Source of the DNA: an uncultured Bacteriovoracaceae bacterium
GTDB lineage: Bacteria; Bdellovibrionota; Bacteriovoracia; Bacteriovoracales; Bacteriovoracaceae
Reading direction: 5' to 3'
NCBI GenBank assembly: GCA_964012805.1
Contig: CAXGUD010000012.1
Span: forward strand, 42,311 to 106,310
Length of the DNA stretch: 64,000 nt
Notes under the pieces: generated by a model
Told to the model about the DNA's origin: nothing
Seen by the model: the letters and a program-made list of their open reading frames with translations, nothing else
Database searches by the model: none
Part shown: one piece after another, positions 1 to 64,000 of the stretch
How positions within the stretch are numbered: the stretch's first letter is position 1
Layout: each line of letters starts with the position of its first letter
Translations under genes and position numbers: made by a program

Positions 1-581
1 ATTTTTTGTGTATCATAGGCAGTGAGTCCGGAAAAAATTCCAACTCCAATGATCGATACGACTATATCCATTGTTCCTCCTATGAGAGAAGGAAAAAACC
101 AACTAAGAACATAAAACCCGATAATTCCCCATAGACCCATATGGCAAAAGGTTCCGACAGGGCCGAGGTCTTTCTTAGTGACATAGCCAAATAGAGATAA
201 ACCGGCAAAACAAAAGGAGGTAATGAAGAAGACTTCTTGGACAGACTCTTGTGTATAAATTAAAAAGACCACAGAAAGAGTGAGCCCAGTAAAAAAGGCA
301 TAGAGTAAATAAACAAGTGTTGCCATGAATGCATTTATTCGTTCTATCATAGCGCTAAGAAAAATGACTGCTCCAACCTGCGCCAGAATAAGGCCTATAG
401 ATACAAATGGATTAGTTGCAATGACCATGACAATTTGCTGTTTGAGAGAAACGTAATAACTTGTAGCACCTGTAAGTAAAATGCCAAAAGTCATCCATTT
501 ATAAACACCGGCCATAAAGCGCGCATTTTCTTCTTTTATTGCCGTTTCACTTTTAGTTATGTATTGACTTTGAGAATTCAA
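1..581 (-). CDS. Bax inhibitor-1/YccA family membrane protein (runs off the window's left edge)
   Basis: Not in the ORF track; translated by hand from TTG at 581 (AAGGA upstream): MNSQSQYITKSETAIKEENARFMAGVYKWMTFGILLTG...GYVTKKDL...GLTAYDTQK, carrying typical BI-1/YccA motifs. Confidence 0.9.
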   Translation of the reverse strand, partial: MNSQSQYITKSETAIKEENARFMAGVYKWMTFGILLTGATSYYVSLKQQIVMVIATNPFVSIGLILAQVGAVIFLSAMIERINAFMATLVYLLYAFFTGLTLSVVFLIYTQESVQEVFFITSFCFAGLSLFGYVTKKDLGPVGTFCHMGLWGIIGFYVLSWFFPSLIGGTMDIVVSIIGVGIFSGLTAYDTQK

Positions 582-897
582 ATTAATTCCTTATTAAAAA
601 ATGCAAGACTTCTAAATACATATTTCATTCGTTATAAAAATATCGACTAATCAGATTGTTTAATTAGATTATATTATTAGAGATATTTGCTTTAATTTTT
701 TTTGTCTATTATAAAGATAATAATAAGTATTAAAACTAAGATTTTTAGTTAGATATTAATGAAAAAAAATTAATAACTTCCAACAACATTCTAAAAGTAT
801 AGCGGATAATTTTTCCCTTTTTGTTCCTTTTATTATTATTAATCTACTTATTTTTTTATTTTACGAAATACTACCAACACCAATTTAAAGAAAAAAT

Positions 898-3609
898 ATG
901 AAACGTTTTCTTCAAATATTTTTTATCTTTTTTCCTGCAATTATTTTTGCAGAAGCTCCTCCCGTTGTAATGGAGAAGGGGAAAAATTTCTATCAGCTAG
1001 GCCTTCATTTAGATCTATATGAAGATAAGACTGGAAAGTTAACAATTAAAGATATTATTAAGCCTGAATTATTATCCAAGTTTGAGACTAGTAAGCAAAA
1101 GGTTCCTAACTTTGGTTTTACCAAATCTCATTTTTGGGCTAGGTTAAAAATTACAAATCCACAAAAAGTAAAAGGTGATTGGTATTTAAGTTTTAACTAT
1201 GTTTTGCAAGATCGAGTTTCATTTTACAAAAAAGAAAATAATGATTGGATTGCCGAAAATATGGGGGATGAATTAAAGTTTTCAAGCAGAAAAGTAAAGG
1301 TGAGGCCTTTTGTCTTACAGGTGAATACAGAAAAGGATCAAGTCTATTTTGTAAAAATCAATGGAGGGCTAAACCAAATAAACCTGACACTTGTTTCACA
1401 AAAACAAATGTTAATGAAAGAGGGCGAGGACAATCAGGTTTATGGAATATTTTTTGGAATCATCGTCTCAATGGTTCTTTATAACCTTTTTATTCTCTTT
1501 TCGACAAAAAGCTACAGTTACTTATTTTATGTCGTTTATGTTTTCTGCTATGGTTTATTTTTAGCGGGTTATCAGGGGTTCACTCAAAAATACCTGTTTT
1601 ATAACTATCCTTGGTTTAGCAATAATGGACTAAGTTTTATAATGGGCTTTTCTGAGTTGTTTCTTACCCTTTTCACGATGGCCTATTTAAATATTCCTGA
1701 AAAGAATAAAAGATTAAATTGGCTTTTCAGAATGAGTGCTCTAGGAGGAATCGTTGTTATTCTGTCTAGTCTTATTAACCCTTATGCGGTCAATGTAAAA
1801 TTGTTCTTTTTAAATGCAGCGGTTATTTCTTTCCTTGCTTACGGAACTGCCATATATAAGTGGGTTAAAGGTTATAGACCTGCAAGGTATTTTACCTTGG
1901 CTTTTTCTTTTATGATTATAGGTAGCATGATCACGAACCTGGCCGTTGCCAATGTTCTTCCAAATCTTGCGCTTTTCAGGCAATCAGTTATTATTGGAAC
2001 GGCATTGCAACTTATCTTTCTCTCCATGGGATTAGCCGACCGTTTTAACCTTATTCAGGAAGAGGCCAAGAAGCTTCAAGAAAATTATGCGAAAGAATTG
2101 GAAAAAGAAGTTACAGAAAAAACCAAGCAAGTTGTTATGGAAAAAGAAAGAGCAGAGGCTTCAGAAAGAGAAGTTTCAGGTCTTCTTCATAACATGAGGC
2201 AGTCTGTTTTTAGTGTTAATAAAGATTGTGAAATCATTCCACCAGTCTCCGAATACAGTTTAGAGTTATTTGGAAAACAAATCGTAAAAGAAAGTATCCA
2301 TGACACTCTTTTTAAGGACCTAGATAAGGATGGTGAAGTTTTTTTTAAAGCTCGCTTTGCTTTGGCCGTTTCAATTGATGAAGACTTGTATCAATATGAC
2401 GCTCTTGCAGAGGACCTACCTAGTAAGATTTATATGAAAGATAAGAAAGGTGAAAATAGATCTCTTAAGATTAATTACTCACCAATTGTGGATAAAGAGG
2501 ACATTGTTCAAAAAATTATGATGGTTGTTGAAGATGTTACTGAGTTAGAAAATTTAGAGAGAGAAGCTAAAGAAACCAGGGAACAATCGGCCAAAAAGAT
2601 TACGAGGCTTCAAGAAATTGTTTCTAATGGAAAAAAGGAAATCCAGCTCTTTACGAGAGGAGCCCTTCTCAACCTTGATAATGCAAAAGAGTCAATAGAA
2701 ACAACTGATTTAGATAAGTTGTTCAGGGCCGCCCATACGATAAAAGGTAATGCAAGAATTCATAATCTGGCAGGGCTATCTTCCGAAGTTCACGTTTTAG
2801 AAAATGAAATAGATAATATGAGAGGTTTAGAGGAAGGTACAAAAATTGAAAAAAGCAAATTGAATTCAATATATAAAAGTCTAAAAGCATCCGTTGATGA
2901 TTACCTTGAGTTATCTAAAGAAATTTTTGGTCAAGATGTTGATGAATCAGTAGTAACAACAGATCTTGATGACATGATTATTTCGAAGTCTCTTTTTACA
3001 TCGAGCCTTGAAGAATTAAAAGAAATTAATAAAGAAATTGATAACAAAAAGATCCTTGATATATTAGTCAAACTAGAGCGGGAAGAGTTTAAAAAGTACC
3101 TCACTATTCTTCAAAAAAACGTTAATAATATTTCAATAAATTTAATTAAAGATATTGAATTGGAGATTAGTGGTGATGATGTATATTTGGACCTTAATAC
3201 AGCTTCAATGATAAAAGATGCTATCTTGCATATTATTCAAAATTCAGCTGAGCATGGAATAGAAAAAGAAGGTCTTATTAAAATTGACCTATCAGACTCC
3301 GATGGAAAAATTGGAATTACTGTTTCGGATAATGGTTCAGGAATAGATCCTGAAGTGATTTATAAAAAATCACTTGAAAAAGGCCTTATAAAACAAGAAG
3401 ACTCCGGGAACTTGAACCTTGATGAGAAGCTGTATCTTATTTTCCTTCCAGGCTTTTCGACTAAAGAAGTAGCTACAGAATTTTCTGGAAGGGGAGTAGG
3501 TTTAGATGTCGTTAAAAATAATATCGAAAAATTAGAAGGTTCGGTAAAAATAGAGTCATCTTTAGGTAAAGGGACAACGTTTCACTTGTCCGTTCCTTTG
3601 AAATCTTGA
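898..3609 (+). CDS. 7TM-DISM sensor fused to Hpt and HATPase_c (CheA-like histidine kinase without CheW domain)
   Basis: 7TMR-DISMED2-like N-terminus (PNFGFTKSHFWARL), hydrophobic 7TM region (YGIFFGIIVSMVLYNLFI), Hpt motif FRAAHTIKG, HATPase boxes NSAEHG, DNGSGID, FLPGFST, SGRGVGL. Confidence 0.88.
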   Translation: MKRFLQIFFIFFPAIIFAEAPPVVMEKGKNFYQLGLHLDLYEDKTGKLTIKDIIKPELLSKFETSKQKVPNFGFTKSHFWARLKITNPQKVKGDWYLSFNYVLQDRVSFYKKENNDWIAENMGDELKFSSRKVKVRPFVLQVNTEKDQVYFVKINGGLNQINLTLVSQKQMLMKEGEDNQVYGIFFGIIVSMVLYNLFILFSTKSYSYLFYVVYVFCYGLFLAGYQGFTQKYLFYNYPWFSNNGLSFIMGFSELFLTLFTMAYLNIPEKNKRLNWLFRMSALGGIVVILSSLINPYAVNVKLFFLNAAVISFLAYGTAIYKWVKGYRPARYFTLAFSFMIIGSMITNLAVANVLPNLALFRQSVIIGTALQLIFLSMGLADRFNLIQEEAKKLQENYAKELEKEVTEKTKQVVMEKERAEASEREVSGLLHNMRQSVFSVNKDCEIIPPVSEYSLELFGKQIVKESIHDTLFKDLDKDGEVFFKARFALAVSIDEDLYQYDALAEDLPSKIYMKDKKGENRSLKINYSPIVDKEDIVQKIMMVVEDVTELENLEREAKETREQSAKKITRLQEIVSNGKKEIQLFTRGALLNLDNAKESIETTDLDKLFRAAHTIKGNARIHNLAGLSSEVHVLENEIDNMRGLEEGTKIEKSKLNSIYKSLKASVDDYLELSKEIFGQDVDESVVTTDLDDMIISKSLFTSSLEELKEINKEIDNKKILDILVKLEREEFKKYLTILQKNVNNISINLIKDIELEISGDDVYLDLNTASMIKDAILHIIQNSAEHGIEKEGLIKIDLSDSDGKIGITVSDNGSGIDPEVIYKKSLEKGLIKQEDSGNLNLDEKLYLIFLPGFSTKEVATEFSGRGVGLDVVKNNIEKLEGSVKIESSLGKGTTFHLSVPLKS

Positions 3610-3637
3610 GTAAATCTAGAAGACTCAAATGATTAAT

Positions 3638-4024
3638 TCAGTAAGTGCCTTTCAATTTTTCTAAAATTCTTTTGATTGTGGAGACTAGAATTGCTGGTTT
3701 TACTGGTTTTGTAATCCAGGCCTTCACGACGCCTGTCTTTTTGGCCTCAACAGCCAATTTTGGATGAGATTCTGTTGTAACTAGAATAGTTGGAATTCTG
3801 CAAATTTTATCGTTTTTACTTTGTTCTTTGGCAAACTCAATACCATTCATGGCCGGCATGTTGATATCGAGTAAGATCATGTCGATTTCAGTCTGTTCTT
3901 TTAAAACCTCCAAAGCATCTAGCCCGTCCTCTGATTCCAGAACTTCAAAGCCGGCTCCCTCGAGTATTGCTCGAAGGCTTACTCTTACAGATTCGGAATC
4001 ATCTACTATTAGGACTCTTTGCAT
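3638..4024 (-). CDS. CheY-like single-domain response regulator
   Basis: VLIVDDS, LLDINMPAMNG, ILVTTES, AWITKPV; start moved to ATG 4024, which follows a GGAGG RBS. Confidence 0.9.
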   Translation of the reverse strand: MQRVLIVDDSESVRVSLRAILEGAGFEVLESEDGLDALEVLKEQTEIDMILLDINMPAMNGIEFAKEQSKNDKICRIPTILVTTESHPKLAVEAKKTGVVKAWITKPVKPAILVSTIKRILEKLKGTY

Positions 4025-4214
4025 GGATCCTCCTAAAATGATCATAACACTAGAAAGATATAAAACAAGACAGGACGCTTTTGGTGATTATTTTGCTCTC
4101 AATTTAAAGGTTGTCTTTATTACTTGGTCTTTATTGACTGTCTTCCAAACTGTAATTTATAAAAACGCTTTTAATCTTAATCATCAACATAGCACGGGTG
4201 AGGCTATTTATTTT

Positions 4215-4859
4215 TTAGAGAGTATTATTTTCTTTGAGAAGGGCAAGTGAGTGGTTTGGACCTACACTTGTATTGTAGGCCATATGAATCCAAAAGAGGG
4301 CCAAATTCTCTAGGTGTTTTGCCTCAGCTAAATCACCAATATCAACACCTTGAAAACCTAATTTAGAAATTAATGAGAGGGTTCTTTGCTTGGCCATTAG
4401 GTTATCACCTGCTACTAACATGAGAGTTGTTCCATCTTCGTAGCGTGGATTTTTAATATTTCCTGCCCCTGTATGATTAAAGGCCTTAATAACGAAGGCG
4501 TCTGGAAGAAGAGAAGATACTTTTTCTCCTCCTGAAAGTCCGTCTTGATGATGGAGACCTTTGAGGTTACTGGTGAGTGGGTTTGTACAATCACAGATGA
4601 TCTGCCCCTTTTTGTATTTCAGTTCCCTCAATGCCTCTGGGACGGTTGGCCACGGGACCGCTAAAAAAATAAAGTCGTGGTCAGGGCCAATGTCTTTAAC
4701 TTTTTGAAATGAGACGAACTCGCGATAAAGCTCTTTTAAGTCGTCGTATTTTGTGTCATTAGGACTTTTTACTCCAAAGGAAACGGGAATTTTCTGTTTA
4801 AAAAACTTTTGGGCAAGGGCCCTACCGACGTTTCCAGCACCTAAAATAGCAACTCTCAT
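4215..4859 (-). CDS. NADPH-dependent F420 reductase-like / predicted dinucleotide-binding oxidoreductase
   Basis: GAGNVG Rossmann motif, FLAVPW, DCTNPL, SGGE, VIKAFN; likely start MRVAILG at 4859. Confidence 0.85.
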   Translation of the reverse strand: MRVAILGAGNVGRALAQKFFKQKIPVSFGVKSPNDTKYDDLKELYREFVSFQKVKDIGPDHDFIFLAVPWPTVPEALRELKYKKGQIICDCTNPLTSNLKGLHHQDGLSGGEKVSSLLPDAFVIKAFNHTGAGNIKNPRYEDGTTLMLVAGDNLMAKQRTLSLISKLGFQGVDIGDLAEAKHLENLALFWIHMAYNTSVGPNHSLALLKENNTL

Positions 4860-5090
4860 ACCTTCCTCAGGTTTGTTTTTAAATAGAATGAACAACCGTA
4901 AAGTAAAAATAATGTGCCGTCAATAAAGGGAGAGAAAGAGTTTTCAGCTACGAGAGCACAACCAAATGCTCTAGATATTACAGAAGGGTAATGATTTCCT
5001 TATTATGGCATTCTCATTGATTTGGTATTGTGCGTAATGTAGAAAAGGTTAATTAAGGGGAAAGTGCTTGATATATTCCGTGGAGATTAA

Positions 5091-6287
5091 GTGGAAAAAG
5101 ACCTTCTAGAGAAAAATATTTCAAAAATCTACTTACTTAAATTCTTCTCTATGTTTCTTATTTTAATGCCTGTTATTGTGCCTTTTTTTAACTCTCTTGG
5201 GATTGGAATGAAGGGAGTATACCTTATCCAGTGCATTTTTGCTGTTACCGTTTTTATTTTTGAAGTCCCCTCAGGTTATATTGCGGACATACTCGGGAGG
5301 AAAAAGACCTTAATGACAGCTTTCTTTTTATCTGCTTTGGGTTTTAGCCTTTTCCCGTTTGCTCAAAATTTAACTCATTTGATTTTAGCAGAAATCATTT
5401 TGGGTTTGGGGCTTTCTCTTAGTTCGGGAACGGATACAGCACTACTCTATGATACCTTAGAGGCCCTTAAATCTAAAAAGGCTTATGTAAAAGTTTTGGG
5501 AAAGAGTCTGGCCTTTTTGTCTATGGGAGAAGGCTTTGCTTCTCTTATTTCAAGTCTATTAATATATTTATCATTCACCACTCGGGATCTGGCCGTTGCG
5601 TCTGCAATTTGCAGTTGGATACCCTTTTTTATAACATTCTTCCTTTTTGAGCCGTCGAGGCAAAAGATGGCAAATGAGCATAAGGAAAATTTTAAGTACA
5701 TTTTTAAGGAGTTATTTAAACAATCCAAGCTTTTAAGACTAATTGTTTTTAATATTGTTTTTTCTTTTTCAGGGACTCTTTTTGCTGTCTGGATGTTTCA
5801 AAAGTATTGGGCGAATCTGGGGATACCTCTTTTTTATTTTGGTCTTTTATGGGCCTTAACGAATTTTACTGTTTCTCTTTCTGGTCGCTATGCTCACAAG
5901 CTTGAAAAGTGGTGGGGAAGTGCTTGGGTTGTAGCATTTATTGGAGTACTTCCTGTTGCTGGTTATTTTGGAATTTCTTTTGTTGAACATACTGTTGGGG
6001 TTTTAGTCTGCTTGTTGTTTCAAGTATGTAGAGGTGTTGGCCAGGTGATTTTAAAAGATGCTCTCAACAAAAGAGTGACTGGCGATTTTAGGGCTACAGC
6101 TAATAGCATTGCTCAGATGGGAGCAAGGGTATTCTTTACTATTTTGGGCCCATTTTTAGGTTTTTATATTGATACATTTGGTCTTTCGTCAGGGGCTTTT
6201 TCCATGGGTGTTCTTTATAGTTTCATTTTCATCTTTGCCATTATCCCACTTATTCGCCAAAGAAAAGACTTCATACAGTTTTCCTAA
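5091..6287 (+). CDS. MFS transporter
   Basis: About 12 hydrophobic segments; EVPSGYIADILGRKKT (motif A), SGTDTALLYD, RATANS. Confidence 0.9.
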   Translation: MEKDLLEKNISKIYLLKFFSMFLILMPVIVPFFNSLGIGMKGVYLIQCIFAVTVFIFEVPSGYIADILGRKKTLMTAFFLSALGFSLFPFAQNLTHLILAEIILGLGLSLSSGTDTALLYDTLEALKSKKAYVKVLGKSLAFLSMGEGFASLISSLLIYLSFTTRDLAVASAICSWIPFFITFFLFEPSRQKMANEHKENFKYIFKELFKQSKLLRLIVFNIVFSFSGTLFAVWMFQKYWANLGIPLFYFGLLWALTNFTVSLSGRYAHKLEKWWGSAWVVAFIGVLPVAGYFGISFVEHTVGVLVCLLFQVCRGVGQVILKDALNKRVTGDFRATANSIAQMGARVFFTILGPFLGFYIDTFGLSSGAFSMGVLYSFIFIFAIIPLIRQRKDFIQFS

Positions 6288-6386
6288 CAATTCTGTTTCG
6301 AGTTGAGCTTTTTAAAAAAGTAAAATGGTTGTTTTTTTGTAATGACTATTGAATCAATGTTTGCATTGATTATAATTTAAAAAAAT

Positions 6387-6702
6387 ATGGCTAAAAAAAT
6401 GCAAATGAGCAATATACTTGAAGAGGAAATGCAGTCTAAAATAAATCAAGCTGAAGGAAAGGCAGAAGAAATTTTAACAATTTCAAAAGCTACAGCTGAG
6501 TTTATTATGAAGGTAGGATGACTTGAGCCAGTAAGGTGGTGAGAAGCCCATTAAAATACTGCTTTCCCAGCAATATTTGTCTAAATTGACCAAACTTGCT
6601 TATGGAGAAAAAAAGGTGATTCTTCCCGTTAAGATTTCAGATTTTGATTCACTTTTATTAAATATCGGTCTTGATTGGAGAAAAGAAGATTTCAAGCTTT
6701 AG
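6387..6702 (+). pseudogene. Degraded C-terminal fragment of an SPFH/Band 7 (paraslipin/QmcA-like) gene
   Basis: Hand translation: ...EEEMQSKINQAEGKAEEILTISKATAEFIMKVG*, then after a frameshift LSQ*GGEKPIKILLSQQYLSKLTKLA...KVILP; resembles the Band_7 C-terminal region. Confidence 0.65.
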
Positions 6703-6728
6703 TATGGAAACCATTTCATGGAGAAGAT

Positions 6729-7382
6729 ATGGCCTATAGAACGGATAACATCCCTTTACTTATAAAACCGCTTTACTTTGCTATATCTTATATTCTGGCA
6801 ATTATTGTATTTGTCTTTTTTATCTTTCCTCTGAGACTCACATTAAGAATTGATTTTCAGGGTAAAGAGAACCTCAATAAGAAACCTTTTATTGGATGTA
6901 TCTGGCATCAAGATTTGGGGCCAGTTTTTACTTCATTAAAAAAATTTGGTGTCAACCAAATTTGGATGAACTATCCTGTTTGGTATATGAAACCTATCCA
7001 TTTTCTTCTGAACTTTATTGGAATCAAAGAACTCGTATTGGGCTCTTCTGGCCACAATGGAAAAGAAGCTGCAAGTAAATTATGTAGGCTTTTAAAAGAG
7101 AAAAATGCTTCCACAATAGTTGCCGTGGATGGTCCCCTCGGTCCTTCTAAAGTTTTAAAAAAAGGGGTCCTTTACATGGCACTCGAGACAGGCTTTCCTA
7201 TTATACCTTTAACATTTGAACTCTCACCATGTTTTATTCTAAGGCCTAGTTGGGATGGAAAAAAGATGACCGTTCCTTTTGGGCGGATGAAAATTATTTG
7301 TCATGAATCACTTTATGTAACTGAAGACAATTTTAAAGAAAGATCAATACAATTGGAAAATGCATTGAATAGAGTTCCTTAG
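6729..7382 (+). CDS. DUF374 / lysophospholipid acyltransferase family protein
   Basis: CIWHQD, GSSGHNG, VAVDGPLGP...KKGVLYMA..TGFPIIP, SWDG...PFG; start probably ATG 6729 after GGAG. Confidence 0.8.
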   Translation: MAYRTDNIPLLIKPLYFAISYILAIIVFVFFIFPLRLTLRIDFQGKENLNKKPFIGCIWHQDLGPVFTSLKKFGVNQIWMNYPVWYMKPIHFLLNFIGIKELVLGSSGHNGKEAASKLCRLLKEKNASTIVAVDGPLGPSKVLKKGVLYMALETGFPIIPLTFELSPCFILRPSWDGKKMTVPFGRMKIICHESLYVTEDNFKERSIQLENALNRVP

Positions 7383-7653
7383 ATTCTTCTTTTTCATTAT
7401 TTTCCCTTTAGAAAGTTATTTAGAATCACCGTGACAAAATTTTCAATTATAAATTTCCTTTGCGCCATGTCCATGGCTACTTTTATTTGATCTCTTTTTT
7501 CATGGCCGATAAAGCTTTTATAAATCTCTTCAGCGACTTTTTTGTCCAATGCTTTTTTTATCAGGACTATTGGTAATAATAATTTTAATTTTATTATTTT
7601 CTTCGTTAATAATATTCAGGAAGAATTCCAATACGTTTGTAATCTAATTTAAT

Positions 7654-8646
7654 TTATTTCTCTAAAATAAAATAATTCCACACTGCTTTGAAAGTATCTT
7701 TATTTGAAAAAGTTTTTTCCATACCTTCTCGTATAAGAGTTAATCTATCTTCTATGCATTTTTGGTCACAATTTTTACCTGTAACTTTTTTGGATCCACC
7801 AACCCATCCTATAACACCTTCATGGTAGACATTTATAAATTCGTACCAATCGTTAACAGTTGCTTCAATGGGGTGGTACTCACTAGAAACTTCTTTAAGT
7901 CCTACTTCTTTAAAAATATCTTTGTAAAAATCAATAGATCTTACAGGAAGAAAATACTTTTCCCTCAATTTATCATGAGCATTCATATAATTTTTATCTT
8001 CCAAAGACAAACGATATTTTGAAAAACGCTTATCTGTTGAAACAATTTCTAAAACAGCTTCATTAATTTTAAGAACGCTTTCATCTATAATCCATCCTTC
8101 TTTTGCTGCCTCAGGGTTATTTATATTCCCAGATTGAATATAGATACGACCTCCAGGTCTGAGGATTTTTTTCCATGATTCGAGTGTTTCTTTTAGGTTA
8201 TAGTAGAGGTGTATGGCATTAGTGGAAGAAATAATATCGATTCCTTTTTTATAAAAGTCTTCTTCTATTACTTCATGAAGGTATTCGAGTCTTTTTTCTT
8301 CTTTTTTGAAGTTTATAAGTCTATAAGCAACTCTAGGATCAGATTTAAGCTTTTCAATGGCCAGCCTTAAAAATTTTGGAGAGGAATCTACAATCAAAAT
8401 ACCTAAATCAGAGCTTTTTCCAAGGTTACGTAACAATCTGTTTGCAAGAATTCCTGTACCACCAGAGTAATCTAAAAGTATATCTCCTCTTTTTATATCC
8501 CTACTGATTTGGTCTACGGTGTTATCCAAATTCCTGTACCATCCGTGGTTTTCAACCGTATCATATTTTAAGGCCAAGCTTTCTAAAGGGGCTCTCACCC
8601 ACTCTTGTTCTGGAATAGTTTTAAAGTTTTTTGGCCACGGTAACAC
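7654..8646 (-). CDS. Class I SAM-dependent methyltransferase
   Basis: LLDYSGGTG (motif I), IVDSSPKFL, ILRPGGRIYI. Confidence 0.85.
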   Translation of the reverse strand: MLPWPKNFKTIPEQEWVRAPLESLALKYDTVENHGWYRNLDNTVDQISRDIKRGDILLDYSGGTGILANRLLRNLGKSSDLGILIVDSSPKFLRLAIEKLKSDPRVAYRLINFKKEEKRLEYLHEVIEEDFYKKGIDIISSTNAIHLYYNLKETLESWKKILRPGGRIYIQSGNINNPEAAKEGWIIDESVLKINEAVLEIVSTDKRFSKYRLSLEDKNYMNAHDKLREKYFLPVRSIDFYKDIFKEVGLKEVSSEYHPIEATVNDWYEFINVYHEGVIGWVGGSKKVTGKNCDQKCIEDRLTLIREGMEKTFSNKDTFKAVWNYFILEK

Positions 8647-8888
8647 ATTAGCTCCTTAGGAAAGAATTAACCTTTGAAAGATTTACACTGTTGTTTTTAG
8701 TTTTCATAATTATAGTTCATTTTGGTGCCGTTTTGATCCTCTTTTTTAATTTTTTAAATCAAAAATACTAATTTACCAGACATTTTTTATTAGAAAAATA
8801 AAGGTGAAAAATCATTTTTCATTGATATATTCCCTCGAAAGAAGGTATTCTAAATGATTTTTGATACCTTCCCCTAAAGGAGGTATAT

Positions 8889-10451
8889 ATGAAAAAGTTT
8901 AAACCACTACCATTTTTTCTTCTCTCAACCTCTATGTTATTTTTGTCCTGTGGTAAATATGATCTAGAATTCAGAGGGCCACAATTTTCGAATTCAAAAT
9001 TTATGACAAATGTAAGTAATCTAAAGTTGAAAAAGGACTTTAGGGGCGTTTATCGTACTTTTGATGGAGAGGAAGAAGATAATTTTTTAAAAGGATGGCA
9101 GCATTGGGATAATGATAGGTTTAATAAAGTTCACATACCAAGTTCTAATATTGAAATTGCTAAAAAAAACCTAGATGTTGAAAATATGAATGAAGTAATC
9201 GTAGCGGTCATTGACAGTGGCGTTGATGTTTATCACCCCTCTTTTAAAGGAAGAATTTGGGAAAATGAAAATGAAATACCTTATGACGGAATTGATAATG
9301 ATGGAAATGGATATATAGATGATATTTATGGTTGGAACTTTTTGGGAGAGGTCGAAAAAGAAAACTTTGAACTTACAAGAAAATATAGAAGGTGTGGAAA
9401 CAACAATTTATTAGAAGGGGAAAGTAGGGAAGATTGCTATAGAGTTGAAAAGGAGTTTAGAAAAAAACGTAAAAAAGCCTATCAAAACCTGAATTATGTA
9501 TCAAAGTATTCTAATTATTTTGGGAAAGAAGCCTATAATCATTACTATAACCAAGTTAACTTCTATTTAAATCCTGAATATAATCCAAGAGAGGAGTCTA
9601 TAAACGGAGTACTTTATGATGAAGAATGGGGAAATAGTAATATTTTACCCAGGGATAATAGCGAAAGTCATGGTACCCACGTAGCCGGTATAATTGCAGG
9701 AAGAAAGCATGGAGAAATTTCAATTGGAGTTAATCCTTATGCAAAGATCATGGCATTAAGAGTCGTACCTGAAGGTGATGAAAGGGCAAGTGATGTTTCA
9801 AGGGCCGTCATTTATGCAGTAGAAAATGGTGCAAGAGTTATTAATATGAGTTTTGGAAATTATGAGAATACAGGACAAGCAGAACTTTTAGAGGCCTTTG
9901 AATATGCCGCCGAAAAAGGAGTCCTTATTGTTCATGCAGCAGGAAATGATTCACTTAATATAAATAAAATTATTCATTCTCCAAGCCGAAAGGGAGGTAG
10001 TAAAAAATTACTTGATTCCTGGATCGAAGTCGGAAGTAGCACTTCAACTATTTATTTCAATAAAAGAAATCAAAAATACTATGTAAATTCTTCCTTACTG
10101 CCTTCCTCTTTCTCAAATTATGGAAATCAATACGTTGATCTTTTTGCACCTGGAAGTCAAATTTTTGCTCCAGTTCCTGCCGGAAAATATGCTTCAATGA
10201 GTGGAACAAGTATGGCCGCACCATTAGTTTCTGGAGTTGCTTCTCTTTTGCTCTCCTACAAACCAGAATTAAATGCTGCCGATTTAAAGGAAATTCTTTT
10301 AAAATCATCTAGAATAGAATCATATGATGTTTACCTTCCTAATCAAAGTAAAGGTAGTGATAGTGAGAGAGTTTCATTTTCTTCTTTAAGTAAAAAGGGC
10401 TCTGTTTTAGATGCCTATAGTGCTTTAGGGTATATAAAAGAAAGATATTAA
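8889..10451 (+). CDS. Subtilisin-like S8 serine peptidase, probable lipoprotein
   Basis: Catalytic triad motifs VAVIDSG, HGTHVAG, GTSMAAP; oxyanion AAGN; DNDGNGYIDD loop; lipobox-like FLSC. Confidence 0.95.
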   Translation: MKKFKPLPFFLLSTSMLFLSCGKYDLEFRGPQFSNSKFMTNVSNLKLKKDFRGVYRTFDGEEEDNFLKGWQHWDNDRFNKVHIPSSNIEIAKKNLDVENMNEVIVAVIDSGVDVYHPSFKGRIWENENEIPYDGIDNDGNGYIDDIYGWNFLGEVEKENFELTRKYRRCGNNNLLEGESREDCYRVEKEFRKKRKKAYQNLNYVSKYSNYFGKEAYNHYYNQVNFYLNPEYNPREESINGVLYDEEWGNSNILPRDNSESHGTHVAGIIAGRKHGEISIGVNPYAKIMALRVVPEGDERASDVSRAVIYAVENGARVINMSFGNYENTGQAELLEAFEYAAEKGVLIVHAAGNDSLNINKIIHSPSRKGGSKKLLDSWIEVGSSTSTIYFNKRNQKYYVNSSLLPSSFSNYGNQYVDLFAPGSQIFAPVPAGKYASMSGTSMAAPLVSGVASLLLSYKPELNAADLKEILLKSSRIESYDVYLPNQSKGSDSERVSFSSLSKKGSVLDAYSALGYIKERY

Positions 10452-10452
10452 T

Positions 10453-10496
10453 TCAAAAAAAGAGGGAGAAGGCATGGTCTTCTCCTTCTTTTTTGA
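10453..10496. terminator. Bidirectional rho-independent terminator
   Basis: aaaaaaagagggagaagg-catg-gtcttctccttctttttt hairpin flanked by A and T tracts, between convergent genes. Confidence 0.8.
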
Positions 10497-10534
10497 GTTC
10501 TTAGTAACAGATTAGGAAATTAAAATAAGAATCG

Positions 10535-12532
10535 TTATACTTTTTGTTTGCCGTAGTTTTTAATTCTATCTTCAATACTCTCTAATTTTGGTAAAATTAT
10601 TGAGTACGGCTCAATTAGATTATTTTTAATTATAGATTTTGATAACATTCTTCTTTCCGGCATTTGTTTTACAAGGTTTGATAATGTTTCAAAATCCTGG
10701 GCCAACTCAAAATATCCAAGTCCTCTTAGAAGAAATTTGAGAAGGTTAGACCTTTGATGAATTAAATTAATTGTTCTTTCAAACTCAGGATAAAGGATTG
10801 CAACTTTTAGAACTTTCTCCATCTTCTCATCGTCTATTTTATTAATATCTCTAACTAGAAAAACATATTCAAATAAGTTTTTAAAAACCTTTTCTAAATC
10901 ATTTATCTTTTCAATCGCGATTTTAGAAAATGAAGAACCGAGATCTATTTTTGTTGGTGTGATTAAGTTTGCAGTCATACTATAATTAATTAAATATTCA
11001 AAGAAAGAGCATAATATGTTTGTCACTTCAAATTGGGTGTTGAGCTCTTTACTATTTTCAATTTGTTGCACTTCTTTAAGATGATATTCAATTTTAGATT
11101 TGAATAAGATAGAACAATCTAAAATCGATTGGATTTTTTCTAAATACGATTTGAAGTTATTTATAAAATGAGACGAATCGTATGTATCAGACATGGGAGA
11201 AATAAAGTCATCGAGAATTTCAAAAGATTTTTTTAGAGATAATTCCAACGTTTGAGATAAATGAACCTTTTGGGGAATTGATATAATCTCTTTTAAATTA
11301 TGGAATTTTTCTTGATCTTGATTTGAGACTTTTAAAAGATTCTCACTATCTGTTATATCCTCAGCCGTACACATAAGCTTTTCAATGGTATCATTTCCAT
11401 CTGAAATCGCCTTATAGGATAATTTAAGGATTTTACCCCTTTTTTCAAACTGATCAGGTATTGTAACTTTTTTGGGTAATTTTGATTTTAATTCTTCAAA
11501 TTCATTTATATTAGTTTCAAAGATCTTTTTAAAGGTCAATGAAAGTTCTATGTATTGTCTAGTTCCTTTTTTGAAATTAAAAAAAAGAACCTGACTGATA
11601 TGAAGCCCAACTATATTTCTATTAAAAAGAAATTCAGAAAAATCAGATACAGGAGGAAGTATTAAAAAATCACTTCCTATTACAAAAATTGAGACTTGTA
11701 TGTTATTTAAAAGTGTCCCAATTTTATTTTTTTCTTCGTTTATTTCTTTCGTAGCATCTCTTATCTTATATTCAAGATTTTTTGAATAATCTATAAGCTT
11801 TTCATGATTAATTTGAAGGTTTTTTTTCATTTTATTGATTGAATTAACAAGTTGATCTAGTTCATCTGGGTGTTTAAGTACTTTTCTATTTAATTTTAGA
11901 TCTCCTAAGGCCTTTAATTTATTTAGATCAAGACTTATGGCGTATTCAACCATTCTATTTATATGACTAGTGATCAGATATCTAAAAATAAAAAAAACTA
12001 AGACTGTTGTTACAATTGTTTGAAATAGAATTAAAAAAGATTGGTCTATAACTTGTTTTCTCGTTTTTTTTAGAATATATCTATTTGTGAAAAATACTTT
12101 TAATTTTCCAAGATAGGCTTTTTTTGTTTCTCCTTCAATCTGATGAAATATTGGTAGAGTCTTCATAATGAAGCTTCTAGGGTCTTCATTCTTAAAGTTT
12201 TTATCTTCTAAAAAAAATAACTCACTGTGTTTGGAATCTAAATTATTCTCATTACTTACTTCTAAAAAAGATACTTTGATAATATTTTCGTCAGCCAAAA
12301 TCCCTCTGAGAGACAAGCTAATTCCTTCTTCATTCTCTTCAAAAAGAGCACCAGCAAGAGGGGGAATAATTGATTCTTTAAAATCCCTTAATTTTGTATT
12401 AATTTTTTTTGTATTTTCTTTTGAGAGTTCTAGATAATTTTGAAGCATGAAAGCGAGGCTAACTAGGATATTTCCTAAAAGAACATAGAAGATCAGTTTA
12501 GACGCTATAGATGATTTCTTTTTTAAATTCAT
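10535..12532 (-). CDS. Membrane sensor-like protein (2 TM, HAMP, PAS-like linker) without a recognisable kinase domain
   Basis: Two TM helices; HAMP-like segment (DELDQLVNSINKM); block LLNNIQVSIF..ILPPVSDFS similar to the 898 ORF; no Hpt His motif or HATPase boxes seen. Confidence 0.65.
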   Translation of the reverse strand: MNLKKKSSIASKLIFYVLLGNILVSLAFMLQNYLELSKENTKKINTKLRDFKESIIPPLAGALFEENEEGISLSLRGILADENIIKVSFLEVSNENNLDSKHSELFFLEDKNFKNEDPRSFIMKTLPIFHQIEGETKKAYLGKLKVFFTNRYILKKTRKQVIDQSFLILFQTIVTTVLVFFIFRYLITSHINRMVEYAISLDLNKLKALGDLKLNRKVLKHPDELDQLVNSINKMKKNLQINHEKLIDYSKNLEYKIRDATKEINEEKNKIGTLLNNIQVSIFVIGSDFLILPPVSDFSEFLFNRNIVGLHISQVLFFNFKKGTRQYIELSLTFKKIFETNINEFEELKSKLPKKVTIPDQFEKRGKILKLSYKAISDGNDTIEKLMCTAEDITDSENLLKVSNQDQEKFHNLKEIISIPQKVHLSQTLELSLKKSFEILDDFISPMSDTYDSSHFINNFKSYLEKIQSILDCSILFKSKIEYHLKEVQQIENSKELNTQFEVTNILCSFFEYLINYSMTANLITPTKIDLGSSFSKIAIEKINDLEKVFKNLFEYVFLVRDINKIDDEKMEKVLKVAILYPEFERTINLIHQRSNLLKFLLRGLGYFELAQDFETLSNLVKQMPERRMLSKSIIKNNLIEPYSIILPKLESIEDRIKNYGKQKV

Positions 12533-12792
12533 TATTTCTTTTTTTAATAAATATCTAAAAATATATGAACCTGTATCGGGTGGTAAAGCTATTAAAATTA
12601 ATGATTTAACTCAAATTTAAAAAGTAATTTAAGTTAAAAAAACCGACTTTTTAAGTTTTGAAAGATAGTTGACTAGTTTTCTTGGAGTAAGGATAAATAT
12701 TACAAAATACTTGTACTCCAATGCAGTTATTAATTACTATCCAGAGGTATAAATGTTATAAATGCCTCAAAGTACTATTAAAAAGGAAAGGT

Positions 12793-13383
12793 ATGTTTTT
12801 AAAAATTTTTACTTTAGGCCTTTGTCTGATTTTGAATTTTTCTTCTTTTGCAAGAACAGGAGACCTTTTTGAAAAAGATTATTTTATTCTAAAAAAAATT
12901 CCAGCAGACTATAGATCATTTGGAGCCATCTGTGAACAGGTTGCAAGATTAAGGCTTAAAGAGAGGTTTGATCCAAATAAATTTCAATTTATTATTGGCC
13001 TTGAATATAGAAACTCACGAAGGGTATTGGGTGAAATTGACCTTATTGTTGTTTCCAAAAAAAATCAAAAAGTCATAGTTGTTGGTGAAGTTAAATGTTG
13101 GAAAAATTTAAAGGCTGCTTCAAAGAAAGCAAAAAAACAATTAAATAGGTTCTTTACTGCAATAAAGAGTTTGGAAAAAATACTTTTTTTTCCTAAAGAA
13201 ACAGTGAGTTTCAAGTTTAAAAAAGAGGACTTCTTTAATGCAAAAAGAATGCTTTTCTCCCAAAAGGTAGAAGGTGATAATCCTTTTAAAAACAATATTG
13301 GTTTAACTCTTAATCAAGTTAAAAAATTAAGACAAAAACTTCAGATCTGTCAAAAGAATAGAGAGTGCCCTTCTCTAAAATGA
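12793..13383 (+). CDS. Secreted hypothetical protein with PD-(D/E)XK nuclease-like motif
   Basis: Signal peptide MFLKIFTLGLCLILNFSSFA; GAICEQ...GEIDLIVV...VGEVKC pattern. Confidence 0.55.
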   Translation: MFLKIFTLGLCLILNFSSFARTGDLFEKDYFILKKIPADYRSFGAICEQVARLRLKERFDPNKFQFIIGLEYRNSRRVLGEIDLIVVSKKNQKVIVVGEVKCWKNLKAASKKAKKQLNRFFTAIKSLEKILFFPKETVSFKFKKEDFFNAKRMLFSQKVEGDNPFKNNIGLTLNQVKKLRQKLQICQKNRECPSLK

Positions 13384-13474
13384 TTAATTTTCTAGGGATA
13401 TTAATTGTACTCTTTTTATTTTGGAACCTATATAAAAAACAAAATTTTAATATATTTATTTGGGAGATTAAACT

Positions 13475-13933
13475 ATGAGTGAAACCCGCTTATGGATTGA
13501 TGCTGATGCCTGTCCGAAAGCTGTTAAAGAAATTATCTATAAATCTTCTAGCCGACTACAGTTTGAAGTCATACTCGTTGCTAATGCTTACCAATCTGTT
13601 CCCCAAAGTCCCCTTATTAAGCTAGTAAAGGTTGACTTGGGCGCTGATGTGGCGGACCACTATATTATAGAGCATTGTGGAGCATCTGATATTGTTATAA
13701 CAGCTGATATACCTTTGGCCTCCCATATTGTTAAAAAGGGAGCAATAGCATTAAATCCAAGGGGGGAAGTTTATGATGAAGAAAATATTGGTGAAAGATT
13801 GGCAGTTAGGGATTTGATGAAAGATCTGAGAAATAATGGGGAAGTAACAGGCGGTCCACCGCCATTTGGGCCAAAAGATAAAGCCAACTTTGCAAACTCT
13901 TTCAACAAGCTTATCACGAGGAAGATGAAGTAA
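13475..13933 (+). CDS. yaiI: YaiI/YqxD (UPF0178) family protein
   Basis: WIDADACP, ADVADHYI, DIVITADIPLA, GGPPPF. Confidence 0.9.
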   Translation: MSETRLWIDADACPKAVKEIIYKSSSRLQFEVILVANAYQSVPQSPLIKLVKVDLGADVADHYIIEHCGASDIVITADIPLASHIVKKGAIALNPRGEVYDEENIGERLAVRDLMKDLRNNGEVTGGPPPFGPKDKANFANSFNKLITRKMK

Positions 13934-14030
13934 AAATTTCTTATAAGTATCAATAAAAACTATTGATTTAAGACAAAGAAATTGGCCCATGGTAGAGGTA
14001 TATTTTTGAAACTTCAGAGAGGTAAGACCT

Positions 14031-15401
14031 ATGAATAAAGGAAAACCTTTTAGCCAAATGGCATTAAAAAAAGAACTTGTGAATTCTCTTGAAGAAATGA
14101 AATTTGAATCCATGACACCGATTCAGGAAAAAGCGCTTCCTTTTATTCTGGAAAATCGAGATGTGATTGCCCAAGCAAAAACAGGATCAGGCAAAACTTA
14201 TGCCTTTGGTTTAGGAATTCTTTCATTCATAGATGTATCTATCTTCAAACCTCAGGCCCTTATTTTGTGTCCAACAAGAGAGCTTGCTGATCAAGTTGCT
14301 GAAGATCTTAGAAAGCTAGGCAAAAAAATAGATAATCTAAAAATCGCGACTCTTACAGGTGGAGGCTTTGAAGAAAGGCAGAAAAAGTCCCTTGAACATG
14401 GTGTGCATATTGTTGTTGGAACACCAGGAAGGACCCTTAAATTTTTAAAAAAGGGAATCTTGAAAAACATAACATTTAAGCACTTTGTTTTAGATGAAGC
14501 TGATAGAATGCTAGATATGGGATTTAGAGAGAGTATCGAAGCAATAGTTTCTTACCTTCCACTTAAGCGTCAAAGCTTACTATTTTCAGCAACATATCCA
14601 GAAAAAATCCAAGATCTTTCAGAAGATATTTTGAGAGAACCTCGATTTTTAAAAGTAGATACGATTCATAATTTTGATGTCATTGATGAGTGCTTTGTTC
14701 ATTTAAATGATCATAAAGAAAAGGCACCGTTATTATTTTCTTTTTTAGAGACCTTAGGTTCCAAAACATGTTTAATCTTTTGTAAGACAAAGCTTATTTG
14801 CAAAAATCTTTCTGATTCAATTAACAGGAAAGGCTTTGAAGCACTTGCCATTCATGGTGATTTAAACCAAAAAGAAAGGAGCCTTGTTTTAACAAAGTTT
14901 ACCAATGGGAGTTCAAGAATTTTGGTGGCAACTGATGTTGCAGCAAGGGGACTCGATATCGATAAATTGGATGTCGTTATCAATTTTGATATTCCACGAG
15001 ATAAAGATAGTTATACTCATCGTATAGGTAGGACAGGTAGGGCAAATTTAAAGGGAAAAGCCGTTACTTTTTTTACTGACAAAGAAAAAAATTCTCTTGA
15101 TCAATGGGAAAATATATCTTTAACTTCCCCTTTAGAACTAACAACGCATAAAAAAGGCATTATTCCCCCGGAAATGAAAACTATTTGTATTGCTGCTGGG
15201 AAAAAGCAGAAATTAAGGAAAACTGATATCTTAGGTGCTTTAGTGAAAGACGTTGGTATAGAAAGTAACGACGTTGGTAGAATAGACCTTTTAGATCATT
15301 CTTCCTATGTTGGAATTAGTGCAAGCTCCGTTGGTTTCGTTTTAACAGCTTTAAAAAGTAAAATGATCAAAGGGAAAAGAAGACGGGTTTCCCAAGTTTG
15401 A
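14031..15401 (+). CDS. dbpA: ATP-dependent DEAD-box RNA helicase DbpA
   Basis: TPIQ, AKTGSGKT, PTRELA, DEAD, SAT, ARGLD, HRIGRTGR, and a DbpA-type C-terminal RNA-binding domain (GKKQKLRKTDILGAL). Confidence 0.9.
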   Translation: MNKGKPFSQMALKKELVNSLEEMKFESMTPIQEKALPFILENRDVIAQAKTGSGKTYAFGLGILSFIDVSIFKPQALILCPTRELADQVAEDLRKLGKKIDNLKIATLTGGGFEERQKKSLEHGVHIVVGTPGRTLKFLKKGILKNITFKHFVLDEADRMLDMGFRESIEAIVSYLPLKRQSLLFSATYPEKIQDLSEDILREPRFLKVDTIHNFDVIDECFVHLNDHKEKAPLLFSFLETLGSKTCLIFCKTKLICKNLSDSINRKGFEALAIHGDLNQKERSLVLTKFTNGSSRILVATDVAARGLDIDKLDVVINFDIPRDKDSYTHRIGRTGRANLKGKAVTFFTDKEKNSLDQWENISLTSPLELTTHKKGIIPPEMKTICIAAGKKQKLRKTDILGALVKDVGIESNDVGRIDLLDHSSYVGISASSVGFVLTALKSKMIKGKRRRVSQV

Positions 15402-15457
15402 TTCCTCTATATTATTTGACAGTCTTAAGTAAAAGTTTTTCTTTCAAGGTTATCTTT

Positions 15458-16357
15458 ATGAGAGTCATTTTCACTATTTTAATCTGTTTTTCTTTGGGTA
15501 ATCTTAATTATTATCTCTTTTTCCAAGATGATTCATCAATTAAAGGGACTATAAAAGACCTGACATCTAGAAATTCTGAAAAAATTGATAAATCAATCGA
15601 TAGGATAAAGGATAATACATCTAAGCTTGATCAAAAAGCGTCTCTTCAAAGTGGATCTCAAAAAAAAGCGAAGGATAAGGCTTTAGTTACCCAAAGTAAA
15701 AGTGAAAAAAAACAAGCTAGTGTACTTGACGAAAAAACGAATAGGAAAAAGTTCTTAGAAGAACAATTTGTAAAAGAATCTATTACTAGCGAAGATAATA
15801 ATCCTTTTTTTGGCGAAAGAAATTTATTAGAAGATTTGGATAATGGCCTTGATGAAAACAAAAAACTAAAGGTTAAAAAAAGAAGAATAAAAATTAAAAA
15901 ACGTTTGGAGCATCTTTTTTCAGAAAAAACATATCCTTGGGTGAAAAGAATAAGCTCTTTAAAAGGGATAGAGTCTCCCAGAAACTCTCTTGAATTTTAT
16001 CCATGGGGTTTTTGGCGAGGACAATACCTAAGCTCAGATGGATTCATGAGGTCAATAACCCTAAAGATAAATAGAAAAAGTCATGAATTAAAAGACCTTG
16101 CAAAACTCAATATGAAGGTAGGGAAGGGAAAAAAACTTCATTTGGCAATTTTAAAGAATTTTCCATTAAAAACATCTGAAAATGAGGGTTTTTTAAATAA
16201 ATTTCATTACTTTTCTTTTTCAATTGATAAAGAAATCCGTTTAATTCTTTTTAAGAGAAAAAAGCAAAAGAATTTTATGGGCTTGATAAAGCTGAGAAGA
16301 AAAAAGGAATGGGTCACCTTTGCAACTTTCAGGCTAAAAAAAATTATTAGGAAGTAA
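15458..16357 (+). CDS. Hypothetical membrane-anchored Lys-rich protein
   Basis: Long ORF with N-terminal hydrophobic segment; start uncertain (TTG 15398 or ATG 15458). Confidence 0.55.
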   Translation: MRVIFTILICFSLGNLNYYLFFQDDSSIKGTIKDLTSRNSEKIDKSIDRIKDNTSKLDQKASLQSGSQKKAKDKALVTQSKSEKKQASVLDEKTNRKKFLEEQFVKESITSEDNNPFFGERNLLEDLDNGLDENKKLKVKKRRIKIKKRLEHLFSEKTYPWVKRISSLKGIESPRNSLEFYPWGFWRGQYLSSDGFMRSITLKINRKSHELKDLAKLNMKVGKGKKLHLAILKNFPLKTSENEGFLNKFHYFSFSIDKEIRLILFKRKKQKNFMGLIKLRRKKEWVTFATFRLKKIIRK

Positions 16358-16738
16358 AACTTTATAATTTCTATTACTTTACTATTGTTCAAAACCTCTT
16401 TTATTTTCTATTATTAAATATTACTGATTTTATTCATTTAAATAGAGGAATGAGCGTAAATACAGAGACTTTAAATTTGTTTAAATCAGTTAGTATTCTA
16501 TTGTTTGTTATTATTTAAAAAGAGTCTAATTTAAAATTATAAATATTTACTTTCACTTCATTTCTTAGTGTTTCTAGGAAATTGTCATTAAAAAAAATCT
16601 ATACTTCTTCAAAATTTATTTAATTATTTTGAAAACAATAAAATTATTGGTTTATTTTTTTTTTATTTTTTATAACTAAAAATTGAAAATGCTTTAGAAT
16701 GTATAGAAAAATAGAGACTCTCTTTATGGAGGTTAAAG

Positions 16739-18865
16739 ATGAATTTTAGATTTCTGTCGATTTTCCTTTCTATGATTTTAAGTACTAATCTCTTTTCTTT
16801 TCCTTCCTATATGAAAAGGGATGTCGATGCCTTTTTAAAGCTTAAAAAGCAAATTAAAAAGGAAGTTAAGAAATTTAACAAGGAAACAAAATTCACCATA
16901 AAGTCATCAATGTTTGGCGGCTCAAGTAAGAAATATAATTTTTATCAAAATGTGGTACCAAATTATTGCCAGTTTGGTATTGAACAACAGGTTCATGAAT
17001 CGAAAAACTCCATCTTTAGAACAAAAGATGGAAAAGGTATTGTAAACAGAAGCGGGCCTGTAGATATCGGTGATGACCTGGATATGTTCACCAAGGATTA
17101 TAATCCAAGAAAGAACTTGGGTTACTCAATAAGGTTTAATAATTATTTGGGCAAAACAAATCCTTTAACCCTTAATTATAAAAGTAAATCTGAAAGAGAT
17201 AAGGTCAAAGATGCACTGAATGTTGTTCAGAGGCTTTGTAGAGACAAGAAAAGAAGGCTTAGGAACCTAATTTCAGCTGGAGTTGATCCCGTGGAAGTAG
17301 GGGAACTTGGTAAGTTGAAAAAGGGTGAAAAGAGTCAAGGTTATAACAGGAACCCTTATGATCTCTCAAAATTTAGTGGGAAAGGCTTCAAAAATAATCC
17401 TGCTATGACTATTCCAACTTCAAGTAAGTTTGGTCCTTTCCCTTACAGAACAAGTGGACAGGATCTTGTGACAGTTGGAGCGCTTGGAGGAGAAAGATCA
17501 TTTATTAGAAGAATTGCCATTTCACAACAGGCCAAAAAATCAATTGATATTTTAAACTTACAATTTATGGCCGATGAAATCGGAATGGTCTTAGGAGAAA
17601 TTTTAATCAATAAAAGAAAGCAAGGAGTCAATGTAAGACTTTATATTGATGCTTTTTCGGTTTTTGTTGATGGAAGGGATGCGATCGCTCAAGGGAATTC
17701 TTATATTCTCTATAGAAATATGATGGCCCATGGAATTCCTGTTTATGGTTTCCAGTGTGATTCTAAGTGGAGACTCCTAAAGCAAGAATGGGACAATACC
17801 AAGAAAATTAAGGGGCGTTCCTGGATGCATAGGTTCCATGAGAAAATATGGATTGCTGATGGAGAAGTAGCAATTGTTGGAGGTGCCAATATTACCGCTT
17901 CTTACCACATGGTTTACCCCAATGGGCGTTTGAGATGGAGGGATATGGATGTCGAAATGACAGGAAGAAAAACAATTAAGGATTTGACCAATAGGATAGA
18001 TGAAAAGGTTAAGCTTTATAATAGAGACTTTCCTGATCCAACTAAAATGAAGTGTTTTAATAAATATCCAGTTGGTACAGTTAAGTGGAAAAACTTTGCT
18101 AAGAACGAAAGTAAAAAGTATATTCCTTTTGGGTCAGGTAAAATAAGTAAGGACCAAGACTTTGCCATGAAGTATGTCAAAAAATTAACGAAAGGAGATT
18201 TTAACCTTGAAGGTAAAAAGTGGAAATTGAGAAAGGTTAGGACAAAGGGCTCGAGAGTTGTTTTCTCGAGACCAAAGTTTGGAGAACTTTACCTTGAGCA
18301 GGTTTACATAGACCTGATCAATAAGTCTAAGTATGAAATCCTCTTAGAAAACTCTTATTTTATTCCCTCACAGCCACTTTTAGACGCCTTAATTAAGGCC
18401 TCTCAAAGAGGTGTAAAAATTAAAATTTTGACTAATGGTCCTGAAACAAACGAACCACCTATGGTCATGACTCCGCTAGCGAGGTTCTATTACAAGGACC
18501 TCATGGACGTAAATCAAGGGAATAAAAGGCATGAAGCAGAGATTTATGAGTGGAATGGTCGTTATAAAAACGGTAAAGATATCCATTTTGGAATGGTCCA
18601 CTCTAAGTTTGCTGTTTTCGATAGGCAAATTACACTTATTGGATCTTATAACTTTGATAATGTAAGTAGGGACTTTAATGAAGAGTTGGCAATTCTTTAT
18701 GATGGAACAGATTTGGCGCTTTTTATTGCTAAAAGGTTCTATGAATATGATTTGAATTACACGGAAAGGATTAAATACAAGGATGCATTAAAATATAAGA
18801 AGCCAAGGAATTTTGGTCAACAGATGATTTTAAAAATGCTTAGAAAGATGGAAAGTAGGATTTAG
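16739..18865 (+). CDS. Secreted phospholipase D superfamily protein (cardiolipin synthase-like, two HKD motifs)
   Basis: HEKIWIADG..AIVGGAN and HSKFAVFD...IGSYN; WRDMD; signal peptide; long uncharacterised N-terminal region. Confidence 0.9.
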   Translation: MNFRFLSIFLSMILSTNLFSFPSYMKRDVDAFLKLKKQIKKEVKKFNKETKFTIKSSMFGGSSKKYNFYQNVVPNYCQFGIEQQVHESKNSIFRTKDGKGIVNRSGPVDIGDDLDMFTKDYNPRKNLGYSIRFNNYLGKTNPLTLNYKSKSERDKVKDALNVVQRLCRDKKRRLRNLISAGVDPVEVGELGKLKKGEKSQGYNRNPYDLSKFSGKGFKNNPAMTIPTSSKFGPFPYRTSGQDLVTVGALGGERSFIRRIAISQQAKKSIDILNLQFMADEIGMVLGEILINKRKQGVNVRLYIDAFSVFVDGRDAIAQGNSYILYRNMMAHGIPVYGFQCDSKWRLLKQEWDNTKKIKGRSWMHRFHEKIWIADGEVAIVGGANITASYHMVYPNGRLRWRDMDVEMTGRKTIKDLTNRIDEKVKLYNRDFPDPTKMKCFNKYPVGTVKWKNFAKNESKKYIPFGSGKISKDQDFAMKYVKKLTKGDFNLEGKKWKLRKVRTKGSRVVFSRPKFGELYLEQVYIDLINKSKYEILLENSYFIPSQPLLDALIKASQRGVKIKILTNGPETNEPPMVMTPLARFYYKDLMDVNQGNKRHEAEIYEWNGRYKNGKDIHFGMVHSKFAVFDRQITLIGSYNFDNVSRDFNEELAILYDGTDLALFIAKRFYEYDLNYTERIKYKDALKYKKPRNFGQQMILKMLRKMESRI

Positions 18866-18891
18866 AAGAATCTTCCTTTAAAAATGGACTC

Positions 18892-18922
18892 AAGGGCCGC
18901 CTCTATGGTGGCCCTTTTTTTT
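18892..18922 (+). terminator. Rho-independent terminator
   Basis: aagggccgcc-tctat-ggtggccctt followed by a T tract. Confidence 0.85.
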
Positions 18923-18935
18923 GACTTTTGTCACT

Positions 18936-19514
18936 TTAAGGTAGCGGAAAACCTGACTTTCTTAGAAACTCACACAATTTAATAAGGGGGAGACCAATGA
19001 TTCCTGTTGAGTCATCCACATCAATACTTTCAAAAAGGGAGACTCCAAGAGACTCAAGCTTGTATGAGCCTGCACAGTCAAATGGCTTATCGTAATCGAC
19101 ATAGCGGATAATGGCTTCTTTATCCAATGCTCTCATTTTCATCTTCGCTATTGAAGTAAAGAGAAGCTCTTCATCTTCTTCAGCAATACACACAGCTGTA
19201 ATCAATGTGTGCTCTCTACCTTGCATTTCAAGAAGTTGTGTAATGGCTTTTTCTCGTTCACCAGGTTTGCCTAAAAGTTTTCCTTCAAGGTTGAGGACCT
19301 GATCGCTTCCAATAGAAATTTCATTTAAGTCTCTAAGTGCCCTTTTCGCCTTTAATTTCGCAAGCTCCTCTGCAACTTTTCTTGGTTCCTCAATACTTTC
19401 TTTTATGAATTCTTCATTCACACCAGGGTCACGGGTTTCAAAAGGGATATTGAGTCTTTCAAGGAGCTCTTTTCTATAAGAGCTTGTGCTTGCTAAAATA
19501 AGTTTCTTTTCCAT
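18936..19514 (-). CDS. maf: Maf family nucleoside triphosphate pyrophosphatase (YceF-like)
   Basis: LILASTSSYRKELL, KLKA, IGSDQ, GKPG, DCAGSYKLE, IIGLPL. Confidence 0.92.
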   Translation of the reverse strand: MEKKLILASTSSYRKELLERLNIPFETRDPGVNEEFIKESIEEPRKVAEELAKLKAKRALRDLNEISIGSDQVLNLEGKLLGKPGEREKAITQLLEMQGREHTLITAVCIAEEDEELLFTSIAKMKMRALDKEAIIRYVDYDKPFDCAGSYKLESLGVSLFESIDVDDSTGIIGLPLIKLCEFLRKSGFPLP

Positions 19515-19608
19515 TCCTACTTAAAACATTTTTTGATTTATATTTCAATGAAAAATTATTTTATGTGATAAAGTTTTAGAGAAAAGAATATCTGTGTTGT
19601 TTAACTAC

Positions 19609-20049
19609 TCAAAGAGGGCCTTTAATAAAAAATTGGTTCACTTCCCGGAAGGCTTCACTTATTGATTTTTCGAATTTTAATTTATGGGGAGTTGACTCTT
19701 TGGGCTTTTTACCAACATAAGCGTTAAGACATTTGTCTAGCCTTTTTAAATAAGCAAAGGTACTGGCCCCTTCTTCTACTGTTAGGTAGCATTTACTGGC
19801 CTCAAGAAAATCCTTAACTCCACCTTTTTTCTTTAGAACATTAAAAGCTACTTTTCTTGCAGGTTTGATAAGTGACTGTGGAGGTTGAATTTTTGTGAGC
19901 TTAAAATAGGAGTAAAGAACAGAAGTTGCATAGTTCTTGCACATCAGTGTTTCAAGTTCCTCAAGTTTTGTTTTCGCGTTAGAAAGAGTCGAATGAAGGG
20001 TAAAGGTCAAAAGAGTTACTTTAAATGATAGGACGAAAAATATCTTCAT
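19609..20049 (-). CDS. Hypothetical secreted protein
   Basis: ORF with signal-like MKIFFVLSFKVTLLTFTLHSTLSNA; start uncertain. Confidence 0.5.
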   Translation of the reverse strand: MKIFFVLSFKVTLLTFTLHSTLSNAKTKLEELETLMCKNYATSVLYSYFKLTKIQPPQSLIKPARKVAFNVLKKKGGVKDFLEASKCYLTVEEGASTFAYLKRLDKCLNAYVGKKPKESTPHKLKFEKSISEAFREVNQFFIKGPL

Positions 20050-20183
20050 TGAAATTACCCTAAGATTTAATTTTATGGAAATAAAAGAGATTTTCGCAAA
20101 GCTAAAATAAACTTTTAGCCTTTTTTGCATTCCTCGTTAAGCTTGCGATTTAAAATTTTTTCTTAATTTTCTCAGCTATTCAC

Positions 20184-20210
20184 TTATCGGTTAAAGAAAC
20201 AGAGAGCTTA
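20184..20210 (-). promoter_or_regulatory. Sigma28 (FliA)-like promoter
   Basis: Minus strand reads TAAG-N15-ACCGATAA (consensus TAAA-N15-GCCGATAA), upstream of the 19609 ORF. Confidence 0.6.
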
Positions 20211-20391
20211 TCTTTAAATTCACTTTTTCAAATAACGAAAACTAAGTGGATTCTTAGCGCCTTTTTGAGACAAAGTTTAGTCGGGTTGTGAATAGGCTAC
20301 CATGTGTAGTCCTTTTCTTGTATCATTCGAGAAATGAAGTTGACTGGTTGGGTCAGGCAAGTGACCAAATAAAATAATCATAAGGTCCTAA

Positions 20392-23337
20392 ATGAAAGCA
20401 AAAGAAAAAAGTGGAAGGAAATCAGGTAGTTATGAAGATTCTTTAAAGAATCGGGAAGAAGGGTTCCGCGATATTGTTAAGGAATTAGGGCATATCCACG
20501 TTGTAGGTGCCAAAGAACACAATCTAAAAAATATTGAAGTCAAAATACCCAAAAAAAAGCTCGTTATTATAACCGGGGTTTCCGGTTCGGGGAAGTCTTC
20601 CCTTGCCTTCGATACAGTTTATGCTGAGGGACAGCGTCGCTATGTTGAATCCCTTTCTAGCTATGCAAGACAGTTTTTGGGCCAAATGGAAAAACCAAAG
20701 TTTGATACCATAAAAGGGCTTTCTCCTACCATTGCTATTGAACAAAAAGCTGCTAGTAAAAACCCTAGGTCTACTGTTGGAACAATAACTGAAGTTTATG
20801 ATTATTTAAGAGTCCTCTTTGCTCGATTAGGCACTCAGTTTTGTCATAGCTGTGGAAAAGAAGTTGGACGTGGCGATGCCATGAGTATGGTTAGTCAAAT
20901 ATTAAAAATTCCTGAATCGACTAAGGTTATTCTTCTAGCACCGGTCATTGAAAATAGGAAGGGTGAGCACAAGGAGATTCTCGAGGGTTTTAAGAAAGAA
21001 GGATATAGAAGAGTCCGCATTGACGGAATAGTTCGCGATATAGAAGATGTTCAAAGCCTTGCCAAAAACAAAAAGCATAATATTGAGGTGGTCATTGACC
21101 GTCTCAAAATAAAAAAAGATAAGGCCTTTCAAAAAAGGCTCACTGATTCGGTTGAGCAGTCTTTAAAGGTAGGTCATGGACAGATTTTTATTCATATAGA
21201 GGGGAGAGAAGACCTTAAAATGAGTGAGGCCCGCTCCTGCTGTGGTCATGCCTTTCCAGAACTCATACCTCAACTTTTTTCTTTTAATTCCCCAACGGGA
21301 ATGTGCGAGGATTGCCATGGACTGGGGACTGTTATTGATATAGACATTGACAAAGTGGTTCCCAACGAAAATTTATCCATCAGCGAAGGTGCCGTCAGGC
21401 CTTGGGATAATTATTTTGATAGTGATGGATCAAAGAAGGAGCTCTCCTGGGGACTCGCCAGAATAGAGGCCATGGAGGATGCTTGGGGATTAGACCTTAA
21501 TTGTCCTTGGAAAAAGATTCCCAAAAAAATAAAGGAAAGAATCCTCTATGGTTGTGAGGATCCTCGCTATCAACTGACCATGCAGTGGTTTGGAGAGAGT
21601 GGAGAAGGTCAGTGGAACACTCATTATGAAGGACTTATTCCCAGGCTTATGAGGCTTTACCTGAAACATAAAAGTGATGGGCGTAGGTCTTGGATTTCCA
21701 AATATATTTCAACCCTTAATTGTCAGACTTGTGGAGGAAAAAGGTTAAAAAATGAGGTCCAGCATGTGCTTGTTAAGGATAAGTCCATTAGTGAAGTGAC
21801 CTCTATGTCGATACAGGATGCTTTGAACTTCTTTAAGGGAATGAAACTTAAAGGCAACCAAAAGTTAATTGCTGAGGAGCTTTTAAAAGAAATTAAAGAT
21901 AGGCTCCGTTTTCTTGTTAATGTTGGCCTTAATTACCTTTCCTTGGACCGCCATGGGCCAAGTTTGTCTGGAGGGGAGGCGCAAAGAATCCGCTTGGCCT
22001 CTCAAATAGGAAGCGAATTGACGGGAGTTCTTTATATTTTAGATGAGCCTTCTATTGGTCTTCATCAAAGAGATAATATAAAACTGATCAATACGCTAAA
22101 AAGGTTAAGAGATATTGGTAATAGTCTTATTGTTGTTGAGCATGACCAAGAGACTATGGAAGCTTCTGACTGGATTGTCGATATAGGCCCGGGAGCGGGT
22201 CATTTGGGTGGACAAATTATTGCTGAGGGGACTCCGGCCCAGTTGAAAAGGAGCCGGGTTTCCATGACGGGTCACTACCTAAGTGGCAAGGAAAATATAC
22301 CCCTCCCTGAAGAAGTTCGAAAACCAGGTGACAAATGGCTTAGGATTATAGGGGCCACTGAGAATAATTTGCAAAATATAACTGCGGAGATTCCTATAGG
22401 TCTTTTCACCTGTGTCACTGGAGTTAGTGGAGCTGGTAAATCAACTCTTATTAATCAGATCTTGTATCCGGCACTTAATAGGTTGCTTCACGATTCTGAT
22501 ATGGAAGTAGGGAAGTATGAATCGATTGAAGGTCTCGATTATTTTGATAAGGTCATCAATATTGATCAAAAGCCTATAGGCAAAACACCCCGATCAAATC
22601 CAGCAACTTACACGAAAGTTTTTGACCTTATTCGAGACCTTTTTGAGCAGGTTCCGGAAGCCAAGGTTCGTGGTTATAAAAAAGGGCGTTTCTCATTTAA
22701 TGTAAAAGGCGGACGTTGTGAGAAATGTGAAGGTGATGGATTTATAACAGTTGAAATGCATTTTCTTGCCGATGTTCTGGTTCCTTGTGAAGCCTGTAAA
22801 ACGAAGCGTTTTAATCAACCAACGCTTGAAATTCTTTTTAAAGGTCACTCTATCGCTGATGTGTTGGATTTATCGGTTTCTGAGGCGCTGGAACTTTTTA
22901 CAAATCAGCCAAAAATAAAAAAGATTTTGACTACATTGATGGACGTTGGACTTGGCTACATAAAACTAGGGCAACCTGCCACCACTCTTTCTGGAGGAGA
23001 GGCCCAAAGAATTAAATTGGCCAAAGAACTTTCAAAAAGGGATACAGGTAAGACTCTCTATATTCTCGACGAACCGACAACAGGTCTCCATTTTCAGGAT
23101 ATTAAAAAACTTCTTAGCGTTTTAGACAGGCTTGTTAAAGGGGGAAATACGATCATTGTTATAGAACACAACCTGGATGTTATAAAGTGCGCTGACTGGT
23201 GCCTTGAGATAGGTCCTGAGGGGGGTCACCTTGGAGGTAAGGTTGTGGCCACCGGTTCACCGAAAAAGTTATCTCAGTCTAAAAAGGGTCCAACGGGAAG
23301 CTTTTTAAAAGAGATCTTCAAGAATCTTCCAAGTTAA
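20392..23337 (+). CDS. uvrA: Excinuclease ABC subunit A
   Basis: GAKEHNLKN, two Walker A motifs (GVSGSGKSS, GVSGAGKST), LSGGEAQR twice, CxxC zinc fingers, DEPSIGLH and DEPTTGLH. Confidence 0.98.
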   Translation: MKAKEKSGRKSGSYEDSLKNREEGFRDIVKELGHIHVVGAKEHNLKNIEVKIPKKKLVIITGVSGSGKSSLAFDTVYAEGQRRYVESLSSYARQFLGQMEKPKFDTIKGLSPTIAIEQKAASKNPRSTVGTITEVYDYLRVLFARLGTQFCHSCGKEVGRGDAMSMVSQILKIPESTKVILLAPVIENRKGEHKEILEGFKKEGYRRVRIDGIVRDIEDVQSLAKNKKHNIEVVIDRLKIKKDKAFQKRLTDSVEQSLKVGHGQIFIHIEGREDLKMSEARSCCGHAFPELIPQLFSFNSPTGMCEDCHGLGTVIDIDIDKVVPNENLSISEGAVRPWDNYFDSDGSKKELSWGLARIEAMEDAWGLDLNCPWKKIPKKIKERILYGCEDPRYQLTMQWFGESGEGQWNTHYEGLIPRLMRLYLKHKSDGRRSWISKYISTLNCQTCGGKRLKNEVQHVLVKDKSISEVTSMSIQDALNFFKGMKLKGNQKLIAEELLKEIKDRLRFLVNVGLNYLSLDRHGPSLSGGEAQRIRLASQIGSELTGVLYILDEPSIGLHQRDNIKLINTLKRLRDIGNSLIVVEHDQETMEASDWIVDIGPGAGHLGGQIIAEGTPAQLKRSRVSMTGHYLSGKENIPLPEEVRKPGDKWLRIIGATENNLQNITAEIPIGLFTCVTGVSGAGKSTLINQILYPALNRLLHDSDMEVGKYESIEGLDYFDKVINIDQKPIGKTPRSNPATYTKVFDLIRDLFEQVPEAKVRGYKKGRFSFNVKGGRCEKCEGDGFITVEMHFLADVLVPCEACKTKRFNQPTLEILFKGHSIADVLDLSVSEALELFTNQPKIKKILTTLMDVGLGYIKLGQPATTLSGGEAQRIKLAKELSKRDTGKTLYILDEPTTGLHFQDIKKLLSVLDRLVKGGNTIIVIEHNLDVIKCADWCLEIGPEGGHLGGKVVATGSPKKLSQSKKGPTGSFLKEIFKNLPS

Positions 23338-23404
23338 GATACAATTATCTAAGATAAGCAATAATAATTCATTATGTTCTTCATAAATTTTTCAAGGATG
23401 GAAA

Positions 23405-24181
23405 ATGAAGTCTTTAGTTTTTTTTAGTTCAGTATTATTGTCACTTTTTATTTCATCACCTGGCGCCCTTTCCAAAGAAAAAGAAAAAACATTTAAATTG
23501 GCAACGATTGAATGGCCTCCCTACACTTCAAGTAAAATAAAAGGCAAAGGATGGGCCAGTGCAGTTGTTAAAGCTGTATTTAAGAATCAAGGATATAATG
23601 TAAGAGTTGCTATTATGTCGGGAAAAAATACTTGGGGCAAAGTTCTAAGAAATGTGAAAAGTGGTAAATTTCTTGGAGGTTTTCCAGCTTATTATTCTGA
23701 AGAAAGAACCATAGACTACTTTATCACCAGGGCTTTTGGAAGCGGTCCTCTTGCCTTCTTTAAGAGAAAGGGAGAAGAAATTCCTTTCGATGGAGATCTT
23801 GAAACGCTAAAGAATTTCAAAATTGGTGTTGTTAAAGATTATTATAATGGAGAGGTTTTTACCAGGGCTGACTATTTAAAAAAGAGAATGTTTAAAAGTG
23901 ACCGTGTTAGTCTTGTTATGTTGACAAAAAAGAGGGTCGACCTCGTCCTCCTTGATAAATTAGTCACCGAGTACCACTTAAATAACGACCCCTACTTAAA
24001 AAAATTAAAGGGAGGCCTTCAGGTTGTTAAGCCAGTTCTCCAAAATAAAGACCTTCACGTTCTTTTTACGAAAAAGAACAAGATGGGCGCAAAACTTACG
24101 ATAGCTTTTAATAAGGGCTTAAATGCCATTAGAGAAAGTGGTGAACTTAAGAAAATTTTAGAAGAGTACAAAGCGAACTAA
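23405..24181 (+). CDS. Periplasmic solute-binding protein, family 3 (orphan)
   Basis: Signal peptide; EWPPY, ERT, L..LK.FKIGVV..Y, RVDL, FNKGL..IRESG. Confidence 0.85.
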   Translation: MKSLVFFSSVLLSLFISSPGALSKEKEKTFKLATIEWPPYTSSKIKGKGWASAVVKAVFKNQGYNVRVAIMSGKNTWGKVLRNVKSGKFLGGFPAYYSEERTIDYFITRAFGSGPLAFFKRKGEEIPFDGDLETLKNFKIGVVKDYYNGEVFTRADYLKKRMFKSDRVSLVMLTKKRVDLVLLDKLVTEYHLNNDPYLKKLKGGLQVVKPVLQNKDLHVLFTKKNKMGAKLTIAFNKGLNAIRESGELKKILEEYKAN

Positions 24182-24330
24182 AAAGAGAAGCCAGTTAAAA
24201 AGTAAAGCCAGTTAAAATGTAAAGTTGACCCTGTTTTAAACGAATAGAAAGTTTCGTAAAATGATCTCTATGAGGTACTCTAAGACCTTTTTTTCCACCC
24301 AAAATTTCATTTTGATAAAGGGAATTAAAA

Positions 24331-25998
24331 ATGGATGATTCATCAAAAACAAGTCTTATAAAAGAAGGTCTACCTTCCGCCATACTTCTTGTGATACTTG
24401 TTATTATTGGCATTGTCCTTGATAAAATGGGTCAAGACATCCATTGGCCTGGTTATTTGTCCATGGTCCTTTTTTATGTAGTGATCTTTGTTGTGGGAAC
24501 TTATGCAGCTCACATTGGTCGACAAAAGCAAAAAGACCTTAATACGGATTCAACTGATACTATGATGTTAGCAGGCCGCTCTGTCCCCTTGATGATGGCA
24601 GTCTTTACCATGAGTGCCACTTGGGTTGGTGGAGGTTATATCAATGGAACAGCAGAATACGCTTATAATCCAGATTATGGTCTTGTATGGGCACAGGCCC
24701 CATGGGGTTATGCTATTAGCTTAATTTTGGGAGGACTCTTTTTCGCAAAAAAGATGAGGCGTCACGAATTTAAAACAATGCTGGACCCTTTTGAAAGAAG
24801 GTATGGAAAAGGGGTGGCAGGCGTTCTTTATCTTCCTGCCCTTATGGGTGAAACTTTTTGGACAGCTGCGATTTTAACAGCTTTGGGTTCAACCTTTGGA
24901 ACAGTTCTTGGTCTCGATTTCACGCCTTCAATTATATTATCAGCAGCAGTCGCGATCGCTTATACCGCTTTAGGTGGACTTTGGGCGGTTGCTTTAACTG
25001 ATATGATTCAAATGGTCCTACTCCTTGTAGGGTTATTTCTTGTTCTTCCCTTTGCTTTAGATCATGTTGGAGGCTGGGATTGGGCCTGGCAAACCTATGA
25101 AAAGAAAATGGGCCCTATAGCTTCTTTTTTGCCATCTAAAGCAGCTCTGGGTAATTATTTTTATAATTGGTGGGATTATGCTTTTCTTCTAATGATGGGA
25201 GGAATTCCTTGGCACGTTTATTTTCAACGTGTTCTTTCTTCCAAAGATGAAAATACTGCTCAAAGGTTATCTATTATCGCTGGGTTGGTTTGTATTTTAG
25301 CAGCTATTCCCGCTAGTATGATTGGGATTATTGGAAATGTTGTGGATTGGACAACTGTTGGGTTATCACAAGCTCCTGAAGCGGCTCAAGTTCTCCCTAA
25401 TGTTGTTCGTTATCTAACAAATCCTTGGGTAGCGACGATTGGACTGGGAGCGATTGCAGCAGCCGTTATGTCCTCAGTGGATTCATCAATTCTCTCGGCT
25501 TCATCGATGGCCGGTTGGAATGTTTTTAGACCTCTTTATTCTCACTTTAAGAAAAAAGAAGTGGAGCCTAAGTCTCTTGCTAAAGTTATTCAAGGGTGTA
25601 TTTGGATTGTTGGGATTGCTGCCACTTTAATTGCTTTAAGAAAGGGAAGTGTTTACGAGCTTTGGTTTTTATGCAGTGACTTTGTCTACTGTATTCTCTT
25701 TCCTCAATTAGTTTTGGCGCTTTATGATAAGAAGGCCAATACTATAGGAAGTATTTGCGGCTTTATTGTGGCCGCGATACTCCGCTTTGGGGGTGGAGAG
25801 TCTTCTTTAGGTATTCCTGACTTTTTTGAATATCACAAAGTATTCGGAATGCCGGAGTTATATGATGCCAAGGCAAACAAAGGACTTTTTCCTTTTAGGA
25901 CACTAGCTATGGTTTCAAGCCTTATAACAATCATGGTTGTTTCAAGGCTGACTCAAAAAATAAGTCCTCCAAGATCTCTAGAAAAGACAGATGTTTAA
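24331..25998 (+). CDS. Sodium:solute symporter, high-affinity choline transporter (CHT1/SLC5A7)-like
   Basis: FTMSATWVGGGYINGTAE, QAPWGYAISL, GGIPWHVYFQRVLS, AAVMSSVDSSILSASSM resemble conserved SLC5A7 segments. Confidence 0.85.
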   Translation: MDDSSKTSLIKEGLPSAILLVILVIIGIVLDKMGQDIHWPGYLSMVLFYVVIFVVGTYAAHIGRQKQKDLNTDSTDTMMLAGRSVPLMMAVFTMSATWVGGGYINGTAEYAYNPDYGLVWAQAPWGYAISLILGGLFFAKKMRRHEFKTMLDPFERRYGKGVAGVLYLPALMGETFWTAAILTALGSTFGTVLGLDFTPSIILSAAVAIAYTALGGLWAVALTDMIQMVLLLVGLFLVLPFALDHVGGWDWAWQTYEKKMGPIASFLPSKAALGNYFYNWWDYAFLLMMGGIPWHVYFQRVLSSKDENTAQRLSIIAGLVCILAAIPASMIGIIGNVVDWTTVGLSQAPEAAQVLPNVVRYLTNPWVATIGLGAIAAAVMSSVDSSILSASSMAGWNVFRPLYSHFKKKEVEPKSLAKVIQGCIWIVGIAATLIALRKGSVYELWFLCSDFVYCILFPQLVLALYDKKANTIGSICGFIVAAILRFGGGESSLGIPDFFEYHKVFGMPELYDAKANKGLFPFRTLAMVSSLITIMVVSRLTQKISPPRSLEKTDV

Positions 25999-26037
25999 AA
26001 AAAGCATCAAGAGTTAGAGCGTTTATGGGAGGCTTTT

Positions 26038-26895
26038 ATGGTATTGGAGTCAATTGAAAAGGTCTTTTTTCTTCTCTTTGGCTTCGGCCTTGTCTTTTAT
26101 ATTGGTCTCGTTGTGGAAGCTAGGGAACTCCTCCCTTTTCTAAAAAAGAAAACAACTCTTTTTTTAGGTCCCTTTTATCAATTCGGTGTTTCTCCACTGA
26201 TTGCAATTATGCTTGGAAACCTTCTCAAATTGGAAGGGCTTGTTCTTCAAGGTTTTCTTTTGTTATCGATGACTCCTTGTGGTTCAATGCCAAATTCATT
26301 AACGATCGTGGCCAAAGGAAACAAGGAATTAAGTGTTGCGATGACAATTGTGAATTCAATTTTGGGTCTGGTTCTAATTCCTATTTTAGCGGAAGTTTAC
26401 CTTAAAAATGAGGGAGAAATAACTCTTCCTTTTTTGAATATGTTTGGAAATTTAGTTGTTCTCGTTTCATGCATTCTTGGAGGAATGTTTATTAAAATAA
26501 AGAGGAACACATGGACACATTATTTGAAAAAAATAATGACCTTTATACTTTTCCTTAGTATTTTGGGGATATTAATTTTTTCGGGGAAAAAAATAATAAT
26601 TCTTTTTTATAAGGCAAGTTTTAAAATCATTTTTGCTTCAATAGCTTTACCTTTGATTCTTTATGTAATTTCCTTTTTTATATCAATATATTTAAGACAA
26701 TCAAAAAGTGATGCCAAGGCGCTAGCATTAGGTTCAGGAACTTTTAATTCTCCTTTAACTATTGTCCTTATTCTAGGAAGTTACCCATTAAGTGTTTCAG
26801 GAGGTGTTTTAAAAATTCCTCTCCTTTATACACCCATAATTATTCTATTGGGTGCTTTGACCGCTTTTGTGTTATCTTTTATTTCGAGAGATTGA
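26038..26895 (+). CDS. Bile acid:sodium symporter (BASS/SBF) family transporter
   Basis: QFGVSPL, TPCGSMPN..T..AKGNKELSVAMT; multiple TM helices. Confidence 0.85.
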   Translation: MVLESIEKVFFLLFGFGLVFYIGLVVEARELLPFLKKKTTLFLGPFYQFGVSPLIAIMLGNLLKLEGLVLQGFLLLSMTPCGSMPNSLTIVAKGNKELSVAMTIVNSILGLVLIPILAEVYLKNEGEITLPFLNMFGNLVVLVSCILGGMFIKIKRNTWTHYLKKIMTFILFLSILGILIFSGKKIIILFYKASFKIIFASIALPLILYVISFFISIYLRQSKSDAKALALGSGTFNSPLTIVLILGSYPLSVSGGVLKIPLLYTPIIILLGALTAFVLSFISRD

Positions 26896-26987
26896 TCAAA
26901 CTTGTTTGATAAAAATTAATTTATTTTGAAAAATATTAAAATGTAATTAAACTATTCTTATAAATAAATTAAGAAAAGGAATAAATT

Positions 26988-27782
26988 GTGAAAAAAATTT
27001 TTCTGTTAATTTTAATGACCTTTTCAATGCAAGGTATTTCTAAGGACAAAAACAAAAATATAGAGCTTTATGGGGATAATAATTATCCACCTTACAGTTA
27101 TGTTGGAGAAGACAACAAGCTTGTTGGTATATACCCCAGCATATTGAGGGAAGCAGTTAAAGAGATTACAGGTTATAAAGTGACTTTAAAAGCCGTTCCC
27201 TGGAAAAGGGGCTTAAGAATGTTGAAGAAAAATAAAATACAGGGTCTTTTTCCACCATATTTTAGAGTTGAGCAAAGACCTTTTATGTGGCCTTACTCAT
27301 TGGCGATACTAGAAGAAGAAGCCGTTGTAGTTTGCAGGAAGGAAGTAAAATTAGGAAAAAAACCTTTCTGGCCAAATGACTTTAAAAATCTGAAAATAGC
27401 AAGGAATCTGGGCTTTGCTACCGGAGGAAATGTCTGGAAACAACTTATTGAAACACAAGAAATCAAAGATCATCAAGTAAGAGATATTGAGATGGCGATT
27501 TTGATGATGTCAAAGGATAGAATTGATTGCTATATGAATGATAGAATAAGTATTTTTTGGACGATTAACAAAATGATTAAAGATAAAAAGATTGATAAAC
27601 ATAAAATAGATAAGTTTGTAGAAAAAGCAGTCATTTCAAGGGAAAGAGGATTTATAGGTTATTCATCGAAATGGAACCCTAGTTTTAAGGAGGACTTCTT
27701 AAAAAAACTAGATCATTCTATCCATGAGATGAGGAAGAAAGGTAGAGTGGAAGAAATTAAGAAAAAGTTTCTATCACAGTAA
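26988..27782 (+). CDS. Periplasmic solute-binding protein, family 3 (orphan)
   Basis: Signal peptide; NYPPYSY, VPWKRGL, RIDCYMND. Confidence 0.85.
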   Translation: MKKIFLLILMTFSMQGISKDKNKNIELYGDNNYPPYSYVGEDNKLVGIYPSILREAVKEITGYKVTLKAVPWKRGLRMLKKNKIQGLFPPYFRVEQRPFMWPYSLAILEEEAVVVCRKEVKLGKKPFWPNDFKNLKIARNLGFATGGNVWKQLIETQEIKDHQVRDIEMAILMMSKDRIDCYMNDRISIFWTINKMIKDKKIDKHKIDKFVEKAVISRERGFIGYSSKWNPSFKEDFLKKLDHSIHEMRKKGRVEEIKKKFLSQ

Positions 27783-27846
27783 ATAAAAATAGCTAGAAGT
27801 AATTAATACAATTACACATTTTTTAAAATAAGGAAGGTCAGGAGAG

Positions 27847-28683
27847 TTAAGCCTGCTCACCTTCCTCTTCTTCTTCACCTGGTTCTTTTAGTTCCCTATT
27901 TTTAAGTGTAATACTTCTAATCTTTTCTCGCTGAATTTCATTAAACCCTTTAAAAGTCATTTCTGATTTGAAAGTATCTTTAGAAACTTGCTCCGAAAAA
28001 ACAACCACACCTTTTAAGTTAAAGTTTACTTTGTAGATATCTGTAAGAGTCTCAGACAAGATGGTTACTACCTCTCCATCTGGAATTTTAAAAGGTACTT
28101 CGAGAAATGCTCCAACTTCTGATAAAGAGCTCAATTTCAAAGGACCCTTACTTTTAAACTCTTGAAGAATTACTACAAGGGTTGAAGGAACAGAATGGAA
28201 GCGGTTACCAGCACTTTGACCCATGAGTCGTTCAATTTTTTGAAGTAGAATCTTATCATCTATTGGCTTAACAATATAATCGTCTCCCCCACCCTGAAGG
28301 GCCAAATCAATTTTTGTTTGATCGTCATAGGAGGAACAAAAAAGGATTTTAAGGTTTATTTCATCATTAGAAATTGTATTTTTTATGGCCTGTTTACTTT
28401 TTTCCTCTTCATGCTTTTCAATTTCCTGGGCTTGTTTATTTTTAACCTTTTTCAATTTCAATTTAAGCTGATGAAGTGTTTGGATCCCATTCATTTCGGG
28501 CATCATTATATCTAGAATGAGGACATTGATAGTGCTATCCTCTTGTAGCATTCTTATGCACTCCTTCCCATTTGATGCTTGAAGGACTTCATAGCCTGCT
28601 CTACTTAATTTGAGGGCTATAAAAATTCTAAGATCATCACTGTCGTCACAAATGAGGATTTTACCTTTCTTTTCTTCATCCAT
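27847..28683 (-). CDS. Response regulator receiver with probable C-terminal PilZ-like domain
   Basis: ILICDDS, ILDIMMPEMNG, DDYIVKP; charged insertion inside the receiver; C-terminal beta-rich segment (LSEVGA). Confidence 0.8.
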   Translation of the reverse strand: MDEEKKGKILICDDSDDLRIFIALKLSRAGYEVLQASNGKECIRMLQEDSTINVLILDIMMPEMNGIQTLHQLKLKLKKVKNKQAQEIEKHEEEKSKQAIKNTISNDEINLKILFCSSYDDQTKIDLALQGGGDDYIVKPIDDKILLQKIERLMGQSAGNRFHSVPSTLVVILQEFKSKGPLKLSSLSEVGAFLEVPFKIPDGEVVTILSETLTDIYKVNFNLKGVVVFSEQVSKDTFKSEMTFKGFNEIQREKIRSITLKNRELKEPGEEEEEGEQA

Positions 28684-28942
28684 TATTTTTATCTCAACAA
28701 AAATTATAACGGTAACAAAAAGGAGTATTAAACTGAGTTCTATTCTATTAGCTTTTCATAAAAATAAGCTTTTTTTTAAAAAATAAATTATAATAAAAAA
28801 TAAAAAATTTAAATAATATTAATATTATGAATGAAAAAAAAATAAATAAAATTTACCAAAATTATTTTAGTTAAAATTTTTAAGTAAAATTCCCGATATG
28901 ACTAATTACATTGTTTAAACAATAGATGGTAGCCGTAAAAAA

Positions 28943-30004
28943 ATGTTTAATTTATCCTTTTTAACAAAAATATTATTAATCCTCTCAATGAGTAATACTT
29001 TATTTTGTGCGGAAGTTGATAACTTTAGAGGACGATATGAAGATATACCTGATATGAGGGATCTTTTTAATAAAAAAACAAATTTCTATTTTGAAAAGGG
29101 TATTAAGGAACTTAACAAAAAAAACCATAAATGTGAATCAGGTCCTTTATATAAAAAAATGAGGACCTACTTTAGAAATCACATGACTGGGTCATTTAAT
29201 AAATGGATGTTAAAGAGTAAAGAGGTTCATGTCGTTTATACCAAACCAAAAGAGAGTATATATAAGTATTGGAATACTTTTGAAAGTTTTCCAATTAAAT
29301 TACTTTCTCCTATTATGTTTAAAAAACCAGCAGGTGTTTTGGCCGGTTACGTGAGGGTTGGGCCTGTTTTATTGGGTACCGATAAATTTGAGCATTTTCT
29401 TGGAACGGGCTTTTCTTACTTCAGGTCTTACTTTATAAAAAAGAAATCTATTAACCAGACAGCGCAAATAGGCTGGCGGGATGAAGTCGGACCTCTGGGA
29501 GGAATGACTGTCGGGGTAATGTCTTTTGGAGATTTAGCCGCAGAATTTAATGGAATGTTCTTTTGGAATGACCTTTTAAGGTTTCATGACTCTCTCTCCA
29601 AGAAAAAAAAATCTTATGGGACAAAAGATTTCGTTCACGATCATAGAAATGGGCCTTATATTATTTGCAAAAATAATAAGTGGGTCTTAAATAAACTTAA
29701 ACCGTTTGATTGGGGACATTATTTAGATGACAGTATGGATGAAGCGATTAACTGTAGCCTTTTTAAAACAAAAAGTATGGGAATAAAGGTAAAAAAATCT
29801 TTAAGAGAGTTAGAGAAGAAAAAGGGCATAAAGTATAAATGCCCTATGGAACCAGAAAAGTTTAGAAAGTTAAAAAAGAAATACGGTAAATATGGTCCTC
29901 TTATTTTAAATGAATCAGGTCATGGACCTATTACAAGAGAAATAAGATGGAGAAAATGGCGAAAAATAAATTTAGATACCTATAAAAAACCTACACAGAA
30001 TTAA
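28943..30004 (+). CDS. Hypothetical secreted protein
   Basis: Signal peptide; several Cys; motifs GTDKFEHF and SFGDLAAEFNGMFFW. Confidence 0.65.
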   Translation: MFNLSFLTKILLILSMSNTLFCAEVDNFRGRYEDIPDMRDLFNKKTNFYFEKGIKELNKKNHKCESGPLYKKMRTYFRNHMTGSFNKWMLKSKEVHVVYTKPKESIYKYWNTFESFPIKLLSPIMFKKPAGVLAGYVRVGPVLLGTDKFEHFLGTGFSYFRSYFIKKKSINQTAQIGWRDEVGPLGGMTVGVMSFGDLAAEFNGMFFWNDLLRFHDSLSKKKKSYGTKDFVHDHRNGPYIICKNNKWVLNKLKPFDWGHYLDDSMDEAINCSLFKTKSMGIKVKKSLRELEKKKGIKYKCPMEPEKFRKLKKKYGKYGPLILNESGHGPITREIRWRKWRKINLDTYKKPTQN

Positions 30005-30112
30005 AAGCCTTAATAAAAGATTAATAATATCCCTATATTTTAAATAGTCCGATCGGGTTTAGGTTTTAATGATAGTATGAGTTGAAAAGGGTAATTTTTA
30101 TTGGAGAAGTAA

Positions 30113-30928
30113 GTGAAAAAAGAGTTCAATTTCTTTATTATCTTTCTTGTCCTTTTTATAGCTTCAGTAAGTGGTCTGGGTTGGTACATAAAAAATATTG
30201 ACCTACCAAAAAAAGAAATAAATAAAGAAAACATAAAAAAAATTATTGATGAAAATCCTCTTTATTTCGCAGAATCTTTCAAAGGGGTTATGCTGGCCCT
30301 TCAAAACCAGGAGGAAGAAAAAAGAAGAAAGGCTGAGTTAGAAAAAATGGAGGCTTTTTTTGACACCCCATTAAACCCTAAGCTCGATAATGAAGCTTTT
30401 CTAGGCCCAAAAGATGCCCCTATAACTCTTGTAGAATATTCCGATTTTGAGTGTCCTTATTGTTCTCGCTCTGCTGAAACTGTTAAAGTTTTGTTGAAGA
30501 AGTATCCAGGAAAAATTAAGTTTATTTATAAACATCTTCCTTTGAAATTTCATAAGAATGCAATGATTGCGGCCCAATACTTTGAGGCTGCACTAATCCA
30601 GGATAAGAAAAAGGCCTTTGATTATCATTTCAAAATTTTTGAGTCTCAAAGAACCCTACAAAAGGGCGGGGAAAAGTTTCTAAAAAAATTGGCCATGGAG
30701 CTTGGTTTTGATTCCAAAAGATTAACAAGAGATGCCAACTCAGGGCTCGTTTTGTTAAAAATTAAGTCTCATGTTGATGAAGCAACTCAGTTTGGCATAA
30801 GTGGAACCCCGGGCTTTTTAGTTAATGGAGTTCCTATAAAGGGTGCTTACCCAATTGAATATTTTGATCATATAATTGAACTCATAGTTCGTAAGAACCC
30901 AACTCTTTTCAAAAAGTCTTCTAAATAA
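30113..30928 (+). CDS. DsbA family thioredoxin-fold protein, membrane anchored
   Basis: EYSDFECPYC, KHLPL..H, GISGTPGF.VNG, GAYP. Confidence 0.92.
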   Translation: MKKEFNFFIIFLVLFIASVSGLGWYIKNIDLPKKEINKENIKKIIDENPLYFAESFKGVMLALQNQEEEKRRKAELEKMEAFFDTPLNPKLDNEAFLGPKDAPITLVEYSDFECPYCSRSAETVKVLLKKYPGKIKFIYKHLPLKFHKNAMIAAQYFEAALIQDKKKAFDYHFKIFESQRTLQKGGEKFLKKLAMELGFDSKRLTRDANSGLVLLKIKSHVDEATQFGISGTPGFLVNGVPIKGAYPIEYFDHIIELIVRKNPTLFKKSSK

Positions 30929-30932
30929 GGCT

Positions 30933-30978
30933 TTTAAAGTTGGTAATATAGGGTGCACTTTATATCACCAACTTTAAA
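30933..30978. terminator. Long near-perfect inverted repeat (terminator or stem-loop)
   Basis: tttaaagttggtaatata ... tatatcaccaactttaaa directly after the DsbA-like stop codon. Confidence 0.65.
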
Positions 30979-31255
30979 TTTTATAGAGTATACTTTTGCT
31001 ATAAAATGTATCTTTTGTATTAAAAGATAAAGAGTCAATTCAAAAGTAATTCACAATAGTAAGTTTTTTTCTAAAACAAAAATACACTCCATAATAAAAG
31101 GCCAAGTTTTTTTTATTATAAATTGATACTTTTAAGAACATAAACGTGAAGTTTTTTTTTAAATAAGCCGATTGAACCTTCTCCCGCGATCACTCGATTA
31201 GTTTTAAATTATTTCCCGCAGCTTGTTTTTAATCATTTCTTGAGTATCTTTTGGT

Positions 31256-31436
31256 TAGGTTTTGTCTAGGTTTTGTTGTTGTCTTATTTTATACATTTAA
31301 CCCTAAGAGAGGAAGCAATATTTGAAATATAAGTCTATTTTTAATGGTTTAGCGATTTTTAAAGTCTTTTTTGTTGTTATTTATATAAAACTCTAATATT
31401 TGATTTTTCTTCACCACAATTTGTCTAGGTTTTGTT
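31256..31436. promoter_or_regulatory. Direct-repeat operator-like sites
   Basis: TTTGTCTAGGTTTTGTT at 31261-31277 and 31420-31436; TAGGTTTTGT in tandem with an 11-bp period at 31256 and 31267. Confidence 0.5.
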
Positions 31437-31487
31437 TGGTTATGTGTGTGATATAATTCATGTATATTATTAACCAACGGAGGCTAT

Positions 31488-31631
31488 ATGAGCTTTGAAA
31501 CCATTTTGATTGTCTTATTTTTAGCAATCGCAGTTTTCATTTTTGTAGAAACATATTTCAAAGACAACAACAAAGCTGAATCCAAGGAGAAACAATATGA
31601 CCAAAGCCCAGAAAACTACAAACGGTTTTAA
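31488..31631 (+). CDS. Small single-TM protein (47 aa)
   Basis: GGAGG RBS then MSFETILIVLFLAIAVFIFVETYFKDNNKAESKEKQYDQSPENYKRF*. Confidence 0.55.
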   Translation: MSFETILIVLFLAIAVFIFVETYFKDNNKAESKEKQYDQSPENYKRF

Positions 31632-31749
31632 TCTTGAAAGCAAAGAAAAAAACCAAGACTCAATAGACAAGAAAAACAAGCAAAGAGAAAAAGCTTTAAA
31701 AGAAAAAAACCAAAAGTCTGTAGAGGAATACCAAAAAATCTATAGATGA
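31597..31749 (+). CDS. Small charged protein (50 aa)
   Basis: AAGGAG RBS then MTKAQKTTNGFNLESKEKNQDSIDKKNKQREKALKEKNQKSVEEYQKIYR*; overlaps the previous ORF. Confidence 0.5.
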   Translation: MTKAQKTTNGFNLESKEKNQDSIDKKNKQREKALKEKNQKSVEEYQKIYR

Positions 31750-31773
31750 GGGGGTTAGTCCGGGAGACTATGT

Positions 31774-32031
31774 ATGATAGTTAAGTTTAATGACTACGAG
31801 CTGATGAGAAGGGCCCTTTGGGAAATGAACAAAGAGCTACAAATATGCTCCTACAAGAAAGCTTATAGGGTAAACTATGATGTTTGTGAAATCCTTTGTG
31901 CCAGGAAAGACGTTGCTAACATCTTAATAAAGTTTGGTGGAAAAGTTTTGGAAGCTGATAGCGAGGAAGCCAATCTGTTAAATCCTTCGGAATGGTTCTC
32001 TATGTATAAAATCAATTTGCAATCTAGCTAG
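31774..32031 (+). CDS. Hypothetical protein (85 aa)
   Basis: GGGAG RBS; protein-like composition. Confidence 0.6.
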   Translation: MIVKFNDYELMRRALWEMNKELQICSYKKAYRVNYDVCEILCARKDVANILIKFGGKVLEADSEEANLLNPSEWFSMYKINLQSS

Positions 32032-32528
32032 ATATCCACCCTTGGCTTGGAAAATCATATAGAATGGTTTTCGAAGCTCGTAAAACTATTCAGGATCCAC
32101 TTGAATGAAGTTTATTTTCGAATTGATGGAGCTTTTTTACTATTCATAAAAAGGCTTCCTCTTTTCAAGTCAGCTTTTTTTTATTTTCTTTTAAGGTTGT
32201 ATTATATGCACTAAACAAGTTATCGACGATCTCTTTTTTTTCATTATCAGTAGGCTCTTTTTGCACATCCTTATCCCTTTTATTACAATTTTTTCATTCT
32301 TTATCGACATCTAAATTCCAAGCTGATTCTATCTCGAAACCATTTTTTCCGAATTTGTGCAGTATTTGGACAGTAAAAAACCGGAGTAGAGTGAGATTTA
32401 TGGAAACGTTGACATGTTCGTTTTTAAAAAAGTTGCACTTTAATTAGGTTTATAAAAAGAACAAACCTTTTTGCATAACGTTAATAATACAAATTAAACT
32501 CAACCTATAATAATTAATTTAAAAAAAC

Positions 32529-34808
32529 TTAGATAGGAAGTTTCACGGTAAATTTAGTTTCTATATCAATTTCAGATGAAACAGAAATGCTTCCTCCCAG
32601 ATTAATAACTTCTGTTAGAACAGCTTCCATACCAATCCCCCTTCCAGAAATATCGTCTACACTGTCTCTAGTTGAAAAACCGTGGCTAAAAATAAGATTA
32701 TAGACTTCTTCAATTGATAGACTATCGACTTCTGATTTGGTTTTTATTTTACTTTTTATTGCGGTCAATTTTATCTTTTCGAGATCTAGACCTTTCCCAT
32801 CATCACTAAAAATAATTAAAAAGCAATCCTTATTCTTTACCAATTGAACTTTTATAGAAGCTTCAAATGGTTTACCTTTCTTCTTCCTTTCTTCTTGGGA
32901 TTCTATTCCGTGATCAATCATATTTCTGAAAATGTGGATTAAGCTATTTATAAATTCCGCGTATTTATTATATTCAACAAGAATTTTATCTCCTGATATT
33001 TCAAACCTAATTTTCTTATCCTGTTTTGATGCGACTTGATTAATCAGAGTGTGATACTTATTTAACTTTTTTCTTATATCAACAAGAATATAATCATTAT
33101 AAACGTTTATATGAAGTTCTTCTAAAGATTGAGCGTTCACAATAAGCTCAATCATTCGATTGGCCTCTATGGCATTGCCTTCTTGGACTAGAAATTTTTT
33201 AACTGCCTGGATCATTAGATCATTTTCTTTTAATAGATCTTCAAAATTTTTACTAAAAATATTGATTGAGTGGTTAAATGCCTTTCCATCGCTTGTGTGT
33301 ATGGAATCCTCTATACTGTTTAGAATAGAAGAAAATGATCTCAATCTAAATTGACCAAATCGTGCTTTAAGTGTGTGAAATTGTCTAAAGCAAACTTCTT
33401 TGTTTTTTATAATATCTTGATTCTTATCAATTGTTTCGTAAGTATCCCTTATGAGCTCATTTAAGTCTAGGGGATTTTGAAGGCCATATTTTATAAATTG
33501 AACTTCTTCATGATCTTTTTCTTGAAGAAATTTTAATTTCTCTTGTTCCGTCTTGTCCGTTACAATTAGAATGATCTTATTCAATACGTTTTGTTTTTTT
33601 TCATTAAAAATCGGTCTAAAATTTAAATGAATAGATTTACCTTGATGGTTAATAAATTTTTTAGGTGCTAAATGTAAGACATCTTTTATTTTAAGTTTAT
33701 TACTGAAAAGGTAGCCTACCCATTTTTTTATTGCGCTAACGGTTCTCTCTTTGACTTCTTCATCTTGAATTTTTTTTGTTAGGACATCCCAAATCTTTAT
33801 TTTTTCCACTTCAGATTCGTAAAGAGAAGTTTCTAAAAGTTGTTCTACTTTTTGAGTGGCACCTTCACTTATTATTCCATCACCATTAAAAGTAAGGTAA
33901 CCTTGTTCAAGACCAGAAAGTATATTATCTCTTTCAATCTTTTTTTGATGTGAATGAATTAAAAAATCTTCAAGAGTGGCCCTTTCAAACTCAAGATCAA
34001 GGCTTGTATTCTTCATTTCTTTATGCAGGTTCATGTTATTTTTCATTAATTTCTCAATGTTCTCTTGGTATAACTTATCTTTATAAGAAAAATCTTTATT
34101 GTATTTTATGTCTTTAGATCGACTTATTTCACTTCCATTTTCACTAGATATTTTTTCAATAACACCAATATTTAGAAGTAATAAATGAAAAAAGACCAAA
34201 AGTATTATTCCAAAGGCCCCCAAAAAAGAAATAGGTATAAAAATGACTAGGGAAGTGAACATAATTTTTGCAATTTTTGTTTCTTTGGCAAGAAGGTAGG
34301 TAATATTCAAGGAGAAAATATAGGAAATCAGATAGAGAAAAATAGTTAAAGATATCCCAACTAATGAATTAAAAAAGAAAGATAAAATAAATCCAAATGC
34401 TAGGAAGAACATGAAGTGGGGAATATATCTTAAACGTATTTTTTCTGGGTCATCAGTTTTAAAAAACTCTTTTAAAAAATAGAAGAAGCATACCAAAGTT
34501 AAAAAGCTTAATATGACATACCTTTTGAAAGATATTTGATCCATATTAAATAAATTCGCTTCTTCGAATAAATTGGTTTCAAAAATTAATAAATTTGAAA
34601 GAAGGAAATATGTCAAAAATAAAAAGAAAATTTTCTTCTTCGTTTTTAGTCCAGTTAAAAAATTAAAAGTTATGAGTAAAAAGAGAAACATCGAATGAAG
34701 ACCGTGAAAAAACTGACCAGCTGGAAGTTCTCTTTGTAAAGGTGAAGCACCAAGCGGAAAACTCACCACTATTAATAAAAACAAAAAAATAGAAAAATAA
34801 ACCACCAA
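32529..34808 (-). CDS. Multi-TM sensor with Hpt and HATPase_c (CheA-like histidine kinase)
   Basis: About 7 TM; FRQFHTLKARF (Hpt); HIFRNMIDHGIE, DDGKGLD, FSHGFST, SGRGIGM. Confidence 0.88.
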   Translation of the reverse strand: MVVYFSIFLFLLIVVSFPLGASPLQRELPAGQFFHGLHSMFLFLLITFNFLTGLKTKKKIFFLFLTYFLLSNLLIFETNLFEEANLFNMDQISFKRYVILSFLTLVCFFYFLKEFFKTDDPEKIRLRYIPHFMFFLAFGFILSFFFNSLVGISLTIFLYLISYIFSLNITYLLAKETKIAKIMFTSLVIFIPISFLGAFGIILLVFFHLLLLNIGVIEKISSENGSEISRSKDIKYNKDFSYKDKLYQENIEKLMKNNMNLHKEMKNTSLDLEFERATLEDFLIHSHQKKIERDNILSGLEQGYLTFNGDGIISEGATQKVEQLLETSLYESEVEKIKIWDVLTKKIQDEEVKERTVSAIKKWVGYLFSNKLKIKDVLHLAPKKFINHQGKSIHLNFRPIFNEKKQNVLNKIILIVTDKTEQEKLKFLQEKDHEEVQFIKYGLQNPLDLNELIRDTYETIDKNQDIIKNKEVCFRQFHTLKARFGQFRLRSFSSILNSIEDSIHTSDGKAFNHSINIFSKNFEDLLKENDLMIQAVKKFLVQEGNAIEANRMIELIVNAQSLEELHINVYNDYILVDIRKKLNKYHTLINQVASKQDKKIRFEISGDKILVEYNKYAEFINSLIHIFRNMIDHGIESQEERKKKGKPFEASIKVQLVKNKDCFLIIFSDDGKGLDLEKIKLTAIKSKIKTKSEVDSLSIEEVYNLIFSHGFSTRDSVDDISGRGIGMEAVLTEVINLGGSISVSSEIDIETKFTVKLPI

Positions 34809-34843
34809 CTTTTCCTAAAAAAAGAGCGCTTTCAATGCCTAAC

Positions 34844-34870
34844 TTATCGAAAAAAGGTAGGGTAAACTTA
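34844..34870 (-). promoter_or_regulatory. Sigma28 (FliA)-like promoter
   Basis: Minus strand reads TAAG-N15-TTCGATAA, ending about 35 bp upstream of the kinase start. Confidence 0.55.
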
Positions 34871-35021
34871 AGAGAAATAGTCGGAAAACCCTATTGAGGA
34901 AGGTTTTCAAGTCAATAAATTTTATTTGCTAAGTGTCGCGTAAAAAATACCAAATATCTTCTAAGGGTTTGATAAGACCCTAAAAAAAACATATTATGCG
35001 TAGCGTCTGGTCCTTAAAGTT

Positions 35022-36905
35022 ATGGTAAAAGTCATGTTAACAAAAAGCAATTATCTTGAGAAAAGGCGGGTACTCGATAAAGATTCTTTGGCTTTTCAGC
35101 TAGGTGAGACTTTGAAGGCGCTATACCCTAATTTGCAAAGAGAACACGAAGATGTCTTTTTTGAACTGAATTTATTGTTAAATGAAATTTATCCAGAGCT
35201 TGAAAAAAGTCTTGATAGCAATCAAAAGTTTTTTGGTGGGATGCCTACCGATTGGAGTGCTTCCTCCCTTTTTGAATATTATCTCAAGAGGCGTGAACCA
35301 CTTCCTCAGCATTGCAATTATGGTTTTATATTAGAAGATTTTCTTCCAAATACATTTAACCCCCTTCTAAAGGCAGCTACTTTTGCTCTAAATCTTTATC
35401 ACTTTTTAAAAGAAAAAAAAGAAGGGAATTTTAAGAGTACTCCAACAAAGTGGGGAATGGTAGATAATACTGTTTACCAAAAGTTCATCCACCTTACGAG
35501 AAGACCCGGGATTGGTAGAGACTCTGTCGTCTATAATTCCTGGGAGGATATTCAATCAATAATTATTATTTATAATGGACACTATTTTAAAGTTCCTCTT
35601 TTTAATAAAGAATATAAGCGTGCTTATAGTGCATTAGAGTTAACCAAGTCACTTAATAAAATAGTTAATTTAAAAAAAGATAGAAAGAACTCCTTTCCTT
35701 TAGGAGTCATGACTTCGTTAAACCGTGATAAATGGGCAATTTATCAAGACTCTTTTAAAAAAATTGAGAACTTTTCTGTATTTCTAGATGAATTAGAAAA
35801 GTCACTTTTTGTCCTTTCTCTAGACTTAAATGAATTTCCATCAACTAAAAGTGATAGGGTAAGGCTTGCAATTGATGGTCGTGCAGAAAACCGCTGGTAC
35901 GATAAATCTTTAAATCTTTCCATTTCCAAGAATGGAACAATAAGTGTTAATTGTGACCATCTCATTATGGATGGTTCACCCTTTTTAGAAATGATCAATA
36001 GCGCATTCGAAGCGGGCGATTCCAATGAAACTGACCATAATCAAATGAATCATCTTTGTGAAAAGAGTGTGCCTTTTTTTGAATTAGTGTCACCTGATAT
36101 AAGTAGTAATATTTCTAAAAATGAGCAAATGGCTGTTTTAAATGAAATAAATAAAGAAAAAAATGAGATAAGCTGCACCCATTATGAGCTGTCCATAGGA
36201 ACTGATATTTTCAATAAAATGAAGCTACGTCCTGATATGTCTTTTCAGCTTTTTATTCAAATGGCCAGTTTCATTACTTTTAGTTCGATTCTCTCAACGA
36301 GTCAGGCAGTTGAAACGAGAAATTTTGAATACGGGCGTTATGACACCATCCTTTCAAATTCAAATTATATTCAAAGATTAACAAACCTTTTTGAAAATTC
36401 TTATGACCAGGAAAGTGCAAGGCCTTTCATATCACTTTTTAAAGCAATGGTTGAAAATCAAAAAAATAAAATCGTAAGCTGTAAAAACGGTGAGGCCATG
36501 ATAACCTATTTAGACGCCCTTTTGGTTTTGGACTTACCCTTAGAAAACCCAAAAAGAAAATCTTTAGACCGTTTTAAGTTTCTTTTCGAAACAAATCCAA
36601 TTTTAAAAGGTCTGATGGACCCCTATATATCAACTTCAGGAATACCTCATGTAAGGTCAATTGATACTTTTGCTTTCACTGATTTTGGAAAGGATAAATT
36701 GGGTCTTGGTTATATTATAGGACCCAAAAAAGTCATTCTTGGAGAATATCGACTTGGAGATTTTAAAATTAAAAAAGATAATTTTATAAAAAATCTTAAG
36801 GCAATTATTAAAAAATTTATTTTACTCCATAAAGACCATGAAATAGAAGTCGAAGATGGTAAAATTTCAAATCATGGAGAGGAATTTTTGAAGGAAGTAA
36901 GGTGA
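35022..36905 (+). CDS. Choline/carnitine O-acyltransferase family protein
   Basis: YLKRREPLP, RRPG...D, GVMTSLNRDKW, FVLSLD, ENRWYDKSL..NG...NCDHLIMDG (catalytic His), PDMSFQLFIQMA, TRNFEYGRYDTI, STS motif. Confidence 0.88.
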   Translation: MVKVMLTKSNYLEKRRVLDKDSLAFQLGETLKALYPNLQREHEDVFFELNLLLNEIYPELEKSLDSNQKFFGGMPTDWSASSLFEYYLKRREPLPQHCNYGFILEDFLPNTFNPLLKAATFALNLYHFLKEKKEGNFKSTPTKWGMVDNTVYQKFIHLTRRPGIGRDSVVYNSWEDIQSIIIIYNGHYFKVPLFNKEYKRAYSALELTKSLNKIVNLKKDRKNSFPLGVMTSLNRDKWAIYQDSFKKIENFSVFLDELEKSLFVLSLDLNEFPSTKSDRVRLAIDGRAENRWYDKSLNLSISKNGTISVNCDHLIMDGSPFLEMINSAFEAGDSNETDHNQMNHLCEKSVPFFELVSPDISSNISKNEQMAVLNEINKEKNEISCTHYELSIGTDIFNKMKLRPDMSFQLFIQMASFITFSSILSTSQAVETRNFEYGRYDTILSNSNYIQRLTNLFENSYDQESARPFISLFKAMVENQKNKIVSCKNGEAMITYLDALLVLDLPLENPKRKSLDRFKFLFETNPILKGLMDPYISTSGIPHVRSIDTFAFTDFGKDKLGLGYIIGPKKVILGEYRLGDFKIKKDNFIKNLKAIIKKFILLHKDHEIEVEDGKISNHGEEFLKEVR

Positions 36906-36906
36906 A

Positions 36907-37233
36907 ATGATGGGTTGGATTTATTTATTGAGTGCAATTTTATTGGAAGTTTCAGGTACTATGTCTATGAAATTGTCAGAAGGACTCACAAAAACAATTC
37001 CCTCTATTTTAATATTTATTTTTTATGGTCTATCCCTGTCTCTTTTGACTTTGGCCTTAAAATTCATTCCCGTAAGTATTGCTTACGCTATATGGTCTGG
37101 GATAGGCACGGCCCTCATTGCTATTATTGGTTTTACCTTTTTTGATGAAAGTTTTAGCGCTTTAAAATGGCTTGGAATTGGTCTCATTATAATAGGGGTT
37201 GTCTTGATAAATTTAAAAGGTACGGCCCATTAA
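36907..37233 (+). CDS. SMR family (QacE/EmrE-like) small multidrug / quaternary-ammonium exporter
   Basis: 108 aa, 4 TM, conserved TM1 Glu (AILLEVSGT..MKLSEG), IPVSIAYAIWSGIGT. Confidence 0.93.
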   Translation: MMGWIYLLSAILLEVSGTMSMKLSEGLTKTIPSILIFIFYGLSLSLLTLALKFIPVSIAYAIWSGIGTALIAIIGFTFFDESFSALKWLGIGLIIIGVVLINLKGTAH

Positions 37234-37247
37234 ATTTAGGTTTTTTT

Positions 37248-38195
37248 TTAAAGGTCTATTCTTTTCGGTGGCGACTGTTTTCTAGAGAGTCTTTTGTGGA
37301 GCCGGTCACAAGGGAAGTTTTCTATAACGGTCATATTTTCTTGATGGTATCCACCTTTTTTTTCAGCATTTTTGTAATCTGTATGACATTTATATTCTTT
37401 ATCGACAACTTCTTTTACGAATTTTTTGTTTTGTGATTTATTTTTTGGGCCATTTAAGCACTTTTGCATAACTCCAAAAACAATCCCTGTCCTGTGCATT
37501 CCTCCATAGCAGTGAATAAGGGCATTTCCAGGAACTGATTCGATTTGAGCGATAATAGAAATGACGTCCTTATAAATACTTTCAGCGCTCCTTTCTTCTA
37601 AGTCATAATCAAAGTCCTTAATTTGAGTATAAGTGCCAAAACTGCCTTGTTTATCTTTTGTAGACCTAAGAAAATTAGTCTTTTCCCAATAGCTTAAAAC
37701 GTATTTAGTTTTAAAGCTTCCATCATAAAGGTTTACAATCTGCCTTATATTGGCTTTTTCAATTAAATGTTGGAGGCATTGACGAGCCTTTCCTTTAGCT
37801 TGTCCTTCAGGAAAGGACCCTTTTTTTATTTTTTCATAGGGTATTTTTCCTGAAAAGATTTTTCCGCTTAGAAATGATGACCGGTAAACAGTTTTAACTC
37901 CAGAAGGGAAACGGAATTTGGCGGCTCCCATGTTCGATGTTTCAGCAACATTTACAACCACAAGCCTTTCAAACTCACCGAAATTTGTCTTTCGAAGTTT
38001 TCCAAATGAGTAACTCCAGTGGACGTCATCATTGCACATAGGAGGCTTAACGATTGCAATATCTTTTTCCTTTTTTCCTTTTTGTTTCCAGTATTTGTAT
38101 GAAATCTTAGAGCAGTTAAAGGTTTCCGCGTAGGAAAACCTAAAAACTGATAAAAAACAAAAAAGGAAAAGGCAAAGTTGTTTGAGAAAAACCAA
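37248..38195 (-). CDS. Secreted protein-tyrosine / dual-specificity phosphatase-fold protein
   Basis: CX5R loop LIHCYGGMHRTG, VYRSS, IRQIVNL; signal peptide. Confidence 0.8.
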   Translation of the reverse strand: MVFLKQLCLFLFCFLSVFRFSYAETFNCSKISYKYWKQKGKKEKDIAIVKPPMCNDDVHWSYSFGKLRKTNFGEFERLVVVNVAETSNMGAAKFRFPSGVKTVYRSSFLSGKIFSGKIPYEKIKKGSFPEGQAKGKARQCLQHLIEKANIRQIVNLYDGSFKTKYVLSYWEKTNFLRSTKDKQGSFGTYTQIKDFDYDLEERSAESIYKDVISIIAQIESVPGNALIHCYGGMHRTGIVFGVMQKCLNGPKNKSQNKKFVKEVVDKEYKCHTDYKNAEKKGGYHQENMTVIENFPCDRLHKRLSRKQSPPKRIDL

Positions 38196-38320
38196 GGGGG
38201 CAACCTCCTAAAAGATAATGAATTTAGAGTACCTAATAAATATAACTCATTATAGCGAAAAGGTGAGAGTAAATTCTTAGTCTATTTAAATCAATTTTTC
38301 CCTATTATTTCTTAATTTCC

Positions 38321-38794
38321 TTAATTTTTGCGAAGGTGTTTTTCTTCAACTAAAAAAGGATCTGTATTACTTTTTGATTCCGGACCTGGTTCCAAAAAGT
38401 ACTTTTCGAATAGGCCTTCGGGCCATTTCGTGGGCTTTTGAGTTTCTTTATCCAAGCAAACAAGATTCATTTTGCAGGTTGAGAGGAGCCCTCCTTCATG
38501 GGTCTCCATTGTGCATGATGCCACAGCAGTGAGGCTTTTTAGCTGAGAAATGAATGAGGTAATTGAAAAAGGGCAGTCACCATAAATAGGTTTTATATAC
38601 TCGATTTCTGTTTTCCGGATGACAAAAGCAATCGGAAGCTCCAAGATTTTTTGTAAGTCGAGGTCATTCTCCCTCATTCCATGAAAGCGGTGGTTTAGGA
38701 AGTACTTCAAGTAATGTTCTGAATTCATATGGCCGTAGAGGTCTAACTCGGAAAAGTGAGCGCGGTGAACGGAATGAAAAATTTTTGGTACCAT
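38321..38794 (-). CDS. Acyl-CoA thioesterase (4HBT/YbgC hotdog family)
   Basis: FSELDLYGHMNSEHYLKYF, IEYIKPI. Confidence 0.88.
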   Translation of the reverse strand: MVPKIFHSVHRAHFSELDLYGHMNSEHYLKYFLNHRFHGMRENDLDLQKILELPIAFVIRKTEIEYIKPIYGDCPFSITSFISQLKSLTAVASCTMETHEGGLLSTCKMNLVCLDKETQKPTKWPEGLFEKYFLEPGPESKSNTDPFLVEEKHLRKN

Positions 38795-38988
38795 GGAATT
38801 AACCCCTTCCTAAAAAGGTAAAAAAAGGATACTTGATCAATTAGATTATGTCCATGAGTGTAAAGGGAATAAGGAACACTACCTGGGCGGAAATTTATTG
38901 GGCTTGGTTAAAGGCCTTTAAACTTGAAACTTGAATAGCCGAAAGGCAATCTATTGAATGCTAGCTGATAATTAAAGGAGATAAAATA

Positions 38989-39117
38989 GTGAATTACTCA
39001 AACGATGGCCATGAATTAGAAAAAGGCCCATTGGACTTAGAGTCTGAAGACAAGAGCGAAGATAAAAAGTTTAGCAATAACTCATATGAGGAACTTATTC
39101 TAGGACCTTTTCTTTAA
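38989..39117 (+). CDS. Possible small acidic protein (42 aa)
   Basis: AAGGAG RBS then GTG start: MNYSNDGHELEKGPLDLESEDKSEDKKFSNNSYEELILGPFL*. Confidence 0.35.
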   Translation: MNYSNDGHELEKGPLDLESEDKSEDKKFSNNSYEELILGPFL

Positions 39118-39430
39118 AATAAAGTTTGAATTTCTTAGAGGGGAAGATAGTGAAGCCTTTCCGCGTCGAGCAAGGATTCACCCTATATAAAGATCTTTTT
39201 TGAACTTAGTAAGTTGGATTATCTAAACTACAAACCTAAAAAGTTGGCAATTCAATAAAGAGACTTTAAATAAATAAACCTGTCAAACTCTTCTTTAATA
39301 AACCGCAAAAACCGTAATTTCGAGCATTTAATCATTCTTTGAGAAAGTCTAAAGCACGGCCTTTGTAAAGAATCTTTTTCTAAGCCTTGAAAGAAAGTAA
39401 AATGCAGAAGCTGTAAATAACTCAATAAGT

Positions 39431-39616
39431 GTGGCCCGAATGGATTGGAGTTTTGAAATTATTAAAAACATCTTTTTGGTTTTTACGATAGCTGCTTTTT
39501 TCTATTTGATCCTTCGTATTTTTATAAGCAGAGTTGGAGGAACATTTTTTTGGTGGCACTACCCTATAATTATTCTTTATTTTATAATATCTTTGACAGT
39601 TCCGATTTTAGCTTAA
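39431..39616 (+). CDS. Small 2-TM hypothetical protein
   Basis: Two hydrophobic segments in 61 aa. Confidence 0.45.
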   Translation: MARMDWSFEIIKNIFLVFTIAAFFYLILRIFISRVGGTFFWWHYPIIILYFIISLTVPILA

Positions 39617-39713
39617 CTTTAATATATACAATTTAAAATCATTTAATTGATATTACTTTTAAATTTGTTTTAAGAACCCTCCTTGTAAATGATTTAAAAA
39701 AATGTCCCACTTA

Positions 39714-40118
39714 TTAATGGTGCATTTTTGAGTTTCTCTTTGACTTCATCTTATTAGGTAAAACTGTATAAGAGGCAGTTCCTTTTACTTTTAGCCTTTT
39801 AGCATAAACTCTTAGGCTCATACCCTTTTTTAAAACTTCATCAGTCTTACAGATAAAAAATGAATTTTTCGATTTGCAAGTGACTTTATTACTTTTATTG
39901 ATAGAATAATTAACAAAAGAGTTTTTCGTGGTAGGGTTTTTAAAATTTATATCTAACAGATATACTTTAAAACTTTTGTGATTTTTATTTATGATAAGCT
40001 CAGTGTGAAACATACCTGGCATTTTTATTTTGCCACCATGTGGTCCAGGTCTTTTTCCTCCATGAGCAAATAAATTGATACTTGTAAAAAAACTAATCAC
40101 AATTATAAATTTTTTCAT
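39714..40118 (-). CDS. Secreted hypothetical protein with HGG..GPHGG motif (possibly metal-binding)
   Basis: Signal peptide ending LFA, then HGGKRPGPHGGKIKMPGMFHTEL and KVYLLD. Confidence 0.65.
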   Translation of the reverse strand: MKKFIIVISFFTSINLFAHGGKRPGPHGGKIKMPGMFHTELIINKNHKSFKVYLLDINFKNPTTKNSFVNYSINKSNKVTCKSKNSFFICKTDEVLKKGMSLRVYAKRLKVKGTASYTVLPNKMKSKRNSKMHH

Positions 40119-40564
40119 TATTTTTAACCCCAATTTAATTTAAAATATCGACTTATAGTTTTTATCATAAATAAATTATATATCGGTTTTAAAACTCATT
40201 CATAAACACTATTTAGAAAATAGATAAAGTTGGGAAGATTAGTCATATTTTAAATATCTTAAATAGTGGTCGCAATTTTTAATTCCGATTAGAAAGATAT
40301 AGTAAAGATAAGTTTTAAAAAAATGCTAATGGTTTCTATATTATTAACGAGGATGACGATCAAGGTATAGATATTGAAATAACTCTAAATAAGATGATAG
40401 AAAATAAAATTAAGTCAAATGGAGCGGTTAAAAAAAATTTGGACAAGGGTTTATTAGGCATGATTTTTTATTCTGGTTTTATTTTGGAGGTAAAATTTCT
40501 TTTGACTCAATTTTCAAAAAATTCGATTTTAGATATTTTTTAAAGAGTAGGTTGAAAAGAGTAT

Positions 40565-41062
40565 TTAGATGGCCATTTTATTTTCTCTGTAAGAATTCCA
40601 TATTTTTTCTTCTATTTTTTTGACTTTTAGAGAACTCTGTTCTTCATATTTATCACCTTCTTTAATAAATTGGTTGGGAATATCAAGTAAGGCATAAGCA
40701 TCCAAACGATATAGTAAGCCTTCAGATTTTTTGTGAGCGAGAGAGTATTTTACTTTGCTCAAATAAATTTTAACAGCTCCTTTAATTTCGGCTTCTGAAG
40801 AGAAAACATCAAACTGATATCTTTCACAATCATCAGCTTCGTAAAATATCTCTTTATCACTTATTTTCTTTAGAACCTGTAAGTGGTAGTTAAAGTTCTC
40901 CTCAGATTGAAAAATGACTTTGGATAGGTTAACCATAATAGATTTTTTGTCAGTAAAATCACACCACTCTACGAATGGTGATTCCTCGCCTGACCAGTAC
41001 AACCTTTTTTTCATCAGGTTTAGGAGTAGGTTTTCGATATAACTTAGAAACTTTTCGCTCAA
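40565..41062 (-). CDS. Hypothetical protein
   Basis: 165-aa ORF, TTG start after GGAG. Confidence 0.55.
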   Translation of the reverse strand: MSEKFLSYIENLLLNLMKKRLYWSGEESPFVEWCDFTDKKSIMVNLSKVIFQSEENFNYHLQVLKKISDKEIFYEADDCERYQFDVFSSEAEIKGAVKIYLSKVKYSLAHKKSEGLLYRLDAYALLDIPNQFIKEGDKYEEQSSLKVKKIEEKIWNSYRENKMAI

Positions 41063-41375
41063 GGCATACTCCGAACTTCTAATTTAACTTTAATGATAAT
41101 TTATTATTAAGAGTTATCGTAATTTTTTCAAAACTTTTGCCCTAAAAAATAAAAATAATGAAATAATTAAAATAAAAACTATTGACTTCTTATCAAATTG
41201 AATCGTTACAGTTGAAGAAAATTTGTAAGAACTAGAAGAAATTGAATAAACATTTGCCTTATTCGAGCTCATTTTTAACCTTTATTATTAATATATTCAA
41301 TAAATTAGAGAAAAATGTAATTAAAAAGCCGATAGGTCTTAAAAAAATTTAAAATTGAAAAATACAGAGTGTTGA

Positions 41376-43301
41376 GTGAAGTTACTTCCCTTTTATGCAT
41401 CTATTTTAACCTATATATTTAGCTATATTGTATGTGGCATAATTGGACATTTTTTGGGTTCACATGGTTTCGATTTTATTTGGGTTTTTCCTCCAGCCCT
41501 TATTCAACTTGGTTTTTTTTTTATAAGAAGAAAAGTAAAAAAACTAAACTTTTTTGCGATGTCTTCTCAAACAATCTATGCCATTTTTTTTATTTTTTAC
41601 ATGATCCCAGATCTCTATAAATTAGAAGCCTACCTTGCTTTTTTTATTTCGCTATCCCTTTTATGTGTCACTATTTTAAAGCTTGAAGAGTTTCTAGTTA
41701 TTTCTTTAACTGGCATTATATTTTTCTTTTGGCTTTATATCTTTAAGGATGGGGTTGTTAGTACTAGTGAAATTAGAATTACTTTTATTCTCCTTTCCTT
41801 TAGTTTTTTCTCCTTTTTATCTTCTATTTATGTGAATTGGATAAGGTTACGGCTTAAAAAAAAGGAAAAAACCTTGCAGGATAATCTTTTTTTTATAACA
41901 AATCAAAAGTCCAATCTGAATAATATTCTTAATAACCTTAATCAAGGTTACCTTACATTTGATAAATTTGGAACTATTGGTGATGAAGTAACGATGATAA
42001 CAAACTCCCTTTTAGAAAATGACATCAAAAAGGTAAGGGATCAAGACTATAAAGTTTGGGATCTTATTTATGAAGATGAAAAGAAAAAAGAGCAATTTAA
42101 AAGCTGGGTTTGTAAGGTCTTTGATGGAAAGCTTTCTTTTAAGGACTTACTACCTCTGGCACCTAAATATTTTAAGGGAAAAAAGTATAAAGACGTTAAA
42201 TTGGACTTTAGGCCGATTTTTTATGAAAAAATGAATAAAAAAGTTGAAAAAATTATAATGATATCTATTGATAAAACTAATGAAGTTTTATTAGAAGCTG
42301 AAGCTGAACGAAAAAATGGACAAGTCAATTTTATTATTAATTGCCTTGATCACCCGATTGATTTTTTAGACTTGATCCATGATACTTATGAAGCCCTTGA
42401 TAAAGATCCCGATTTGAAAAACGAAAAGGAATTATTATTTCGAAAATACCATACGCTTAAGGCCAGGTTCGGACAGTTTAAATTAATAAGTCTTGTAAAA
42501 AAAATCGATAAAATTGAAAATTATATTCAAAATAGTGATGAGAAAAAATTAAAAATTAGTATCCAGGAATTCAAAGACGATTTTGACAGTCTCCTTAAAG
42601 AAAATAGTTTAATTGTAAAAGCTGCTAATAAATTTATGGTTGAAGATGGTCAGGCCATTGAAGCATATAGGGTCATTGAATATATAGTAAACGCAGAATC
42701 TTTGGAAGAACTTCATTTACTCATTTATGAAGATCATATACTCGTTGATTTAAAGAGAAAGCTAAAAAGATATATAGAGCTTACCAAACAAATTGGATTA
42801 GACCAGGAAAAAGAAATTGTCCTTGAAATAACAGGGGACGATGTCTTAGTTGAGTACAACAAGTATTCCGAATTCGTTAATAGTCTTATTCATATCTTTA
42901 GAAATATGATAGATCATGGAATTGAGACAAAAGATGAAAGAGATAAAAATAATAAAAACTTAATTGCAAAAATTGATGTTAAATTTAAAAAATATAAAGA
43001 TAAATTTGTGATAACTTTAAAAGATGATGGAAGAGGGATGGACCCTGAAAAAATTAAATCGACAGCAATTAGTCGAGGCCTTAAAACCGAAAAAGAGATA
43101 AACAAACTAAAAAAGGAAGAAATATTTAATCTTGTTTTTCTCCAAGGTTTTTCTACCAAAGAAGGCGTCAGTGAACTTTCTGGAAGAGGTGTTGGAATGG
43201 GAGCAGTTCAATCAGAAATCAACAACCTTTCGGGTTCCATTACAATAGATTCTGAAATAGGGAAAGAAACCAAGTTCATCGTAACATTGCCATTAAAATG
43301 A
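41376..43301 (+). CDS. Multi-TM sensor with Hpt and HATPase_c (CheA-like histidine kinase), paralog of 32529-34808
   Basis: About 5 TM; FRKYHTLKARF; HIFRNMIDHGIE, DDGRGMD, FLQGFST, SGRGVGM. Confidence 0.88.
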   Translation: MKLLPFYASILTYIFSYIVCGIIGHFLGSHGFDFIWVFPPALIQLGFFFIRRKVKKLNFFAMSSQTIYAIFFIFYMIPDLYKLEAYLAFFISLSLLCVTILKLEEFLVISLTGIIFFFWLYIFKDGVVSTSEIRITFILLSFSFFSFLSSIYVNWIRLRLKKKEKTLQDNLFFITNQKSNLNNILNNLNQGYLTFDKFGTIGDEVTMITNSLLENDIKKVRDQDYKVWDLIYEDEKKKEQFKSWVCKVFDGKLSFKDLLPLAPKYFKGKKYKDVKLDFRPIFYEKMNKKVEKIIMISIDKTNEVLLEAEAERKNGQVNFIINCLDHPIDFLDLIHDTYEALDKDPDLKNEKELLFRKYHTLKARFGQFKLISLVKKIDKIENYIQNSDEKKLKISIQEFKDDFDSLLKENSLIVKAANKFMVEDGQAIEAYRVIEYIVNAESLEELHLLIYEDHILVDLKRKLKRYIELTKQIGLDQEKEIVLEITGDDVLVEYNKYSEFVNSLIHIFRNMIDHGIETKDERDKNNKNLIAKIDVKFKKYKDKFVITLKDDGRGMDPEKIKSTAISRGLKTEKEINKLKKEEIFNLVFLQGFSTKEGVSELSGRGVGMGAVQSEINNLSGSITIDSEIGKETKFIVTLPLK

Positions 43302-43313
43302 ACTTACTTTGAA

Positions 43314-43979
43314 TTAAGAAAGGGAAAAAGGACCTCCCTTCTCAAGCGCCTTTTTATAAGATTCCATCTTTTGAACTTTTTGAACATAGGAAAGAATATT
43401 AGGAAATTTATCTTTCAATAGACCTCTTGCTTCTGCAGCCTCAAGAGGAAATATCATAATAAAGTCAGCACTTGTTAAATGTTTACCAGCAAACCATTCA
43501 TGATCCTTTAAATGATCATTTATATGTTCTAATCTCAGGTTTATTTCCGGTTCAATATAGGAGCTTTTAACTTTTTTAACAATAGATTTAATAATTGGTT
43601 TTAGTAGAAAGGGGACCGGGGCTTTTTTAAGTGCATCAAATACAAGGCTTAATAATATTTGAGGCATTAAAGAGCCTTCAGCAAAGTGTAACCAATAAAT
43701 TATCTTTCTATTTTCCTCATCATTTAATGAGGTAAAACGGTCTTTTCCGTAGGTTGTTGCCAAATATTCTATTATGGCACCTGATTCGGCCATTTTTATA
43801 TCACCATCCTCAAGAACAGGAGATTTACCCATCGGGTGGACTTCTTTTAGCTCTTTAGGTGCAAGCATTGTTTTAGGGTCTCTTTTATAATGTTTTATTT
43901 CATAGTCGATACCTAATTCTTCTAAAAGCCAAATAATACGTTGAGATCTTGAGTTATTGAGATGATGGAGGATAATCAT
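43314..43979 (-). CDS. Glutathione S-transferase
   Basis: HHLNNSRSQRIIWLLEEL, HPMGKSP, ESGAI, WLHFAEGS, ADFIMIFPL. Confidence 0.93.
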   Translation of the reverse strand: MIILHHLNNSRSQRIIWLLEELGIDYEIKHYKRDPKTMLAPKELKEVHPMGKSPVLEDGDIKMAESGAIIEYLATTYGKDRFTSLNDEENRKIIYWLHFAEGSLMPQILLSLVFDALKKAPVPFLLKPIIKSIVKKVKSSYIEPEINLRLEHINDHLKDHEWFAGKHLTSADFIMIFPLEAAEARGLLKDKFPNILSYVQKVQKMESYKKALEKGGPFSLS

Positions 43980-44138
43980 GGAAGAAGTCCTTAATTTTTT
44001 GGCCTATTTTTTAATCTTCCTGATATTGTAGTAAATCTACTTACGACAAGTCGAATAAAAAAATTGATCAATTTATAAATAGACTGTGTCGTTTACAGGG
44101 TTGTTTAAAGCTACCTCATTATTTTAAGGAGCACTGTC

Positions 44139-45257
44139 ATTAAATTTATTATTTCAAGTATCTTATTTTTTCCCATATTTTTTATAGGGTTTTCAATCTT
44201 TTCTCAATTCGGGACTCTTCCGAAAGGAAAACACCTCAAGCAAATAGAAAAGTCTAAAAACTTTAGTAAAGAAAGAGAACAATTTGTAAACAGACGACCC
44301 GATATTATAGAAAAAATGAAAAAAAGAATGATTTCTATACCTCTCTGGGTTGATTGGTTTTTTGGTAATGAAAATGACAGATCCCCTAAGGAAAAGCTTC
44401 CTGAAATTGTTCCAGATATGAAATATTTTTTAACAAAATCTGACCATATTAAAGTTATTTGGCTTGGTCACTCAACTCTCTTGATCAATTTAGGTGGAAA
44501 GATCATTCTTTTAGATCCAATTTTTTCAAGAGCAGCTTCTCCTGTCCCTTTTGTTATCACAAGGTTTCAACCGCCTGTTATTAAACTTAAAGATCTCCCT
44601 TATATAGACTACGTAGTTATTTCACATGATCATTACGATCATTTAGATAGGGACACAATTAAATATTTCAAGGATAAAAAGACTCATTTCCTCGCACCTT
44701 TAGGTGTGGGAGCTCACCTCAGAGGCTGGGGAATTAATAAAGGAAGAATTACGGAACTAGATTGGTGGGAAGATATAAAAAGGGATGGAATTACATTCAC
44801 CGCAACACCCGCGCAACACTTTTCAGGTCGAGGCTTTTTTGCAAGAAATAAAACTCTTTGGGCAGGTTGGGTTTTAAAAAAAGGTGATAAGAAAGTCTTT
44901 TTCAGTGGAGACAGTGGATTTGATTCTCACTTCAAAGAAATAGGAAAAAAGCTCGGGCCTTTTGACCTCGCATTTTTGGATGTTGCTCAATACAATTCTA
45001 AGTGGAGAGAAATCCACTTATTTCCCCATCAAGTGCCTCAGGCCTTCTTCGATGTTAATGCCAAGTTTCTTATTCCTATTCATTGGGCCATGTTTGAAAT
45101 CGCTATGCATCCTTGGTATGAGCCAGCGGAAAAGCTGAAAATAAATGCAAGAGAGAAGGGAATTAACCTTTTAACCCCTAAAATTGGCCAAATGATTGAA
45201 TTAGGTAAAAGGCAAAAGACCAGTTTTTGGTGGGAGGCCTTCATCAAAAGGAACTGA
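44139..45257 (+). CDS. MBL-fold metallo-hydrolase (NAPE-PLD/RomA-like) with N-terminal membrane anchor
   Basis: WLGHST, SHDHYDHLD, PAQHFSGR, FSGDSG, PIHW; the frame is open upstream of ATG 44316 to an ATT at 44139 behind AAGGAG. Confidence 0.88.
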   Translation: MKFIISSILFFPIFFIGFSIFSQFGTLPKGKHLKQIEKSKNFSKEREQFVNRRPDIIEKMKKRMISIPLWVDWFFGNENDRSPKEKLPEIVPDMKYFLTKSDHIKVIWLGHSTLLINLGGKIILLDPIFSRAASPVPFVITRFQPPVIKLKDLPYIDYVVISHDHYDHLDRDTIKYFKDKKTHFLAPLGVGAHLRGWGINKGRITELDWWEDIKRDGITFTATPAQHFSGRGFFARNKTLWAGWVLKKGDKKVFFSGDSGFDSHFKEIGKKLGPFDLAFLDVAQYNSKWREIHLFPHQVPQAFFDVNAKFLIPIHWAMFEIAMHPWYEPAEKLKINAREKGINLLTPKIGQMIELGKRQKTSFWWEAFIKRN

Positions 45258-45259
45258 TT

Positions 45260-45754
45260 TTAAACTTCGGAAAATAGTTTTAACTGGCCTTTACAGTAAA
45301 TAAGATTACCGTCGTTAGAGCTTACTTTGCCATTAACAAAGGCAATGGTGGAGATTTCTCGTTCTTTATTTACCTTAATGCGGAGTATCTTATCGCCTCT
45401 TATATTATGGTGTGAAAAGGACATTTTTTTGTAGCTTATGACGAAGGTTTTCTTGAAGCCTCTATACTGACTTTTGAAATGATAATGATAATGGGCCATA
45501 ACAAAGCCAAAGGATTGGGCCATGATTTCTATCATAGAGGATTGCCTTAAAAATCCATCGGTACTTGCTAAAGGAATCTCATTAAGGTCAACTAAACATT
45601 CCCCTCCGTCTTCATCGCTCCACAAAATTGTTTTAACCCAAACCATAGGAGGTCTGTGGGGGAGCCAACTTTCTAGGACCTTTGTTTCTAATGGTCTATT
45701 GTAAATGATTTTTCCCTTCGCCTTTTTGATTTCGTTTGTCTTTAACTCTTCCAA
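45260..45754 (-). CDS. Hotdog-fold dehydratase-like protein (ApeP-like)
   Basis: LPHRPPMVWV, IEIMAQS. Confidence 0.7.
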   Translation of the reverse strand: MEELKTNEIKKAKGKIIYNRPLETKVLESWLPHRPPMVWVKTILWSDEDGGECLVDLNEIPLASTDGFLRQSSMIEIMAQSFGFVMAHYHYHFKSQYRGFKKTFVISYKKMSFSHHNIRGDKILRIKVNKEREISTIAFVNGKVSSNDGNLIYCKGQLKLFSEV

Positions 45755-45771
45755 CTTTTAATCTCTTGTTA

Positions 45772-47355
45772 TTATTTTTTAATAAAAAATTCATCACTTT
45801 GAATTGCTAATTGAATCAATTCCTTTTTAAGGTCCATTATATGGGAATCTAAAGGTGTATCCCTTGTTACAAAAGTAGCGACTTTTCTCACTAGATTATA
45901 GAGTTTCGTCGAGGTCTTTCCCTTTAAGCTTATTCCTCGAAGATCAAGGCCTTGGGTGAGGCAAATGAGGTGGCACGAAGTAAGAGAAAAGAGTTTATCA
46001 ATTAAATCAGAGCACTGGGAAGCGGCGCTCATTCCTAAGCTTATTTTATCTTGGTTATGTGATTCAGAAGATCTGGAAAAAATACCATTAGGAATTGTCA
46101 TGGCCATTATTTCCGATGTTATGGCCGAAACACATTGATGAAGACCTTTTAAACCGTGGTGGGAGTGCCTTTCATTTTCTCTCAGGTCATTTTTATCAAC
46201 AAGGTTATCAGGTAGGCCTCGGTTAGTTTTCCCATTAATTAAAAGGGCCAATTGCCTGTCCATATGATCGGCCAGATGACCAAGGCTTATTTTTAAGTAG
46301 TCCATGCCGTGGCTTAAATGGCCTCCATAAAAGTTTCCTCCCGTGGCCATTTGGCCTTCTTCATCAATGAGAGGGTTGTCACTTACACTATTAATTTCGT
46401 TTTCAAGCCATTTTTCAACAAGGTCAAACGTTTCCAAGATTGGGCCTAAAATTTGAGGAGAGCACCTTAGGGAGTAGGGGTCTTGAATCATTTGATCAAC
46501 AATATGGTCTTTAACCCCTATATCACGGTAAGGAGTCGAAGAATAAGACTCTTCTTCCAGGAGAGATATAATGATCTTTGCACTTTCAAATTGACCTTCT
46601 TGAAGTTTGGCCTTTTGGTTAACGAGCTCTCCAAAGGCCTCAACTCTTCCGTTAATACTGATACAAAGCCAAGCCGAGCATACATGGGCCATTTCGAGAA
46701 GGAACCTGCCATAGTTGTAATTAATAAGGGAGTAGGCCGTCATTGAAGAGGTTCCATTGACAACAGCAAGTCCCTCTTTTGGTTTAAATCTGTAAGGTTT
46801 TACCTTTTGCTCTTTTAAAAGGGAACTTGCTTTAAAAGTGCCTTTTTCTGTTATAACTTCACCATCACCTCTTAAGATATTACCTAAATAGGAAAGAGGA
46901 ATGAGGTCGCCACTAGCTCCAAGAGAGCCCTCTCTGGGAGTTAAGGGGAACCATCCCTTGTCAGCGAAAAGGATCATGTGTGAAATAAGCTCGGGGCTTA
47001 CCCCAGAGTAACCTTTGGAAAGAGAAATGATCCTTAAAAGGAGGGTCGCCTTAGATGTATGGTAGTCCAAAAATCGACCTGTTCCACAACGAAGGTATGA
47101 AAGGAGGTTTTCTTGAAGGTTCTTGGACTCATCTTGATTAATGTACTTATAGCAGCTGTCTCCAAAACCTGTCGTCACGCCATAAACGGGAATCTGGTCG
47201 TCCAGGATTTTGAGAAGTTGTGAAAAAGAACCCTCTATTTTGCCCTTTAGTTTATTGCTTACCGAAATTGACTTAAAGGTTCTTCGAGAAAAAATATAAT
47301 CCATCACTTTTTTAAGAGGGATAGGCCCATCTTCAATAAAAAAACATTCTTCCAT
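45772..47355 (-). CDS. Aromatic amino acid ammonia-lyase (HAL/PAL/TAL family)
   Basis: YGVTTGFG, MIO-forming GASGDL, KEGLAVVNG, QDPYSLRC, DNPL, GGNFYG, HNQD. Confidence 0.92.
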   Translation of the reverse strand: MEECFFIEDGPIPLKKVMDYIFSRRTFKSISVSNKLKGKIEGSFSQLLKILDDQIPVYGVTTGFGDSCYKYINQDESKNLQENLLSYLRCGTGRFLDYHTSKATLLLRIISLSKGYSGVSPELISHMILFADKGWFPLTPREGSLGASGDLIPLSYLGNILRGDGEVITEKGTFKASSLLKEQKVKPYRFKPKEGLAVVNGTSSMTAYSLINYNYGRFLLEMAHVCSAWLCISINGRVEAFGELVNQKAKLQEGQFESAKIIISLLEEESYSSTPYRDIGVKDHIVDQMIQDPYSLRCSPQILGPILETFDLVEKWLENEINSVSDNPLIDEEGQMATGGNFYGGHLSHGMDYLKISLGHLADHMDRQLALLINGKTNRGLPDNLVDKNDLRENERHSHHGLKGLHQCVSAITSEIMAMTIPNGIFSRSSESHNQDKISLGMSAASQCSDLIDKLFSLTSCHLICLTQGLDLRGISLKGKTSTKLYNLVRKVATFVTRDTPLDSHIMDLKKELIQLAIQSDEFFIKK

Positions 47356-47414
47356 TTTTTAGGCCATTTTAATTTGTTTGTTTTTCTCGAATTAATTTTT
47401 ATAATGTAATTATT

Positions 47415-47795
47415 ATGGAGAAAAGAAGCACTTTACTAAATTTTAGTAGATCAGATTTAAAGTGGCAAATAACTGATCTGTCAAAAAGTTCCTGGACAAT
47501 GAGATGGATCGTTCCTCACGACCTTCCCTTTTTTAACGGCCACTTTCCTGAAGGTTCGATCCTTCCCTCGGTCATCAGCTTAGAGGCTTCATTAGAATTG
47601 ATAGGTTTAGCTTTAAAAAAAGAAAAGGTGTTCTTAACGGAAGTTAAAACGGCCAAATTTTTTGCACCGATTACCCCCGGTTCGAAGGTATTTATTCGAG
47701 GAATGATGAAGAGTTCGGAAAATCACTGGTTAGTGGACTGGTTTGAAGAAATCGAAGAGGGAAAGAAAACTGCAACTTTTTCTTTATTATTATAA
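47415..47795 (+). CDS. FabA/FabZ-like (ApeI-like) 3-hydroxyacyl-ACP dehydratase
   Basis: FFNGHFPEGSILPSV, AKFFAPITPG. Confidence 0.8.
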   Translation: MEKRSTLLNFSRSDLKWQITDLSKSSWTMRWIVPHDLPFFNGHFPEGSILPSVISLEASLELIGLALKKEKVFLTEVKTAKFFAPITPGSKVFIRGMMKSSENHWLVDWFEEIEEGKKTATFSLLL

Positions 47796-47816
47796 TGAGG
47801 ACTCAAACCCCACGAA

Positions 47817-49244
47817 CTAATTGATGTAACGCTTCTTTTTAAATGCAATCCATGCCTTTTTGAACTTGTTATTTTTATAGATCCTGGCGTTTTCCCAACC
47901 ATTTTTAGGATGACTAAATTGAAATTGATAGCGCTCTTTTTTACAGGCTTCCCTTCCTTCTTTAAAAGTTCCCCGTCCTCTCGTAACAATCCAAAACCCT
48001 TCATTTTTTTCATCTTGGCAAGCAAAGGGAAGTTTTTCTTTGCAATCAGTTGCCACCCAACGACCATTTTGCGTAATTGCTGCACAATTTTTTCCCTGAC
48101 CCCATTTTTTAGGTTCTCCATCGGCCCATGTCCAGATAAAAGCTTTGGCGTGATCAACCGTTAACCAGTCAACTTCAAGACCTGGAATATTGCATTCAAT
48201 AGCCTCTTTCACAATAGAGGGAGTGATTTTACCCGTTTCCTTTTCGCCGTCGTAAAAACGGAGATATTTGGTGGCGTCCCAATGAATTGATTGCCAGTTA
48301 TCGGAGAGTCCATCTTCTCCATAAGTTGGGTCATGGGACCAAAGGACTTCTTCTATGCTTTCATCAGTGAAATGGCAGTGTTTTCCATCAAATTGCTTAA
48401 CTTTTGTTCTTTTTCCCCTTTTATTAAAGCTATAAGGAAAGGGGGCACCAATAATAAAAACTCTTTTTCCAGCTTTTCTAATTTGATTTATAGAAGGGTA
48501 GGGACCTCTCTCTTTATAAAGCCCTTCAGGCAAATCACTAGGTCTAAAGATCAGGTCTTTAAGGTGGTGTTTTAAAGGCGCTTCTAAAAGTTCAGTTTGT
48601 CCGTCACTTTGGTTTTGAATTTTTATGACAACCACTTCATTTTGATTTTCTTTTTTTCGTAACCAAATATTAAATTCCTCAATAATATTATAATAAAGCC
48701 GGTCAAATGGAGAGCATCCCAAGTGGCTATACTCACCGTGACAAAGGCGTATCCTTTTCCCATAGTAATGAGTGTCCAATTCAAAAACCCGTCCTCCTAA
48801 ATCAAGGAGGTCGGTCAGTGAGTATTTGTGATTAGGGAAAAGGTAACCGTCGTTTTTATTGTTAAAGGCATTATGGAGCCAAAGAACATTAACTTGATTA
48901 AGGGGTAAATCAGACTGAAGTTCTCTTTGAAAACGGATTGTTTTTGAGATCCAGGCGTGGGGTTTATTTTTAAGCTGATCCCTCTTTTTGGCCTTGCATA
49001 TTCCTTTGACTGAGCGGAGCCCTCTATCACATCCACCACTTCCTTGGAGCCAAAACTCTAATGTTATGGGAGTGCATTTCTTTTGGCCTTCTTGTCCACA
49101 AGACAAGTTTCCAAGACCTTTTTGATATTTTGCCACCGCCAAAGGTGTTGTTGTAAAGCTTGATAGTAAAAGGAACCAAAGAAAAAATACAGTTCTTGCT
49201 TTCATCATTCCTGCATATTTTGTAAGGGAGTAAGTCTTTTCCAT
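47817..49244 (-). CDS. Secreted PI-PLC-like phosphodiesterase with C-terminal C-type lectin-like domain
   Basis: HNAFN, SLTDLLDLGGRVFELDTH, LCHG; C-terminal W..GEP....NCA....GRW...DC....FAC pattern. Confidence 0.75.
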   Translation of the reverse strand: MEKTYSLTKYAGMMKARTVFFLWFLLLSSFTTTPLAVAKYQKGLGNLSCGQEGQKKCTPITLEFWLQGSGGCDRGLRSVKGICKAKKRDQLKNKPHAWISKTIRFQRELQSDLPLNQVNVLWLHNAFNNKNDGYLFPNHKYSLTDLLDLGGRVFELDTHYYGKRIRLCHGEYSHLGCSPFDRLYYNIIEEFNIWLRKKENQNEVVVIKIQNQSDGQTELLEAPLKHHLKDLIFRPSDLPEGLYKERGPYPSINQIRKAGKRVFIIGAPFPYSFNKRGKRTKVKQFDGKHCHFTDESIEEVLWSHDPTYGEDGLSDNWQSIHWDATKYLRFYDGEKETGKITPSIVKEAIECNIPGLEVDWLTVDHAKAFIWTWADGEPKKWGQGKNCAAITQNGRWVATDCKEKLPFACQDEKNEGFWIVTRGRGTFKEGREACKKERYQFQFSHPKNGWENARIYKNNKFKKAWIAFKKKRYIN

Positions 49245-49537
49245 TTCGAAACACCTTGAGAGTCATCAAAAATAAAAACGTAAAAATTTTTTAAAAAGAA
49301 GCCATTACTTTTCTCTACTCAATAAATTAAATTTTAAAAATAAAGAGGCGAACTTTAACGCCTCCGATACTAAAGAGTCAATGTTTCTTTAAATATTTTT
49401 TATTGCCGATAGGTCAATCTTATTCCTTTAAAGTCATCAAACGTTTCAATATTAAATTTCCAAAATCATTTTTCTGATAAACTTGAGAAGCTATATAAAT
49501 AGACAAAAAAACCGTAAAAAGAGCTTGTTTAGAGGGG

Positions 49538-50389
49538 ATGGTTTGCATGTTAAATTTAAAAAAACTGCGCGTTTGGACCTTTCTTTTTTTCTTATTGCCT
49601 TTTTCTTTTTTATCAAAAGCGGAAACGATTCATCTGATGGCAGGAAATTGGCCACCATATCTTTCTCCAAAAATGAAAGATAGTGGAATAGCTGGAAGAA
49701 TTGTCAAAGAATCTTTTGCTATGAAAGGCCATAAAGTAGAAATCCATTTTGGGCATTGGAAAGAAGGAATGGACTGGGCCAAGGTGGGAAGATCTCCTAA
49801 AGGTGGAAAGGTTCATGGAACTCTTCTTTGGTTTAAAACTCCTGAGAGGGAAAAATACCTCCATTACAGTGAACCGATCATTCATGAAAAGCACGTCCTC
49901 TTTCATAGAAAGGATAAAAGAATAACGTTTAAAAAGTATTCAGATCTTTCTCGCTTAAAAATTGGGGCGGTTATTGGCTTCCACTATGGAAAGGAGTTTG
50001 AGGAGGCAGAGAGGAGGAATATCATAAGGGTCGGGAGGACTTATATAAGTGAGTTTGCTTTTGCCTTTTTAGTTCATAAAAAAATAGATGTTTTTCCCCA
50101 AGAAATGCTTGTTGGTTACCACCAATTAAAAGAGTACTTTCCAAGAAAGCTTCAGGATCAAATTACACATTATCGAGGAAAACCTGTTTTTGAAGGTTGG
50201 AGTCACCTGACCCTAAGTAAAAAGCATTCACAAAATAAGAAATTAATGACCGATTTTAATGAGGGCTACAAAAAATTAAAAGATTCAGGAAAAGTAAAAG
50301 CTTACCTTGATGAAGTGAGAAACCCCCGGATGGACATGTACAAAAATAGTTTGAGGGGCCTTATGTTTATAAAAAAATGGAAAAAATAA
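49538..50389 (+). CDS. Periplasmic solute-binding protein, family 3 (orphan)
   Basis: NWPPY, PERE....YSEP, KIGAVIGFHYG, FNEGYKKLKDSG. Confidence 0.85.
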   Translation: MVCMLNLKKLRVWTFLFFLLPFSFLSKAETIHLMAGNWPPYLSPKMKDSGIAGRIVKESFAMKGHKVEIHFGHWKEGMDWAKVGRSPKGGKVHGTLLWFKTPEREKYLHYSEPIIHEKHVLFHRKDKRITFKKYSDLSRLKIGAVIGFHYGKEFEEAERRNIIRVGRTYISEFAFAFLVHKKIDVFPQEMLVGYHQLKEYFPRKLQDQITHYRGKPVFEGWSHLTLSKKHSQNKKLMTDFNEGYKKLKDSGKVKAYLDEVRNPRMDMYKNSLRGLMFIKKWKK

Positions 50390-50422
50390 AATAATAGTGA
50401 AAAAAATAAAAAGGCGGGATCT

Positions 50423-51502
50423 ATGGGTTTTATTGATAAATGGAAAACTATCATTCTAAGATTAGTCTTTTCTATTCTTTTAGTTAACTCAACACTTTCT
50501 TTTTCCCAATTTGAACTGGGAGATGAACCAGGCTATGGAGGCTTCAATCATAAGCCCATGGTTGGAGGAACTTTGTGGCAAGGGAGTTTACCGACAGGCT
50601 CTAGTTCAAATCCAGGTAGACCTGGCATGTTTAAGCTTATGTGGAACTCAAAGGTGACTCGGGTTGATATGATAGGGCAGGCACAGGCAACAATAGGTCC
50701 TGCCAAGGCCGGGGCCGAGGTTTGGAAAACCTATGATGTTGAAAAAAAGACATTTAAGGATGCCACTTTAAAAACGAACTTCAGTATTGGTGTTGGAATG
50801 GCCAAAACAGAAATAAGAACTGTCGGAAAGCTAAAGGACCCTATGAAATCCAAGGTAACGGGTTATGGTGGTATAAAGCAAGGGGGAGTTGAAGCGGGCC
50901 TTCGAACGGACTTTAAAGGAAAAATAACGGCCGAGGCAAAGGCCGGAGTGGGCCCAGTGAAATTAAAATATAAAGAAATTGTGGCCAAACCAAAAAGTGA
51001 CGGGTCTTTTACAAATGTTGATGGAAAGAAAACCCATGTGGCCTCAGGGACAAGCCTTATTGATTCTCTTTTTGGTGTTTTTGGTTCTAATTGGCATACT
51101 CATGTTGCAGAAAACACAACGATTTCTTATGAAGATAAAATTGGTAGTAACACGGTTAAGTTGCAAGATGCTGAGAACTATCAGTTAGGTGGGACAATTG
51201 ACGGAATTGGACTCAAGGTTGGTAAATCAAAAGGGAATGAAACTTTTTGGGCCGGAACGGGGAATGCCCAGGTTGGTTATGTGAGAAAAAAGGATGATTC
51301 GACAAAAGTCTCCATGAGGGCCTCAACTTTTCTTATGCCGAACGTAAAAGCTGGTGGGGGAGTTGACCTCTATATGGTGCCTATGACCCCTGAAGAAATT
51401 AAGATTAGAAATGAAAACCTTTCTAAAAAACTTCAAAATAACTACTCATCAAGCATGGCCGAGAATATGGGGTTTGTGACTTGGCAAGAATCCGATGTTT
51501 AA
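50423..51502 (+). CDS. Hypothetical secreted Gly-rich beta-strand protein
   Basis: Signal peptide; many alternating beta-strand patterns (AEAKAGVGPVKLKY). Confidence 0.6.
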   Translation: MGFIDKWKTIILRLVFSILLVNSTLSFSQFELGDEPGYGGFNHKPMVGGTLWQGSLPTGSSSNPGRPGMFKLMWNSKVTRVDMIGQAQATIGPAKAGAEVWKTYDVEKKTFKDATLKTNFSIGVGMAKTEIRTVGKLKDPMKSKVTGYGGIKQGGVEAGLRTDFKGKITAEAKAGVGPVKLKYKEIVAKPKSDGSFTNVDGKKTHVASGTSLIDSLFGVFGSNWHTHVAENTTISYEDKIGSNTVKLQDAENYQLGGTIDGIGLKVGKSKGNETFWAGTGNAQVGYVRKKDDSTKVSMRASTFLMPNVKAGGGVDLYMVPMTPEEIKIRNENLSKKLQNNYSSSMAENMGFVTWQESDV

Positions 51503-51510
51503 AGGTTATC

Positions 51511-51538
51511 AAAAAGGAAGGACAAAGATGTCCTTCCT
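51511..51538 (-). terminator. Rho-independent terminator
   Basis: aggaaggaca-aaga-tgtccttcct perfect stem; T tract follows on the minus strand. Confidence 0.8.
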
Positions 51539-51552
51539 AATCTAAAATCTTA

Positions 51553-51819
51553 TTATTCTAACTTTTTTGCTGTCCAATGAAATTCCACAAAAGGCTTAAT
51601 CTCAAAGGAGGCCAGGTAAGGTACTTCTACACCGACTAGAGGCCTGATTCTTAATTTTATCTTATGAAGGTCCCAAAAAGAGTTATAATCTTGCATAAAA
51701 GATTCTTCATTAGTTCCAAAAGATTCTATTTCTTGCTCTAACCATTGATTATAAGAAACCTTCTCTGCATAAACATTAAAAGCTATAAGAAAAAAGATAA
51801 TACCAAATATTTTTTTCAT
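51553..51819 (-). CDS. Small secreted protein, one amphipathic beta-hairpin unit
   Basis: Signal peptide ending VYA; WDLHKIKLRIRPLVGVEVPYLASFEIKPFVEFHW. Confidence 0.7.
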   Translation of the reverse strand: MKKIFGIIFFLIAFNVYAEKVSYNQWLEQEIESFGTNEESFMQDYNSFWDLHKIKLRIRPLVGVEVPYLASFEIKPFVEFHWTAKKLE

Positions 51820-51828
51820 TTTTTTCTC

Positions 51829-52992
51829 CTAATTAAAATAAAGCGCTATATGAGGAATTCCTGAAACTTTAACTGGGCCTAAAGATCCACCCATGGAAAA
51901 CTTAAATTGTGATTTAATTTTTTTGATTTTCCATTGACTTCTATGACTAACTTTTGAACCAAACCTTTTCATAAACTTATGAGAAAATTTAAAGGCCTTT
52001 TTAAGTCCTTTTTTAACTTTCCTCTTTTTTATTTTAAAAAAGTAACTTTTTCCAAGGCTTTTTTCAGTTCCGTTGGCCATGACAAGTATTTCACCGTCTA
52101 GGTTATTAGATTTTACAGTTTTGTTATAATCTTCTGTCCTTTTAAAAAAGACAGAAGGAACTGCATAACCGCCTAATTCAGCAAGACCTAGTTTTCCCTT
52201 AGCAGAAACTCCAAGACCAATTTCTACTCGGCTAAGAGAGAGACCTTTTTTTTCGTATTTTGGAATACTAGAAAATAATATGTCACCCATGTCTTCAAAA
52301 AAAGCCGTTAACTCATGATTTGAAGAAGCCTTCACCTTTTTGGTCAAGTCTTTTCTTTTCCACTCAAGTCGTAAACGTGTATCTCCACCGATTTTTATTA
52401 ATGGCCCAAAAACAATTTTACCCGTTGCTTTAATTCCCATTTCTAATCTTAATTTATTGGCCTTCCATCCGGAAAAATGCATTTGGGATAACGATTCACC
52501 TAGTTGGTGGAAGTTTTTCATTGCTTTCTCAAGCCCTTTAGAAAGAACCTTTCCATTTTTAACTTTCCCAGAGTTAACCATCTTTTTTACAATGAAATGA
52601 ACTTGTGAGTTGATAGATTCTTCAGTTGTCGACTCATCAAAGCTAATGACATTTTCTTTTATGGCCTTCTCTTGTTCTTTTCTTGTCCAGTCAACTTCAA
52701 GGACTTTGGTTCCACCCCAAGAATAAATCCCTAGCTTTCCAGAAAGACCTAAAGCGAGAGACGTTTGGAAGCCTGAAAATTTCCACGAAGAATTGTTTAT
52801 TGACTTTGTTTCTTTGAGGCTTAGAAATTGATGAGAGTCGACATAATTTGTTAAAAAACCGTCTATTGAAGATAGGTCATCTTCCATAATGGATTTTTCA
52901 TTACTATCTGAAAACCAATAAGAGCTAAGATGCCCCTCTTTTCCATGAAGATTTGTTGTGACTAATAGGAGTAAAATTAAATATCTGATCAT
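51829..52992 (-). CDS. Secreted protein with four amphipathic beta-hairpin repeats
   Basis: Signal peptide; four related units of about 36 aa. Confidence 0.75.
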   Translation of the reverse strand: MIRYLILLLLVTTNLHGKEGHLSSYWFSDSNEKSIMEDDLSSIDGFLTNYVDSHQFLSLKETKSINNSSWKFSGFQTSLALGLSGKLGIYSWGGTKVLEVDWTRKEQEKAIKENVISFDESTTEESINSQVHFIVKKMVNSGKVKNGKVLSKGLEKAMKNFHQLGESLSQMHFSGWKANKLRLEMGIKATGKIVFGPLIKIGGDTRLRLEWKRKDLTKKVKASSNHELTAFFEDMGDILFSSIPKYEKKGLSLSRVEIGLGVSAKGKLGLAELGGYAVPSVFFKRTEDYNKTVKSNNLDGEILVMANGTEKSLGKSYFFKIKKRKVKKGLKKAFKFSHKFMKRFGSKVSHRSQWKIKKIKSQFKFSMGGSLGPVKVSGIPHIALYFN

Positions 52993-53015
52993 TTTAGTAC
53001 CCTCTCTTTAAATAT

Positions 53016-53324
53016 TTATTTTTTTGAAAAATAGAGTTTAAAATAAGGTTCTGCCGTTGCGGTTATTAGACTTCCAATACCTAACTTCATTTTTATATAG
53101 GTTCCAACTGAAACTTTATAAAAAGAGAATTTACTTTTATCTAAAGATTCAAGTGTCGATTCGGAAAGAATAGAAATTGATTTTTTTAATTTTAAATCCC
53201 ATTCACTTTTTTTAAGACTAACTTCTTTTGGGTTTCCTTTACTATCCAAACCTATTAAAGGTAAAGATGAACTATTGGCGACTGAAATAAGAAAGAAATA
53301 GAGAAAAATTGCTTTTTTAATCAT
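53016..53324 (-). CDS. Small secreted protein, one amphipathic beta-hairpin unit
   Basis: Signal peptide; FSFYKVSVGTYIKMKLGIGSLITATAEPYFKLYFSK. Confidence 0.7.
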   Translation of the reverse strand: MIKKAIFLYFFLISVANSSSLPLIGLDSKGNPKEVSLKKSEWDLKLKKSISILSESTLESLDKSKFSFYKVSVGTYIKMKLGIGSLITATAEPYFKLYFSKK

Positions 53325-53515
53325 TTAAGTGCCTCCATTAAAAATAAATCAATTTGATCATTTATACTCTTTTAAAGTAAATTTAAGGTTTTTTTCATGT
53401 TTCAAAAATAAACTTAAATATTAAAAAAACGTTAAGAATTGGTTCTGGCTTATTGCAAGGGCCATTGCTATGAAGTTTGAAGTGTATATTAGAGGGAAGT
53501 TTGGAAATTACTCCT

Positions 53516-54313
53516 TTATTTCTTTAAGTTTATCTGAAATGAGCTTTCAACAAAAGTACTCATAGCTTCCATTTGGTAGCTTTTATCATCGATATTAAGA
53601 TCCTTTTTCCTCTTTTGGCTAAGGTCTTGATATTTAATTAAAAAGGAAAGAGAGCTGAAATTAAATAAGATAAATAAGATCATGGCAGTGTCTTCGATAG
53701 CATGAGGAGAAAAATCTTTTATAAATTGTGCGGAATAGAGTGAAGAGATCAGTGCAACAAAGAAAAGAAATAGGAAAAATTTTTCTTGTCTTTTAGATTT
53801 AACCTTTTTGTCCTCTGGTTGAGCTGTCAAAAACTCAAAACGAATTTTTCTAGAAAGAATTTTATCAAACCCTAAAATGACTCCAGTATTTGAAAGGAGT
53901 AAGGCCAGTTGAATAATAATATAAAATGCTGAAGGGTTGGTGGCCCCTGTTAGAATAAAGTTAAAATTCATAAAGATTCCCACTAAAAGAGCGAAGTTTG
54001 TGAAGGTACCAGATAAAATTGCAATTCCTGTTAAGAATTGACCTATAATGACCAGCCACGAAAGAAGAAGAAGATTGGGAAAAAAGATATTTTTAATAAG
54101 CGTTTCATAGGCTGGAAAGAGAATAGAGCCACTTTCTAAATGCTCTATTAAAAAAAGTTTTAGGCCCTCTCCACTATGCCATGAAGGGGTTAACAATTTT
54201 GATAGACTTCCTCTAAACCAACCTAGGCCAATAAAAAGTCTTAGAGGAAGCAGAAAGCTTCCATTAGATGAAAGTTCTTGAAGGAGGTTTTTGAAATTAA
54301 ATTTAATAAACAT
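53516..54313 (-). CDS. DoxX family membrane protein
   Basis: LRLFIGLGWF...LSK, GQFLTGIAILSG..T..A...GIFMNFNF, GFDK. Confidence 0.8.
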   Translation of the reverse strand: MFIKFNFKNLLQELSSNGSFLLPLRLFIGLGWFRGSLSKLLTPSWHSGEGLKLFLIEHLESGSILFPAYETLIKNIFFPNLLLLSWLVIIGQFLTGIAILSGTFTNFALLVGIFMNFNFILTGATNPSAFYIIIQLALLLSNTGVILGFDKILSRKIRFEFLTAQPEDKKVKSKRQEKFFLFLFFVALISSLYSAQFIKDFSPHAIEDTAMILFILFNFSSLSFLIKYQDLSQKRKKDLNIDDKSYQMEAMSTFVESSFQINLKK

Positions 54314-54583
54314 TTTTTAATTTTTTCCTTAAGAGTTAAATTTAATATTAACTAAAAGAAAGAAGGCTGAGGAGTATTTAGCGTTGATAGTATTTTAAGT
54401 CAAACAAAAGTTTGGTATATAAAACTTTATTGCCGCTTTTTGGTGCTTTGCGTTTTTTTGTACTGTGCACCTTCTCTAAAAAGAAGAAAATAAAGGTTAA
54501 ATAACTTTGGATATCGAATGACCCAGGAGAAATGCCTTTCCCCAGGCCATTATTGAAGGTTGTTTATTTTGTTTCCATAAAAT

Positions 54584-55342
54584 CTATAACAAATACTTTT
54601 GAACTTCCTTGAATTTTAACTTTTTAGCAAGGTGTAAAGCTGACACTCCTTTATTATCTTTAATCAATTTGTCAGCTCCAGATTCTAAAAGAAGTTTAAC
54701 AACGAAGGGACGGTTTTTTCTTACCGCATGAATAAGGGCAGTCCTTCCCTTGTTGTCTTTAATATTTACGAGGGCCTTATTCAAAATGAGTTGTCTCAAA
54801 ATCTTTTTATGACCTTTAACTGAGGCCAACGTTAGGGCACTAACACCTTGAATATTTTTAAGGTTTACTTTGGCGCTCGCCTTTAAAAGTAATTTAACAA
54901 CTTCTTTATGGCCTTTTAATGAAGCAACCATGAGGGGTGTCCATTGCCATTTATCTTTTGAGTTAACATCCGCTTTGTAATTTAAAAGAGTTGAAACAAC
55001 TTCCTTATTTCCTTTTTGGGAGGCGAGTGACAAAGAAGTTTGGCCTAAGGGAGTAGCTGATTCAGTATTGGCCCCATTTTTAAGAAGAAATAAGGCAACT
55101 TTAGGTCTATCAAATAGGGCCGCATGCATAAGAGGGCTTTTCCCAAGGTGATCAAAGCTATTTATTTTCTTCTTATTATTATTAAAAAAACTTTTAATAT
55201 CTTTAAGAGAGCCCCTTTTTATTATCTCCGAAATTGATTTTGCTTTTAGATCTTTTGTTTCCTTTGCAAAAGAAAAACTGATGAATAAATTAAAAATAAA
55301 AAGAAGGGGAAGCCCCTTCTTAATTGTTTTATAGAAAGTCAT
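54584..55342 (-). CDS. Exported ankyrin-repeat protein
   Basis: About 6 ankyrin repeats (GKSPLMHAA, GQTSLSLAS, TPLMVAS, GVSALTLAS, GRTALIHAV, GVSALHLA); signal peptide from ATG 55342, overlapping the upstream stop. Confidence 0.9.
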   Translation of the reverse strand: MTFYKTIKKGLPLLFIFNLFISFSFAKETKDLKAKSISEIIKRGSLKDIKSFFNNNKKKINSFDHLGKSPLMHAALFDRPKVALFLLKNGANTESATPLGQTSLSLASQKGNKEVVSTLLNYKADVNSKDKWQWTPLMVASLKGHKEVVKLLLKASAKVNLKNIQGVSALTLASVKGHKKILRQLILNKALVNIKDNKGRTALIHAVRKNRPFVVKLLLESGADKLIKDNKGVSALHLAKKLKFKEVQKYLL

Positions 55343-56651
55343 TGAATTCCTCCTCAAGAGAATTTTGACGGAACTGCTGGATATAATCAATGAGCTGAAT
55401 ATAAGTATCAGGCCTTTTGGCAGGACAAACGGCTAATTTGTCATAAGGAAAAGAGGCGCCTTTGCTTTTTGTTTTAAAAAGACAAGAAAAGGCCCTTCTT
55501 AGGTGTACTTCTTGATCATTTGGAATGTAGGGAAGAAGGCATGATTTTTTTATATTTCCAGAGTCTCTTGGGACGCAAAGATGCTCTTTTTTATCGAGCT
55601 TTTCTTTGAACGTCGGCTCCTTCATGTCAGTTGATTGACAGTCCCACTTAGAGTTTGCTTTGGCCACTCTTAGAAAAGGAACTCTAATATCAGTGTTTTT
55701 TGTTTTCATTTGGCAAATATCAACAACATCTTCTTCAATAGTGGGAAGAACAATGAGGGTAGGGGTACAAAAGTAGGCATCTTTGAAAACTTCGTTACAC
55801 TGAGTCATCAAAGGTTGTGGTATTTTAACAGGATCGTATTTGGTTTTTTTATCTATCCAATAAAAAAGACCCTTAATATCTGACCTTAAATCATCATCCA
55901 GACTTGTTCTGATTGTTGTATCTCTTCTTTTCTTCTTTTCCTTTTTAAGTTTCCTTCTTTCCCTCCAGGAAAGCTTTTCTTTAGGCCTTTCTTCCCCTTC
56001 ACTGGCCAATGGATTTAATTCAACTTTAGTTTCTATTTTTTCCAAATAATAATCAAAAAAAACAGATGATACCTCACATTTAGACTGTATATTGTATAGA
56101 AGATGGGTTCTACCTTCCTTTTTTGTATTGGAAAGAACACAGATCAAATAATGAGGTTTTTTCTCATTTAATTGATTGAGGGTTAATTTTCCTTTAAAAC
56201 TAGGGCTTCTTAAAATAAAGGAACCCTTTCCCCAAGCATGATTGTAAATGCACTCCCTTACATTTTCAGATTCTTTGCAATAGGGGTGGTCCGTCCAAAT
56301 ATGAGGTCTTGCCAGATTGGGGTCTGGAGGAGTTGTGCCTAGAGGAGAGCTTGGGTCTACTTCTTCTGTGCTTTCTAAAACAAAATTATTTTTACCGCCA
56401 TGGCAGTATCTATTGATAAAGTTTTGGGTATTAAGGACAGTTTTTTTTAAAATTTTATTTTTTAAGGTGTCTTCTTTTAGGTCATAAAGATAATCCTCCA
56501 GCTTAGAACATTGGTTTTCTCTAGCGTCACTTTTTGTCGACGCAATCTTAGTTATTGAGTTAAGAATTTCTTTGTAAATAAGGCCTGTATTTCCAAAGGC
56601 CTGGCAATTAAAAATAATTACGGTTAGCCCCGTAAAAAAAATCTTTTTCAT
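55329..56651 (-). CDS. Secreted Cys-rich hypothetical protein
   Basis: Signal peptide; many Cys; basic Lys/Arg stretch. Confidence 0.75.
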   Translation of the reverse strand: MKKIFFTGLTVIIFNCQAFGNTGLIYKEILNSITKIASTKSDARENQCSKLEDYLYDLKEDTLKNKILKKTVLNTQNFINRYCHGGKNNFVLESTEEVDPSSPLGTTPPDPNLARPHIWTDHPYCKESENVRECIYNHAWGKGSFILRSPSFKGKLTLNQLNEKKPHYLICVLSNTKKEGRTHLLYNIQSKCEVSSVFFDYYLEKIETKVELNPLASEGEERPKEKLSWRERRKLKKEKKKRRDTTIRTSLDDDLRSDIKGLFYWIDKKTKYDPVKIPQPLMTQCNEVFKDAYFCTPTLIVLPTIEEDVVDICQMKTKNTDIRVPFLRVAKANSKWDCQSTDMKEPTFKEKLDKKEHLCVPRDSGNIKKSCLLPYIPNDQEVHLRRAFSCLFKTKSKGASFPYDKLAVCPAKRPDTYIQLIDYIQQFRQNSLEEEFNDFL

Positions 56652-56671
56652 GTTTTCCCCCGATAATTTAA

Positions 56672-57379
56672 TTAATTTCTTCTACTTTTTTTAATACAAA
56701 ACTTTGGAGAAGGGTCTTGGCAATACCTTTCAACCTTCCCCCATTTAAACAAAAATTTAAGGTAAACTTCTTTTTTGTTAATTGTGTCTTCTCTAGAACC
56801 GCTTATTTCAACCTCAGTTTCAGTCACGGCACCCCCAGAACCAGAGTTAGGGAAAACGTCAGTATCCTCTATGTCAATTGGGTCGAAAAAAAAGTCACTG
56901 ACTGTGTTAAAGGCTTTCCAATGGAAACCGAAAGAAAATTTCCCATCCCATCTATCAAAATTTCCACAAGTTCTTTCAAAGTAGCAAATTTCTTTTTCAT
57001 TTGTTTCCATGAAGTGCAAAACAGACATTGAAGGAATATATTTCCCCCCACCCATACATGAAATAACGGCGCTTAACTCCCTATCATAGGTTATATTAGG
57101 ATTTTCTTTAACAGGTTCAGGGAATTTCCCGTCAGCTATACCGGTAAGAATTTTAGGATAAGTCCCACCAGGTCTGTCTTGAAAAACTATATGAACATCA
57201 ACACATGACTTTGCGACATGCAATCTAAAATCCCGCTCTGAGTAACCAGCTCCTTTTCCATGGCCTGGTTGAGGCTTTGATGAACTTTGAGTGTATCCCG
57301 AGATTGGTACTAAAATAAGCGAAATAAGTATAATTTTATAAAACCTTTTAAGGATTGAATTATTTTTCATTTTCTTCAT
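56672..57379 (-). CDS. Secreted Cys-containing hypothetical protein, paralog of the 57981 scaffold
   Basis: Signal peptide after a GAGGAGG RBS (start 57379 or 57370); shares REL..ISC.GG, C...R.CGN...W.G..S.G..W and RYC..P...FC with 57981-58913. Confidence 0.75.
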   Translation of the reverse strand: MKKMKNNSILKRFYKIILISLILVPISGYTQSSSKPQPGHGKGAGYSERDFRLHVAKSCVDVHIVFQDRPGGTYPKILTGIADGKFPEPVKENPNITYDRELSAVISCMGGGKYIPSMSVLHFMETNEKEICYFERTCGNFDRWDGKFSFGFHWKAFNTVSDFFFDPIDIEDTDVFPNSGSGGAVTETEVEISGSREDTINKKEVYLKFLFKWGKVERYCQDPSPKFCIKKSRRN

Positions 57380-57950
57380 TTTCCTCCTCAATATCTTTAC
57401 AGCGTACTTCAATTTCACTATGCCTTGTCGATACCCAAAGTTTTAAGAGAACATATCCCGCAGGAATTGGGGCCCCATTAATTGAAACTTTCAAATCAGA
57501 ATGGTCTTGAGAGCAAAAACGCCTATGACATTTGAGAGCTTTTAGGGGAATATCTTCATCTGAAGCAACTTTTGGTTCCTTTTCAACTTCATCACTTGAT
57601 GTGTCCTCATTATTATTTTCATAATGAATTTGCCCATTTTCCAATTGGAGGATGTCTTTTTTGCCATTTATTTTTTGTTGAACGATAATTTTGTCTTTAT
57701 CTTCATTTTCTCTTGCTTCCATTTCACAAACTTCTACAATTTTGAGTGAAGCATTCGTAAACCAACCGGGCATTTTTCTATGGGTAATTTGAATGGGAAA
57801 TTTATCATCCTGATTAGCACAAACCATGGTGGGAGCAGGAGCTCCTGAAAAGCGAACAGCACAGTTTATATGGTCTTTTGAGTAAAGAGGGGAGGTTAAA
57901 AAACCTCCCAAAGTGACAAAAAAGACCATTTTTTTGATTGAACTTATCAT
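57360..57950 (-). CDS. Secreted hypothetical protein (6 Cys)
   Basis: Signal peptide; stop overlaps the next gene's start. Confidence 0.7.
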   Translation of the reverse strand: MISSIKKMVFFVTLGGFLTSPLYSKDHINCAVRFSGAPAPTMVCANQDDKFPIQITHRKMPGWFTNASLKIVEVCEMEARENEDKDKIIVQQKINGKKDILQLENGQIHYENNNEDTSSDEVEKEPKVASDEDIPLKALKCHRRFCSQDHSDLKVSINGAPIPAGYVLLKLWVSTRHSEIEVRCKDIEEENEENEK

Positions 57951-57980
57951 AATTTTGCCTTTTTAAATTTTATTGGTCTT

Positions 57981-58913
57981 TTAGTAGCAGAATTCGTTTT
58001 CAGGTTCTGTACAATACCTTCTTATATTTTCGTAAGTTGTGTCCCAGTTGGCATAAAGTCTAATTTGGTTATAGGCCGTATTTGAGAGTCCTGTATTTAC
58101 TGTATTAGCTGCATCAACTCCGAAAGATCCTGGTGCTCCTGCTCCTCCGGCACCTCCATTTCCAGCACTGACATTAACACCAGCTTCATTACAATCCATA
58201 AGTGCTGTGTTATTTGTATTCCCTGTAAAATCTCCGAGGCCGTCTCCACCAGGCCCAGCTTGACAGATAAATTTAATATCAGGACTAAAGATATCCGTTT
58301 TTGAGGTTGAGATATAACCTTGAGACTCTAAATGATCGGTGTATTCTTTCCATTCTGAATTAGATAAGTAGTTTTTAGGATAGCAGTTGATGTCACCAGA
58401 AGAGACAGAGCCGCCTTTCCCAAATGTTGCAACTGAGGCATGGCTGCTATTCACACAAACTTTGTTGCTGCTATTATTAATTGTGGAAGTAACAGAACCA
58501 CCATTTATGTCTCCACCATCTCCGCCATCCCCACCTTCTGTGGCATTAGCGAGTTTAATATAATTATTTTTCAATTTCGTATTGTTTAAAAAGTCTGTAA
58601 TGGAATGGCCCATAGACCATACAGCACCAATGCTAAGGCCGCCTCTCCAGATTTTTGCATTTCCACATACCCTTGTGCTTTGGCAAAGTTTTCTTTCACC
58701 ATGAACGGTTTTCCATTCAAACATGTGGACAGTTGTCGCTTCAGGGTGATGAAAGCTTCCACCGTGGCAATTTAGAAATGATGTGATTTCTCTTGCATTA
58801 TCTCCGCCTTTTGGGTCTTTCATTTTTAAAATGGTATCCTTGCAGACGGCCATTAAGTTTGAAGAAAGTAAAAGAGCACTGCCAATAGGTGCTAATTTTT
58901 TAAAAAAGTTCAT
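57981..58913 (-). CDS. Secreted Cys/Gly-rich hypothetical protein (56672-type scaffold with inserted 59031-type module)
   Basis: Signal peptide ending LMA; GGDGGDGGD and GNGGAGGAG stretches; 4-Cys module. Confidence 0.8.
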   Translation of the reverse strand: MNFFKKLAPIGSALLLSSNLMAVCKDTILKMKDPKGGDNAREITSFLNCHGGSFHHPEATTVHMFEWKTVHGERKLCQSTRVCGNAKIWRGGLSIGAVWSMGHSITDFLNNTKLKNNYIKLANATEGGDGGDGGDINGGSVTSTINNSSNKVCVNSSHASVATFGKGGSVSSGDINCYPKNYLSNSEWKEYTDHLESQGYISTSKTDIFSPDIKFICQAGPGGDGLGDFTGNTNNTALMDCNEAGVNVSAGNGGAGGAGAPGSFGVDAANTVNTGLSNTAYNQIRLYANWDTTYENIRRYCTEPENEFCY

Positions 58914-58981
58914 AGATTCCCCCCTTTTTTTGGAAAAAAGTATTTTTAATAATTTATTGTTTGGAAGATTTTAAATTTTGA

Positions 58982-59009
58982 AGGGAAGAGAGTCTGACCT
59001 CTCTCCCCT
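58982..59009 (-). promoter_or_regulatory. Intercistronic stem-loop after the first gene of the operon
   Basis: Minus-strand RNA aggggagagag-gtcaga-ctctcttccct pairs fully with one G-U; no long U tail. Confidence 0.65.
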
Positions 59010-59030
59010 GAAGTCTAAAAATTAGTAATT

Positions 59031-59810
59031 TTAATTTTCGTCTTCTCCGTCATCCATTACATCAATATCACAAGTTTGAATTGCTGATGCACTAACATTT
59101 CCAGAGCCTGCACCAAAACCAGCTCCACCAGATCCGTTCAAGCAAAGGAAACGAACACTTGGGCTTGAAATATTTGTTCCTTGAAGATCAATATCATCAT
59201 CAGATGACATATAACCTTGAGCAATAAGGTTTAGGTCAGCATTTGAAAGGTGTGACTTTTGAAAACATTCTGTTCCGATGGAAGAGCCATTCCCACCAAC
59301 TCCATAAAGGTGTTTTACAGAAACGTGAGAATCATTAAGGCAATTATTTCTTGGCTCGTAATCATCTCTAAACACAGCACCATAATTAACTTCTTTACCG
59401 GTGTCGTGCTGATTACAAGTTTGTAAACTTAAAGCATTAATATTGGCCGAAGCAGAACCAAAACCAGCTCCACCAACACCGTTAGAGCAAACATATTCTG
59501 TGCTTGCATCTAAAATGTCATTTAAGCTATTTTCAATATCATCATCGTGAGCAATCAAACCAAACTGTGTTAGAAGACTTCCAGAAAAAGACCTAAGTGA
59601 GGAAACGTGAACACATCTTTGTCCTAAAGCGTGACCATCTCCACCAATACCGCCTATGCTTTTAACATTAGCCTCAGTATCGTTAACACAATTATTGTAT
59701 GGCTCGTAATCATCCATTCCTCCACGGTGGCCACCGTATCCTCTTCCTAATGCAGAAGTAGCAACCGTTAAAGCAAGAACAGCCATTGAAGTTTTTTTTA
59801 AGTAATTCAT
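59031..59810 (-). CDS. Secreted protein with two tandem Cys/Gly-rich repeats of roughly 100 aa
   Basis: Signal peptide MNYLKKTSMAVLALTVATSALG (GGAG RBS); repeats begin DDYEPYNNC and DDYEPRNNC and end GGAGFG...QTC. Confidence 0.85.
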   Translation of the reverse strand: MNYLKKTSMAVLALTVATSALGRGYGGHRGGMDDYEPYNNCVNDTEANVKSIGGIGGDGHALGQRCVHVSSLRSFSGSLLTQFGLIAHDDDIENSLNDILDASTEYVCSNGVGGAGFGSASANINALSLQTCNQHDTGKEVNYGAVFRDDYEPRNNCLNDSHVSVKHLYGVGGNGSSIGTECFQKSHLSNADLNLIAQGYMSSDDDIDLQGTNISSPSVRFLCLNGSGGAGFGAGSGNVSASAIQTCDIDVMDDGEDEN

Positions 59811-60092
59811 AATTTTTTTCTCCGTTAAAAAACTGTTAATATTAAAATTAAAAACCAAATCATCCATGAAACCTTTTTACCCGGGTAAATAAAAAATATT
59901 CATTCAAAAAAACAAGCGAGAAGATGTTGGAAAAAAAATTATAAGTCAATAAAAAATTATTTTTTTATTTTTTTTTTTGTAACAAATGTTCATAAAATTA
60001 AAAGAACATTCTAAGGACAAAAAATTTATTTTTTATTTTTATAAAAATAAAATTTAGGAAAAATATATAAAAATTGAAAAAAAAATGTTGGG

Positions 60093-60270
60093 AAACTAAA
60101 AACTAAAAACTAAAAACTAAAAACTAAAAACTAAAAACTAAAAAATAAAAAATAAAAAATAAAAAATAAAAACTAAAAATTAAAAAATTAAAAAATTAAA
60201 AAATTAAAAAATTAAAAAATTAAAAAATTAAAAATTAAAAATTAAAAAATAAAAAATTAAAAGCTAAAAA
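60093..60270. repeat. Degenerate 7-8 bp tandem repeat (CTAAAAA / ATAAAAA / TTAAAAAA blocks)
   Basis: Directly visible A-tract microsatellite of more than 20 units in the divergent intergenic region. Confidence 0.9.
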
Positions 60271-60274
60271 AAAA

Positions 60275-60302
60275 TTGACTTTTTTTAAAAAATTATTATA
60301 AA
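60275..60302 (+). promoter_or_regulatory. Possible sigma70 promoter
   Basis: TTGACT-N16-TATAAA immediately after the repeat tract. Confidence 0.4.
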
Positions 60303-60482
60303 GGGGGGCACCAAACATTGAAGTTAATTGCTTTCAAATTTAGGAAAGGTAAATTTTTTTTAGTATTTTCAATTTTACGAGTTCTTTTATAGCCTCTTCG
60401 ATCTTGATTCTTACTAAAATATTTAAAAAATAATTTTTCTCTTCTTTATTAAAGAGAAGGAAGAGTTTTACGTTTTTGGAAA

Positions 60483-61247
60483 ATGATTCTAAAAGGAATT
60501 TTATTTGTGAAAAATCGCTCTTTTATAATGCTATCTTTTCTTATTTGTTTAATATCTTGCGGTAAAGGACCTAACCGACCAACTTCTTCAATAAGTGCTC
60601 ATGATGCCAACAGGTTTGTCGAGCAACTTAATCATGACGCTTATGCTTTTGAATACTTCCATTTGGTAAAGCCTCAAACAAATGAATATGGTGGTTGGAT
60701 AGTCGTTGACTATTATAAAGAAGGTAATTTTTCAAAATCTTATGCGGTTAATGTTGATTGGTTTGAAAAAAGCAATTATCCGACGAGCTTAGGCTATTAT
60801 GAATGGTGGAAAGATTCATCTATAGCAGTTAAATATAATCAAAGGGATGGTTTATATTATGGAGGAGGGTACAAATTTGAAGAAAAAGCGACCTCGATAA
60901 AAGATTTAGAAAAAATTGCCAATAAAATAGAGATAATAAACCGATATAAAATCTCCAACCACCTTGCAAATAGGTATGGATTAAGCGAAGAAAGATCCCT
61001 TAAAATTGCCAAATTGGTCCAAAATTGGAAAAAAGTTTCCAAAAAAAGACAAATGAGTGAAGCAGACAGCAAAAGGTTTTTTGAAAAAGTTGTTGGAGTC
61101 TCTTTTGTATCAACTATAGAAGCCTTAAACTTAAAGTCTCAGGGTGATCAAACATCTTTTGACGCTCTTATTGAAAAGGCAAGTGAATACAATGGGGTAG
61201 ACCCAGAGAGTTTTAAAGAAATTTTGGATAAATTTATGGTCTATTAA
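60483..61247 (+). CDS. Hypothetical lipoprotein
   Basis: Lipobox-like LISC; helical C-terminus YGLSEERSLKIAKL. Confidence 0.7.
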   Translation: MILKGILFVKNRSFIMLSFLICLISCGKGPNRPTSSISAHDANRFVEQLNHDAYAFEYFHLVKPQTNEYGGWIVVDYYKEGNFSKSYAVNVDWFEKSNYPTSLGYYEWWKDSSIAVKYNQRDGLYYGGGYKFEEKATSIKDLEKIANKIEIINRYKISNHLANRYGLSEERSLKIAKLVQNWKKVSKKRQMSEADSKRFFEKVVGVSFVSTIEALNLKSQGDQTSFDALIEKASEYNGVDPESFKEILDKFMVY

Positions 61248-61289
61248 AAGCTTAAGGACTTTAAAAGATCAAATAAGTCCTTTGCAAAA

Positions 61290-63299
61290 CTATTTACCTT
61301 TCCTTTTTAGGCCTTCAAAAGAAACGCTTTTGGAATTTATAAGGACTAGGTTGCCTTTGGGTATTCTTTCCCCCTCCCATTGTACCACAAGGTGAATATC
61401 ACCTTTTTGGATTAAGTTTAAAATTTCGTGGAAGGTAAAGTTATTTTGAGAGAGTCCTTTTCCAAAATCAGCAAAATTTTTGGAAAAGGCCTTAAAGTTA
61501 TTGTTTTTAATATTTTTATCCATTTTTTTAAGGGATTTGAAAGCTAGATCCATCCCTTTTTTGATCCCACTTATTATTTTTTTCTTACAAATGGCCCTTC
61601 CAAGGACGCTTTTTGCGCCTACTTTGACGACCGTACATATTTCCCACCTTTTATTTTCTTTGTTTTCAAACCAGGCCTTTGCCTTTTTAAGGGGTCCATC
61701 AACCCACTTTTCGCCCTCTTTATTTGCCTTTGTAATTAATTCCTCAATCGCTTTCATTCCGATCATTAGGTCAGCTGAAATTTTTGTGGGCCCTAAAACT
61801 TTTCTTCCTTTTTTAGAGTTTAAAGGAATCTTTTTACCTCTAATTAAAACGGCTTCACCTCTAAAGCTTAAGTATTTTCTGACATTAACGGCCGCTTGTT
61901 TAATTTTTAAATCACTTAATTTTTCTTTAAATCCAATCCTTCTTATAAGGTTCATAATTTCTTCTTCTAACTCCCCTTCGAGCAATTTTTTAGAATGGTA
62001 TTGGTATTTATAATTGCCTGAAAAGCGGTTACTAAAGATCGAATCACCCTTTGGGGTATGTTTAAAAATTCTTTGGTGAGTTCCTGCAAACATGGCCAGC
62101 CTATAATTACTTCTTTTTAAAAGACCGAATGTTTCTCTTTCATCTTTGTAAACACCTAGGTTTGTTTTTACCGTAACGTTGGACCCTCCCATTTTAGTTT
62201 CCGTGACAACAAAGCTTTTGCCTTTTTTTGCCTTAAGGCTTACAAGACCTGGGAAAGCAAACCTAATTTTTCTCTCATGTCCAGAAACCTTAGACTTATA
62301 ATTCATAAGAGGGCGGACTGGTTTTACCATCATCCTTGTGGCAAATTTTCTTATTCCGTTTTGAGTTGAAGTAAAGGCCCTGACGGCCTTTACTTTAGCC
62401 GCAAGCTGTTGGGCGGGAATAATATTTCCCATCAAAAACTTTTTGTAGGCCTCAAGCCCTAGAGGACTCGCCAAGTTAAACTCAAAAAAAGTGCCTACCC
62501 CGACGCCATCAAATTTATTAATTTCACCTCTTAATTTAATAACAATCGCTTTGGCACCCGCATAAGCAATCAGCTTAAAAAGCTTCTGCTTGACGTACCT
62601 TGCCTGAACTGTTGAAGGGCCTGTTTTTTTCACATGACAGATCCAGGTCCCTTCACCCACAAAACCAACATTCACGCTTGCGCCGGCCCCGACTTTCCAA
62701 ATCTTAGCCGAAACTCCGGCCCCAATCATGAGTCCAAGACCTCCCTTAACTGAATAATTAAATGAATCGCCAATTTCATACTTTTTTAAGAGCTCGAGGT
62801 TGTAGGGAATCTTTAAAAAAGGAGGTAATTTTTTAATATCCTTGTACTTTTTAACAAAAATTTCCCCAACCATGCCAGCGCCAATTTCGGCAAAAACACC
62901 AACCTGAGGGCCAGCAGAAACCGGTAAAAGGTCAGTTCCTACTGTTATACCTCCTAATCCTCCTAGTGCATCGACAGGTAAAGTTATGTCTCTTACTTTA
63001 AAATATTTCGTCACTAAAAAGCCTGAACCATCGTTTGGGGGAGGAGCATTCTCTTCGTATTTAGCATCCACTTTAAAAGCTGAATCTTTGGAAAGGTTTA
63101 TAATCGTTTGTCCCTTTTCAATTTCAGCAATATAGGCAAGGGTTGTGAGAGTTGATTTGGGGCCTGTAAAGTCATCGGGAAGGGGAACGGTATGGGTGAC
63201 GTTACCTGAATTGTCGACAAGCATTCCATCGGGTATCCAGTCGTCTGCATTTCCACTAAAACTTAAAAAAATGAGCGTTATAATTAAAAAAGACTTCAT
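61290..63299 (-). CDS. Large secreted hypothetical protein, beta-rich and basic
   Basis: Signal peptide ending GNA; Gly-rich alternating beta-strands (GGLGLMIGAGVSAKIWKVGAGASVNVGF). Confidence 0.7.
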   Translation of the reverse strand: MKSFLIITLIFLSFSGNADDWIPDGMLVDNSGNVTHTVPLPDDFTGPKSTLTTLAYIAEIEKGQTIINLSKDSAFKVDAKYEENAPPPNDGSGFLVTKYFKVRDITLPVDALGGLGGITVGTDLLPVSAGPQVGVFAEIGAGMVGEIFVKKYKDIKKLPPFLKIPYNLELLKKYEIGDSFNYSVKGGLGLMIGAGVSAKIWKVGAGASVNVGFVGEGTWICHVKKTGPSTVQARYVKQKLFKLIAYAGAKAIVIKLRGEINKFDGVGVGTFFEFNLASPLGLEAYKKFLMGNIIPAQQLAAKVKAVRAFTSTQNGIRKFATRMMVKPVRPLMNYKSKVSGHERKIRFAFPGLVSLKAKKGKSFVVTETKMGGSNVTVKTNLGVYKDERETFGLLKRSNYRLAMFAGTHQRIFKHTPKGDSIFSNRFSGNYKYQYHSKKLLEGELEEEIMNLIRRIGFKEKLSDLKIKQAAVNVRKYLSFRGEAVLIRGKKIPLNSKKGRKVLGPTKISADLMIGMKAIEELITKANKEGEKWVDGPLKKAKAWFENKENKRWEICTVVKVGAKSVLGRAICKKKIISGIKKGMDLAFKSLKKMDKNIKNNNFKAFSKNFADFGKGLSQNNFTFHEILNLIQKGDIHLVVQWEGERIPKGNLVLINSKSVSFEGLKRKGK

Positions 63300-63441
63300 G
63301 GAGAACCCCTTTTAAAATATCTTTTTTGAATTATACCGGACTAATGGAGATTTAATTTTTAAATTTAAAAGTATTTAAAAGAGCAAATAAGTTAGTTGGT
63401 TAACTAAACTTTTTTTATAAAAAAAATGTGTGGGAATTTTT

Positions 63442-63765
63442 TTAATTATTAAGAATAGATCCAAAAAGTATGTAAATAAAAGTTCCTCCAAAGATGCTTA
63501 AAAGAGGCTTTTCAAAAAGCTTTTGAAGGATTAGGACGGCAATGATGCCAACTAATTCTTCTTTAAAGTTAAACGCTTTTTGAAAAGTATCATGAGGAAG
63601 GGAAGAAAAAACTAAAATCGGCATTATCATTAAGGGTAAGTGATTTCCTAAATAAATAATAAAAGGTTTATCCTTTAGTTTCTTACCAAAAAGAAAAGGT
63701 GTAAGCCTTGTTAGAAAGGTCACGAGGGCCATCAAAAAAATAATAGTGAGGATATTGATATTCAT
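63442..63765 (-). CDS. azlD: AzlD family branched-chain amino acid exporter subunit
   Basis: VTFLTRLTPFLF, YLGNHLP..IM.ILV, LLSIFGGT. Confidence 0.85.
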   Translation of the reverse strand: MNINILTIIFLMALVTFLTRLTPFLFGKKLKDKPFIIYLGNHLPLMIMPILVFSSLPHDTFQKAFNFKEELVGIIAVLILQKLFEKPLLSIFGGTFIYILFGSILNN

Positions 63766-64000
63766 ACATTTTCCTCCCTATTTTGACCTTTTTTTAAGGA
63801 GTAGGTTTTAGCATAATTTAGAGAAAGGTAACTAAAGCTAAAAATAAGGGAAAGTAGGAGTGCCCATTTTGGTAAAAAAAGATAAAAAAAGAAAGCACCA
63901 AATACTGAAATGAAAAGTGACTTTTTCGAGGGGTTCTTTTTAAACTGCTCGTAGCTTAAAACCACAAAAAGTGCCGTTAAAATAAACTCCAGACCTTTAA
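63762..64000 (-). CDS. azlC: AzlC family permease (3' part only; start lies beyond the window)
   Basis: Frame continues to the window edge: KGLEFILTALFVVLSYEQF; stop overlaps the azlD start. Confidence 0.8.
   Translation of the reverse strand, partial: KGLEFILTALFVVLSYEQFKKNPSKKSLFISVFGAFFFYLFLPKWALLLSLIFSFSYLSLNYAKTYSLKKGQNREENV

Follow-up and report, generated by a model that had tools for sequence, protein, structure and literature searches.

Does a bacterium of the family Bacteriovoracaceae make a choline ester and secrete it? The question is raised by two adjoining genes in the window, by which we mean the whole stretch of DNA that was analysed, 64,000 nt of a contig (CAXGUD010000012.1) from an uncultured member of this family. 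The first gene encodes an enzyme of the choline/carnitine O-acyltransferase family (PF00755), and the second a small transporter of the SMR family. The sequence-only reading had seen in them a cassette that makes a choline-like ester and exports it, loosely parallel to the ChAT/VAChT locus of animals.

The enzyme gene is an intact ORF at 35022-36905 on the forward strand, encoding 627 aa without an internal stop, and it is present as a single copy in the genome. Its start is probably at 35034, since the Met5 encoded there is invariant in eight of eight close homologues. The protein scores 250.6 bits against PF00755, as compared to a curated cut-off of 22.3 (E 4e-74), and carries the motifs NCDHLIMDG (with His313 and Asp317), GRYDT (438-442), GEAMITYL (490-497) and STS (537-539); the family membership, the catalytic His and the STS motif first seen by eye are thereby confirmed. 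The Pfam comparison that had been proposed was also made for the transporter, which passes the cut-off of PF00893. The AlphaFold model of the enzyme, made with a 107-row alignment as input (pLDDT 92.7, pTM 0.91), has the predicted two-domain fold of the family over its full length. It spans ChAT, CrAT, CrOT and CPT2 from end to end, with Z 35.5-38.0 and TM 0.75-0.82, and the next fold follows at Z 14.7. Animal ChAT (PDB 2fy2-2fy5, 1q6x, 9f85) gave Z 38.0 and an rmsd of 2.9 Å over 555 residues, and CrAT, CrOT and CPT2 (PDB 1ndb, 1nm8, 1xl7, 2h4t), which share the catalytic His, gave Z 35.5-37.8; these top values are effectively tied and do not separate ChAT from CrAT. An ESM Atlas search with the enzyme returned PF00755 clusters only.

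Both genes are under purifying selection. For the enzyme gene dN/dS was 0.14-0.18, and for the SMR gene 0.05-0.07, in four of four pairwise comparisons each (rough values, with the synonymous sites near saturation), which rules out a pseudogene. A sigma-70-like promoter match of 10/12 lies just 5' of the pair (34969-34997, forward strand), and it is weak, as promoter and terminator scans around the pair stayed at chance level, with 10 promoter sites found and 9.5 expected from shuffles.

The enzyme had at first been described as eukaryote-type. If this is taken to mean ChAT-like or derived from animals, the description has to be given up. Among the best 150 of 1757 matches, taken as 50%-identity representatives, one group shows GRY(D/E) in place of the GRT(E/D) found in most members, and within these 150 the named members of the group are bacterial (Bdellovibrionia, Ca. 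Kentron). Trees were made from 84 rows (LG+G4) and from 45 rows (mixture model, two longest rows left out), by quick searches and with a midpoint root. A branch with 100% SH-aLRT sets the GRY group, together with P0082 and P0105, apart from every eukaryotic member sampled and from the other bacterial ones; it separates the group from the animal ChAT-like and CrAT rows, and in these quick, midpoint-rooted trees the enzyme is thus not an orthologue of bilaterian ChAT or CrAT. Alignment and trees place the enzyme in a separate bacterial subfamily marked by the GRY motif, which implies that the gene was not taken over from animal ChAT; the identity to animal ChAT is 19%. The separate branch, together with a GC content of 32.6% as compared to 35.3% genome-wide, also rules out a recent transfer from an animal. 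The window genus is found on a long branch inside the GRY group, and its exact placement is weakly supported (81-89).

The subfamily is sparsely spread. The enzyme has seven close homologues with 58-78% identity, two of them named by NCBI, as Halobacteriovoraceae and Bdellovibrionota proteins. Of 61 related genomes searched, all three members of the genus had the gene, and none of the 34 others that belong to the family did. Outside the genus, the subfamily is present in eleven genomes. Matches came from 7 of 131 genomes in the class of G415 (one weak fragment not counted), from 4 of 38 in the order of G418 and from 1 of 127 in the class of G419. A phylum-wide search of 401 genomes gave two, adding a single divergent extra, and neither a further search for homologues, made with the alignment of the subfamily, which gave no new subfamily members, nor a plasmid search, which gave no matches to the enzyme, widened this range. 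A motif scan of genome contigs gave 40 loci, of which 5 were real; the other 35 were chance matches and were dropped after the HMM check.

The acceptor pocket was compared in a residue table of 78 proteins (5 close homologues, 21 other subfamily members, 4 of the Vibrio-type clade and 48 others), from which 6 divergent rows were left out, the pocket being mapped by sequence alignment only. The catalytic parts are kept. His313 (codon at 35958-35960, forward strand) aligns with the His found in all 78 proteins, and Asp317 of HxxxDG, Asp405, Arg439, Tyr87 and the STS residues Ser537-Thr538-Ser539 are present as well. It is the carnitine site that has been lost. In CrAT the carnitine carboxylate is bound by Tyr452, Ser454, Thr465 and Arg518, and in the alignment their places are occupied by Ser427, Ala429, Tyr440 and Thr495. 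The first three belong to a remodelled acceptor strand (36300-36341, forward strand), where Ser427, Gln428, Ala429 and, further on, Tyr440 replace Tyr452, Glu453, Ser454 and Thr465 of CrAT; Thr495 (36504-36506, forward strand) stands at the site of the carnitine-binding Arg of the DRHL motif. The earlier manual alignment of GRYDT and GEAMITYL had listed the Thr and the Arg as missing ligands. Both are indeed replaced, by Tyr440 and Thr495, and the changes at Ser427, Ala429, Leu83 and Asp554 had been overlooked.

These changes are common to the subfamily. Tyr440 is found in all 26 members, in a column that is Thr in 47 of the 48 comparison members, and none of the 26 has Arg at position 495, as compared to 44 of the 48. 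Position 427 is Ser, Asn or Thr (Tyr in 47/48 others), position 83 is Leu or Met (Trp in 48/48), and position 554 is Asp in 26/26, where 42/48 others have the Pro of a GPV motif. This Asp554 (36681-36683, forward strand) is a candidate counter-charge for a cationic acceptor. Because the carboxylate positions are replaced across the subfamily, carnitine is very unlikely to be the acceptor.

The enzyme resembles animal ChAT in having HxxxDG with Asp and STS, and in lacking both the carboxylate-binding Thr and Arg. The pocket motifs differ; the human ChAT chain has TYES, GRVDN, DNHL and YGPV, and the window enzyme has TSQA, GRYDT, the GEAMITYL region and FTDF. Two aromatics of the ChAT pocket, the Tyr of TYES and the conserved Trp, are replaced as well. 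By its aligned residues the acceptor pocket is of a third type, neither carnitine-type nor ChAT's, and with ChAT's own pocket not kept, the residues argue against carnitine without selecting choline. The Met564 of CrAT, which presumably gates the acyl chain length, corresponds to Phe550; this suggests a short acyl chain, in a column that varies in the wider subfamily. The position of CrAT Phe566 is aromatic here too (Phe552). At the CoA site, for which the CrAT residues Lys419, Lys423, Asp430 and Glu453 were taken from PMC11852590 (as was His343), Asp430 is kept as Asp405, Lys419 and Lys423 have become Thr394 and Asn398, and Glu453 has become Gln428. The two CoA-phosphate lysines are poorly kept, position 398 being Lys in 2/5 close homologues.

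The SMR gene (36907-37233, forward strand, 108 aa) begins one nucleotide after the enzyme gene ends, with a single base between TGA and ATG, just as the sequence-only reading had it. Its protein scores 104.9 bits against PF00893 (cut-off 23.7), and in the register of EmrE it has the central Glu14, Tyr40, Ser43, the switch residue Tyr60 and the binding-site Trp63. The subtypes (Qac/Ebr/EmrE versus Gdx, MdtIJ and ArnEF) were compared following the definitions in the available text of PMC9574504. The models gave 95 bits for EbrB, 92 for Qac and 77 for EmrE, as compared to 64 for SugE and 60 for MdtJ, none reaching its own cut-off, and the best PDB match is EmrE. The protein is like the EmrE/Qac subtype in its residues and in being encoded by a single gene; it differs in falling under every named-model cut-off, and in being kept with a biosynthetic-type enzyme and not on a resistance element.

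Conservation of the pair in other genomes had been suggested as a check, and the pair was found in each of the five loci with downstream DNA (window, G001, G002, L008 and L009), with the SMR gene 1-4 nt after the enzyme gene; L007, identical to the window, and L010, which ends within the enzyme gene, were not counted. In G002 and L009 the pair precedes a MerR-type regulator and an acyl-CoA dehydrogenase, and the flanks all differ from those of the window, which implies that the pair has moved as a unit. The SMR link was found in one genus only, and since the carriers are kin, this establishes a cassette and not a repeated origin. These loci bear on a conventional explanation, in which the enzyme is a carnitine acyltransferase for fatty-acid oxidation or the SMR gene is a mere chance neighbour. 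The closest sequence matches of the enzyme are CPT2 and CrAT, and beta-oxidation genes, the dehydrogenase among them, do adjoin the pair in G002 and L009. Against this, none of the four carboxylate positions is kept, the Thr having given way to a bulky Tyr, and the pair was kept through rearrangement; we regard this explanation as very improbable.

If carnitine is set aside, the genes for choline become relevant. A gene for a predicted Na+/choline symporter of the SSF family, similar to CHT1/SLC5A7, is located at 24331-25998 on the forward strand of the window. It matches sfCHT with E 1.6e-177 and human CHT1 with E 2.6e-121 (PDB 9rws, 8j74), and in the alignment all five binding aromatics of sfCHT (W99, Y126, W176, W298 and W445) are present. 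It is loosely linked to the enzyme gene, 9.0 kb upstream in the window and 5.3 kb away in G001, and in G002 the two are on different contigs. Within the family it is nearly confined to the genus (3/3 genus members, 1/34 other genomes), and BetA is distributed in the same way. According to a preprint on sfCHT (10.1101/2025.09.30.678764), what CHT homologues do in prokaryotes is largely unexplored. The window genome also encodes a BCCT similar to BetT and a BADH-like protein. That the genus handles choline fits with a choline acceptor, but BetA gives imported choline another sink, and betaine synthesis alone would explain the CHT1 homologue without the enzyme. The window further encodes a large protein of the phospholipase D family whose N-terminus is signal-like (16739-18865, forward strand); such enzymes can release choline from phosphatidylcholine.

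Other lineages couple the genes more tightly. In G491 a CHT1 homologue (E 2e-135 to sfCHT) is directly adjacent to the enzyme gene and divergent from it, and the stop of the enzyme gene overlaps an EamA gene. This stretch (L081:6135-10437), with importer, GRY-subfamily enzyme and EamA transporter adjoining, is the most complete module that we saw. In G418 EamA and enzyme are fused in frame in one ORF (L053:3126-5411, a single record), with choXW-choV elsewhere in the genome. The EamA part of this fusion had no match among solved structures, and a likeness to LicB could therefore not be shown. In G415 choXW-choV precedes the enzyme gene, with an ATGA overlap at the enzyme start, both models being just under their cut-offs. 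These three unrelated genomes point to choline. Two of the eleven carriers outside the genus have a DMT gene next to the enzyme gene (P about 9e-4 with the background of the window genome, 8 DMT genes in 3884 ORFs, and P = 0.02 at five times that background). In G552 and G566 the gene directly upstream of the enzyme gene encodes a Rieske oxygenase whose nearest relatives are carnitine monooxygenase and GbcA, and in G555 a 2-oxoacid dehydrogenase E1 is upstream. In G416, G417, G419, G446 and G447 the enzyme gene has no choline or DMT neighbour, two of these loci being cut by contig ends.

When the whole genomes are searched, an importer of the CHT1 or ChoX type is present in 9 of the 14 carriers. 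Neither was found in the same five genomes, which are drafts of unknown completeness, nor was a BCCT in the four of them that were tested. In the order of G418, ChoX is present in 4/4 carriers as compared to 9/38 genomes, the carriers being kin and not independent; in the class of G415 an importer is present in 2/6 carriers versus 20/131 genomes, which is not significant (P 0.23). No BetA over the cut-off was found in G491, G418, G415, G552, G555 or G566, and the two CDP-alcohol transferases of G418 are PgsA- and PssA-like. Genomes such as G418 would thus import choline without having its usual sinks. A search of 5 genomes for choline kinase likewise gave nothing over the cut-off.

The enzyme may conceivably acylate some cationic alcohol or amine other than choline, such as an ethanolamine-like compound, a polyamine or a toxic quaternary one; the two genes would then serve to modify and expel it, or to handle a small metabolite, with no relation to choline. 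A pocket unlike ChAT's, with the new invariant Asp554 and Tyr440, would agree with this, as would the SMR protein, closest to multidrug Qac/Ebr models though under their cut-offs, and the five of 14 carriers in which a choline importer was not detected. The long branch of the window enzyme, together with an identity of only 21% to the enzyme of G491, also implies that its substrate may have drifted. Yet two unrelated kinds of choline importer directly adjoin the enzyme in G415 and G491, and the same residues have been lost by convergence next to choline genes in Vibrionaceae. An acceptor other than choline is in our view unlikely.

The Vibrionaceae clade lies on a branch separate from the GRY subfamily. 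PF00755 was found in 15 of 261 Vibrionaceae genomes, and the proteins of the clade have Ile at the Thr position and Thr or Ser at the Arg position. Twelve of 14 full loci (L091-L104) adjoin choV (7), a BCCT-like gene (4) or betB (1), and the other two adjoin acetate kinase. By these alignments, carnitine specificity has been lost more than once in the PF00755 family, and choline genes accompany the lost carboxylate site on two separate branches, which supports choline as the acceptor.

For that clade, the neighbours lean to the scavenging direction, and the enzyme of the window may work in reverse as well. It would then move acyl groups to CoA from acetylcholine or other choline esters that the cell has scavenged, so that the energy of the ester is kept, and the choline would go to betaine via BetA or leave through the SMR protein as a valve. 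The uptake of esters has precedents, since ChoX binds acetylcholine (PMC2635726) and LicB transports it (PMC8890701), as far as the available text of these papers goes. An SMR protein with a valve role in nicotine catabolism is also described in the accessible literature, and EmrE can export betaine according to a citation in the available part of PMC13300293. BetA and the BADH-like gene of the window genome, as well as the Rieske oxygenases of G552 and G566, would suit such a pathway. On the other hand, the substrate established for importers of the CHT1 type is choline, and in G491, which has no BetA over the cut-off, such an importer is coupled to the enzyme and EamA. Exporting choline only to import it again would be futile, and the equilibrium of acyl transfer between choline and CoA lies mildly on the side of ester synthesis. 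We consider the reverse direction rather unlikely for the pair.

The best reading of the locus, tentative and falling somewhat short of an even chance, is therefore choline O-acylation with export of a short acylcholine. Choline is probably the acceptor, and given choline, the synthetic direction with export is moderately favoured. The base of this reading is the intact predicted fold with its catalytic His, the lost carnitine site, the conserved coupling and the recurrent association with choline importers and DMT genes. Choline would enter via CHT1 or BetT, and its ammonium may be held by Phe552, Tyr440 and Asp554. His313 would activate the hydroxyl for attack on acetyl-CoA or another short acyl-CoA, the acyl group being most probably acetyl, and a homodimer of the SMR protein would use Glu14 to export the ester against protons. 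With an importer and an exporter together, the export of free choline would be a futile cycle. The ester may be a secreted signal or effector; alternatively, surplus acyl groups may be dumped to free CoA, as CrAT does with carnitine. A point against the best reading is that EamA proteins can be choline importers, as described for LicB in the available text of PMC8890701.

Of the cassette claimed in the sequence-only reading, the family, the loss of the ligands and the SMR coupling stand, and it is the gene neighbourhoods that make a choline-type acceptor the likeliest. The parallel to the ChAT/VAChT locus survives as an analogy, as animal ChAT is served by a vesicular transporter of the SLC18/MFS type and the window enzyme by an SMR protein, from a different transporter family. 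It is possible, though doubtful, that Bacteriovorax-like bacteria and neighbouring lineages have a complete cholinergic module, with a CHT1-type importer and a ChAT-family enzyme, both true homologues of their animal counterparts, and a DMT exporter in the place of VAChT, and that they secrete acetylcholine to act as a signal or effector. If so, prokaryotes would have their first acetylcholine synthase of the ChAT fold, arisen independently of animal ChAT.

Production of acetylcholine by bacteria has long been known. The pathway was previously undetermined according to the available part of PMC13391359, in which BbChAT and PpChAT of commensal bacteria make acetylcholine from choline and acetyl-CoA. 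Their product is extracellular, as we propose for the window genus, and the two synthases, the sole bacterial enzymes for this reaction that we met in the open papers, are hexapeptide-repeat proteins with an unrelated fold; that part of the paper mentions neither an exporter nor a ChAT homologue in the genome. A preprint (10.64898/2026.10.09.757917) treats PF00755 in opisthokonts only, as far as its available text goes. In the open literature, our coverage being limited to open papers, no description of the function of bacterial PF00755 proteins, of the GRY subfamily or of an enzyme-SMR cassette was found. What the locus adds is a defined subfamily whose acceptor pocket is new, together with a small cassette and a candidate exit route for a choline ester; synthesis and export of an acylcholine would be a first for this family in bacteria. 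Either direction would be new, environmental bacteria that secrete a neurotransmitter-type molecule or an energy-saving scavenging of choline esters.

Some unusual members of the family were seen in the searches. Three small genomes have miniature PF00755 proteins of 353-397 aa (L084:7010-8203, L085:6585-7682, L086:6672-7733), about 200 residues shorter than usual and with the His and the subfamily motifs kept; two of the three genes are directly behind a carnitine-monooxygenase-like Rieske gene. A very divergent member in G156 (L017:1417-3285) apparently lacks the catalytic His motif. Among the best 150 of 1757 matches, P0115 (1719 aa) and P0149 (3104 aa) have C-terminal PF00755-like domains and are probably megasynthase fusions.

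Elsewhere in the window, a series of ORFs on the reverse strand (56672-59867) encodes predicted secreted proteins rich in Cys and Gly, some of them apparently paralogues; the two that were tested had no Pfam matches. An aromatic amino-acid ammonia-lyase and a FabZ-like dehydratase are encoded at 45260-47355 on the reverse strand, with a hotdog-like ORF at 47415-47795, and this region resembles fragments of flexirubin or aryl-polyene pathways. Several CheA-like sensor proteins of one paralogous type, with varied membrane sensor domains, are encoded at 898-3609, 10535-12532, 32529-34808 and 41376-43301, and one of these genes is divergent from the enzyme gene.

Follow-up and report, generated by a model that had tools for sequence, protein, structure and literature searches.

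Six genes following one another on one strand, whose products appear to be secreted and are for the most part rich in cysteine, raise the question of what kind of apparatus they may build together. They are found at positions 54584..59810 of the window, i.e., the whole stretch of 64,000 nucleotides from an uncultured Bacteriovoracaceae bacterium that was analysed. The original prediction was that of a six-gene unit for an undescribed fibre- or pore-forming apparatus, with gene 1 (g1) polymerising, g2 bridging the polymer to a g4-type base or pore, and g3, g5 and g6 assisting or protecting.

Layout of the Locus and Family Searches

The six ORFs (g1 to g6) are co-oriented on the minus strand, to which all features below refer, and are spaced by 117, 30, −11, 20 and −14 nt, with the next gene located 270 nt further on. 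All six products start with a basic N-region and a hydrophobic stretch and lack a later transmembrane helix according to a simple hydropathy heuristic, on which the signal-peptide call is based as well, rather than on SignalP. Together with 8, 10, 6, 6 and 15 Cys residues in g1–g5 and 0 in g6, this bears out the claim of closely spaced or overlapping genes for secreted, mostly Cys-rich proteins. A terminator-like hairpin with a T-run (55301..55321) lies 8 nt past the g5 stop, within the start of g6, whose 5′ end it overlaps; it comes from a consensus scan only, in which 13 such sites were found versus 7.1 ± 2.8 expected from shuffles.

Only g6 (54584..55342; 252 aa), a predicted secreted ankyrin-repeat protein, belongs to a recognised family, as had been claimed (Pfam Ank_2, E 9e-39; 132 bits versus a curated cut-off of 27.3). 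For g1–g5, no match was found in Pfam, NCBIfam, PDB sequences or folds, and none of them falls into a known enzyme family, DUF4360 or a fibre family. Curlin is missing from g1 (Pfam), as are CsgG (PF03783) and pilin or chaperone families (Ig-fold, chaperone-usher) from g1–g6, and neither the single-chain, 12-stranded barrel of FapF nor C39 peptidase families occur in the six genes and seven neighbours; a gene with 12 transmembrane strands is absent from the locus. The window's genome (100% complete) holds no usher (PF00577) with the query used, and its one CsgG match, a weak one (E 3e-5), lies on a different contig (G000:C41). The earlier statement that no CsgG, FapF or usher homologue is visible holds among g1–g6 (Pfam). 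Alignments of S (the domain common to g2 and g4, see below), g3 and g5 gave 0 matches to known β-pore-forming toxin profiles in Pfam or PDB sequences; the search with core-protein alignments returned two single-member matches at E 0.035–0.038, to unrelated families, and the models have no structural neighbours above background. By these searches, the g1-type module, the S domain, g3 and g5 are four uncatalogued protein families.

The S Domain of g2 and g4

By sequence similarity, g2 (57981..58913; 310 aa) and g4 (56672..57370, alternative start 57379; ~232 aa) have a scaffold in common, which is referred to as the S domain. The N-part of g2 aligns to g4 with a local score of z 21.3 and its C-part to the C-part of g4 with z 8.2, each matched by 0/500 shuffles (blastp E 2e-10). 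The S domain of g2 (A-type, 6 Cys) carries a Gly-linked, g1-type 4-Cys module (58191..58457; Cys153–Cys241) between two amphipathic strands, W89–W99 and L286–Y294, while that of g4 (B-type) carries a short amphipathic-helix insert. Judged from the alignments, g2 combines, by fusion, a scaffold of the g4 type with a module of the g1 type, the module being placed at the tip of the S hairpin; the claimed third module copy inside a g4-homologous scaffold is confirmed (z 22.3 and z 21.3). In the AF2 model of g2 (pTM 0.41), the module is a compact α/β domain (pLDDT 85–96, mature residues 131–220) and the cap is confident, the hairpin not (pLDDT 56–61 and below 50), as would be seen for an element ordered only within an oligomer.

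S subunits comprise ~140 aa with three predicted disulfides, and their invariant residues are Cys, Pro, Gly and Asn only. Strand 5 is an alternating, Gly-rich stretch of 11 residues with Trp at both ends, where aromatic residues are found in 93% and 96% of rows; strand 6 has an aromatic end in 82%. Hydrophobic alternation is positive in 73/74 rows for strand 5 and 73/76 for strand 6. Membrane-spanning length and aromatic ends, both present in these strands, are necessary for an outer-membrane barrel, not sufficient; strand alternation itself is not membrane-specific, since it is just as strong in cap strands 1 and 2, which are short (3.7–4.0 versus 3.3 and 4.2 in strands 5 and 6). Inserts range from 17 to 270 residues, and the tip is the only place tolerating them. 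B-type proteins carry an amphipathic helix as their insert, constant in length (26 residues in 19 rows), and this helix could simply cover the hydrophobic strand face; in four paralogues, the insert gives way to a hairpin that alternates without a break over 40 residues and whose opposite faces are polar and partly acidic. A tree built from 77 rows keeps apart the A-type clade with inserts (26 rows, support 97/86) and the B-type clade (28 rows, support 97/94); every S gene of the tree that comes after g3, 17 in number, falls into the latter. Subunits with set places in a heteromer would be expected to separate in this way, and the two subtypes are, by this tree, ancient.

The Conserved Core

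The S-domain, g3 and g5 profiles each match the identical 18/131 genomes (Oligoflexia/Silvanigrellales phylum), 17 of which had been found through S and fed into the profiles; because 13 of the 18 are close kin, about six independent lineages are represented. In the window's own family, 2/237 genomes are positive, and the system as a whole is scattered patchily across aquatic bacteria and between phyla. Synteny is conserved: g3 is directly upstream of an S gene in 18/18 genomes, and the order S-g3-S-g5 is found again in distant lineages. It is carried by G653, a genome left out of all alignments, and, as a compact four-gene version of ~2.5 kb, by locus L147. All core parts are kept at separate places in 13 genomes, a pattern that speaks for functional dependence and against hitch-hiking.

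According to these profiles, two or more genes with an S domain, together with g3 and g5, make up the invariant core. Of the proposed six-gene unit, one conserved unit thus stands, though not one of six genes, and g3 and g5 are, because of this composition, core parts and not the helpers they had been taken for. The all-β g3 (57360..57950; 196 aa; 6 Cys) has a Cys-clamped amphipathic hairpin with a Pro-rich hydrophobic turn (~residues 153–173). The core protein g5 (55329..56651; 440 aa) has two loops flanked by Cys, of which one ends in a hydrophobic tip. Besides 12 invariant Cys, its alignment shows Trp, Ser and Pro positions that never vary, and no invariant His, Asp, Glu, Lys or Arg. Homology among S, g3 and g5 is not detectable. 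None of the 19 locus stretches that surround g5 homologues gave an ankyrin match; g6, proposed as an assisting or protecting member, is by this comparison a local add-on outside the conserved system.

g1 and Its Module

Following its predicted signal peptide, g1 (59031..59810; 259 aa) contains two ~92-aa 4-Cys units (Cys41–132 and Cys157–247), and the claimed duplication is evident from the alignment of repeat 1 with repeat 2 (z 29.8). Repeats 2 and 1 match the g2 insert with z 22.3 and z 11.9, respectively, 0/500 shuffles reaching any of these three scores (g1/g2 blastp E 1e-16). The AF2 model of g1 has a pLDDT of 30. Homologues of g1 are P0008–P0010 (75–86% identity) and P0025 (37%).

The stem-loop between g1 and g2 (58982..59009), which had been called strong, is present with an 11-bp RNA stem as its core; it is modest taken alone, because 7/200 shuffles fold as well as the 120-nt stretch (−26.2 kcal/mol, z −2.1). 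Similar hairpins directly 3′ of a g1-like gene recur in two distant loci, L040 and L041, making three loci in all, and the element is likely a stabiliser or partial terminator. In ribosomal-like codon usage, g1 ranks 105/3470 (top 3%) versus 417–3215 for the other five genes, by an index noisy enough to rank two GAPDH-like genes at 2569 and 2999. The g1 product is likely an abundant subunit. Hairpin and codon rank are traits of the major subunit that g1 had been proposed to be, but a stand-alone g1 was found in only 2/17 genomes, and 5 genomes searched each with its own insert profile yielded none (0/5); g1 is an optional part of the system.

In L040, a one-module g1 relative sits before the g2 gene and matches the g2 module of its own locus (z 6.5) better than the window's modules (z 1.9–3.1), just as g1 of the window matches g2 of the window (z 22). 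This within-locus likeness is consistent with cognate docking; repeated origin of g1 by duplication of the g2 insert could explain it without docking.

Comparison with Known Systems

Leukocidin/α-haemolysin and aerolysin/ETX-MTX2 toxins are secreted subunits with one amphipathic β-hairpin each and paralogues in fixed roles, and in oligomeric outer-membrane barrels of the MspA and CsgG type, small subunits donate hairpins to a common barrel. The system described here would resemble the former, multi-component toxins in its hairpin-bearing secreted subunits and fixed paralogue roles, and the latter in its putative hairpin-donating small subunits. It differs from the toxins in giving no match in Pfam or PDB sequences and no significant one in the fold searches with the models. 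Its subunits measure ~140 aa and are predicted to have three disulfides, the hairpin tip bears large folded inserts, and two partners that are not homologous are obligatory.

In curli, CsgA is the main subunit, CsgB the nucleator and CsgG the pore, and in Fap, FapF is a trimeric 12-stranded barrel (PMC5557850). The logic of major subunit, related nucleator and outer-membrane channel, as in curli and Pseudomonas Fap (FapC/FapB/FapF), would putatively recur here. However, neither system has a sequence relation to g1–g5. Modelling shows the module as a globular α/β domain with disulfide bonds and a helix rather than as an Asn/Gln amyloid repeat; what would be the nucleator is part of a subunit that also bears a hairpin, and three unrelated families, instead of one homo-oligomer, would make up the putative channel. 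Bdellovibrio DUF4360/Bd1399 and MAT fibre adhesins (PMC10769870) are likewise secreted surface or predation candidates of the same broad group. Bd1399, a disulfide-locked β protein that pairs by sheet extension (PMC10792529), differs in its Cys pattern and in being a sandwich, not an open meander.

Proposed Mechanism and Alternatives

The reading we prefer, with a probability of roughly 0.4, is that g2–g5 form a hetero-oligomeric outer-membrane β-barrel which presents the module and seeds a fibre of g1. That A-type S, g3, B-type S and g5 physically assemble with one another is highly probable; that the hairpins of the core proteins align as a membrane barrel is slightly favoured. The proteins of the system would undergo Sec export and disulfide formation; the barrel would sit in the producer's own outer membrane with the hairpin tip outward, and g2 would display its inserted module at the cell surface. 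With its two copies of the g2-type module, g1 may dock module-on-module on g2 and polymerise, the fibre serving as an adhesive or structural appendage; in lineages without g1, the g2 tip domain alone, or none, would be displayed. The barrel model implies that a folded, disulfide-bonded tip domain of 90–170 residues must cross the membrane, for which a route is not evident. A more specific version is doubtful: a mosaic β-barrel of four or five small disulfide-bonded proteins contributing one hairpin each, with one swappable tip (bare, a folded display domain, or nucleating a non-amyloid fibre of globular modules), horizontally moved between Oligoflexia and Bacteriovoracales.

Alternatively, the core might be a hetero-complex that stays soluble, in the periplasm or outside the cell, and does not insert into a membrane; its hydrophobic strand faces would then be buried between subunits or form the lining of a groove for a lipid or ligand, and the g1/g2 module would be a binding domain or a pore-independent fibre subunit. 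We regard this as somewhat unlikely, given that the Trp-flanked strand 5, the exposed hydrophobic turn of g3 and the 40-residue hairpins with their polar faces are more in keeping with the stem of a barrel than with a globular core, and that the models lack structural neighbours above background. The predicted secretion and disulfide stabilisation of the core proteins, together with long amphipathic hairpins and hydrophobic Pro turns that recall the stems of β-pore-formers, would also suit a released multi-component weapon assembling in the membrane of prey or competitors, with the g2/g1 module as receptor-binding or delivery part. Its patchy distribution, jumping between phyla, and the naming of the window's congener protein as Bacteriovoracales, a predatory order, point the same way. 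Such a weapon is nevertheless improbable, as the tip of the hairpin bears a folded disulfide domain that would need to enter the target, no solved pore-former was matched in the sequence searches or in the fold searches with the models, and a conserved immunity-like gene is not evident; furthermore, cultured Silvanigrella and Fluviispira, genera which are not established carriers of the system, are treated as non-predatory in one source (PMC11656739).

A secreted enzyme with accessory proteins, or loosely related neighbours under a common promoter, would accommodate the invariant Trp, Ser and Pro of g5 and the missing homology among S, g3 and g5. It is very unlikely in view of the identical presence and absence of these three families, even when unlinked, and of the lack of a catalytic-type residue set in S, of invariant charged residues or His in g5, and of any enzyme family match.

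Significance

The genes g2–g5, which belong to no catalogued family and always occur together, would on the preferred reading form an outer-membrane pore of a new, mixed-subunit type. Uncatalogued families, three of them with identical inheritance even when scattered, suggest an undescribed obligate machine in little-studied aquatic bacteria. A small pore whose tip tolerates inserts of 17–270 residues would be of interest for nanopore and surface-display work. If the barrel reading is true, a channel in the outer membrane would here be made in a new way, out of unlike subunits, and surface fibres would be reached by a new route, apart from curli, Fap and pili.

Organization of the operon

Six co-oriented, closely spaced genes had been described in the original prediction, and six minus-strand open reading frames are indeed found at 54584-59810, spaced by successive gaps of 117, 30, -11, 20 and -14 nt from g1 (module protein) to g6 (ankyrin protein). 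As proposed, g1 contains two four-cysteine modules (Cys41-132 and Cys157-247), while a third is present in g2 (Cys153-241), set within a six-cysteine scaffold common to g4 (S domain); five of five module and scaffold similarities score above 500/500 shuffles. All six N-termini are signal-peptide-like, as judged by hydropathy only, and g6 alone belongs to a recognised family, both in line with the earlier claims. The stem-loop 3' of g1 is real; however, it was called strong and, taken alone, is modest (z -2.1). A terminator-like hairpin is located 3' of the g5 stop, within the start of g6. No paralogues of g1-g5 were found elsewhere in the genome. The ~670-nt spacer between g1 and the divergent upstream gene is extremely AT-rich, of low complexity (GC 0.24, surrounding 1-kb bin), and possibly regulatory.

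Further secreted proteins are encoded in the window and its genome (G000). Similar short beta-hairpin motifs recur in three secreted genes lying together on the minus strand at 51553-53324 (102, 387 and 88 aa), of which the 387-aa gene matches Pfam Pepco (PF24393, E 7.5e-7); two similar stretches occur in the congener G002 (C13 and C135). At 60483-63299, a 254-aa lipoprotein-like gene converges with one for a secreted beta-rich protein of 669 aa, which gave no match in a family search; several stretches homologous to the 669-aa gene are present in genomes G001 and G002. Secreted lipid-enzyme-like genes lie at 47817-49244 (+) and 16739-18865 (+), one presumably phospholipase C X-domain-like with Cys-rich ends and one with two HKD-type motifs. 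A pair of secreted 200-aa paralogues (G000:C3:56653 and C10:102628), which we take to resemble DUF4360, is among the most ribosomal-like in codon usage (ranks 7 and 14).

A conserved core in distant bacteria

Exhaustive phmmer searching with g2 retrieved 39 proteins at E<=0.001, comprising long insert-bearing forms, short insert-less forms of 133-217 aa and one distant two-module g1 relative (P0025, 37%). The latter, the g2-like P0015 and the g4-like P0037 are each encoded on one contig of 17,156 bp, probably the same one. When genome contigs were scanned, 17 of the 31 candidates held up; their titles name Silvanigrellaceae, Silvanigrellales, Pseudobacteriovorax, Oligoflexia or assemblies with loose labels, and all of these genomes have g5 and 2-5 S genes each. 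Profiles of S, g3 and g5 each match the identical 18 of 131 genomes of the Oligoflexia/Silvanigrellales phylum, a figure to be read considering that 17 of these were found via S and used in building the profiles, that 13 are close kin, and that the search starts with a loose first pass and carries no genome completeness figures. In all 18, g3 is directly upstream of an S gene; the core is inherited jointly.

The suggested check for conserved gene order was borne out, the order S-g3-S-g5 recurring at locus L039 with A-type (g2-like) and B-type (g4-like) S genes in first and third place, at L082, the second locus of that genome, which ends in a further S gene, and in G653, a genome in no alignment, with one lone extra S. 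L040 reads g1-like gene, hairpin, A-type S, g3, B-type S, g5 and a gene which we assume to be RNA-methyltransferase-like; L041 has the same order, its g1 truncated by the contig end. The six genes do not hold together as one set, given that a stand-alone g1 module is found in 2 of 17 genomes and ankyrin in 0 of 19 stretches around g5 homologues. In G553, the operon is apparently split over two contigs, with an additional gene, presumably of FG-GAP-like repeats, between the B-type S gene and g5 (L084:673-1680). Thirteen related genomes have the parts dispersed as a lone A-type S, a g3-S(B) pair and a lone g5, mostly together with a third S type (C-type). In Silvanigrellaceae-like genomes, the C-type gene lies, in conserved order, between a pair of small secreted Cys proteins, paralogous to each other, and a gene rich in Cys (L074:4210-6772, L076, L078, L087), the C-terminal part of the latter being presumably amidase/NlpC-like. 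The A-type gene has an in-frame TAA in L030 (G540) and an apparent frameshift near its end in L034 (G544), reflecting either sequencing error or decay. P0014, in which the N-terminal half of g4 continues into a fibre-like, unrelated sequence, comes from a single contig of 1.35 kb and is probably an assembly chimera, the alternative being a natural tip swap.

Closer to the window, G002 (68% complete; one of two congeneric genomes) carries a 2.2-kb contig with partial g2, g3, g4 and the start of g5 at 73% nucleotide identity, and a g4 homologue with 73% protein identity is labelled Bacteriovoracales by its source. Within the family, the g3 profile matches 2 of 237 genomes, both of the window's genus, and a g4 search 7 of 237, five of which are unrelated enzymes once translated. 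Among 401 genomes sampled from the window's phylum, the S profile matches the window's genome alone; the operon is therefore rare in its own lineage.

S-domain subtypes and the optional g1

A maximum-likelihood tree of 77 S cores (111 columns; three partial and three g1 rows left out, three G653 rows put in) has few columns and several long branches and separates the clades, not their deep order. Clade A (26 rows, 97/86) comprises every insert-bearing protein and one short one, clade B (28 rows, 97/94) all 17 tree rows following g3 plus others, and clade C 19 rows; four insert-less long-hairpin proteins form a long-branch group. The window's g2 groups (100/99) with P0015, P0017, P0016 and the L040/L041 proteins, lineages also showing g1, and this placement, given also how rare the system is in the window's own phylum, suggests that it moved by horizontal transfer.

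Searching five genomes with their own insert profiles revealed no stand-alone module (0/5). The L040 g1 call holds in a leave-out test (1984 ORFs, E 0.006), and its four cysteines all align with the g2 module of its own locus (z 6.5). Two features bear on g1 as a putative major subunit. A hairpin lies 3' of g1 at three loci, and in codon bias, scored against 16 ribosomal genes, g1 is placed 105th of 3470, followed by g4 (417), g5 (1785), g2 (2803), g3 (2883) and g6 (3215); on this scale the presumed GroEL and EF-G genes come 1st and 203rd, but two GAPDH-like genes only 2569th and 2999th.

Structure and proposed assembly

AlphaFold2 modelling of mature g2 from an 80-row alignment (pLDDT 72, pTM 0.41) predicts the S domain as a six-strand antiparallel meander. 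Mostly confident are the cap (63-92 in 10-residue blocks) and the module (85-96), while confidence is low in strand 5 (56-61) and on either side of the insert (<50). A fold search, barely probing the module itself, returned nothing above background. Strand 5 follows the pattern Trp-x-Gly-x-Phe-x-Val-x-Gly/Ala-x-Trp, its two ends being aromatic in 93% and 96% of 77 rows, and strand 6 alternates likewise, with an aromatic end in 82%; cap strands 1 and 2 show equally strong alternation, which counts against over-reading this feature. The segment between strands 5 and 6 spans 17-270 residues; in 19 B-type rows it is exactly 26 residues and reads as an amphipathic helix, and four paralogues carry here an unbroken alternating hairpin, ~40 residues long. 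In g3, cysteines clamp an alternating hairpin whose turn is hydrophobic and rich in Pro, and g5 has two Cys-flanked loops, one hydrophobic-tipped; no homology was found among S, g3 and g5.

We tentatively propose, at a probability of about 40%, that g3 and g5 co-assemble with S proteins of the A and B types into one hetero-oligomeric outer-membrane barrel, which would display the g2 module and, where g1 exists, would let this module nucleate a fibre built from globular modules. The joint inheritance and the subtype structure of the core are observed; that its proteins assemble, insert into the membrane and orient as proposed, and that g1 polymerises, is what we infer here. The main difficulty of the barrel is the route of a folded tip domain across the membrane. 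That the same proteins form a soluble complex is somewhat unlikely, and a secreted multi-part pore weapon is doubtful; tests defining known pore-former sequence families were negative. Least probable is an enzyme or a loose cluster.

With its candidate major subunit, nucleator and channel, the barrel system would be functionally laid out like curli and Fap as described in PMC5557850. The tests defining curli, Fap and chaperone-usher pili were, however, negative. A weak CsgG-family match (L165, G000:C41:28238-28501; 24.6 bits, E 3e-5) is unlinked to the operon. Literature searching, with subscription journals and supplements (whose protein-family tables might mention them) outside its scope, yielded nothing on these families. 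We rate this system of uncatalogued families as categorically new, and its mechanism as a proposal.

Follow-up and report, generated by a model that had tools for sequence, protein, structure and literature searches.

Four described kinds of system come closest to the locus reported here. Curli comprise a major subunit, CsgA, a nucleator, CsgB, and a CsgG-CsgF pore (PMC11005368). The Ena endospore appendages, found on Gram-positive spores, are built from jelly-roll subunits with N-terminal connectors joining one subunit to another (bioRxiv 10.1101/2020.08.21.260141). Gly-rich polyproline-II bundles occur in the Obg N-domain, the snow flea antifreeze protein and a phage adhesin tip, and the known examples contain six or more helices per chain (PMC8409303). 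Lastly, there are oligomeric beta-barrels to which each subunit contributes a few strands, such as CsgG, MspA and alpha-hemolysin. PopA of Bdellovibrio is a porin-like pentamer (PMC12228718).

Within the 64,000-nucleotide stretch of DNA analysed here (the window), which belongs to an uncultured Bacteriovoracaceae bacterium, five co-oriented genes follow one another with short intergenic gaps, orf1 being the first. All five encode Cys-rich proteins whose starts, as read from the sequence, resemble signal peptides.

59031..59810, minus strand: orf1 (P0001, 259 aa), two four-Cys modules; likely major subunit
57981..58913, minus strand: orf2 (P0002, 310 aa, 10 Cys), likely anchor and seed
57360..57950, minus strand: orf3 (196 aa, 6 Cys), signal-peptide-like start, no family
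56672..57370, minus strand: orf4 (about 232 aa, 6 Cys), a module-less orf2 paralog with the same amphipathic strand pair
55329..56651, minus strand: orf5 (440 aa, 15 Cys), no family

For all five proteins, searches of Pfam, NCBIfam and PHROG, and of PDB sequences, phages, plasmids and viral contigs, gave no significant match. The ESM Atlas provided no usable match, a Pfam scan of 17 module rows found no significant family, and word searches of an open-access library found no description of the family. The curlin repeat (PF07012) was detected in the E. coli control and in none of orf1-orf5 or the rest of the genome, and no csg genes were found at the locus when the csgEFG secretion genes were sought. 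A single CsgG-family match (E 3e-5) lies on another contig, where the ORFs listed as adjoining it have no curli-subunit-like reading. By these searches neither the four-Cys module nor the orf2/orf4 host domain belongs to a classified family, and the locus appears as a rare system of five genes with a new module at its core. Its unusual architecture is well supported. Provisionally, the absence of sequence relatives together with this architecture points to a wholly new kind of system, a reading in which the fold searches used weak models and function is inferred.

The start of orf1 was set at 59810 to match that of its relatives, a longer in-frame ATG being present at 59867. Its N-terminus is basic-hydrophobic and reads as a Sec signal peptide, followed by a short Gly/aromatic leader. 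An earlier note on this DNA had described two four-Cys repeats in orf1 with acidic DDYEP and DDDI motifs and Gly-rich arms, and all of these are present. The description holds for orf1, although it overlooked both the five-gene operon and a third module, which is found in orf2.

59415..59690, minus strand: orf1 module 1 (C41-C132), Cys spacing 25/42/24
59070..59342, minus strand: orf1 module 2 (C157-C247), Cys spacing 25/41/24
58191..58457, minus strand: orf2 module (C153-C241), Cys spacing 24/40/24

The two orf1 modules (Cys 41, 66, 108, 132 and 157, 182, 223, 247) are separated by a linker of 25, contain every Cys of the protein and are 44% identical over 101 aa (E 3e-32); G, S, N and A make up 41% of orf1. 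The orf2 module is 37% identical to orf1 module 2 (E 9e-15; hhalign 96.7%). Such sharing of a module between orf1 and orf2 recalls the polymerising repeat common to the major and minor subunits of curli, the corresponding roles here being putative.

The near-equal C1-C2 and C3-C4 arms that had been noticed in orf1 do occur in both of its repeats, although arms within 1 residue of each other are also seen in 107 of 2149 consecutive four-Cys sets (5%) from six-frame ORFs of the genome. As the repeats are copies, they do not count as two independent cases of equal arms. The mirror spacing of orf1 alone is hence weak support, and a single protein is no proof of a hairpin. Across the two arms, the Gly motifs had been expected to face each other; they overlap roughly, with a stagger of about 4 residues (positions 7, 9, 10, 12 and (13) counted from C2, and 3, 5, 6, 8, 10 and (12, 14) counted from C3). 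Arm 1 of orf1 shares 58-77% identity with its counterparts in three close relatives and arm 2 shares 96-100%, and the arm 1 changes fall mostly at non-Gly positions. This pattern fits one exposed and one buried arm.

The earlier note had also proposed searching protein databases with a profile of the module. Run against 1.84 billion representatives, this search returned 8 matches. Five were retained (P0006, P0008, P0009, P0013 and P0014); P0010 and P0012 were excluded as fragments, and P0011, a 1555-aa algal repeat protein that matched via a short Cys/Gly motif, was rejected. P0008 is a two-module protein of the orf1 type (37% identical), while P0009, P0013 and P0014 are of the orf2 type; P0035-P0041, about 30% identical, came from a further search with an orf2 profile. 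P0008 and P0009 are probably neighbours, since for each the one Logan contig is 17,156 bases long. Close copies originate in marine metagenomes, and two cluster members carry the depositor label Pseudomonadota. Distribution is patchy: the module is present in 2 of 238 genomes of the class, orf1 in 2 of 61 relatives, and the orf2/orf4 profile matched 1 of 401 genomes sampled from the phylum. A match to orf5 in one further genome (G238) was rejected because it covered only the N-terminus of an unrelated protein at an unrelated locus.

With these relatives at hand the suggestion that the acidic motifs might bind cations lost its footing. DDYEP-like and DDDI motifs are confined to the closest relatives; DDDI is already gone in P0005, and both motifs are missing from all nine distant relatives checked, so cation binding is not a trait of the family.

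The relatives are more informative on the path of the chain. Fifteen modules in 13 proteins yield 10 distinct C1-C2/C3-C4 arm sets (21/27, 23/24, 24/24 twice, 25/24 twice, 27/27, 38/39, 40/39 and 54/51), in which the two lengths co-vary with a Pearson r of 0.98, a mean difference of 1.4 and a permutation p of 0.0007. The covariation that had been named as a check on the hairpin is thus found across the 10 sets with one exception, P0013 (21/27), which departs in the wrong direction; the Spearman coefficient is 0.71 (p 0.02) and rests on about three or four independent changes among kin. In the P0035-P0041 clade the C2-C3 loop stays constant at 53 while the arms grow from 38/39 to 54/51, and in P0039 two Cys have been gained, one at C2+15 and the other at C3-17, which would make a nested pair. 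Short runs of the GGx type occur in the orf2 arms and modules of most relatives; P0014 lacks them, and the Gly motif of the module is lost in both P0014 and P0039. Three independent lines, namely the co-varying arms, the nested additional Cys pair of P0039 and the insertion of the module at a host-domain turn (see below), favour an out-and-back fold, and the module likely brings C1 near C4. Nested C1-C4 and C2-C3 pairing would be the simplest reading of the Cys pattern, and is the one we infer.

Structure prediction gave a mixed picture. The AlphaFold2 model of orf1 (4 rows) had a pLDDT of 30 and was useless, and that of orf2 (28 rows) had a mean pLDDT of 51.6, with about 60-86 in the module and below 50 in the long arms. 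Strands were predicted in the orf2 module at residues 152-154, 161-166, 175-179, 200-202, 215-219 and 238-240, and helices at 185-197 (13 residues) and 226-230. The strands lie at or beside all four module Cys with matched lengths of 3/3 and 5/5, as a hairpin stapled there would have it; strand 161-166, however, has no strand partner in a strict long-hairpin register and suits a compact fold. The C2-C3 head is predicted to be partly helical and so not a plain beta-hairpin amyloid. Of the long extended hairpin originally put forward, the out-and-back course is borne out, while the short strands, the two helices and the faster variation of arm 1 than of arm 2 leave the extended beta form just partly supported. 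Fold searches with these weak models gave no clear assignment, for or against a jelly-roll as in Ena or any other fold: Foldseek found no match at E<=0.001 in the PDB or BFVD. The best Z values from VIA (4.8, 4.6 and 3.8) concerned mostly the N-terminal meander, in models of mean pLDDT 30 and 52, and a three-copy complex prediction for module 2 scored 0.00, which is neutral and gives no verdict.

The host protein of the third module has an N-terminal beta meander and long mirror-image arms, with its single module at the tip. orf2 and orf4 can be aligned on either side of the module, in place of which orf4 has a short Gly turn. As the arms and module of orf2 replace this short turn, the module ends must be close together. 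In 10 rows of the orf2/orf4 family the two highest-ranking one-sided hydrophobic windows, scored on a hydrophobicity scale, were the following pair.

58611..58637, minus strand: orf2 outgoing amphipathic strand, residues 93-101, one-sided hydrophobic window
58032..58058, minus strand: orf2 returning amphipathic strand, residues 286-294, in register with the outgoing strand

In both orf2 and orf4 this pair is strictly amphipathic, of membrane-spanning length and in register, and both proteins carry Ser/Thr/Asn-rich strands. The features of orf2 fall into mirror pairs along the whole chain: C77/C309, C83/C301 and strands 93-101/286-294 on the outside, and Gly runs 127-134/251-259, C153/C241 and C177/C217 on the inside. 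The register thereby reaches about 60 residues past the module, with outer arms that are unequal in P0002 and P0009 (70/60). Gly profiles of the orf2 arms correlate in the antiparallel sense in 6 of 7 proteins (r 0.47-0.69), compared with -0.18 to 0.01 in the parallel sense, although the mirror beats residue shuffles at p<0.05 in just 2 of the 7; P0014, in which the Gly motifs are absent, failed the test (r -0.03). In full-length relatives of orf2 the last two residues are Cys and then Phe or Tyr (57981-57990 in the window), an ending that orf4 lacks and that resembles an outer-membrane assembly signal.

Several elements that might govern expression of the operon were found around orf1 and after orf5.

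59921..59949, minus strand: sigma70-like promoter candidate (TTGACT, 17 nt, CATCTT), kept in the related locus L006
59876..59889, no strand assigned: perfect palindrome of 14 bp within the orf1 leader, unchanged in L006
58982..59009, minus strand: 11-bp stem-loop just past the orf1 stop, with no U-run directly after the stem
55301..55321, minus strand: predicted intrinsic-terminator-like site at the operon end, after orf5

The promoter candidate is absent from the list produced by a consensus scan. The palindrome has a single exact copy in the genome, plus another at 1 mismatch, and is possibly an operator. The stem-loop (z -2.1 and -2.35) is kept in L006 though its flanks diverge; its likely role is to stabilise orf1 mRNA or reduce read-through. 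Upstream of the promoter candidate (60093-60270) lies an array of 24 copies of a 7-bp A-tract unit; L006 has an array at the equivalent place (its positions 1-110) with a different, 14-bp unit, and the copy number in another locus, L004, is apparently unlike that of the window. The array is possibly a bent-DNA or slippage control.

Gene order is kept in L006 from orf1 to orf4 plus the start of orf5 (63-94% identity), and in genome G002 from orf2 to orf4 plus the start of orf5. Identity to the L006 orthologs is 75% for orf1, 94% for orf2, 63% for orf3 and 72% for orf4. After correction for amino-acid composition, orf1 lies at the 97.7th percentile of 3125 genes for codon bias (z 2.8), compared with the 20th to 81st percentile for orf2-orf5, in a genome where the bias is weak overall. 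Four RNA runs contributed just spurious pieces of 19-30 nt.

orf3 (57360-57950) has six Cys (30, 44, 75, 141, 146 and 184), invariant among relatives within the genus, that flank a variable acidic insert; it may also be a nested hairpin, and it is not detectable as an orf2 paralog. Elsewhere in the window, 51829-53324 holds two adjoining exported-looking genes (387 and 102 aa), the 387-aa one with a Pfam Pepco match just over the cut-off (E 7.5e-7) and an apparent repeat of a similar segment. A lipoprotein-like gene at 60483-61247, divergent from the operon, has no family in Pfam or NCBIfam and by eye resembles a strongly codon-biased lipoprotein-like gene elsewhere in the genome (G000 C1:22160-22912). 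The same genome encodes two paralogous exported-looking proteins with a common Gly/Cys start motif (C3:56653-57255 and C10:102622-103239), which rank third and fourth in it for high-expression codon bias.

Collectively, we propose that orf1-orf5 encode a surface fibre with a built-in anchor and seed, a reading to which we give about an even chance. In this model all five proteins would exit via Sec and be oxidised in the periplasm, and orf1 would be the major subunit of the exported fibre. Its codon bias, the conserved stem-loop and the variable arm 1 are the reasons for regarding it as an abundant surface subunit, and the operon context indirectly favours its polymerisation. Each module would fold out and back, stapled by C1-C4 and C2-C3 bonds beneath a small alpha/beta head, with the conserved arm 2 as the subunit interface and the variable arm 1 facing outward. 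orf2 and orf4 would be long nested hairpins, each supplying a pair of amphipathic strands for a barrel or stalk that oligomerises in the outer membrane, and the orf2 module at the far tip would seed the addition of orf1 modules. The GxGGxG and GGxGGxGG stretches may form polyproline-II segments in need of neighbouring subunits to complete a bundle, and orf3 and orf5 are likely accessory, as chaperone, cap or adhesin. Among the points against this reading, orf3 (63%) and orf4 (72%) are as divergent as orf1, or more, and the amphipathic strands may simply form a hydrophobic core of the ordinary kind. A bolder form of the model sees a new class of Gram-negative appendage and takes orf2 as one nested hairpin serving as membrane-barrel stave, stalk and seed, with a length of up to about 30 nm if the segment C83-C177 were fully extended at the usual rise per residue. 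On it orf1, as a disulfide-stapled hairpin subunit, would build up a fibre or hollow tube of the beta/polyglycine-II type, and evolution would have tuned its reach through insertions matched between the two arms; we consider this extension doubtful.

The fibre model has to be set against its main rival, a reading, in our view less likely, that makes the module a compact disulfide-bonded two-finger domain with its Cys at the base, paired in nested, crossed or sequential fashion. orf1 would then be no polymer and would act as a soluble or surface-bound binding protein, for example an adhesin, decoy or prey-recognition factor on an orf2/orf4 complex. The mixed strands and helices of the module model (pLDDT about 60-86) suit such a domain, side-by-side fingers would also lengthen jointly while their ends stay adjacent, and a hypervariable arm 1 is what a binding surface might show; the mirror register that continues for about 60 residues beyond the module, the nested extra Cys pair of P0039 and the signs of high expression for orf1 alone argue the other way. 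These points do not exclude compactness, and a compact module might polymerise too. The amphipathic, Ser/Thr/Asn-rich strand pairs of orf2 and orf4 would equally serve a secreted multi-component beta-pore complex directed at prey or competitor bacteria, with orf2 and orf4 as staves and orf1 as receptor-binding or extension parts. A host within the Bacteriovoracales, an order with predatory members, and the patchy occurrence in 2 of 238 genomes of the class would be in keeping with a weapon of this kind. We nevertheless hold it to be distinctly improbable: searches of Pfam, NCBIfam and PDB sequences brought up no toxin family, and the strands sit mid-hairpin, leaving beyond them a disulfide-bonded module of 90 residues that would need to pass through the target membrane, whereas known pore-forming hairpins have a short tip.

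A strict form of the original hairpin idea would make orf1 a long hairpin, all-beta, able to assemble into cross-beta amyloid on its own and to bind cations through its acidic motifs. The 41% of G, S, N and A in orf1 and the supported out-and-back geometry agree with it; the absence of the acidic motifs from 9 of 9 distant relatives checked, the helices predicted within the module, the lack of a curlin repeat match in protein or genome and the very unequal rates at which the arms evolve do not, and we judge it very improbable. Finally, the module profile weakly matches 15 flavivirus envelope chains (E 0.19-0.74, about residues 77-119) with an equal Cys-Cys distance and a Gly-rich middle, which raised the idea of a distant kinship between the module tip and the class II viral fusion loop, with the operon serving as a bacterial membrane-fusion device. 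These matches are non-significant and come from chains that are mutually kin, an unrelated segment, from alphavirus E2, reaches a better value (E 0.075), the C3-C4 spacing ranges from 24 to 51 in the family, unlike a fixed-length loop, the Gly motif is absent in P0014 and P0039, and the Pfam scans of the 17 module rows contained no such family. On the E values (0.19 or worse), the spacing and the better unrelated viral match the idea was dropped as scarcely credible.

If the fibre model is correct, the locus would encode a pilus-like system in a marine host with no sequence link to curli, Ena or other Pfam and NCBIfam families, possibly used in attachment or prey contact. The union of anchor and seed in one chain with matched arm lengths would be an unusual assembly design, and a length-tunable disulfide-locked fibre would be of interest as a material. 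Even without a fibre, the module and the orf2/orf4 domain are families with a testable topology.

Comparison with the known systems brings out both likenesses and departures. As with Ena, the locus is a small cluster of Cys-rich genes in which disulfides would stabilise an appendage; unlike Ena, its even, mirror-spaced Cys sets suggest bonds within a chain and its host is Gram-negative, and no Pfam, NCBIfam or PDB sequence match indicates membership of the Ena family. Short GGx-type runs that resemble those of polyproline-II bundles are opposed in orf2 (127-134 and 251-259) and staggered in the module, P0014 being without them. In contrast to the described bundles there are two short runs per level per chain, too few Gly runs for one chain to suffice, so a bundle would need oligomerisation. 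A cystine-knot fold, which is defined by six knot cysteines, was set aside because the module has just four conserved Cys. CsgG, MspA and alpha-hemolysin are oligomeric beta-barrels with few strands per subunit, and orf2 and orf4 likewise have one amphipathic strand pair per subunit, which AlphaFold2 predicts with low confidence in a monomer, as staves would lead one to expect. They differ from such stave-type barrels in having no sequence match to them and, in orf2, in strands that bear an arm-plus-module extension of roughly 180 residues. No sequence match was found between Bdellovibrio PopA and the operon proteins. The logic of the system is likely closest to that of curli: an abundant exported protein with a Gly-rich leader (orf1), a second protein that shares its repeat and may seed (orf2), and a candidate outer-membrane part co-encoded in the same operon. 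Unlike the short imperfect repeats that form the beta-solenoid of curli, however, the unit of orf1 is a four-Cys module of roughly 90 aa, and the seed and candidate barrel staves would be united in a single chain, orf2.
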